A stretch of 31,530 nucleotides of DNA from a virus. Lineage: Duplodnaviria; Caudoviricetes. The first letter of the stretch is position 1. Each line of letters starts with the position of its first letter. Shown here piece by piece: positions 1-31,530 of the stretch. The position numbers and the translations under genes are program-made. The notes under the pieces were generated by a model that did no database searches, was not told where the DNA came from, and was given only the letters and a program-made list of their open reading frames with translations. The DNA lies in IMG/VR virus record IMGVR_UViG_3300023281_001028, positions 1 through 31,530 of that record; one strand, given 5' to 3'.

Positions 1-99
1 GGAATCTTCAGGAACTACTACGAGGCCACCACGGCCATCCTCACCTGGCTCGTCATCCTCTCTGGACTGCTCCTCTGCGGGTGGGCGGTGGTGGCGTGA
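1..99 (+). CDS. 3' end of a small membrane protein (partial)
   Basis: Frame 1 reads GIFRNYYEATTAILTWLVILSGLLLCGWAVVA*; TGA at 97-99 overlaps the GTG at 96. Confidence 0.55.
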   Translation, partial: GIFRNYYEATTAILTWLVILSGLLLCGWAVVA

Positions 100-416
100 C
101 TTACAATATCCCTGGCGGAAGTGCCCAGTACGAGCGGCCCGAGACGCCCTCGGAACCCCGCGAGGTCGAGGTGATCTCGCACGGCATCACCTGGATATTC
201 ACCGCGGACGGTGAGGGCGTGACGCTCGAAGGTCGGCCCACCTACCACAGCCTGTCGGACTTCGCAGACCTGTTCGTCGGCGTGGACGACTACCACCCGC
301 CGTGGCCCGTGCTCCTCCCTGTGAAGGGGCGAGAGGTTCCCCGCGCCATCATCGAATGGTTTGTGGGCTCCGACCACTGGGGCGACCTGCTCTTCGACGC
401 TCGGAGGCCCCAGTGA
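96..416 (+). CDS. Hypothetical phage protein (106 aa)
   Basis: GTGA overlap with the upstream ORF and with the next ORF; GC3-rich codons. Confidence 0.7.
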   Translation: MTYNIPGGSAQYERPETPSEPREVEVISHGITWIFTADGEGVTLEGRPTYHSLSDFADLFVGVDDYHPPWPVLLPVKGREVPRAIIEWFVGSDHWGDLLFDARRPQ

Positions 417-802
417 GGTACAGAGCAAGCGACCTGGCCCTCAAGGCCCGCATCGAGGAGCTGGAGGCCGAGGTGAAGGATCTTGGCGAACACAACGACA
501 AGCTGGGGGAAGCTATCGTTGCCACCGAAGAATGCCTGACGGTGATGTATCACAAGGAGCGGTCGGCGCTGGACAGGATCGAGGCTCTGGAAGCCGAACT
601 CGACGAAGCCCTGCCACGCCGAGCCGAGGAGGTCGTCCGCATAGCCAAGCTGGAAGCCCGCCTCGCCGCCATCACAGCCCTGGTAGCCCGTCAGGCCGAA
701 GACGAGGCCCTGTGGTTCGCCGGGACAGCGCCCGAGGCGTACGTCCAGCAGGCGCTGCGGGAACTGCACATGCTGATAGAGGGGGGGAGCGATGGCCGGT
801 GA
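413..802 (+). CDS. Coiled-coil phage early protein (repeated RIxxLEA segments, Ead/Ea22-like style)
   Basis: GTG at 413 overlaps the previous stop; ARIEELEAE, DRIEALEAE, VRIAKLEAR. Confidence 0.7.
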   Translation: MRYRASDLALKARIEELEAEVKDLGEHNDKLGEAIVATEECLTVMYHKERSALDRIEALEAELDEALPRRAEEVVRIAKLEARLAAITALVARQAEDEALWFAGTAPEAYVQQALRELHMLIEGGSDGR

Positions 803-1124
803 GAGCCGCCGAACATCAGTCGCCAAGGCGCTTGCCGTGGCGTGCGCCGAGGCTCAGTGGTGGGACGACGAAACCGGGGAGTGTTCGACCTGGGAGCACT
901 TCCTTCCGGTCGTCGCCGCCCCGGTCCGCGAAGCGCAGCACTGGGCGCAAGCCCTTGAATCGGCACTCAAGGCCCTTGAGGCGTGGGCCCTTTGGTGGAA
1001 CGGCCTCCCACTCGACGAGCAGGTGCGCGACCACGACGCCGCACACCGCGCAATTTCGATTACCCGCGCCGCTCTCGCCAAGGCCAAGGCACGGCCCGCA
1101 CGGGGAGAGGAGGTGGCAAAGTGA
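792..1124 (+). CDS. Hypothetical phage protein (110 aa)
   Basis: ATG preceded by GGGAG; coupled to neighbours. Confidence 0.7.
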   Translation: MAGESRRTSVAKALAVACAEAQWWDDETGECSTWEHFLPVVAAPVREAQHWAQALESALKALEAWALWWNGLPLDEQVRDHDAAHRAISITRAALAKAKARPARGEEVAK

Positions 1125-1306
1125 CCGCCTTCACCATCCGATCTCTCGGCGGGAAAAAACTTTGGAGTGGCGGGGCTCGTTCCATCAGGGGGGCGCTGGA
1201 GAAAGCAGTCGAGGCTGGTGCCAACCTCAGGGGGCGTGAGGCCCTTTCCGTTCTGAGGGAAACCCACTGCCCGGGTTGCGCCTGTAATGAAGGTGCGCCC
1301 CGATGA
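1121..1306 (+). CDS. Small protein resembling the N-terminus of phage pentapeptide-repeat proteins (61 aa)
   Basis: GTG at 1121 after GGAGGTGG; ...SIRGALEKAVEAGANLRG then CPGCAC. Confidence 0.6.
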   Translation: MTAFTIRSLGGKKLWSGGARSIRGALEKAVEAGANLRGREALSVLRETHCPGCACNEGAPR

Positions 1307-1518
1307 TCTACAAGGCCACCGACGGGTCCCGCTGGACGATCACCTACGAGCCCATCCCTGTTCCCATCCGAGGGGCTGACTGGGCGTGGGTGAGCGACGA
1401 TTACGGGGGTCCGGGGGAACCCGGCTACCCGGGGGATGACAGGCACGGGACAGCAGCGAACGAAGAGAAGGCCCGAGAGGCGATCGAGCAGTGGATCGAG
1501 GAAAACCCTGATGAGTGA
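1303..1518 (+). CDS. Small phage hypothetical protein (71 aa)
   Basis: ATGA overlap; WTITYEPIPVPIRGADW...DDYGG...DDRHG pattern recalled from other phage small proteins. Confidence 0.75.
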   Translation: MIYKATDGSRWTITYEPIPVPIRGADWAWVSDDYGGPGEPGYPGDDRHGTAANEEKAREAIEQWIEENPDE

Positions 1519-1606
1519 GTGCCCCACCTGCGGTCGGCGTCCCTCGCAACGGTCGGTCAATGAGACCTCAAGCCCCACGCCCCCGCCCGCCGATACAGGG
1601 GTATGA
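1511..1606 (+). CDS. 31-aa CxxC micro-protein (MSECPTCGRRP...), absent from the ORF track
   Basis: ATG at 1511 after GAGG; TGA at 1604-1606 overlaps the ATG at 1603 and fills the gap exactly. Confidence 0.5.
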   Translation: MSECPTCGRRPSQRSVNETSSPTPPPADTGV

Positions 1607-1827
1607 AGAAGATCCAACCGCCCCCGCCCGATTCTGGCACCCCGATCGCCATCATCATCCTGGCCGCGTTCGCTTGGGTCACCGCGCCCATGTGGGACGT
1701 GCCCATCACCGTGCAGCCTTCGCCGCCTGAGGTGAAGGAACCCAAACCCTCGCTGGTCGTCAAGCTTCTGCGCGTGGGCGCTGAGATGGCCGTGCCAGCC
1801 ACAACTATATTGCGAGCATTTGACTGA
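1603..1827 (+). CDS. Small membrane protein (74 aa)
   Basis: Hydrophobic IAIIILAAFAWVTAPMW; TGATG overlap with erf. Confidence 0.6.
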   Translation: MKKIQPPPPDSGTPIAIIILAAFAWVTAPMWDVPITVQPSPPEVKEPKPSLVVKLLRVGAEMAVPATTILRAFD

Positions 1828-2657
1828 TGGAACCGACACCCGAATACCCCGACGACCAGATACAAGCTGCTGCTGACTACGAGCAGACCATAGACGTCAG
1901 CGAACTCGCTGCCGCTCTCTGCAAAGCACAAGGCCAGCTACACGCGGCCAGCAAGGACGCCAAGAACTCACACTTCGGCAGCACATACACGACCCTGAGC
2001 AGCGTCATCGACGCATACCGCCAGCCGCTCGCCGACAACGGGCTCTCGGTCCTGCAAGCGCCAACCTCAGAGGGGACAACCCACGTTGCCCTCACGACCA
2101 CCCTGTTCCACGAAAGCGGTCAATGGGTGCGGTGCGTGTCTCGCATTCCGATGAAGCCCACCCTTCTCGCAAAATGGAAGCAACCCAAAGAAGGGGACGA
2201 GAACTACGGCACCCTTCTATATGAACCCATCGGGCCCCACGAAATGGGGAGCGCCATCACCTACCTTCGCCGCTACTCGCTCTCATCCCTTCTCGGCATC
2301 GCGCAGACCGACGATGACGGAGACGCCGCCCAGAAGGCCGACCGGGTAGAGGAACCTGAGCCCGAACCTCGGAAAAAGCGCGCCCCCCGAAAGGTGAAGG
2401 TCAAGGACCCCGCCGAGGAAGGGGAGAAGCTGCTCGCCAAAAGGCGCGTGGCCCTCAAGGAAGCGTTCACCAAGCTGAACGTGGACCTCGAAGAACTCAC
2501 CGTCATCCTCGACTGCCCGGACCTGAACAAGGCCACCTTCGATCACATCGAAGTAGCCCAGGGCTGGCACCGCAGGCTGCGCTCCCTGGAGAGCGGCGTG
2601 AGCGACGAAGCAAAATCTGAATGGCGCGACAAAATCTCAGCAGCAGAGGCACTGTAG
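1827..2657 (+). CDS. erf: ERF-family single-strand annealing protein
   Basis: ELAAALCKAQ...KDAKNSHFGSTYTTL...LFHESGQW...MGSAITYLRRYSL...DDDG motifs. Confidence 0.92.
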   Translation: MEPTPEYPDDQIQAAADYEQTIDVSELAAALCKAQGQLHAASKDAKNSHFGSTYTTLSSVIDAYRQPLADNGLSVLQAPTSEGTTHVALTTTLFHESGQWVRCVSRIPMKPTLLAKWKQPKEGDENYGTLLYEPIGPHEMGSAITYLRRYSLSSLLGIAQTDDDGDAAQKADRVEEPEPEPRKKRAPRKVKVKDPAEEGEKLLAKRRVALKEAFTKLNVDLEELTVILDCPDLNKATFDHIEVAQGWHRRLRSLESGVSDEAKSEWRDKISAAEAL

Positions 2658-3004
2658 TGAACTACGCAAGAATCATCATCGCCGGGCACCTGACCCGGGA
2701 CGTGGAACTGAAGTACACCGCCAGCGAAATGGCCATCGCCTCCTGCGGGGTGGCCGTCAACAAGAAGCACAAGGACCGTGACGACACCGTCATGTACTTG
2801 GACGTGACCCTGTTCGGGAAACGCGCCGAGGCCTTTGAGAGGTTCCACTCCAAGGGCTCCGCCGTGTTCCTCGAAGGGGACCTGACCCAGGACCACTGGG
2901 AGGACAGAGAGACAGGACAGAAGCGCAGCAAGATCAAGATGAACGCCAACAATTGGGAGTTCATGGACCAACCCCAGAAAGAGAAGAACCCGTTCGATGA
3001 GTGA
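2657..3004 (+). CDS. ssb: Single-stranded DNA-binding protein
   Basis: GTG at 2657 overlaps the erf TAG; IIAGHLTRDVELKYT, KGSAVFLEGDL, WEDRETGQKRS; acidic PF-containing tail. Confidence 0.95.
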   Translation: MNYARIIIAGHLTRDVELKYTASEMAIASCGVAVNKKHKDRDDTVMYLDVTLFGKRAEAFERFHSKGSAVFLEGDLTQDHWEDRETGQKRSKIKMNANNWEFMDQPQKEKNPFDE

Positions 3005-3209
3005 ACAATCCGAAACCCTGGACCGGCTCCTGGAAGAGACCGGCCTGACCGCCCTACCCTCCCGAGGTGGAGGCTACGGAATTTATAGAGAGGAGGAGGG
3101 GTGCGCCCTGACACGCCTCGCTGACTCCCGCACCCGCAAGGAGGCGATCTCCTGGCTGGAGGGCTACTGCGCCCGCGGGATGGAGTACAAGGAGGAGGGA
3201 GACCTGTAA
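2997..3209 (+). CDS. Hypothetical phage protein (70 aa)
   Basis: Overlaps the ssb stop; plausible coding composition. Confidence 0.7.
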   Translation: MSEQSETLDRLLEETGLTALPSRGGGYGIYREEEGCALTRLADSRTRKEAISWLEGYCARGMEYKEEGDL

Positions 3210-3215
3210 CCGCAC

Positions 3216-3356
3216 GGCGGCTGGGCATGGTGCGCGGGGAGATCCCGCGACGGGTCTGTCATGCCCCATTGAAACACCCAGTCGCCACCCACACGGGGGC
3301 AGCGGGCCCATCATGACCTCACGGTCCTGGAAAGGGGTGCCAACCCGCTGTCCCCA
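3216..3356 (+). ncRNA. Candidate tandem structured RNA (two stem-closed domains)
   Basis: Stems 3216-3225/3277-3286, 3223-3229/3260-3266, 3233-3238/3244-3249 and 3295-3306/3344-3355 in the only sizeable intergenic gap of the early cluster. Confidence 0.4.
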
Positions 3357-3366
3357 CCTGCCTTCA

Positions 3367-3924
3367 ATGAAGACCATCGCCGCACTGTTCGTCCAAGCCA
3401 ACGGGTGCTACGCGGACCTCGAGGGGGTTGAAGCGTGGGGCTTACCTATGGACGCTCGGGAGTACCCGGGACCGCACCCTGTGGTGGCTCATCCGCCCTG
3501 CGCGAGGTGGTCAAACTTCTGGTACGGGTCCCCGTCTCCGCACGCCCCTCAACGCTTCGAGCGCGGGGATGACGACGGGTGCTTCTCTTCCGCCATTGCC
3601 TCTGTGCAGAAGTGGGGAGGGGTCCTTGAGCACCCCCGGGGTAGCTCCGCGTGGGGCTTCCATAACATCGCCTGCCCCCCTCGTGCGGGTGGGTGGGTCT
3701 CAGCGGGCATGTACGCCCCTGGGTGGACTTGCTGTGTGGAGCAGGGGCACTACGGCCATCGAGCCCGCAAAGCCACTTGGCTCTACTGTGTGGGCCCTGA
3801 GCCCCCGCCCCTTATCTGGGGGGCGAGCGAGTCCACCTGCGTAGTAGAGTTGCACTCTCACAAGGAACGGGCAGCCACCCCTCCCGAGTTCCGGGACCTC
3901 CTGCTTGCGCTTGCAAGGCCATGA
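3367..3924 (+). CDS. Minimal/divergent C5 cytosine DNA methyltransferase-like protein (185 aa)
   Basis: IAALFV (motif I-like), VVAHPPC (motif IV, catalytic PC), VLEHP (motif VI-like), RKATWL, RAATPPEF (motif X-like); start at 3313 also possible. Confidence 0.7.
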   Translation: MKTIAALFVQANGCYADLEGVEAWGLPMDAREYPGPHPVVAHPPCARWSNFWYGSPSPHAPQRFERGDDDGCFSSAIASVQKWGGVLEHPRGSSAWGFHNIACPPRAGGWVSAGMYAPGWTCCVEQGHYGHRARKATWLYCVGPEPPPLIWGASESTCVVELHSHKERAATPPEFRDLLLALARP

Positions 3925-4106
3925 AAGTCGATTCACTCTCCACCCTCCGCATGTGGATCAAGGGCCGCAAGAGCGTGCGCGCCTCCGACGTGCCCTGCGA
4001 GGACACCCGCCTACCCAGCTGGCTTCACAAACTCTGGCTTGCCCGGACCCTGACTACTCGCTGGTGGGATCGGGAGGCTGGGGAGTATGTGTATCGCCTA
4101 GAGTAG
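3921..4106 (+). CDS. Hypothetical protein (61 aa), last gene of the plus-strand cluster
   Basis: ATGA overlap with the MTase; convergent overlap with the spanin-like gene. Confidence 0.55.
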   Translation: MKVDSLSTLRMWIKGRKSVRASDVPCEDTRLPSWLHKLWLARTLTTRWWDREAGEYVYRLE

Positions 4107-4521
4107 GCTTCCCGTTCTTCTTCCACAGGCTGCTCCCGTACCTGAGCACCGCAGCGCACAGGATGATGAGCCCCACGCCCAAGGCCCAGAGAAGATAGGC
4201 CAGGCCGGCCAACGGGTCGTCGGGCGGCTCTTGGCCAGCCAGGCGTTTAAGCACCGACTCTTCCTCGCTGGCGCGATCCTCGGTGGTCATCAGGGACAGA
4301 GGCATGCGCCCCGTCCCCCGCGCTGTCTCAAGCAACTGCTCGCGGTGATGCCGCTCGGCCTGGGGGTTCCACCCCACCGTGAACATGAGCGCGTCCTCCT
4401 CCGTGTCCAGGCTCGCGCTCCCCCTCGGGGCCAACGTGCCCACCGACCGGCCCACCCCCGCCTCGTAGTAGTTGGGGGCGCAGCCGACCAGGAGCATCAG
4501 CAGGCTACTGCCCCGGCACAT
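4054..4521 (-). CDS. Putative unimolecular spanin (N-terminal lipobox plus C-terminal TM helix), 155 aa
   Basis: ATG at 4521 after GGAG; MCRGSSLLMLLVG-C lipobox; C-terminal LAGLAYLLWALGVGLIILCAAVL; follows the holin candidate. Confidence 0.6.
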   Translation of the reverse strand: MCRGSSLLMLLVGCAPNYYEAGVGRSVGTLAPRGSASLDTEEDALMFTVGWNPQAERHHREQLLETARGTGRMPLSLMTTEDRASEEESVLKRLAGQEPPDDPLAGLAYLLWALGVGLIILCAAVLRYGSSLWKKNGKPTLGDTHTPQPPDPTSE

Positions 4522-4840
4522 TGATCTTCTCCACAAGGCGCTCGAGCACCCGCGTCTGTTCGCCAATGTTCTCAGCGAGCTTCCGCATGGCGTGGGACTG
4601 CTCCCTCAGGGCCGTCTCCAGGCTCTTCCGCACGTACCACACTGGGACCCCCTCCTCGTCCCGGCGGTCGTGCCAGTCGTAGAGTTGCTGGGTCTGGTCC
4701 ATCACGCTCTTGAGCATCACAAGAATCCTTTCGTGGTCAGGCGGGTCCTCCTGCCGAGCCTTCAGGAAGGCCAGCACCTCACGGATGATCAGAATGGCAA
4801 GGATGCCACCCGCGGAAAGTTCGAGGAATCCGTCAGGCAT
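4505..4840 (-). CDS. Holin-like single-TM protein
   Basis: N-terminal LSAGGILAILIIREVLAFL then coiled-coil tail; position at the end of the late operon. Confidence 0.55.
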   Translation of the reverse strand: MPDGFLELSAGGILAILIIREVLAFLKARQEDPPDHERILVMLKSVMDQTQQLYDWHDRRDEEGVPVWYVRKSLETALREQSHAMRKLAENIGEQTRVLERLVEKINVPGQ

Positions 4841-4952
4841 GGGGTGTATCGTCCGGGTCGTGTTATCGCGTCAAGAACGCTGGGATGTGGTGCTACTGGT
4901 CCTGATCGGGCTGATCCTGGTCGGAGGATGCCACTACCTGGCCTACCGCTGA
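4839..4952 (+). CDS. Antisense small membrane peptide (37 aa from ATG 4839, or 30 aa from GTG 4860)
   Basis: RQERWDVVLLVLIGLILVGGCHYLAYR*; GC3 codons CTG GTC CTG ATC GGG CTG ATC CTG GTC; no clear RBS. Confidence 0.4.
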   Translation: MGCIVRVVLSRQERWDVVLLVLIGLILVGGCHYLAYR

Positions 4953-7900
4953 AGAGTCCGGTCCAAGTACTTCTTATTGAAACGGCTCATCAGAAGCCGC
5001 AGGCGCTCCTCCAGTGAACGTCGGCGCTCCGGGTCCTCCTCGGCCCTAGCTGCCTTGCGAAGCTTCGTGGCCTGCTTACGCGCAGCCTTGCCGGCATCCA
5101 TGAGGCTCAGGGCCCCACGACCGTCCTTGCGGATCTCCATGGCCTTCCTCGAGGCCCCCAGTTCCCGGTGGAGCTTGACCCGGGCGTCGATCCGCTGGAT
5201 CTCCTCGAGGTTGTCGTAGAAGTCCCCGGTAATCGCCCCATCCCAGGGCTCACCGTAGAACCGGCGCACGAACGGCACGTCCCTCCAGGGGAGATCCTCC
5301 GAGGGCTTCGAGACCACCTGAGTGATCCGCTTGCCGAGGCGCGCCAGGCCACCCAGGTACGCCATGTAGAGGTGGTCGAGGGTCTCCGGGCTGACCGAGA
5401 CCTTGCCCTCTTTCACCGCGTCCCCGCCCGTGAACTCGTTGACCCACTTGGCCGCACCCTTCGAGATGTTCGTGACCGAGTGGAAGTACTTCTCCGAGTC
5501 AGGCCGGGCCAGCCCGAAGGGGTTCTCGCTCGGGTAGATCGGCCCGCCGAAGAAGGTCTTGTTCTCCCCGATCTGCACCGCAGGGTCGATCAGCGTGGGC
5601 GACAGCGCCTGCAGGAACGTGTTCTCCGTGACCGGGCTGAAGCTGTTCCAGATGGCCGACGTGACCGAGCCCACCGCCTCCGACTTGGGCTTCCCACCCC
5701 ACATCGCCGCACCCAGCATCGTGCCCAGGGCGTGGAACACGTTGAACCCGTAAGGCAGGGGGAGTTTGAAGTACTCCCCGCTCCCGTCCGACCGCATCAC
5801 GATCAGGTTCCGCTCCTTCTCCCAGTCGTCGATCTTGTCCCAGTGGTTCTTCCCGTCGTCGTCATCCCCCGCGATCAAGCGATTGATCGAGTCCAGGATC
5901 ATCGACATGGCAGCAATGCTGACCGCCACCTTCTGCACGCGCTTCGATGTCTGCAACGCAGTGATCGTGCGCCACGTCCCCTGCACACCCGCAGAGAAGA
6001 ACATATAAAACGAGTTCAGCACCGTTCCCCACTCGCCCTTGCGGTTGAAGTTGACGGTGAGTTCCTTGGCCTTGCGGGCTGCTTCCTTCTCGCTGACGCC
6101 GGCCTTCAGCAGCTGCCCGAAGTAGGCGATACGCACGCCGTTCTCCACGGCGCTGTTGGCGTCCTCGATGAACTCCATGAAGTGCCTGCCCGCAGCTCGA
6201 GCACGGCCCTCCTTCAGGGCCTTCGTGAACTTCTCCTGCACCTCGCCGGCATCCACAAGGTGAGCCCACCCGACCTTCCCGCCAGCGGCCACGAACCTGC
6301 GCGCCAGCTTCCCGAAGGTGGTGTTCACGTCATCGTTCCGCACATGCTCCCACATCCCCCGGATGGCAGAGGGCACGTCCTTCACCACCCGCCGGGCGAT
6401 CCCCGAGATCTCGTCCCCCTGCATGGTGATGGACGCTGTCTGCAGGTCACGCACCAGGTTAGAGACGATGAACTCCGGGTCCCAGGAGGTGTTCATGGCA
6501 GCTATGATCCTGGTCACCCGCTGCAGGATCTTCACCGCACCGCTGGGGTGGACCAGCCCGACGCGGTTCAGGCTGTTCGCCAGCAGCGGATTGCGGAACC
6601 GGACGATGTGCTCTTCGCCACCGACCTTGTACCGGAAGGTGGGGCCCTTCTTCTGGTCAGGGGTCCAGCCCTCTGCACCCTCGGGACGCTCGACCTCCTC
6701 CATCGGGAGCAGGTCGGGGTTGTCAGCCTGGAGCTGGTGCAGCGCGACCCCCACGAGGTTGTACTCCGACCGCACGATCCCATGGGCGTCCTGGGCGAAC
6801 GCCTGCATGATAACGTTGTCGGCCTTGGTCGTGCGACCCTTGGCCCGCATCAGCTCCGTCCCGCCAGTGGAGAAGCCCTTCCCCCGAGGCCGGGGCGGCC
6901 CCTCTTCCACGTCCAGGGTCCGCAGGGGGACGTAGTTCGGGTAGATGGCCCGGAGGTGGTCGCGCTCCTCCGCGGAGATCAGGCCCGACACCACCCTCCG
7001 GTCCATGCCCTCGTCCAGCATCGTGCGGATCAGGCTCGAGATCTTCGACAGGCGCTTGTCCTTGCCCAGCCGGGCGATGATCTCATTGGCCTCGCTGGTC
7101 TTCATCCCCGCGGCGGGGTTGTTCTCGTGGTCGAAGGGGGACTGCTTCGCGGAGAGGCGGGTGGCCGCCTTCTGCAGGGCTTTGACCTTGGCCCGCAGGC
7201 CCTCGATGTCCGTGCCCGTGGTCCCAGGCCGGTTGCTCAGGAGAGTGATCTCCTTCTTGGCAGCCGACACCGCAGCCCGGATCTCCTCCGCACGGTAGCT
7301 GCGCTTGGCGAACTCCTCGTTCCGCTCCTCCACGTGCAGGGCCATGGACAGGTCGGAGGCGTCCTGGACAGCCTGGTCGTGGGTCCGGTCCCCGGTGGCC
7401 CCGTACCGCTCGAGGAGCTTCTTGATGGGCTCGAAGAACCGGCGCTCGCTCTCTTCCTGCAGGTTCTCGACCTTGCCGGCCAGGCGCACGATGACGGCCT
7501 CGATGTCCGAGTCGTCGGTGACCTTGGCCCCCTTCTCCCGCAGCCGACGCATGGTCAGGCGGACAGGCAGGAACTCGTTCTGAATCTTCCGCAGGAAGGT
7601 CTCGTAGAGGCTCTCGGGCGGCTCGTCCAGGGCCTCGAACAGGGGGACGGCCTCGCCCTCTTCCCGCTTGCGCGGGTGCTTGCCTGCGTTCCTGCGGTGA
7701 GGGTGAATGTCCTCGCCAGCGAACTTCGGCGCGAACGTGGAGAACCCCTCACCCACTACAGAGGCTCGCATCTCGGGGGTCAGGGGAAGCGTGGGGACCG
7801 TAGCAGCGGGCTTGGCCGCGATGGCAGCCTCAGCCTCAGCTCTTGAGGGGTAGTCAAGGATGGAACCGTCATCAACCCGATAGTCGATGCCCATCATTAC

Positions 7901-10900
7901 GCGCCACTTTTGACCATCAGTGACGGCACGGGGGCGCTCACCCAGTTCCCCCCGCCCCACCTTCACCCCGAACCGCTTGCCCAGCTTGTTGGCTGCGTTG
8001 ACCAGGATCCCGCCCTTGCCCTTTTGAGGGGGGTCGTAGAAGGCTTCCATTCCTTCCTTGCGGGGAAGGGACGTGCCCGCGTCCTCGGTCTGCATCCGGG
8101 CCCAGACGCGCTTCGCCACCTTCGTAGGATCTGCTGATTGCTCACGGGTGAGCACGCGCCTCACCACGTCGAACAAGTCCTGTTCGGTGCGGACCACAGT
8201 GCCCGTTTCCTCTTGCAGGATGCCCCGCGCACGCGCCTCGCCTTCGATGTCCACGCCACCCGCGTGCCCAGACCGCTGCTCGGTTGCAGAGACGCGCCAG
8301 TGGTCGCCCTCACGGACCCACGCAACCTCTTCTGACCCCCACCGCTTGAACTGCTGTTCCCCCGTAGTCCAGGACACGGCGTCGAACCCGTTGTCTGCTG
8401 CCCACTTGATGAGCCTCTTCAGAATGAGAGACGGCCAGGACCGTTTGAAGGGTGCGTCGGGGACGGCATTGGACTCAAAGCTGCGAGCCATGTCTCGGGC
8501 CTTCTCCATCGCGTCCACTTCGCTGTCAGCTTTCACAAACCCGAGTGACTCGCCATCTCGAAGCGCATCCCACACCTTGTTGTTTACGTGCCGCACATCC
8601 ACTTCCCCAGCGCCGTGTGCGTACCCCTTCTTCCGCCCTTCCTGAAACCAGTCTGCCTGGCCCTCTTCCATGAAGAGCACGTCTAGATATCCTTGGTCGG
8701 CAAGCTTCTTCTCGAAGTAAGGGCGGTCCTTTTCGGGGATGTGCAGCCCCTCTAGCGTGTGGATACGCCGCTCATTGAACCTGATATGTGCAATGACGTT
8801 CGGGATGTCCCCGTAGTGGCCGCCGGTGAACACCTGAGCGGCAGCCTCGTTCGAGGGGGCGTCTCGCCGACCCTCGTACCACCAACTTGGAGGAGGCAGC
8901 GTCAGCAGCAGTTCCCGGTAGTTCTCACCACCGGGTTCCTGGTAGTCGGCGTGGCGGGTGGGGGCACCACCATCTGAAAGGCGGCGGTTGTCCCCCGACG
9001 TGCGGTACTCGGTAACGAGGTCCCCGATGACCCAGTCTTCCATGTCGTCAGATGAGTAGTCCCCGGGCTCACCGCCCAAGTACTGCACTGCTTCTTCCCG
9101 CAGTTCTGCGTAACTCATTTCCCCAAGGTGAGCCTCATAGGCTTCTGGCGAGATCCCCGCTTCAGCGCCATCCCCCAGCACCGTCTCTCTCACCTCTACC
9201 GCGTTCGCTGCCAGCCACTCGAGGGTCTCCTGCTTTGTCACGTTCTTGCGGCCCTCCAGGAACTCATCCAGGCCCACCCACTTCCACTCGTCCTCGGTGA
9301 TGCCCGGGGCCTTGCGGAGGACATCCCCGAGCTGGTGGGCGGTGAACTTCTTCTGCTGCATCCCCTCCACTGCGCGAGACATGGCGGAGAACCAGGGAGG
9401 GGAGGCAGAGGCCTCGCCCGCGAAGCGGATGTCGGGGTTCCGCGGGTCAAAGGTCCCCCGGTTCCCCGTTGCACTCTTTATCTGGGTGGGGGTGAAGGCG
9501 ACCCAGGATCCGCGCGGGGAACGCGAGTCCCACATGGAATAGTCCTCGGCTAGATGCGCCCCGTCGAACCCCTCCCTGCGAAGGCGCTCCACCACCCCCT
9601 TATCGTCCAATAGAACAAATGCGTCGTTCTCCTGCCCAGCAACTCTTCGGATGTCCGCGTCAGTTGCTGGGTTCTGGATGCTCAGGTAGACGGGAAAGAG
9701 CCTGGACTCGTCGGTCGCAAACTCGCTCTCCTCTCCCGTGTCCTCGTCGTATAGCCCACCCCCGTCATGTCGTTCCGGGCTTGCGTATGACGAGGCCATG
9801 TCGGCATCGCCAAAGAAAGCGGGTGTGATGAAAGAGGTTATCGGCAGCCCGGTAGCCGTCCCGTGGTACACCACCAGCGGGTCCCCGTTCTCGTCTACTA
9901 CCTTGCTCTGCCCGAACCAGGCGTTGAACTCGGGGGAGGTGACTTCACCCGCGAAGCGGACGGCTACTTCTGCTTCGCGGGGGGCTTGGACTTGGGCTTG
10001 GCCACCGGGGTTGCCCCAGCCTTCTTGCCGGCTGTACCGGTCGAAGACCGCCTGGACCCGCGGGGCGAGAACATCTCCGACCCACCCGAGTAGATCGGGT
10101 GGTCCTTCTTCAGCAATCCGAGATCGATAATCTTCGCCATTGGGATTCTCCGTCCAGTCGTTATCGACAAGATTGCCATCCGTGCTGAAGGCACCAAGAT
10201 AAATCTTCTCGAACTGTAGTGTAGCAGCAGCCCGCTTCACCAGGGCCACAAACTCAGGGTTGCTTTCGACGGCCCCGAAGTTGACCACCCGCATGCCCAT
10301 GGGGCTCGAGATCAGGCCCGCACTGCCCGTCCCCAGGCCTGAGAGCCCGAGGGATTGCATCTCCGCGTCCACGGCATGCCACAGGGCCTGCGCCTCCTCC
10401 TCAGTGAAGGGCCTCCCGACATCCAGGTCGGTCCCGTTGGCGGCCTTCTTGGTCCCCTTCCAATGGGGGCGGTGGTAGCCGACAGCCTCCTGGTAGGTGA
10501 TCAGCCCCAACACCGAAGCGTACACGTCCAGGATCTGCCTCTGGGCCGCGTCGATCTCCGCGGGGGCACCCTTGCCCGGGGCCATGGGGACGACGCGCTG
10601 CGTTCCAGGAGACACCTGCCCCTGCCAGACACCGGGGCCGACCGCGTCCGGGTTGTCCACCAGCAAGCCAAGACGGTGGGCGAGGAGGTCGTTCCCGTTC
10701 TCGTCCACGAGGGCACGCTGCACGTCCTGCTGGAACCGAACCCGCTTCTCCCAGGTGGCGTTGTAAATACCGGGCAGAATGCCAGTCGAGACACCAGGCT
10801 GCGCTTCCCAGGAGACCTGTCCGACGTGACGGCGAAGACCGTCCTCGAAGTCGAACTTGGCCAAGGCAGTATCGTCGGCGGTGGGCTTGTGCTTGCGCGC

Positions 10901-13900
10901 TGCCTCGAGCCAGTTGCTGCGGTGCGCGGCAGCATTGTGGATGACCCGGGTCTTCTTCTTCTTGCCGTCCTTGACGATCTCCTTGAACGAGATCCAGCCC
11001 TCTTTTTGGCTGCTGTCCTCGACCCGCTTCTTCACCCCCGGGTTCTCCATTCGGGCCTTCATCGCAACCCAGATGGCAGCCTGCACCTGCTGAGGTTCCC
11101 ACCCCAGCTTCTTTGCCAGCAGGTTCAGCTCGGTCTCCATGAAGGCGTACTGCCGCTCGGTCGGGGCGTCCTTCCCATAGAAGGCTGCACGCATCATCCA
11201 CATGTCGATAGTTGCGCCCTGCCTGCCGGCGGCACCCTTGTCGATCATGCGGAGCAGGTTCACGTAGAAGTTGCCAGTCTTCTCTCCCGACCAGAATGCG
11301 TCGGTATCGTCCAGCGCCTCCTGGGCCTTCTTGTCCGCGGACCCCGTTCGCACACTGATCGGGTGCCCGGCCTGGTACTGCGCCCAAGCGCGGAGAGCGA
11401 ACGTGGTGTTGGTGTCCACCTTGGCCTGCGGCGAGTAGATGGCCAGCAGAGCAACGAACTTACGCGCCTCTGCTTTGTCCCCCCCGGTCATGCGGAGAAC
11501 AGCCTCGCTCGAGGCCTCGTACCAGAACCTGCCGGGCTTTCCCTCCATGGCCAGGACCCGCAGCCAGCGGCGAAGCTTGCCAACCGTGCCCTTCGTGTTG
11601 AACTCCGGGGGAGCGCCAAGGTACACGCCGTCGTCGGTGACCTCGTGCTTGCGAATGACGCCCGCTCGACTGTATGCGACCCGCTCCCCGCTCAGAGCAG
11701 ACTGCACTCGAGGGGCAGCCCCGGCGGTGAACTGGAGCCCACCCTCAACCACTCTCCCCCGGATGCCGGCCGGCAACCTCGAGCGGATCTCCTTCGGGTC
11801 CCCAGGCACGAACAGAGTCCCAGCCTTTTCCCCCGCGAACTGCGGAGCCCGTGGCTTCGCCGCAGCCTTCACCTCCGCTCGAGCCTCGAAGGCCGTCTGA
11901 AACAGAATCGCCGCCTGAGCCCTGGCCTGGGAGGGGCTCGAGATCCCCGCGTCCTTCCAGATGTCCTTGCCCGTGATCGACTTGACGATCTTCCGCAGGG
12001 CCTTGATCAGCTTGTCCAGCAGGGAGGGGTTCTCCTTGGCCAGAAGCTCCACGCTGGCCGCACCCTCAGGCGTCGAGAGCATCTCGAAGTAGGCCACCAA
12101 GGTCTCAGCCTGAGTCGCCAGGGCCTCTTCTTCAGCCTCGGCCTCGCTGAACCGCGCCTTGTACGCCGCTGTGCCGGCCTTTTCGTCCCCCTTGTAGTTC
12201 CGGGCCACCCAGTCCGCTTCGTGGATCCTGCGGCCTTCCAGGAGCCCCTGAGGGTCAGCCATCTTGACAGCGCCCATGAGGGTCTGGAGGCCCTCTGAGC
12301 CCTTGCCCCCCATCTCGCCGGCCACCACGTGGACCAGCTCGTGATAGGACACGTCCATCGGGTCCTCGATCTCGCTGTTGACGAAGACCTGATCCCCCAC
12401 CAGGGCGGCCTTGGCCTTCATCCCCTTCACGAACTGGACCTTCAGGCCCAGCCCCTTCATGCGCTTGGTGGTGGCCTGCTGGCCCTCGGTCTCCCCCTCC
12501 ACGACCCCGTAGGAGGCGTGGTCCTGCCCCTCAGCCGCAGCGAGAAGCTCCAGGCCACGCTCGGAGCGCCCCTTCTCCGCAGCCTGCCCGCCGGCCTTCT
12601 CCCGCAGGAACTTGTTCCGGGCCTCCCGCTCCGCCTTGACCTTCTTCCGCTCTGCGGAGGTCTTGGGGGGAGCGGACGTACTTGCGTCTGCACCAGACGC
12701 TTTTGCGTAAGTAGCGGTTTCCTCTTGACTCTCCTCCTCAGTCAACTCCTCGACCCACTCCGCGGCGGTCTTGGTCTGGTCCCCGAAGCCAATCGCCGTG
12801 GGCTCCCCAGACTCCTCGTCCAGCTTCGCCATGTTCGTGACGAACTTGAGCTTGCTCGCCTTCTGCTCCGGGGTCATCTCCGGCGCAGGCGCGACCTTCG
12901 GGTCCTTCCCCGCAGCCACAGCGGTGATCCCACCGACCACCCCCCCCTGCAGGGCAATGGTCCCCCAGAGGACGAGGTTCTCCTTCAGGGTCGTCGGGAA
13001 GGCTCCCTCCATCGACGCGAACGTCTCCGGGTCAGCCGCCGCCAGGGCCTCTCGGATCGCGCCGCCGAAGTACTCTTCGCCCGCCTCCTCGAGCAGGCCG
13101 TCCATGCCGCCCTTCTTCAGGAGATCAGCTGCGGCCTTCGCGCCCTTCTTCCCCGCCACGTGGGAGAACACCGCGTGCTGGTACGCACCCACCTTCGCCA
13201 CCCAGGGGAGGTTCTTCAGGGCAGGGCCGGACATCTCCGTGAACCACTCGATCCACACGTCCACACCGGACTCGACCATGTGGTTCGCGGCCACATCCCA
13301 GTCCTGAGCGAGAGCCACCTGCACCTGCCCAGACTCGTCCAGGCCAAGCCCGTAGTTCTTCTGGAACGCCTGCTGCTCCGCGTGAGCCATGATGCGCCCC
13401 GCACCCACGGGCGTGCGCAACATCTCGCTGGCCACCATGAGCGAAGTGCCCTGCACCCCACCCTTCAGCAGTGCTCCCGCGAACCGCTTCATTGCGCCCT
13501 CGGTCAACTGCGGGGCAAGACTCGTCGCGCTCCAGCTTGAGAACAACTTCGCCGCCTTCGGTCCGAACTTCTTCCCGATCAACTTCGCCGCCGTGGAGAG
13601 CCCTTTCCCTACGGGCCCACCCAAGGCGAACATCTCAAGCATGAACGGCACGGAGCCGGTGACGCCCTCTCCAATTCCACCCGCGACAGAGCGCGGGCGG
13701 ATCGTCCAATAGAAGTAGTCCTCGACGGCCTGGCGTTGCTCCGGGCTCCCCCCCCCGCCGGCCATCGCGTTCATAGCCTCCTCGAGCGCCTTCTTTGCGG
13801 GTCCTTCGCCCACGCCCTCCAGGAACGGGATCATGTTGACCAGCCCCGTGGGCTGCCCGTACTTGCCCCGGGTTGCCTCTTCCCAGAACCCTACCGGCTC

Positions 13901-14062
13901 GAGGTACTTGCTCCCCAGGTTGCCGATATTACTGACCGCCCTGTTGAGGGAGCTTGTCTGCGGGACCTCGGGGTCGGTGTCTCCCTCCAGGCTGGACTGC
14001 AGCCCAGACAGGTTCTTGATCGCTGCCGCGAGTGAGCTGGGGGCGGCTGGATCCTGAAGCAT
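4943..14062 (-). CDS. 3039-aa large polyvalent ejection (internal virion) protein: zincin + glycosylase-like + ART + GNAT-like + LPD38
   Basis: HELVH at 12329-12343; WY/KTGNF/TIDMW/QAAIW; VVYHGT...QIKSATGNRGTFDP; EEGQADW; C-terminal VNFNRKG, KLPLPYG, ENKTFFGGPI, VSPETLDHL (LPD38-type); follows two ejection genes. Confidence 0.88.
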   Translation of the reverse strand: MLQDPAAPSSLAAAIKNLSGLQSSLEGDTDPEVPQTSSLNRAVSNIGNLGSKYLEPVGFWEEATRGKYGQPTGLVNMIPFLEGVGEGPAKKALEEAMNAMAGGGGSPEQRQAVEDYFYWTIRPRSVAGGIGEGVTGSVPFMLEMFALGGPVGKGLSTAAKLIGKKFGPKAAKLFSSWSATSLAPQLTEGAMKRFAGALLKGGVQGTSLMVASEMLRTPVGAGRIMAHAEQQAFQKNYGLGLDESGQVQVALAQDWDVAANHMVESGVDVWIEWFTEMSGPALKNLPWVAKVGAYQHAVFSHVAGKKGAKAAADLLKKGGMDGLLEEAGEEYFGGAIREALAAADPETFASMEGAFPTTLKENLVLWGTIALQGGVVGGITAVAAGKDPKVAPAPEMTPEQKASKLKFVTNMAKLDEESGEPTAIGFGDQTKTAAEWVEELTEEESQEETATYAKASGADASTSAPPKTSAERKKVKAEREARNKFLREKAGGQAAEKGRSERGLELLAAAEGQDHASYGVVEGETEGQQATTKRMKGLGLKVQFVKGMKAKAALVGDQVFVNSEIEDPMDVSYHELVHVVAGEMGGKGSEGLQTLMGAVKMADPQGLLEGRRIHEADWVARNYKGDEKAGTAAYKARFSEAEAEEEALATQAETLVAYFEMLSTPEGAASVELLAKENPSLLDKLIKALRKIVKSITGKDIWKDAGISSPSQARAQAAILFQTAFEARAEVKAAAKPRAPQFAGEKAGTLFVPGDPKEIRSRLPAGIRGRVVEGGLQFTAGAAPRVQSALSGERVAYSRAGVIRKHEVTDDGVYLGAPPEFNTKGTVGKLRRWLRVLAMEGKPGRFWYEASSEAVLRMTGGDKAEARKFVALLAIYSPQAKVDTNTTFALRAWAQYQAGHPISVRTGSADKKAQEALDDTDAFWSGEKTGNFYVNLLRMIDKGAAGRQGATIDMWMMRAAFYGKDAPTERQYAFMETELNLLAKKLGWEPQQVQAAIWVAMKARMENPGVKKRVEDSSQKEGWISFKEIVKDGKKKKTRVIHNAAAHRSNWLEAARKHKPTADDTALAKFDFEDGLRRHVGQVSWEAQPGVSTGILPGIYNATWEKRVRFQQDVQRALVDENGNDLLAHRLGLLVDNPDAVGPGVWQGQVSPGTQRVVPMAPGKGAPAEIDAAQRQILDVYASVLGLITYQEAVGYHRPHWKGTKKAANGTDLDVGRPFTEEEAQALWHAVDAEMQSLGLSGLGTGSAGLISSPMGMRVVNFGAVESNPEFVALVKRAAATLQFEKIYLGAFSTDGNLVDNDWTENPNGEDYRSRIAEEGPPDLLGWVGDVLAPRVQAVFDRYSRQEGWGNPGGQAQVQAPREAEVAVRFAGEVTSPEFNAWFGQSKVVDENGDPLVVYHGTATGLPITSFITPAFFGDADMASSYASPERHDGGGLYDEDTGEESEFATDESRLFPVYLSIQNPATDADIRRVAGQENDAFVLLDDKGVVERLRREGFDGAHLAEDYSMWDSRSPRGSWVAFTPTQIKSATGNRGTFDPRNPDIRFAGEASASPPWFSAMSRAVEGMQQKKFTAHQLGDVLRKAPGITEDEWKWVGLDEFLEGRKNVTKQETLEWLAANAVEVRETVLGDGAEAGISPEAYEAHLGEMSYAELREEAVQYLGGEPGDYSSDDMEDWVIGDLVTEYRTSGDNRRLSDGGAPTRHADYQEPGGENYRELLLTLPPPSWWYEGRRDAPSNEAAAQVFTGGHYGDIPNVIAHIRFNERRIHTLEGLHIPEKDRPYFEKKLADQGYLDVLFMEEGQADWFQEGRKKGYAHGAGEVDVRHVNNKVWDALRDGESLGFVKADSEVDAMEKARDMARSFESNAVPDAPFKRSWPSLILKRLIKWAADNGFDAVSWTTGEQQFKRWGSEEVAWVREGDHWRVSATEQRSGHAGGVDIEGEARARGILQEETGTVVRTEQDLFDVVRRVLTREQSADPTKVAKRVWARMQTEDAGTSLPRKEGMEAFYDPPQKGKGGILVNAANKLGKRFGVKVGRGELGERPRAVTDGQKWRVMMGIDYRVDDGSILDYPSRAEAEAAIAAKPAATVPTLPLTPEMRASVVGEGFSTFAPKFAGEDIHPHRRNAGKHPRKREEGEAVPLFEALDEPPESLYETFLRKIQNEFLPVRLTMRRLREKGAKVTDDSDIEAVIVRLAGKVENLQEESERRFFEPIKKLLERYGATGDRTHDQAVQDASDLSMALHVEERNEEFAKRSYRAEEIRAAVSAAKKEITLLSNRPGTTGTDIEGLRAKVKALQKAATRLSAKQSPFDHENNPAAGMKTSEANEIIARLGKDKRLSKISSLIRTMLDEGMDRRVVSGLISAEERDHLRAIYPNYVPLRTLDVEEGPPRPRGKGFSTGGTELMRAKGRTTKADNVIMQAFAQDAHGIVRSEYNLVGVALHQLQADNPDLLPMEEVERPEGAEGWTPDQKKGPTFRYKVGGEEHIVRFRNPLLANSLNRVGLVHPSGAVKILQRVTRIIAAMNTSWDPEFIVSNLVRDLQTASITMQGDEISGIARRVVKDVPSAIRGMWEHVRNDDVNTTFGKLARRFVAAGGKVGWAHLVDAGEVQEKFTKALKEGRARAAGRHFMEFIEDANSAVENGVRIAYFGQLLKAGVSEKEAARKAKELTVNFNRKGEWGTVLNSFYMFFSAGVQGTWRTITALQTSKRVQKVAVSIAAMSMILDSINRLIAGDDDDGKNHWDKIDDWEKERNLIVMRSDGSGEYFKLPLPYGFNVFHALGTMLGAAMWGGKPKSEAVGSVTSAIWNSFSPVTENTFLQALSPTLIDPAVQIGENKTFFGGPIYPSENPFGLARPDSEKYFHSVTNISKGAAKWVNEFTGGDAVKEGKVSVSPETLDHLYMAYLGGLARLGKRITQVVSKPSEDLPWRDVPFVRRFYGEPWDGAITGDFYDNLEEIQRIDARVKLHRELGASRKAMEIRKDGRGALSLMDAGKAARKQATKLRKAARAEEDPERRRSLEERLRLLMSRFNKKYLDRTLQR
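9964..10140 (-). CDS. Overprinted 58-aa basic protein in the +1 frame inside the polyvalent gene
   Basis: GGAG-N7-ATG; MAKIIDLGLLKKDHPIYSGGSEMFSP...KPPAKQK*; all 10 Lys codons are AAG while the main frame becomes A/T-ending here. Confidence 0.7.
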   Translation of the reverse strand: MAKIIDLGLLKKDHPIYSGGSEMFSPRGSRRSSTGTAGKKAGATPVAKPKSKPPAKQK

Positions 14063-15678
14063 CAGTCCCCGCCTCGCCTACCTTCACGGCGGGCCTGCTC
14101 CATAGTCCGCACCCCCTGCGTTTGCTGACCGGGAACCGCCCACTCCTTGAGATTGTGCCGCCGCATGTAAGCCTCGATGTCCCCCACAAGATCCATCGGC
14201 ACGCCACCGGGGCGGAACTTCGCAGCTTCCTCCATGATCACCTCTCGTAGGCCAACCCCGGACTTGTACCCGTTGCGCTCGGGCATGCGCGCCTTGATCC
14301 GCCTCAGAAGCCCACGCCTGGCCCCGGCGATTCCCTTCTCTGTCCGTTCCTGGAGGGACTTGGCCTCCCTCTCGCCCTTGGACTTGACGTGTTCCAGGCG
14401 CGCACGCACCTCGGGATCCCCCGGGTCGAGCCCGAGTTCAGCCATCCCCACAGCCATGACGGTCTCCTGCCAGGCCCCCTCCAGGGCGACCCACTCCTCG
14501 AGGTAGCCCTCAGCATCGTCCTCGTGAACCTTGGCCCACTCCTCGTAGGGCAACAGAGGCTCCATCAAACCCGTCTGCAGAGAGGCGTCGATACGCTCCC
14601 ATTGCTTGGCAGCCTCCTGGTTGGCGATGTGAGATTCCATCTCTGAGCTTGCCCCGGGACGGTTGGGGATTGCCTTGAACGGCTTGCGCGTGCCCTGCTC
14701 AAGCTCCGTCCCCATCATGCCCTTGGACTCACCATCCAGGTCGTCGCCAGGCAAAATCGTGACGTTTGACTTGGTACTGAACTGCTCTTTGAGGGCCTGC
14801 ATTGCCTGCTCGGCAGTCATGTCCTTCGACTCCCAACTATTGACCAGGGACTTCATCTGTTCCGGGTCCACCGCCTCCGCGAATTCGTCCTGCTTCAGGG
14901 CGTCCCACTTGGCTACGGTCTCCTCGAACTGCTCCTCGATCTCGTGGATGTTGTCGAAGTTGTCGATATGGCCCTGCAACTCCTGGATGATCGCTGCTGA
15001 CTTTTGGTTCGGCTCGGCCTCGTTCCACTCCGCCGTCCAGTCCTTGACCTTGCGCTCGGCAGCCATGCGGTAGCCACCCTGCCGATGCTGCTTGTGCTGC
15101 GCGTCACCGATCATCTCAAGCAGGCCCTGCATGTCCCCGTTCTGGGCCATCTGCGCACCGTTCTGCGTAGAGCCGGGAGCGACCAACCCGTCGTCCTCCA
15201 ACCCCTGAAGGGTAGCGATGCTGGTCTGGGTAGACCGCGCCATGTCCTGGGCGGCCTCCTTCTGCATGACCTTCTCCTGGTCGGCCACGCTCAAGCCAGG
15301 GAAGATCTTGGCCGTGGACGGGGCCATGTTCTTCATCAGCCGCGCCATCGTCGGAGCCATCCCCGTCCCCTTGATCCCCATCATCCCGGCTACGCCGTCC
15401 GCGGCAGCACCCATAGCCATGCCGCCGGCCTCCATCCCCGTCCGGGCCATGGACTGACCCTCGGGAGTTCCGACACCAACCTGGCTCAGGGCGTTGTGCT
15501 TCTGCATCGACTCTTCTTGAGCGATCAGCTTCTTCGCCTCGCCCATCTCCATCTCGAAGATCTGCTGGCGACGGCCCTCTTCCGCGGACGCCTGGGCAGC
15601 CTTCTGCCCGGCCATCAGTCCCTGCACGAACTGATCACCTCCAGTGTTCCCCGACCGCCCTGTGATAATGATCGGCAT
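14062..15678 (-). CDS. Internal virion/ejection protein (538 aa)
   Basis: M/Q/A/E-rich, helical-looking; FVQGLMAGQ N-terminus; middle of three ejection genes; TGATG coupling. Confidence 0.7.
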   Translation of the reverse strand: MPIIITGRSGNTGGDQFVQGLMAGQKAAQASAEEGRRQQIFEMEMGEAKKLIAQEESMQKHNALSQVGVGTPEGQSMARTGMEAGGMAMGAAADGVAGMMGIKGTGMAPTMARLMKNMAPSTAKIFPGLSVADQEKVMQKEAAQDMARSTQTSIATLQGLEDDGLVAPGSTQNGAQMAQNGDMQGLLEMIGDAQHKQHRQGGYRMAAERKVKDWTAEWNEAEPNQKSAAIIQELQGHIDNFDNIHEIEEQFEETVAKWDALKQDEFAEAVDPEQMKSLVNSWESKDMTAEQAMQALKEQFSTKSNVTILPGDDLDGESKGMMGTELEQGTRKPFKAIPNRPGASSEMESHIANQEAAKQWERIDASLQTGLMEPLLPYEEWAKVHEDDAEGYLEEWVALEGAWQETVMAVGMAELGLDPGDPEVRARLEHVKSKGEREAKSLQERTEKGIAGARRGLLRRIKARMPERNGYKSGVGLREVIMEEAAKFRPGGVPMDLVGDIEAYMRRHNLKEWAVPGQQTQGVRTMEQARREGRRGGD

Positions 15679-15681
15679 GGT

Positions 15682-16296
15682 CTACCCCCACTTCCCCATG
15701 GCGAAGCCCAAGGGGCCCGCGAACTGGCTGAACAGCGAGTCACCAGCCTGGAACTGGAAGTTGCCCAAGTTCCCCGCAAGCATCCCGCCCATCTGCCCGG
15801 CCATCTGAGGCTTCTTGGCCAGGTAGTCCGCAAGCTGCGCCAGGCTCCCGCCCACCGCCATCCCACGGTTCGCCTGCAGGCCACTCATCAGCCCTGCCTG
15901 CTGGTCAGCCACCCCGCCCAGGGCGCGGTCAGTGTCAGCACCAATCCCCCGCGCCAGGTTCGGCGCAGCCGTGCTCGAGTACAGCCCCGTACTCGCCAGG
16001 TGCCCTCGAGCGTTGCCGAGCTTCTGCTTCTCACGCGCAAGGATGCTCTTCTCCGCACCCCGCCCGTACCGGCTGGCGGTGGCCAGGGCCTTGTCGTACC
16101 CGCCACGCACCTCGTCCACCTGCTGCTCCATCAGTGGGGTGCCCTTGGCGAAGGCGTCATTCAGCATGCCGAACAGCGAGCCCTGGCCCTGGTCGCCCAC
16201 ATTCCCGAAGAGCGCCTTGATCTGAGCAAGCTGCTGCTTGTTCAGGTTCATGGCCTCCTTGGCTCCCGTGTTGAAGAGGCTGTCGAAGAGTCCCAT
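15682..16296 (-). CDS. Small ejection protein (P22 gp7-like position), 204 aa
   Basis: MGLFDSLF start; G/A/Q-rich; LASTGLYSS motif; directly after the nozzle. Confidence 0.72.
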   Translation of the reverse strand: MGLFDSLFNTGAKEAMNLNKQQLAQIKALFGNVGDQGQGSLFGMLNDAFAKGTPLMEQQVDEVRGGYDKALATASRYGRGAEKSILAREKQKLGNARGHLASTGLYSSTAAPNLARGIGADTDRALGGVADQQAGLMSGLQANRGMAVGGSLAQLADYLAKKPQMAGQMGGMLAGNLGNFQFQAGDSLFSQFAGPLGFAMGKWG

Positions 16297-19200
16297 TACT
16301 TGCCTACCTTCCTGCGTCCCGCCTGGGTCACGCGGACCACGGTGTGCTCATGAGCCCACCGCTCCGACACCGTGCCCGAGATGTATCTGATCCACACATA
16401 CGCTCCACGCGCACGCACTGCGATGCGATTGAACCCAGGCCTAAGGGTCCCGCGCTTGACAGCCGAGCCCTTCCGGTCCGCCTGGTTGCTGACGTACAGC
16501 TCGTACTGCACACCATTCTGATCATAAGCCAGGGTCACCTGCAAGGTCACCAGCCGCCCCTCCATGTCCGGAGAGGCAAACTCGTACGGCCCCATCAGCA
16601 CGCTGCTCACCACCCGGTTCCCGTCATCGTTCGCGGAGTCCCGGTCCCAGTACAGGAGCTTCCCGTCCTCCGTCCCAATGCACAGCCTGCGGTCCAGGGG
16701 GTCGTCCCCGTCCAGCACGAACACCGTAGTGGGCTGCACCGCCGTCGCGCTGAAGGCGATGTCGTACCAGGCCGCGGTCTTCTTCTCCCAGAACCACCCG
16801 CCCACAGCAGTCCCGCCAGCACCGGTCGGGAGCTGGAGCAACAACAGCCCTTCCTCACGAGGGGCCCACGTGAGAGAGACGCGGTAGTCCTCAAGGTTGA
16901 TGTTGTCCAGCGCCCGCTCGATGCGGTCTTCACTGATGCGCACCACCCGACCGGCGGAGTACGCATACACCCCGAGCTTGGACCCCTTGTAGTAAGTGAT
17001 CCCCTCGGGGTCCTTCGTCCAGCACTGCTGCCCGAACGCGATCCCCTCCACTCGACTCAGTTCCTCGATATGAGGCTGGTTGTTCGACCCCACCGCTGCA
17101 CCCACCGGGTCATTGACCAAGATCTGCACGGTGTGGTCTCCGCCGATCAGGGCGGTCTTCTTGTCCAGGGGGATGAAGGCCGTGATAATGTCCGGGCTCT
17201 CCCCCAGGCTGACCGGGTTGTTCAACGAGATCGCCATCTCGAGGGACGGGCCCTCTGCGGGGAACTCGTTCCAGTCCAGGTGCGTGCCCATCTTCCCGAA
17301 GTGGATGTTGTGCGGGTCGTCGTGACTCACCACCACCGGGCGACCACGCCACGAGGTCATCAGCTTGATGTTGTCCGGGACGTGCCCACCGCCAAGTTCG
17401 GCCTTCCAGTCGGTGACCTCGTCCGTCTCTGGGTCGTAGACCACCTTCGTCGTTGAGTCCGAGAGGAGCACCTTCCCGAAAAGTTCCGTTCCCGTGATCC
17501 ACTTCGAGGAAGCGTCGAAGACCGCAGACCCGCCGGTTGGCGTGGTGTACGACCCCCCGCGCACGAACCTCTTCAGGTCCCCGCCCGTGACCAGAATGGA
17601 CTTTACGTCCCGGTGGGTGGTGACGGCGTTCAGAGCCGTCTTGATGTTCGCGGTCAGCTTCCACAGGTTGGTGGCGGTCAACTGCTCAGTGGCGTCCGTG
17701 GTGAGGTCTGAAGCAAAGTAGAAGTACCTCGCTCCACCCGCGGGGTCCGACCGGTAGTTCGGAGGATTCGGGGCCAGCGCCACGCCAGCGCCAAGATAGA
17801 TCTTGCTGTTGGGCTGAGGCAGCCCCAGGCGAAACCGCCTCTCCGAGATCCCGTTGTCTCCGCCGTCGCCCTTCCACCGGTATAGCTGGATGGAGTCAGT
17901 GGTCGCAGCGAGGGGCTGGTAGATGTCGTCGTCATCATCCACCACCATGCGCATGCCCGCGGACCCCGTGTTCGGGGAGCGGACGAGCGTGTCCCAGTGG
18001 GACCATGCCTCGGGCACGCGGGTGCCTCCCGCAAGCTGCGTGGTGATCGTGGGGTGGGTTCCGCTCGAGGCCAGGGAGATCGTTCCGGGTGACGCAGGCA
18101 GGGCCGCCAGGTTCACCTCGAACGACACCGTAGCGAGGGAGGCCACAGCGGTGATCACATCGAAGTAGGCGTGAGGCGTGTCACTCACATACTCGACATA
18201 CATCTGATCCATGGTCCTGGTCGCCATGACCGTGGTGGTCGGGCCGCCAGAGATGTCAATGTGCGTGTCCAGGGTGGGAGTCGCGGTGTACGTGAACACC
18301 TTCGCGGTCCCGTCCAAGGTGATCGTCAGCGTGTCCGACTCCGAAGGCACGCCCGCGTAGGTGATCAGCCCCGTGCGCAGCACGTTCGTCCGGTAGGTGT
18401 TGCCCAGGTCCAGGAGCTTCTTCACCACCACCGACCTCTGGAAGCTGCCCGTGGACTGCCCCCGCTGGTTGCCGGCCACGAACTCCCCGCAGGTGATCAC
18501 GTCATGGTCCGAGTCCACGCACACCCCATACCCGGCACCGGAACCAGCGACGGCCCAGGTCAGGCTGCCGTACAGGCCCGAGTACTTGGCGATGATCGGG
18601 TCCGCGCTCTTCAGCGCCAGGGCGTTGGCGTCCTCCGCATCAGGGAGGCCCGTAAAAGTGTTGATGGGCGGCTTCGCTGTCCCACCGAAGGGGTGATCGT
18701 TGAACAGTGGCGTGGTATCAGACGTGCCCAAGCCATTCGGGAGAATGTGCGACACCCCCCACTTGTGGGCCAGGTAGCCTTCGAGCTTCTCTACCTCGTT
18801 GGGCTCGGGGGCTGACCCGCCGCCATCTCCATAGGGGTAGTCAGCAGGGTCAATGTCGCTCCAGGCCTCGCCGTTGTTGATCGCCTGGCCAACCGAGAGG
18901 TTGAACGCCGTGTCGTGCGGGTTGGTAGTGGTGTCTCCCAGGATGGTGATGGCCTCTGCCACCCACCCGCTGAAGCTGCCCAGCCCGTAGTTGAAGATGT
19001 CGATTGTGCCGCGGTAGGACTTGACGTACCCACCAAAGTTGGACATGCCAAAAGCCGGCCCAGCTACGCTGCTCAAAGGCCATGCTCCGGACGCGATGTC
19101 CGCGATCGGCACGCCGTTGACGCGGATCATCGTCTGATCAGAAGCCGGGTAGTCGAACGTGAACGTGATGATCGCCACGTCTGTCTCGTTGTCTGTGCTC

Positions 19201-20864
19201 CCGTCGAACAGCAGGCTGTACTGGTACTCGTAGGCGTTCGCGTCCAGATCTCCCTGAACAAAAATTGTGAGCCACCCAGGGTCAGCCGTGTGCTCAGCTA
19301 GGCGGTCGGTGGCCGGCGTCCCGGTCAAGTTCGTGTAGTTCGCCTTCTTGATGTTTGCAAGGATTCCAAACTGCAGGTTCAGGTCTTTGTGCTGGAACAC
19401 CACGCTGGGGCCCGCATTGCGATCCAGCCGCAGGACCATCCCCGTCACGAATGTGCTCACAACAGGCGGCATCAGCGCCCGATTCTTTGGCCAAGCGTCG
19501 GTCTCATCCGCCTTGACCGAGTGGTCCCAACTGCCGTAGGTAAGAAGCCCCTGCCCCGGAACCATGTCCGGACCATCCACGAAAGGCCAGTACGGGAGGT
19601 TTGGGACGGTTGTCCCGTAGAGCAGGTCAAACTCGCGAGTGCCTGGGTGAACGTCCGCCGAGGTTATCACCCGAGACGCAGCCCTTGTGAGCGGGAGGGG
19701 GATAGCCGCCGCGCTGAACCGAACGCCGGGGCGTATGCCAAAGGCCGACTCGTCATGTGTAGGAGCTGGACGGCTCGCTGTCTTCGCCGGATCCGTGCCA
19801 ATGAACGGGCGCAAGGTCTCGTCGAGCACGCTCACCGTGGAGTTCGTCACCAGGGTGGCGTCGTCAATGTGGAACTTGCGGTCCTCCCACACATCTACAG
19901 CCTGCCCGTCAATCGGGTTCGTAGACACGGTCGCGTCTGTCCAGGACCAGATGCGCTCTTCGCCGCTGGCGTACTGGTGAGGCACCCACCCGTCAGTGTG
20001 AGCGGTGAACCCGTCCACGGTCTTGTTCCTGTCAGCGTTGGCCGGGCACGTCACGAAGACCGCGCCAGCTTGCGACACCGCGATGGCCGCCGCGGGATAC
20101 GGGACAGCCCAGGAGTGCAGATGCACCCCGTTCTGCTCCCCGTTGATGTAGACGCTGACCTGTGCCTTCTGAGGCCCGTCCTCCGTGGGATCGATGTCCT
20201 CGAGCACGTAGAGGAACCCGCTACTCTCCCGGAAGTCGATGGGAGAACCTATCGTCTCCACGTCCCAGGTCACATCGAAGAACCCCTTGTCCGTGGGCGC
20301 AAGCCGGAACAGGTTCCCCGTCGAGACCCCCTTCGCGGATCGCGCTCCCACGTACACGTTCAGGTCGCTGTCCACCTCAAGCCGCGGCACCGGGACCAGG
20401 GAGGCATTCAGCGGCACCCCCGTGAACAGGATCCGGTCGCCGTCCGGGCTGTACTGGGAGACAATCGCCTGCGCGTCCAGGATGTACACCGCGCCCTCGC
20501 GGTCGGTGGCCACGTCCAGGCCGGCGGCCTCTCCGATGGTCCGCGCCTCCCACTCCCGGAGCGCCTGGTTTCCCGCCCCGTACAGGTCCAGGGCGTTGTC
20601 TGCCGTGTACGCCCAGGTGGCCACAGCCTTGCCCGTGGTGATCGAGGACGCCCAGTCGATCTTCGTTCCCTGGGCCTTCGCATAGCCCGAGAGAAGCTCC
20701 GTGAAGCCCGGACGCTGCGCGCCACGGATCCTCCCCGTCTTCGGGTCCAGACCCAGGACGTTTGAGGCCTCCTCCGTCGTACCAGGCTCCTGGTCCGAGA
20801 AGGCGAAGTTGTCCGACCGCCCGCCCACGGGCCAGGGCAGCTTGAAGGGGCGGAGGCTCGGCAT
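16296..20864 (-). CDS. Tail nozzle / tubular protein B (P22 gp10-like) with inserted propeller and LamG-like domains, 1522 aa
   Basis: ATG at 20864 (TGATG overlap); WPVGG...SNV...GRIRGAQRPG N-terminus; RISEDRIE and RARGAYVWIRY C-terminus; position after the adaptor. Confidence 0.75.
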   Translation of the reverse strand: MPSLRPFKLPWPVGGRSDNFAFSDQEPGTTEEASNVLGLDPKTGRIRGAQRPGFTELLSGYAKAQGTKIDWASSITTGKAVATWAYTADNALDLYGAGNQALREWEARTIGEAAGLDVATDREGAVYILDAQAIVSQYSPDGDRILFTGVPLNASLVPVPRLEVDSDLNVYVGARSAKGVSTGNLFRLAPTDKGFFDVTWDVETIGSPIDFRESSGFLYVLEDIDPTEDGPQKAQVSVYINGEQNGVHLHSWAVPYPAAAIAVSQAGAVFVTCPANADRNKTVDGFTAHTDGWVPHQYASGEERIWSWTDATVSTNPIDGQAVDVWEDRKFHIDDATLVTNSTVSVLDETLRPFIGTDPAKTASRPAPTHDESAFGIRPGVRFSAAAIPLPLTRAASRVITSADVHPGTREFDLLYGTTVPNLPYWPFVDGPDMVPGQGLLTYGSWDHSVKADETDAWPKNRALMPPVVSTFVTGMVLRLDRNAGPSVVFQHKDLNLQFGILANIKKANYTNLTGTPATDRLAEHTADPGWLTIFVQGDLDANAYEYQYSLLFDGSTDNETDVAIITFTFDYPASDQTMIRVNGVPIADIASGAWPLSSVAGPAFGMSNFGGYVKSYRGTIDIFNYGLGSFSGWVAEAITILGDTTTNPHDTAFNLSVGQAINNGEAWSDIDPADYPYGDGGGSAPEPNEVEKLEGYLAHKWGVSHILPNGLGTSDTTPLFNDHPFGGTAKPPINTFTGLPDAEDANALALKSADPIIAKYSGLYGSLTWAVAGSGAGYGVCVDSDHDVITCGEFVAGNQRGQSTGSFQRSVVVKKLLDLGNTYRTNVLRTGLITYAGVPSESDTLTITLDGTAKVFTYTATPTLDTHIDISGGPTTTVMATRTMDQMYVEYVSDTPHAYFDVITAVASLATVSFEVNLAALPASPGTISLASSGTHPTITTQLAGGTRVPEAWSHWDTLVRSPNTGSAGMRMVVDDDDDIYQPLAATTDSIQLYRWKGDGGDNGISERRFRLGLPQPNSKIYLGAGVALAPNPPNYRSDPAGGARYFYFASDLTTDATEQLTATNLWKLTANIKTALNAVTTHRDVKSILVTGGDLKRFVRGGSYTTPTGGSAVFDASSKWITGTELFGKVLLSDSTTKVVYDPETDEVTDWKAELGGGHVPDNIKLMTSWRGRPVVVSHDDPHNIHFGKMGTHLDWNEFPAEGPSLEMAISLNNPVSLGESPDIITAFIPLDKKTALIGGDHTVQILVNDPVGAAVGSNNQPHIEELSRVEGIAFGQQCWTKDPEGITYYKGSKLGVYAYSAGRVVRISEDRIERALDNINLEDYRVSLTWAPREEGLLLLQLPTGAGGTAVGGWFWEKKTAAWYDIAFSATAVQPTTVFVLDGDDPLDRRLCIGTEDGKLLYWDRDSANDDGNRVVSSVLMGPYEFASPDMEGRLVTLQVTLAYDQNGVQYELYVSNQADRKGSAVKRGTLRPGFNRIAVRARGAYVWIRYISGTVSERWAHEHTVVRVTQAGRRKVGK

Positions 20865-21604
20865 CAGGTCGGCCCCGGTACGGATACGTCCCGCCAGTCT
20901 CCTGCCCACTGGGAGCCCTGCGCCATGCCGTTCGTCAGCACCCCGTAGTCGGGCTGCATCCCCGCATCGCGCTTCGCAGCTCCCCGCCAGTCAGGGCCCT
21001 GCACCACCTCCATCAGGCGGGAAGCTCGAGACCCGCCCTCAGGCTCGCTCCACCCCGCAGCGCAGGCCCGCAGGCACTCGAGGAAGGCCCCCTCCAGGAA
21101 CTCCGGCAGCACCAGCAGGGCGTTGTCAGAGACCACCTCCTGCCACCCGCGGCGGTAGTAGAGGTTCAGGGCCGAGGCGTCCGTGGTCGTGGGGGTAGGC
21201 CACACCGCAAGGCGGGGCTGGGGAGGCCCGACCCCGGAATAGTCTTGCTCGATGGACGCCTCGTAGTAGAGCGTGGACCCCTGGGTGTTTTTCTTGAGCT
21301 TGATGATTCGCCCCAGCGACACCATTTCAAAGTCTGAAGTCAGACCCGCGGTGTCGATAGCGACGATGCTTTTGAAGTCACTCGGGAGGTCCACGTAATT
21401 TTGCGATGCCGTGAAGCCCACGGACACCACCGAGCCCTGAAGCCACTTCCACTCCCTCTGATTCACGAGGAAGTTTCCAGCGTCATTCACAAGCTCGATG
21501 ACCGAAAGCCCCTCGGGCAGACCGCTGTCATCGTCTCCACCTCCAGACGCTCCAAGGAGAGTCCGGATGTGAGCAGCGCAGCGTTCGACCGAGAGTCTTG
21601 ACAT
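20864..21604 (-). CDS. Head-tail adaptor / tail tubular protein A
   Basis: LVNDAG, WKWL, YVDLPSDF, LAVWPTP, LYYRR motifs typical of podovirus adaptors. Confidence 0.8.
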   Translation of the reverse strand: MSRLSVERCAAHIRTLLGASGGGDDDSGLPEGLSVIELVNDAGNFLVNQREWKWLQGSVVSVGFTASQNYVDLPSDFKSIVAIDTAGLTSDFEMVSLGRIIKLKKNTQGSTLYYEASIEQDYSGVGPPQPRLAVWPTPTTTDASALNLYYRRGWQEVVSDNALLVLPEFLEGAFLECLRACAAGWSEPEGGSRASRLMEVVQGPDWRGAAKRDAGMQPDYGVLTNGMAQGSQWAGDWRDVSVPGPT

Positions 21605-21620
21605 CGCATTGAAGGGTAGT

Positions 21621-21691
21621 GGGGGAGAGGACGGGGTAATGACCCCTCCCCCGGAGAGAGGACGACAAGCCGGGAGGGGGAGGTCCCTCCC
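21621..21691 (-). terminator. Two GC-rich hairpins after the capsid/decoration genes (possible terminator or processing site)
   Basis: GGGAGGG/CCCTCCC stem near 21672-21691 and GGGGT/ACCCC plus GGGGGA/TCCCCC near 21621-21652; no clean U-tract. Confidence 0.4.
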
Positions 21692-21704
21692 AGCCCGCGC
21701 TCAC

Positions 21705-22205
21705 CTACAGACCAGCGCCCTGGCCGAAGCCATGGATGCCGTCGAACAGGACCCAGATGGTCTCTGCGCTGCCAGAAGCGGTCGCCTCCAGCGGGATGGC
21801 CAGAAGCTTCTCGCCAGCGGCCTGCACGTCAGAGTCCAGGTTGTCCTGGCCATTGACGGCGGCCAAGCGGTCAGCTTCCTCGTCAACGAGGTTGGCTCCG
21901 ACCACGATCGCCTGCACGAGTCCGCGCACGCATACGGTCATTGCCGCATCGTCTGCGGCAGCCACAGTGACGATGCCGAAGTACCCATGCTGCATCCCGA
22001 TGGTCGCAGGCAGGATCACGTTCGAGAACCCAGACGTTGTAGCGCCCACGTCGAACGTGGTACTCGCCGCGTCGGTCTGGTGCAGATCGAACATCACCAG
22101 GTCGCCAACCACGCGAGCGCCGGAGCGATTCATCACGCGGACAAGCTCCTGATCGGGTTGGATCCCGAAGGTCCCGCCAATAGTGGGAACAGGAAAAGAT
22201 GCCAT
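21705..22205 (-). CDS. Capsid decoration/cement protein (166 aa)
   Basis: ATG at 22205 after AAAGGAG; GDLV...GIV...A...VCVRG...LAIPLEA pattern; directly downstream of the MCP. Confidence 0.72.
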   Translation of the reverse strand: MASFPVPTIGGTFGIQPDQELVRVMNRSGARVVGDLVMFDLHQTDAASTTFDVGATTSGFSNVILPATIGMQHGYFGIVTVAAADDAAMTVCVRGLVQAIVVGANLVDEEADRLAAVNGQDNLDSDVQAAGEKLLAIPLEATASGSAETIWVLFDGIHGFGQGAGL

Positions 22206-22221
22206 GGTTTGTTCTCCTTTC

Positions 22222-23430
22222 TCAGATAGCGGGTGTGGTGTCGGAGGTCGGCGACAGGATTCCCTGGCGACGGCGCGAACGACAGATGACGTTGTTCCAG
22301 CAGTCAACATCCTGCACGCGAGTGAAGGGCTGACCACTGGGACGGATGGGCTCTTCCATCACAAGGTAGTTCTCAGAGTGAACTACGAAGTTCAGGTACT
22401 GGCCGTTGACGAAGTAGTACCGAGGACCAGCGCCAAGTCCTGTCGGGTTGGCAGTCCCTTCCGCAACGAGAGTGCTCGAACCGCTATCGTAAAGAGTCGC
22501 GGTGTCGAGGCTGTCGATGTAGTCCAACGGGACATTGCGGAACGTCGGGCTGTTGTAGTCCGGGTCCTGCCCGGAGGTCTTGCCGATGCCGCGGAACTCG
22601 TCCTGGTTCATGCGCAGGGCGGTCTCGTAGTTCGAGATACCAACCAGGCTGCACAAGATGACGTGCGGGCTCGTAGTCTTGTCGGAGAACTGCGGATCCT
22701 TCGGAAGACGGTCGAACTTCAGCGAATGAAGCAGGCGCGACATCGCGTTGAAGATGGGAGCTGCGGTTGCGGCAGTCGTGTTGGCGAACGTGTACTCAGC
22801 GCGCTGGTTGTCCCACTTGGCATTCGTGGCCACATTGATGCGCTGCACCGCAGAGCCCGTCCATGCCGTCGCAGTCGAGTCCAGGGGGATTCCCCCGGAG
22901 TCTTCCGTGATAAAGCAGGGGAGCGAGTACGGCTGCCGCGGGCTTGCGGGAGTCGTGCTCTCCATCAGGTTCTCGTTCGGGACTGCCCAAAGCTCGTCCT
23001 CCCAAGAGTTGCAGATGTCGGTCTTCAGGTTCTGGTGCTTCTGGTACATCACCGCCTTGTACCGCTGTGAGCGGAACTTCTTGGTGCTGCCCTCTTTGTT
23101 GAGCCCGATCTCCTGCTTCGTCCAGGACATGTGCGCGGTGCCAAAGGCCCACGGGACTGTCCAGGTCGTGCCGGTTTGCGGGTTCTGTCGTGTGAGCGTG
23201 ACGTTCGGGTTGTACCGCTGCCACGTACTTACTTCGTTGAAGAAGATGGTGTCGGTGATCTCGTCGCCCCCCTGGACGTACTCCATCATGTCTTTCCCGT
23301 TTTGAATCCGGGAGATCGTGTAGCGCCGTCGCACTGCCTCGTTGACCAGAGCCTCAGGGCCGCTGGCCCACGCAGGGCTTTGTGAGGCCATGAGCGTGGT
23401 GAAGTTATCGAGCGGTGTTCCGCCTGCCAT
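22222..23430 (-). CDS. Major capsid protein (402 aa)
   Basis: Strong GGAGG RBS; VQGGDEI, NAKWDNQ, TFRNVPL, YFVNGQYLNF, NVICRSRRRQG; follows the scaffold. Confidence 0.88.
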   Translation of the reverse strand: MAGGTPLDNFTTLMASQSPAWASGPEALVNEAVRRRYTISRIQNGKDMMEYVQGGDEITDTIFFNEVSTWQRYNPNVTLTRQNPQTGTTWTVPWAFGTAHMSWTKQEIGLNKEGSTKKFRSQRYKAVMYQKHQNLKTDICNSWEDELWAVPNENLMESTTPASPRQPYSLPCFITEDSGGIPLDSTATAWTGSAVQRINVATNAKWDNQRAEYTFANTTAATAAPIFNAMSRLLHSLKFDRLPKDPQFSDKTTSPHVILCSLVGISNYETALRMNQDEFRGIGKTSGQDPDYNSPTFRNVPLDYIDSLDTATLYDSGSSTLVAEGTANPTGLGAGPRYYFVNGQYLNFVVHSENYLVMEEPIRPSGQPFTRVQDVDCWNNVICRSRRRQGILSPTSDTTPAI

Positions 23431-23456
23431 GGTCCCCTCCTTTGGGGATTACATGG

Positions 23457-24410
23457 TCATCCACCGAACCGTGCTCGAACGTCCTTCGCTGAGGCCCCCT
23501 CCTGAATCGCAGCGATCTTCGCATCGAGGATCTGTGCTGCGGTCCTTGGTTTTCGTGGAGAGGCTACCTTGCGCGTTGGACTTCCGATGTCCTGCTGGTG
23601 GCTGACCTTCTGTTTGCGTTTGAGGTCCGCCTTCGAGGGTGGATCTGGCAGGTGCAGGCGCACTGCTGAAGACAGCAACGCACGGATGCGCTCGAGCCCG
23701 GAGAGTTCCGAATGGAACCCAGCCACGCCCAAACGCTCTGCAGCCTGTTCGACACCCGCAAAGGTGGTGCGGTCTCGAAGCCTGGGATCACTCGCCCCAA
23801 ACTCCGCCATCATGCTCTCCCGCATGAAGTCCTCGACAGCCCCTCCGCTTGCCCCATTGGGTGCGGGCTGCTGTGTCGGATTCCCTGCGATTGCCAAGAT
23901 GGCTTCCGCTGCCTCGTCACCAAACTCATCAGCCAGACGCGCCTTGGCCGCAGTGAGTTCCGGGGTCAGGGTTGGCTCTGCTTGCGCAGGCTCCCCACCG
24001 CCAGTTGACTCACCCGTCTCAAGTCGCTTCTCGAGTTCAGCAGCTCGCCGGAAGGCCTGGTCGATCTTGTCCTGAGGACCTGCGCGGTTGGACCACCAGT
24101 CGGTGATCTCCGTTCGGTCCATCCGGTCAAGAACGGCCACAGGGACGCCAGTCAACTGAAGACGACTCCGAGCAGTTTGATACTCGAGGTCCGCCTCCTT
24201 GGTCGGCTCTGCGCCACTACCATCAGTCTCGGTCTCGGTCTCCTCCAAGGCAGCGTCGGGGTCTCCCCCGTCGCCGGCCTCTTCGGGTTCGTACTCGTCA
24301 CCCGCGGGGGTCACGTCATCGTCGTCATCTCCGGCCATGATCTCGTCCAGCTTCGCGTCCAGGTCCGCGTCAGCCTCCGGAGTCAGCCCCTGATCGTTTA
24401 CCTCAGGCAT
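23457..24410 (-). CDS. Capsid scaffolding protein (317 aa)
   Basis: ATG at 24410 after GGAGG; very acidic N-terminus, basic C-terminus; between portal and MCP. Confidence 0.75.
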   Translation of the reverse strand: MPEVNDQGLTPEADADLDAKLDEIMAGDDDDDVTPAGDEYEPEEAGDGGDPDAALEETETETDGSGAEPTKEADLEYQTARSRLQLTGVPVAVLDRMDRTEITDWWSNRAGPQDKIDQAFRRAAELEKRLETGESTGGGEPAQAEPTLTPELTAAKARLADEFGDEAAEAILAIAGNPTQQPAPNGASGGAVEDFMRESMMAEFGASDPRLRDRTTFAGVEQAAERLGVAGFHSELSGLERIRALLSSAVRLHLPDPPSKADLKRKQKVSHQQDIGSPTRKVASPRKPRTAAQILDAKIAAIQEGASAKDVRARFGG

Positions 24411-24510
24411 CTCACCCTCCAATTTCCTTGTGTTCTGCGCCCTCTTGGAAGTCCTCTTTCGCTTTTCCCCCCACAAAGCCCCGTGGCCGGGACCATTGAG
24501 GAGGAATTCG

Positions 24511-24849
24511 TCACTCGATCCTGCTTGTGCCCTCCCCGTATGTGGCCCCCGGGTTGCTCCGCAGGAACTGCTTCACGTCCCTCCGGCTGGTCAGAACCGG
24601 CTGACCGTAGTCCGTGCTCTTCGGGTCCATCACGTAGTGGTTCGCCCCGGGGGCCCAGGGAGCCGCCTGTTGGACGACCACGCAGTCGATCTCTCTCTGC
24701 ACCGTCCCCTCCGGGAGTGCGAGAGAGAGGATCCTGGTCAGCCTCCGGCCCTCGTGCTCCATCGTCTCCCCGATCCGCGGGGCCGCGCTCATCGTCAGCC
24801 ATAGCTCGACCACCTCTCCGTCGTCGTCCTCGAAGTCATAGTGCGGCAT
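24511..24849 (-). CDS. FmdB-like small protein lacking the zinc-ribbon cysteines (112 aa)
   Basis: ATG at 24849 after GGAGG; MPHYDF...RILS; position after the portal. Confidence 0.6.
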   Translation of the reverse strand: MPHYDFEDDDGEVVELWLTMSAAPRIGETMEHEGRRLTRILSLALPEGTVQREIDCVVVQQAAPWAPGANHYVMDPKSTDYGQPVLTSRRDVKQFLRSNPGATYGEGTSRIE

Positions 24850-24850
24850 G

Positions 24851-26797
24851 TCAGCCTCCCATCTGTGCCATCTCGTTCCCAAGGGACCCACCGGGGAACC
24901 CTTGACCCATGGGCCCACCCATCTGCTGGGGACCGCCCATCTGCTGGGGACCGCCCATCTGTTGCATGTTCCCCGGGCTCACCGGGTTCTGCCCACCAGG
25001 CATGCTCGACTGGCCCGGCGTCTGACCCACAGCCTCGAAGTCGATCAGGTTGCCCAGGTCGGGGATGTTCAGCGCATCCCCCATCTTGTTCAGCAGCTCC
25101 TGCCAGCGGACGTGGGGCATCATCGGCACCATCTGCGCCACCTGCGAGATCAGTTGGAACACCTCCATCGACCGCTGCTGCTGCAGAGCCTGGGTCGTCC
25201 GCTCCGTGCTCATCGGCTCGATCTCGAGCGCAAGCTCCGAGAAGTCCACCCGGTCCTCCCCGCCCTTGAAGGTGAGCTTGTCCCCCTTCTTCATGATCTG
25301 GCCCATCTGCATGCCGACCTGGATCTGATCCTCGGGAACCCCGCTGGCCCTGGCATCCTCCTCGGTCGCCACCCCCAGCTCAGTCGCGGCCTCGGGGCCC
25401 AGGAGCACCCGCATCTTCGGGTCCTTCCAGAACAGGTAGAGCTTCTTCGAGAGATCTCGGCGCACGAATGACAGCCACCTCGAGCGGATGTAGTCCACCC
25501 CGATGTCCGCGTTCTGCTCCGCAAGGATCGACTCAGACGCCGTCTTGCTCCCCGTGGCCATGCCCCGCTGCAGGTCGGTCAGCCCCGAGATCCTGTCCAG
25601 CCGCTCTAGGGCCACACCCAGGTAGGCGATGTTCTGATCCGTGATCCCGCCAATTTCTACCTGCGACACAGCGTCCTTGTTCAGCCCCTCCAGGGGAATC
25701 ACGAGGTCGTGCTCCGCGTCCCGCACCTTCTCGTGGAACTCCGGGTCCGTGTTGTCCACCAGGATCAGGCGCTTGTACCGCGCCGCGGCATCCGAAGAAC
25801 CTCGAGCGTGCCTGTTCAGGTCCCTGCTCTGCCCCTCGGTGGCCACCAGGATGGACAGCCCGTACGGGTCGTCGGGCACGTAGAAGCTCTCGCAGCACGC
25901 ATACGGCCCATCGGGGTGGCCGAAGAAGGGCTTCGGGTCCTTGACGTACGCTGCCCCCGCAGAGCCAGAGCCATCTTCGCCGTGACTCACACCCATGGTC
26001 AGGATGGTCCCGTGGAACCCCTCCTTCGCGCCCGGGTGATCCGAGCCCTCGTAGTCCCGCACCCAGATCTCGTAGATGAGCACCTCTTTACGATCGGGCA
26101 CCTCGGCCTGGTTCTCCCCGTGCTTGCGATACTCGTCCATGCCCGCATTCACCGACAGCCCCTTGACCGCGTCCAGGACCCAGCCCTCGCGCTCCTCCTC
26201 GGGGAGCTTCATGTCGTCCTCGGCGCTCTCAATCAGATCATTGTGATCCATAGCGTACCGGTGCCCCTCATACCTGGCACCGAGCTGGCCGTCCTGCGAG
26301 GCAGGGTCGCGGAAGTAGTTCCAGGGACTGAGCCTGGTGACCACACATCGCTTGGCCGGCTGGGGCTCCTCACCCTCCTCAGCCTCGAGCATCAAGGTCG
26401 GGTGATCCTCCCGCGTGGTCAGCGTGATCGCAGGGCCGAACAGCATGTCAGTCGCAGGCTTGATCAGGAACTCCCCGTACTCGCTGTCCAGCACCCAGGT
26501 GTTGATGGCGTACTGAAGCTCCGTGACCGCGTCATCCGTCCCGTACACCCTCGAGTTCAGCCTGATCCGCGGGGAGTTGAACGCCACATTGGGGACGTAG
26601 AACTTCACCATCGTGAAGGCGTGGTTCTCGGGTGCGTAGTCCAGGCGCTCTTCGTCCTGCTCGCCGCTCGCGCTCTTGAAGAACGGGGAGACATACCCGC
26701 GCCTCAGCACCTCCATAGACGACAGGCGATCACCCATTGCCGTTTCAGCGGCAGTGATCTCCTTCCACATGTTCTCTTCGGTGATGTCGAAGCTCAT
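24851..26797 (-). CDS. Portal protein (648 aa)
   Basis: Follows TerL with ATGA overlap; RLSPWNYFRDP, IYEIW, RISGLTDLQRG, KTASE; M/Q/G/P-rich tail. Confidence 0.9.
   Translation of the reverse strand: MSFDITEENMWKEITAAETAMGDRLSSMEVLRRGYVSPFFKSASGEQDEERLDYAPENHAFTMVKFYVPNVAFNSPRIRLNSRVYGTDDAVTELQYAINTWVLDSEYGEFLIKPATDMLFGPAITLTTREDHPTLMLEAEEGEEPQPAKRCVVTRLSPWNYFRDPASQDGQLGARYEGHRYAMDHNDLIESAEDDMKLPEEEREGWVLDAVKGLSVNAGMDEYRKHGENQAEVPDRKEVLIYEIWVRDYEGSDHPGAKEGFHGTILTMGVSHGEDGSGSAGAAYVKDPKPFFGHPDGPYACCESFYVPDDPYGLSILVATEGQSRDLNRHARGSSDAAARYKRLILVDNTDPEFHEKVRDAEHDLVIPLEGLNKDAVSQVEIGGITDQNIAYLGVALERLDRISGLTDLQRGMATGSKTASESILAEQNADIGVDYIRSRWLSFVRRDLSKKLYLFWKDPKMRVLLGPEAATELGVATEEDARASGVPEDQIQVGMQMGQIMKKGDKLTFKGGEDRVDFSELALEIEPMSTERTTQALQQQRSMEVFQLISQVAQMVPMMPHVRWQELLNKMGDALNIPDLGNLIDFEAVGQTPGQSSMPGGQNPVSPGNMQQMGGPQQMGGPQQMGGPMGQGFPGGSLGNEMAQMGG
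24918..24961. repeat. 18-bp tandem repeat (about 2.4 copies) encoding QQMGGP in the portal tail
   Basis: cccatctgctggggaccg x2 plus cccatctg. Confidence 0.9.
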
Positions 26798-28353
26798 CGT
26801 TTTTTCCGCTTCCTATGCTTCCAACTGGAGAACTGCGCTCCAGGTGTCCCCTCGGGGAACTTCTTCGGGAACTCGTCGCCAGGTGCCTGCTTGCGCCACG
26901 CCCACATGCAGATCTGGCGCACACAGTCAGACCCGTGGTCATGCACCTTCCTCGGCTGCTCCTTGTCCTCCTTGTCGTCGTCCACCGGCTTGTAGACATA
27001 CGACCCGAACTCGTCCGTGGTGTGGTGAGGCTTGCGCGAGTCGCCACCGGCATTCTCACCAATGCCCGTGAGTTGAGAGTCGGGTGCATGGGCCAGAGCA
27101 TTCTCCAGGAAGAAGATGGTGGACTCGTCATCCATGCGATCCCGGACATGGTCGATGCCTGCATCCACCGCGTTATCAGCGCCAATTGCAATGCGCGCCA
27201 GCGGCCTGCCAGACGGTACGCCCAGGCGATCATTGAACGACTCGATGAAGTCCGGCCTCGAGGGGTCGCACACGATCGGGTGGCACTCGAACTTCTTGTA
27301 GTTCGCCACCGCCACCTCCGCCCACCAGTCGATCTTCTTCCCCGTCATGTAGTGCTCCTGCACCATGAACAACCGCCCCCGGTCGTCCATCCCCCAGATC
27401 TGCTGCACACCAGGGTTCACGAACCCCCAGTCCTGGGACGCCATGAACCGGCGCATCCGGATCTCCTCCGGCTTGCCCTCCTCAGCCTTCATCCCCTTCG
27501 TGACCACCAGCCACCAACCGCCGTCCCGCTGCTCGAGGTAGCCCCGGATGTCGTGCTTGACAGGCTGGTACTCCGGCCAGATCAGGCCCTCGGCACCGCA
27601 CCACTCCCCCCCGTACATCCTCCGCAGCCGGTGACCCGTGTAGGAGGTCCTCACAGCCTCCTTGTAGGCCCTCCCGCCCTCCGTGCCCGTGATCCAGGGG
27701 TTGTCGTCGTAGTAGCTCTGCATGCGCTTCAGACGCCCGTCAGCGACTCTCCGCAGCAGGTAATGATTCGGGGGCCCAGGGTTGCAGTCCAGGATGAACG
27801 GGTGCGCCGGCAGGACCCTGTTCCGCAGGGACCGCCTCACGCTCTCATACTCCTCGAGGGTCAGTTCCGTGCCCTCGTTGCAGAAGGCGGCGTCATACTC
27901 CGCAGACCGCAGCCGGGTCGGGTTCTCCATCGAGGCCAGGATGATCTTCGACCCGTTCGAGTACTCGATCTCGTCCAGGGCCGAGCCCCACTTGCGGTTC
28001 ATCAGGTAGCCGTACTCCCGGTGCAGGTGCGCCCGCACCTCGTCGATGGCCCACTGCGGGGGATCCTCCCCGTACTCCGTCAGCAGGTAGATCCGCGGGT
28101 CCGTCAGCAGGTCCCGGTAGGTCTTCAGGAAGGAGTTGTTCAGGCTCACCCGCGTCTTCCGAAACACCAGCCACCGCGCCATGGGATACTCCATGCACGT
28201 GGTGTGGATCAGGTAGGTGATCGGCATCGTCTTCGCCACACCCACGGGACCGTCCAGCATAATTTCGAGGTGGTCCTGCCACTCCTCGAAGAGACGCTGT
28301 GCGGCCCCCCGGACTTGGAAGACCATCTGGGGCTGTACGGCCTGCTGGGTCAT
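26794..28353 (-). CDS. terL: Terminase large subunit
   Basis: Walker A-like DGPVGVAKT, YSNGSKI, Walker B-like AAFCNEGTE, LDCNP, DNPW, nuclease SQDWG, CDPS, HDHGSD. Confidence 0.95.
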   Translation of the reverse strand: MTQQAVQPQMVFQVRGAAQRLFEEWQDHLEIMLDGPVGVAKTMPITYLIHTTCMEYPMARWLVFRKTRVSLNNSFLKTYRDLLTDPRIYLLTEYGEDPPQWAIDEVRAHLHREYGYLMNRKWGSALDEIEYSNGSKIILASMENPTRLRSAEYDAAFCNEGTELTLEEYESVRRSLRNRVLPAHPFILDCNPGPPNHYLLRRVADGRLKRMQSYYDDNPWITGTEGGRAYKEAVRTSYTGHRLRRMYGGEWCGAEGLIWPEYQPVKHDIRGYLEQRDGGWWLVVTKGMKAEEGKPEEIRMRRFMASQDWGFVNPGVQQIWGMDDRGRLFMVQEHYMTGKKIDWWAEVAVANYKKFECHPIVCDPSRPDFIESFNDRLGVPSGRPLARIAIGADNAVDAGIDHVRDRMDDESTIFFLENALAHAPDSQLTGIGENAGGDSRKPHHTTDEFGSYVYKPVDDDKEDKEQPRKVHDHGSDCVRQICMWAWRKQAPGDEFPKKFPEGTPGAQFSSWKHRKRKKR

Positions 28354-28721
28354 ACGGACATCAACTCCGTGGTCTGCACGTCCACGACGATCCAGTTGTC
28401 ATCATCCTCGGACACACCGTCGATCTCGATCTCCCACCGGTAGTGCCCGCCACCCTGGATCAGGTCGGTCCCCGGGGCCACCCACAGGAAGTTGTAGCTC
28501 CCCACGAGGTTCCACCCCGCGGTAGGGTTCGTGTCGTCCATGACCGTGCCCACCGTCAAGGGCGTGGTGCTCAATGCCGTGTGGGGCGTGTCCGACCGGA
28601 GGTCGAAGAGCTTGGCCGTAGCTGTGGACACCTCTGCCGCGAGAAGGTTCGAGCCGTCCCCCTTCGTGAGGTGAGCCCTGATGTGGATGGGCTTGGTCTC
28701 TCTGAGCTTGATGGTCGCCAT
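28350..28721 (-). CDS. Beta-rich hypothetical virion protein (123 aa)
   Basis: TAATG and ATGA coupling; YNFLW...GHYRWEIEI Ig-like pattern. Confidence 0.7.
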   Translation of the reverse strand: MATIKLRETKPIHIRAHLTKGDGSNLLAAEVSTATAKLFDLRSDTPHTALSTTPLTVGTVMDDTNPTAGWNLVGSYNFLWVAPGTDLIQGGGHYRWEIEIDGVSEDDDNWIVVDVQTTELMSV

Positions 28722-28870
28722 TATGTCGCCTCGGTTGTTTCGCCAGTCGTCGTTGCCTGCACGGTCACCTCACCCGTCGTCGCCTGCACGACCGCACCCG
28801 AGGTCGTCGCCTGAGCTGCACCCGCCTGGATGATCTTGCCCTTACCCACGAACACGAATACGCCAGCCAT
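28721..28870 (-). CDS. 49-aa protein with 9-aa QATT repeats, absent from the ORF track
   Basis: MAGVFVFVGKGKIIQAGAAQATTSGAVVQATTGEVTVQATTTGETTEAT*; TGATG and TAATG overlaps at both ends. Confidence 0.75.
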   Translation of the reverse strand: MAGVFVFVGKGKIIQAGAAQATTSGAVVQATTGEVTVQATTTGETTEAT

Positions 28871-29547
28871 CAGGACACCACCATTGCCCGGTTACGGGTC
28901 GGGCCACCCGCAGCCTCCGCCCAGGCCGCGAGGACGTGAACATTATCTGCCGCGTTCCCGCCCAGGATTAGGGCGTAATCATAGGTGTAGGTTCCAGACG
29001 CTACCGCATAGTCCGACGAGCACCAACCAGCGACGGACTCGAACGCGCCATCGTTGAAGTTGTCGTGCCCGCTATTGCCCTGGCCTGGCCTCGAGGACCG
29101 CAGCGCCCCGCTGATGACAAAGTTGTTCGTCGAGAGGGTCGTGATCTCGTGATTGAGGTCCGTGCCGCTGGCGTTCAGAAAGTCTGTCGCCTCCGGGCCG
29201 CCCGTGGCCGCATCGTTGATGACCACGCAGAAAATCCATCGGCCCTTCCCCGCGTTCCCAGCGGTGGTCTGGATTGTCTTCGACCCCGTGCCCATCGCAT
29301 CGGAGATGTCGTAGTAGTAGAGAGAGCCTCGGACGCCCTGGTTGCTTGAGGACTCTTGGGATACGACGGCTGCGCCACAGTCGTTGCCGTCAAACTCGAC
29401 CGTTGTGACTGGGTCAGTCTCCGACTGGTTCGAGCCAATCCATATACACGCAACGCGGCTGGTGCCCGCCGCCAGCGTTACGTTGATCGACGGGTTGTTC
29501 ACTTCGCCGAAGAAGTTGAAGCCGGCTACGTTGGTGGTAATAGCCAT
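28870..29547 (-). CDS. Beta-rich virion accessory protein (225 aa), paralog of 30863-31504
   Basis: S/T/G/A-rich; GTSRVACIWIG, YYY...GTGSKTI, ITTLSTNNFVI match the 213-aa gene. Confidence 0.75.
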   Translation of the reverse strand: MAITTNVAGFNFFGEVNNPSINVTLAAGTSRVACIWIGSNQSETDPVTTVEFDGNDCGAAVVSQESSSNQGVRGSLYYYDISDAMGTGSKTIQTTAGNAGKGRWIFCVVINDAATGGPEATDFLNASGTDLNHEITTLSTNNFVISGALRSSRPGQGNSGHDNFNDGAFESVAGWCSSDYAVASGTYTYDYALILGGNAADNVHVLAAWAEAAGGPTRNRAMVVS

Positions 29548-29550
29548 CTG

Positions 29551-29934
29551 CTACGGGGTCCAGGCAAGGATGGCAAGGCGTGCCGTCTCGGCTGCGGTCC
29601 AGTCTGACGCGAGGACGGCCACGGCGAGGTCGGTCCCGTAGCCCCAGAGGGTCTTCCTGCTCGCCTGGGATGCCGTGCGGTACGCCGCGTCTGAAGCGAA
29701 GAGCATCCCGTCAGGAGAGGACTCCCAGTACTGACACCAGTTCTGTGCGTCCGATAGACCAGCGGCCCGCGACCCGCCGGGGTCATCGTTGATCGTGGCA
29801 TACCAGAAGTCCCCGCTCCACCCACCGATGGTGACCAACAGCCTCTCCGCAGGCCGGTACGGTTGCGCCAGCCGCTTCCGCACGAAGCCGCCGATCTTCA
29901 CGTGAGCCCGCTGGTATCGCCGCAGGTGTCCCAT
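29551..29934 (-). CDS. Hypothetical protein (127 aa) with basic N-terminus
   Basis: TGATG coupling to the upstream gene. Confidence 0.7.
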   Translation of the reverse strand: MGHLRRYQRAHVKIGGFVRKRLAQPYRPAERLLVTIGGWSGDFWYATINDDPGGSRAAGLSDAQNWCQYWESSPDGMLFASDAAYRTASQASRKTLWGYGTDLAVAVLASDWTAAETARLAILAWTP

Positions 29935-30410
29935 CAGCCACCAATCTCCTCGAAGGTCAGCATCCCCGCATGGTTGTTGCTCAAGGTCGCCCCGTAGATG
30001 CGGACACAGATCAGACCCGGCGAGGCAGACTGCGGCGAGATGACATACGCCATCGCTCCCTGGGCCTCCCAGTGAAAGCCCACCTGGTTGTTGAAGGCCC
30101 CCTCGAACAGCGTCTCGTCCAGGGTCCCCAGGCTTGAGTGAAACGCCTTGACCGTCCCCCCGAACGCGGCGTCACCCTTGTCGATGGGCACCGGGGTCTT
30201 GGTCGAGCCGCCACCACCAATGCCGATCGCGGACATCCGGTAGATCCCTATACGGCGCTGCTCGGAGTTGTCGATCCCCTCCTGATTCACCTGCCCCACA
30301 TCCACGCCCAATAGGCGCACAGCCGCATCCGTGGGGGCCTGGACGGTCCACACGTCGATGTCAGTAGCGGCCAGGGTGCCGCCGTGCTTGATCTGGTAGA
30401 TCCTACCCAC
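29934..30410 (-). CDS. Virion accessory protein (158 aa), paralog of 30403-30861
   Basis: GTG at 30410 after GAGGAG; starts GRIY, has GGGSTKTPVP...GDAAFGGTV, ends FEEIGG. Confidence 0.78.
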   Translation of the reverse strand: MGRIYQIKHGGTLAATDIDVWTVQAPTDAAVRLLGVDVGQVNQEGIDNSEQRRIGIYRMSAIGIGGGGSTKTPVPIDKGDAAFGGTVKAFHSSLGTLDETLFEGAFNNQVGFHWEAQGAMAYVISPQSASPGLICVRIYGATLSNNHAGMLTFEEIGG

Positions 30411-30861
30411 CGATCTCCTCAAACGTGATCGAGCCCTGCATCGTGATCGCACCACTCGGAGCTGCGGGGATCTCCACCACCACGCGCCCACTGGGCGAGA
30501 TGACGATGGGGCCTTCGTCGGGACGCCACACCCAACCAGCTTGCGTGTGGAAGCCGTCCTCTACAACCACTGTAGTCGTGGTCGCTTGCGTGGTGTTGTT
30601 CGCCTCCACCGTCCCGCCATACGCAGCGTCGCCCTCTTCGTGCGGCCTGGGCGTTAGCGTGGAGCCGCCAGAGCCCGAGGTCCCTGTAGACCGGCTGATC
30701 TGCACCCGCAGCATCTCTGCGTTCGCATCGCCAGCCTCGCTGCTCTGGATGATCGTGACCTTGTGAATCACCGTGATGGCGTCGGACGGACCGACGATCT
30801 CGAAGAAGTCCTGCACGGCACTCACCGAGACAGAGACGTTTGCCGTGTACATCCGGCCCAT
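30403..30861 (-). CDS. Virion accessory protein (152 aa)
   Basis: ATG at 30861; starts GRMY, has SGGSTLTPRP...GDAAYGGTV, ends FEEIGG. Confidence 0.8.
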   Translation of the reverse strand: MGRMYTANVSVSVSAVQDFFEIVGPSDAITVIHKVTIIQSSEAGDANAEMLRVQISRSTGTSGSGGSTLTPRPHEEGDAAYGGTVEANNTTQATTTTVVVEDGFHTQAGWVWRPDEGPIVISPSGRVVVEIPAAPSGAITMQGSITFEEIGG

Positions 30862-30862
30862 A

Positions 30863-31504
30863 TCAGATCCTTTTCCTGCGGTACTGCTGCCCACGTCGGG
30901 CCGCGAAAGTTGGAATCATTACGTCACCGCCCACCGGGGCAATGGCAACGGCTTGAATGTCGTCCTGGTCGCCACCCGACCAGCTCATCGTGTATGACCC
31001 GGCGGTGCCTGCGACTTCGGACGACCCGAAGCCAGGGTGTGACTCGATGGACACGCTCCACCGCTCGGTCTGACTTGCGCCCACCGACGGGGCGGAGCCC
31101 TCCCCGTCGAAGTAGCCAACGTCAACCAGGAAGCAGTCGTCCACCGTGGTCGTCAGGCTCACGCTCTGCCCCGCTGCGCCGTTCTCGACGTCGACCGGGG
31201 TGGTCTGGTCTGCTCCCGTCACGCTGACAGCGCCACCGGTGTTGAACCCATTGGCACTCATCGTGATCGAGACTTGGTTCGATCCGGTAGCTGGGGCAAT
31301 TAGGTAGAACATCCGCACCGTGCCCTGTTGTGCAGCCACGGCGGTCATGCTCACTGAGTTGTAGGTCGCCGAGTTGATAGTCACGTCGGTCCCCACACCC
31401 ACCACCAACACCCTGTCGCTACCCGTACAGGTGTGGTTGAAGTTCAGCGTGCTGGACTCATTCGAGGTTCCACTGCTCGCTGCGTCAAACGTCGGTGCGG
31501 CCAT
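30863..31504 (-). CDS. Beta-rich virion accessory protein (213 aa) ending QQYRRKRI
   Basis: GGAGG RBS and TGATG overlap; FNHTCTGSDRVLVVGVG, FYLIAPATGSNQV, VTGADQTTP. Confidence 0.8.
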   Translation of the reverse strand: MAAPTFDAASSGTSNESSTLNFNHTCTGSDRVLVVGVGTDVTINSATYNSVSMTAVAAQQGTVRMFYLIAPATGSNQVSITMSANGFNTGGAVSVTGADQTTPVDVENGAAGQSVSLTTTVDDCFLVDVGYFDGEGSAPSVGASQTERWSVSIESHPGFGSSEVAGTAGSYTMSWSGGDQDDIQAVAIAPVGGDVMIPTFAARRGQQYRRKRI

Positions 31505-31530
31505 CAGATACGCCTCCTCCGGTACTGCTG
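31504..31530 (-). CDS. 3' end of an upstream gene (partial), ending QQYRRRRI
   Basis: CAG CAG TAC CGG AGG AGG CGT ATC TGA overlapping the ATG at 31504. Confidence 0.65.
   Translation of the reverse strand, partial: QQYRRRRI

Follow-up and report, generated by a model that had tools for sequence, protein, structure and literature searches.

Background

In the available text of Iyer et al. (2017), autoproteolysis by the MPTase of polyvalent proteins was proposed and the processing of P1 DdrB was cited, and N4 vRNAP, ArdC and TraC1 were described as MPTase-bearing yet packaged or transferred whole (PMC5512222). According to the same text, P1 DdrB bears an MPTase and is proteolytically processed, as is proposed here; it differs in that processing precedes packaging, yields a single 76-kDa product and is assigned to an inferred protease, with no repeated word described there (PMC5512222). 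N4 vRNAP gp50 is likewise a giant protein for ejection and combines a membrane-spanning region at its N terminus with flexible linkers and an HExxH domain, but it contains an RNA polymerase and was a single chain in reported preparations, and the recombinant protein showed no degradation (PMC13434306). Two further LPD38-bearing podovirus proteins are similar in the portions of the preprints available: phi24B gp47, which has a metallopeptidase and was detected in virions (bioRxiv 10.64898/2026.04.10.717836), and PTXU04_00025, the knockdown of which impairs infection (bioRxiv 10.1101/2023.09.18.558157). However, both carry other cargo modules, and those portions report no processing (bioRxiv 10.64898/2026.04.10.717836, bioRxiv 10.1101/2023.09.18.558157).

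The protein analyzed here matches the polyvalent proteins of Iyer et al. in being a large multidomain protein of the virion region with MPTase, ART-PolyVal and LPD38 domains, and its zincin has the described HExxH...E residues and a secondary-structure order that fits the MPTase topology; unlike one MPTase clade in the available text, it has no Asp three residues after HExxH (PMC5512222). That text names no cleavage site or junction motif (PMC5512222), whereas a protein-specific word, FAGE in this protein, is demonstrated statistically below. No junction word of this kind was found described in the literature searched, which lay outside subscription journals and the 2017 supplementary files.

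Locus and module organization

The window, the whole stretch of viral DNA analyzed (31,530 nucleotides), encodes a phage polyvalent protein of podovirus type with zincin, DUF7178, ART-PolyVal, GNAT-like and LPD38 modules. Its ORF adjoins the virion genes and comes after the head, adaptor and small helical genes:

4943..14062, (-), polyvalent protein ORF, 3,039 aa, likely a large ejection protein
14062..16296, (-), a pair of small genes encoding 538 and 204 aa, no confident family match
16296..28353, (-), podovirus-type virion block with probable nozzle, adaptor, capsid, scaffold-like, connector-like and terminase genes

The virion block comprised a SU10-type adaptor, a major capsid protein (NF033394, 78.3 bits, just below the cut-off of 80), an acidic scaffold-like protein, a connector-like protein and a terminase. 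By position only, the 1,537-aa protein is probably the nozzle, and the 538- and 204-aa products are candidate ejection proteins. Short repeated border motifs read by an encoded protease are familiar from RNA virus polyproteins and from prohead processing of the T4 and phiKZ-like type; those proteases belong to other classes, and prohead proteases also cut head proteins. Unlike in prohead-protease processing, FAGE was absent here from the capsid, scaffold, portal and nozzle proteins, and no prohead protease was annotated in the 31.5-kb contig, which may be incomplete. FAGE as a prohead-protease site was rejected on both grounds.

Features within the polyvalent ORF, in the order of the protein, were as follows:

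12878..14062, (-), N-terminal region, aa 1-395, common to zincin-clade relatives
12917-12973, (-), hydrophobic stretch, aa 364-382, hydropathy 1.54, possibly a membrane anchor
11870..12565, (-), zincin-like metallopeptidase domain, aa 500-731, AF2 model pLDDT 75.6
12329..12343, (-), HELVH (H574, E575, H578), almost unchanged throughout alignment A2
12125..12127, (-), E646, third zinc ligand by prediction, at the invariant position E147 in alignment A2, EE[GA]xA in the clade alignment
11828..11839, (-), FAGE copy 1, aa 742, junction following the zincin, merged with the K[DA]G strand of module 2
10004..11827, (-), module 2, aa 746-1353, containing DUF7178 (Pfam; aa 840-1003, 11054-11545)
9944..9955, (-), FAGE copy 2, aa 1370, between module 2 and ART
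9428..9937, (-), ART-PolyVal module, aa 1376-1545, His motif YHG at 1399, Ser1519
9413..9424, (-), FAGE copy 3, aa 1547, at the end of the ART, which is conserved (DIR-FAGE)
7733..9406, (-), module 4, aa 1553-2110, weakly supported GNAT-like core, no Pfam match
7712..7723, (-), FAGE copy 4, aa 2114, after GFSTFAPK
4946..7615, (-), C-terminal module, aa 2150-3039, with LPD38 at aa 2739-2932 (5267-5848)

Several unrelated conflict domains, including LPD and ART-PolyVal, were joined in one chain (PF18857, E 2e-44; PF18760, E 2e-13; PF23802, E 3e-15); all three matches exceeded curated cut-offs. The polyvalent architecture recognized in a sequence-only reading of this DNA was supported. A search of NCBIfam with the 3,039-aa protein gave no match. 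For module 2, called glycosylase-like in that reading, a match to the HhH-GPD family or fold was not confirmed: Pfam returned DUF7178 only, and a profile built from 16 sequences drew no PDB match at E<=10. The module was present in 34 viral loci at 42-62% identity, had no match in the phage collection and fell only into DUF7178 clusters in the Atlas. The label GNAT-like for module 4 had weak fold support: the best Foldseek matches were mostly GNATs (AtaT, E 0.01; KacT; TacT), but none reached E<=0.001, the model had a pLDDT of 64.5 and Pfam gave no match; the phage collection held two partial matches only and the Atlas only unnamed clusters (sub-0.9). In the ART module the H-Y-E catalytic glutamate on the last strand is replaced by Ser1519. 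Glu occupies this position in only 87 of 466 homologous domains, showing that its absence is common in ART-PolyVal. When viral contigs were scanned with a single ART sequence, there was no match.

HELVH at 574 was the sole HExxH in the ORF. The AF2 model of the zincin had a helix, three strands and the HExxH helix in the expected secondary-structure order. The best VIA matches listed were mostly zinc metallopeptidases, the top one weak (Z 5.9, below 8; rmsd 3.7, 110 aligned), and Foldseek against known structures was also weak (E>0.3). H574, E575 and H578, together with E646 on a later helix, were kept across the clade, in line with the early identification of a HELVH zincin with downstream glutamates. 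With its active-site residues intact, the domain is a predicted zinc-dependent protease.

Distribution of FAGE in the polyvalent protein

The four FAGE copies had the coordinates and codons first reported for them: TTC throughout for Phe, GCG/GCG/GCG/GCT for Ala, GGG/GGT/GGC/GGC for Gly and GAA/GAA/GAG/GAG for Glu. Third codon positions differed among the copies and the word was conserved mainly as a peptide, again as first read. The expected count in the ORF was 0.109, in agreement with the rough initial estimate of about 0.1. When the chain was shuffled 3,000 times, some 4-mer occurred at least four times in 228 shuffles, and in 39 (1.3%) this was true of a 4-mer of FAGE's rarity, so the count by itself was only moderately unusual. 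By contrast, no shuffle (0/3,000) had one 4-mer in each of the four border zones, which cover 5.5% of the chain. These zones were drawn, with the motif already known, using the model and the edges of homologue alignments.

All four copies lay at homologue-defined borders, as proposed, but copy 1 sits on a strand of module 2 and some borders have no FAGE: the word was not found between the N-terminal domain and the zincin, nor inside modules 2 and 5. Copy 1 was outside the zincin fold, in a stretch with pLDDT<50 around FAGE-742 in the AF2 model. F742 takes up the hydrophobic strand position of module 2 that precedes the conserved K[DA]G by four residues; the 12 relatives listed have their own junction word farther upstream, by about 17-20 aa. 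Copy 1 replaces the first strand of module 2 and is not a free linker for it. RVAYSRAG (aa 797) was considered as a fifth junction and rejected, being conserved inside module 2 in P0002-P0004.

Junction words in related proteins

Homologues had been predicted to repeat a junction motif of their own, and they did so. Identity between the ART end and the module-4 end of the same protein at slots +1..+3 was 1.44, compared with 0.68 after permutation (0/20,000; 18 cluster representatives), and remained significant as loci were added (n=21, 31 and 38, each 0/10,000 permutations). For the ART end and the module-2 end, the observed concordance was matched in 417/10,000 permutations at n=4 and in 49/10,000 at n=7. 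Across the family, each protein brings unrelated module ends into agreement on a single word of its own; FAGE is the variant, in one lineage, of the general pattern [hydrophobic]-x-[F/Y]-[S/A]-x-x and is not a unique motif.

The word tracked the zincin and not the adjacent ART body. Among 115 representatives, ART-end word similarity was 4.17 for the nearest-zincin neighbor, 1.28 for the nearest-ART neighbor and 0.93 for background; the partial rho was 0.096 for the zincin (0/500) and -0.067 for the ART, and the zincin was the better predictor in 72 representatives, the ART in 38. Relatives retrieved by zincin similarity alone mostly had FA/YA words at module edges (FAGQ, FAAE, FAAA, FAAK, YAGE, FAPR, FAPK; some FSP/FSV), the closest zincins having FA[G/A/P], whereas sharers of module 2 (55-62% identity) with another zincin mostly ended in FSNR, FSQR, FSRR or similar. 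At the homologous junction 4 (GFSTFAPK), FAGE in the query corresponded to FAAK in P0247 and FAPK in P0249. One zincin clade had very different words (YSL, REDA, EQAM, ERRA). HExxH or HExxxH was present in 227 of 277 junction-bearing proteins and neither motif in 50; where locus ORFs were without a zincin motif, 8 of 23 had a zincin-bearing neighbor and 9 of 23 were complete with no such neighbor seen. PTXU04_00025 has HExxxH, and its junction words are candidates only. P0251, one of 11 zincin matches, was dropped as a pyrin-repeat protein, and L031 because it stops in the module under table 11, with no long frame under TAG=Q or table 4.

Zincin and LPD38 backbone as predictors of the word

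The two were compared three ways, the third design being made after the result of the second. In 41 representatives the nearest-neighbor word score was 3.09 for the zincin and 3.64 for the LPD38 backbone; the zincin was better in 12 of 34 comparisons and the backbone in 18 of 34. Pairs similar in the zincin only scored 1.66 against a background of 1.82, and pairs similar in the backbone only scored 3.46. In the cleaner rerun the zincin was favored at the top 1% of pairs (8 vs 98 of 3,000), the two tied at 2%, and the backbone was favored at the top 5% (2,074 vs 47). Covariation of words with zincin clade, a check suggested at the outset, therefore held against the ART, but the LPD38 backbone tracked the word about as well.

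Evaluation of explanations

Because relatives repeat their own, different word at such joints, junction words likely mark predicted protease cut points. We lean towards FAGE being a putative site recognized and cut by the protein's own zincin, freeing the modules as separate proteins. This cis-reading, already put forward in the sequence-only reading, gained from homologues that repeat their own word and follow the zincin over the effector modules; its weak side is that the zincin could not be told apart from the LPD38 module as predictor of the word. Also against it count the 50 proteins with neither motif, the very different words of one zincin clade, the MPTase-bearing proteins that are packaged or transferred whole, the low pLDDT around FAGE-742 and the weak structural match to zincins. 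A different reader of the peptide signal, namely another co-inherited part (LPD38 module, ejection channel, or some other protease from the phage or the host), is rather unlikely but deserves weight; in a variant, the word may be a docking or threading mark on an uncut chain, with the zincin acting on a host target. The near-equal performance of the LPD38 backbone suits a different reader, as do the complete junction-bearing ORFs with no zincin motif nearby and the N4 vRNAP, a beads-on-a-string chain with HExxH in which no degradation was observed (PMC13434306). In the available part of the phi24B preprint, moreover, the gp47 peptidase is proposed to act on peptidoglycan (bioRxiv 10.64898/2026.04.10.717836). 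However, YS[L/I] words are common to P0200/P0181 and P0172/P0190 (zincin similarity 0.43-0.76) despite differing C-terminal modules (backbone identity 18-20%), P0246 and P0247 keep FA/YA words with no LPD38 match, and the missing prohead-protease annotation in this possibly incomplete contig and the FAGE-free head proteins also count against another reader.

That the words are recombination joints, short homogenized DNA homologies for module exchange with no protein-level function, seems improbable. They are located where modules swap; at the 79 positions where non-homologous junction pairs had the same residue, the same codon was used 45 times, a little above the 37.8 +/- 4.0 expected; and copies 2 and 3 fall in a 29-nt stretch 76% alike (repeat D19). 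But D19 covers two copies only, many chance repeats in the gene are as good, and no long repeat spanning the four junctions was found; third codon positions differ among the FAGE copies, and paired junctions in L022, L024, L049, L084 and L099 differ in using TCN or AGY for Ser. Coincidence, arising from a conserved ART end and ordinary linker composition, is largely refuted and very hard to credit. The ART end is conserved as DIR[F/Y][S/A] anyway, copy 1 overlaps a structural strand position and an equally rare 4-mer reached four copies in 1.3% of shuffles, but neither the border positions (0/3,000) nor the family-wide concordance (0/10,000) was reproduced by chance.

Under cleavage by the own zincin, the polyvalent protein would be packaged and ejected, as its gene position and the presence of the LPD38-bearing phi24B gp47 in virions suggest. 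A latent zincin would be activated in the head or after delivery and would cut at the junction word; in the sequence-only reading, the modules would be released after ejection as putative anti-host effectors. Newly acquired modules would be selected to adopt the resident word while protease specificity drifts. As to the scissile bond, the small Ser/Ala that follows the aromatic residue would agree with F|A, for which the N-end rule can be invoked, whereas x|F would agree with F742 being a strand position. We tentatively extend this to self-processing cassettes under a private code, a possibility we rate below the cut-site proposal itself, in which each lineage's zincin would read its own four-to-five-residue word, acquired modules would be re-tagged, and the word would be read in trans when the gene is split.

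Significance

Whether and where polyvalent-protein zincins cut their own chains has been an open question since 2017, and the harmonized word names exact residues. It defines real effector units for anti-defense screens and offers a mechanism by which unrelated modules are assimilated in a single ejected chain. Should the zincin be the reader of the word, new site-specific proteases would be paired with their substrates. If the private code is true, sequence could predict where thousands of injected phage proteins are cut, and the family would amount to a collection of sequence-specific proteases whose sites are known.

FAGE copies and architecture of the large protein

The large ORF at 4943-14062 (minus strand) encoded 3,039 aa. 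FAGE was confirmed at aa 742, 1370, 1547 and 2114 (copies 1-4), with coordinates and codons as reported by the sequence-only reading, and its computed expected count of 0.109 matched the approximately 0.1 chance copies estimated there. Some 4-mer was present four times in 228 of 3,000 shuffles, and one as rare as FAGE in 39 of 3,000; copy number by itself was modest evidence. No shuffle (0/3,000) gave a 4-mer with a copy in every one of the four border zones, which made up 5.5% of the chain and were placed, when the motif was already known, by reference to the structure model and the edges of homologue alignments. Pfam matches in the chain were as follows.

aa 840-1003, large ORF (minus strand): DUF7178
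aa 1390-1538, large ORF (minus strand): ART-PolyVal
aa 2739-2932, large ORF (minus strand): LPD38

The earlier "glycosylase-like" label of module 2, where Pfam matched DUF7178, was neither confirmed nor excluded; the putative likeness would be to HhH-GPD. Module 4 matched the GNAT fold weakly by structure, and the ART module carried Ser at a position that is Glu in 87 of 466 homologous domains. HELVH at aa 574 was the sole HExxH. The AF2 model built from 15 sequences for aa 500-765 (pLDDT 75.6) ran from one helix through three strands to the helix that bears HExxH, with the last secondary structure near aa 731 and pLDDT below 50 across aa 720-754. Its structural matches were mostly zinc metallopeptidases, yet weak (best Z 5.9; Foldseek E>0.3). 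H574, E575, H578 and E646 were kept across the zincin clade. A hydrophobic stretch at aa 364-382 is a candidate N-terminal anchor, and no FAGE occurred between it and the zincin.

The window spans the entire contig. Upstream of the large ORF were a terminase, a connector-like gene, an acidic scaffold-like gene, a podovirus capsid protein, an SU10-type adaptor, a 1,537-aa gene and two small genes, a podovirus layout that would put the large protein at the ejection-protein position. Erf-like annealing protein and SSB genes lay at 1827-3004 on the opposite (plus) strand. A 204-aa candidate ejection protein (15682-16296, minus strand) had QFAG at aa 192, near its C-terminus, resembling copy 1, a three-residue match expected by chance.

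A junction word across the family

The comparison set comprised 251 other proteins and 133 loci. ART modules shared a conserved ending, N-x-G-x-F-D...I-x, after which came a word variable between proteins and recurrent within one; among the matches listed, these included FSPE (P0221), FQK (P0222), FSER (P0236), FSEQ (P0003) and FARR (P0074). By this comparison, FAGE is one form of a junction word found across the family.

Because duplicated ARTs had to be avoided, two unrelated module ends were compared. Since the patterns for modules 4 and 2 themselves require the aromatic, it is the slots after it that carry information; identity was counted over the three residues following the aromatic slot. 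ART and module-4 ends were both present in 36 of 242 proteins; taking a single protein from each cluster (n=18) gave an identity of 1.44 within proteins vs 0.68 permuted (0/20,000). Adding loci raised n to 21, 31 or 38, depending on which of three clustering thresholds was applied (each 0/10,000 permutations), the locus scans having picked DIR-type ART ends and clustering removing relatedness only in part. Concordance of ART and module-2 ends gave 417/10,000 (n=4) and 49/10,000 (n=7).

Where non-homologous junction pairs had the same residue (79 positions), the codon was also the same at 45 (37.8 +/- 4.0 expected), the serine codon family was switched between junctions in five loci, and a repeat search of the gene placed only copies 2 and 3 inside one weak 29-nt repeat. 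The proposal that the peptide rather than the DNA is conserved was upheld, peptide-level selection being the main signal, and recombination may have had a minor role.

FAGE or FAGQ also stood two residues past the ART-end slot in P0076, P0079, P0136, P0139, P0141-P0146, P0157 and the L132 ORF at 6188-15961. Most of these presumably carry LPD23; the element may represent an invariant beginning of that module and a possible source or relic of the word. Among the matches listed, the ART-repeat proteins P0130, P0131, P0203, P0207 and P0234 had another element after the ART end, aromatic-DE-x-KHPR-x-E-x-G-x-F. Several similar proteins had K or E in the aromatic slot, speculatively prohead-protease sites. 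Zincin motifs with candidate words also occurred in cultured phages: F116 gp60 (L134 10420-15369; ILFSRSG following ART), PTXU04 gp25 (L135 2486-9079; LFART) and Vibrio 1.205.O (L137 2170-11562; QFARL, RFSRL, MFSRE).

Copy 1 and older junctions

The 12 module-2 relatives listed had a strand G-[E/D/A]-[F/Y/H]-x-V ahead of K-D-G, with the junction word about 17-20 aa upstream. The query lacked that stretch, and F742 filled the hydrophobic position four residues ahead of KAG. FAGE had been expected outside folded domains; copy 1 departed from this in part, F742 being at a module-2 strand position, yet it lay outside the zincin fold and was homologous to a real junction. FAGEKA parallels FAAEKA and YAGETA, which follow the zincin in other members of its clade, so the joint probably arose by fusion of a zincin-side junction onto the second strand. 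At aa 2106-2113 (about 7724-7747), GFSTFAPK, common to P0247 and P0249, replaced the usual module-4 end G-x-P-L-F-S; together with FAGE this resembles an earlier junction to which a more recent word was added. A module-2 homologue at L031 9488-11815 had in-frame stops under table 11 that neither TAG=Q nor table 4 opened, and has probably decayed.

Association of the word with zincin, cargo and backbone

In the 143 proteins (115 representatives) that combined an ART end with a single HExxH, word similarity was 4.17 for the nearest-zincin neighbour, 1.28 for the nearest-ART neighbour and 0.93 for background; the closer word was in the zincin neighbour in 72 cases and in the ART neighbour in 38. 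The word/zincin partial correlation was small (0.096; 0/500). A zincin-only query gave 11 matches including itself, one of which, a pyrin-repeat artefact, was removed. The remaining relatives had FA/YA-type words at module edges, plus some FSP and FSV. P0243, with the zincin closest to the query's, had FAGQ at its ART end; P0246 had YAGE post-zincin; P0247 had FAAE post-zincin, FAAA ahead of module 4 and FAAK behind it. Loci sharing module 2 at 55-62% identity but with other zincins mostly closed it with FSNR, FSQR, FSRR, FSDQ or similar, which argues that the word is not inherited with cargo.

The expected co-variation of junction word with zincin clade held against the ART neighbour, but the LPD38 backbone did about as well. 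Where an LPD38 core was present (41 of 115 representatives), the backbone neighbour scored 3.64 vs 3.09 for the zincin neighbour. In 53 representatives, some with incomplete backbone windows, zincin-only-close pairs scored 1.66 (background 1.82) and backbone-only-close pairs 3.46. A cleaner rerun designed afterwards (52 representatives) put the zincin ahead at the top 1% of pairs, with a tie at 2% and the backbone ahead at 5%. Dissimilar words occurred within one zincin clade, and neither HExxH nor HExxxH was found in 50 of 277 junction-bearing proteins. Of 23/127 locus ORFs lacking both, 8 had a zincin-bearing neighbour, 6 were ended by the contig end and 9 had neither. Single swaps (P0200/P0181 vs P0172/P0190; P0246 and P0247, without LPD38) pointed toward the zincin, in few and mutually dependent cases. 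These comparisons indicate that the word follows lineage, and the likeliest reading is that the zincin is its reader. The main rival, that another co-inherited part reads the signal, possibly without any cutting, seems to us rather unlikely.

Split polyvalent genes were seen at L018, L019, L057, L097, L099 and L102, and in P0156, P0159, P0175, P0192, P0196, P0220 and P0233. The second ORF had no zincin motif, kept junction words and often began with a short N-terminus containing cysteine (MAxxxNCL or MAxCTY type), which may be a docking element. The zincin sat in the upstream ORF at all six loci.

Proposed processing and relation to earlier work

In the proposed model, the large chain would be packaged and then ejected, and the predicted zincin, probably still joined to the hydrophobic anchor (aa 364-382), would cut at FAGE and free modules 2-5, a scheme we hold to be moderately probable as a whole. 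The zincin would stay latent until activated, either inside the head or once delivered, and the freed modules would act as effectors, as the sequence-only reading proposed. Cutting during synthesis would demand a packaging signal for each module, making later activation more plausible.

PMC5512222 proposes autoproteolysis, cites P1 DdrB processing and describes N4 vRNAP, ArdC and TraC1 as packaged or transferred unprocessed; the passages covered, section 8 among them, name no cleavage site, and its supplementary alignments could show these residues. The available portions of other sources describe HExxH without degradation in N4 vRNAP (PMC13434306), gp47 in virions (bioRxiv 10.64898/2026.04.10.717836) and a need for PTXU04_00025 in efficient infection (bioRxiv 10.1101/2023.09.18.558157); those of PMC9503650 and PMC13551039 do not mention junctions. 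Our literature search listed no paper that describes a word of this kind. The protein family is already known and its processing was proposed before; what is new is a protein-specific junction code, independent of the cargo modules.
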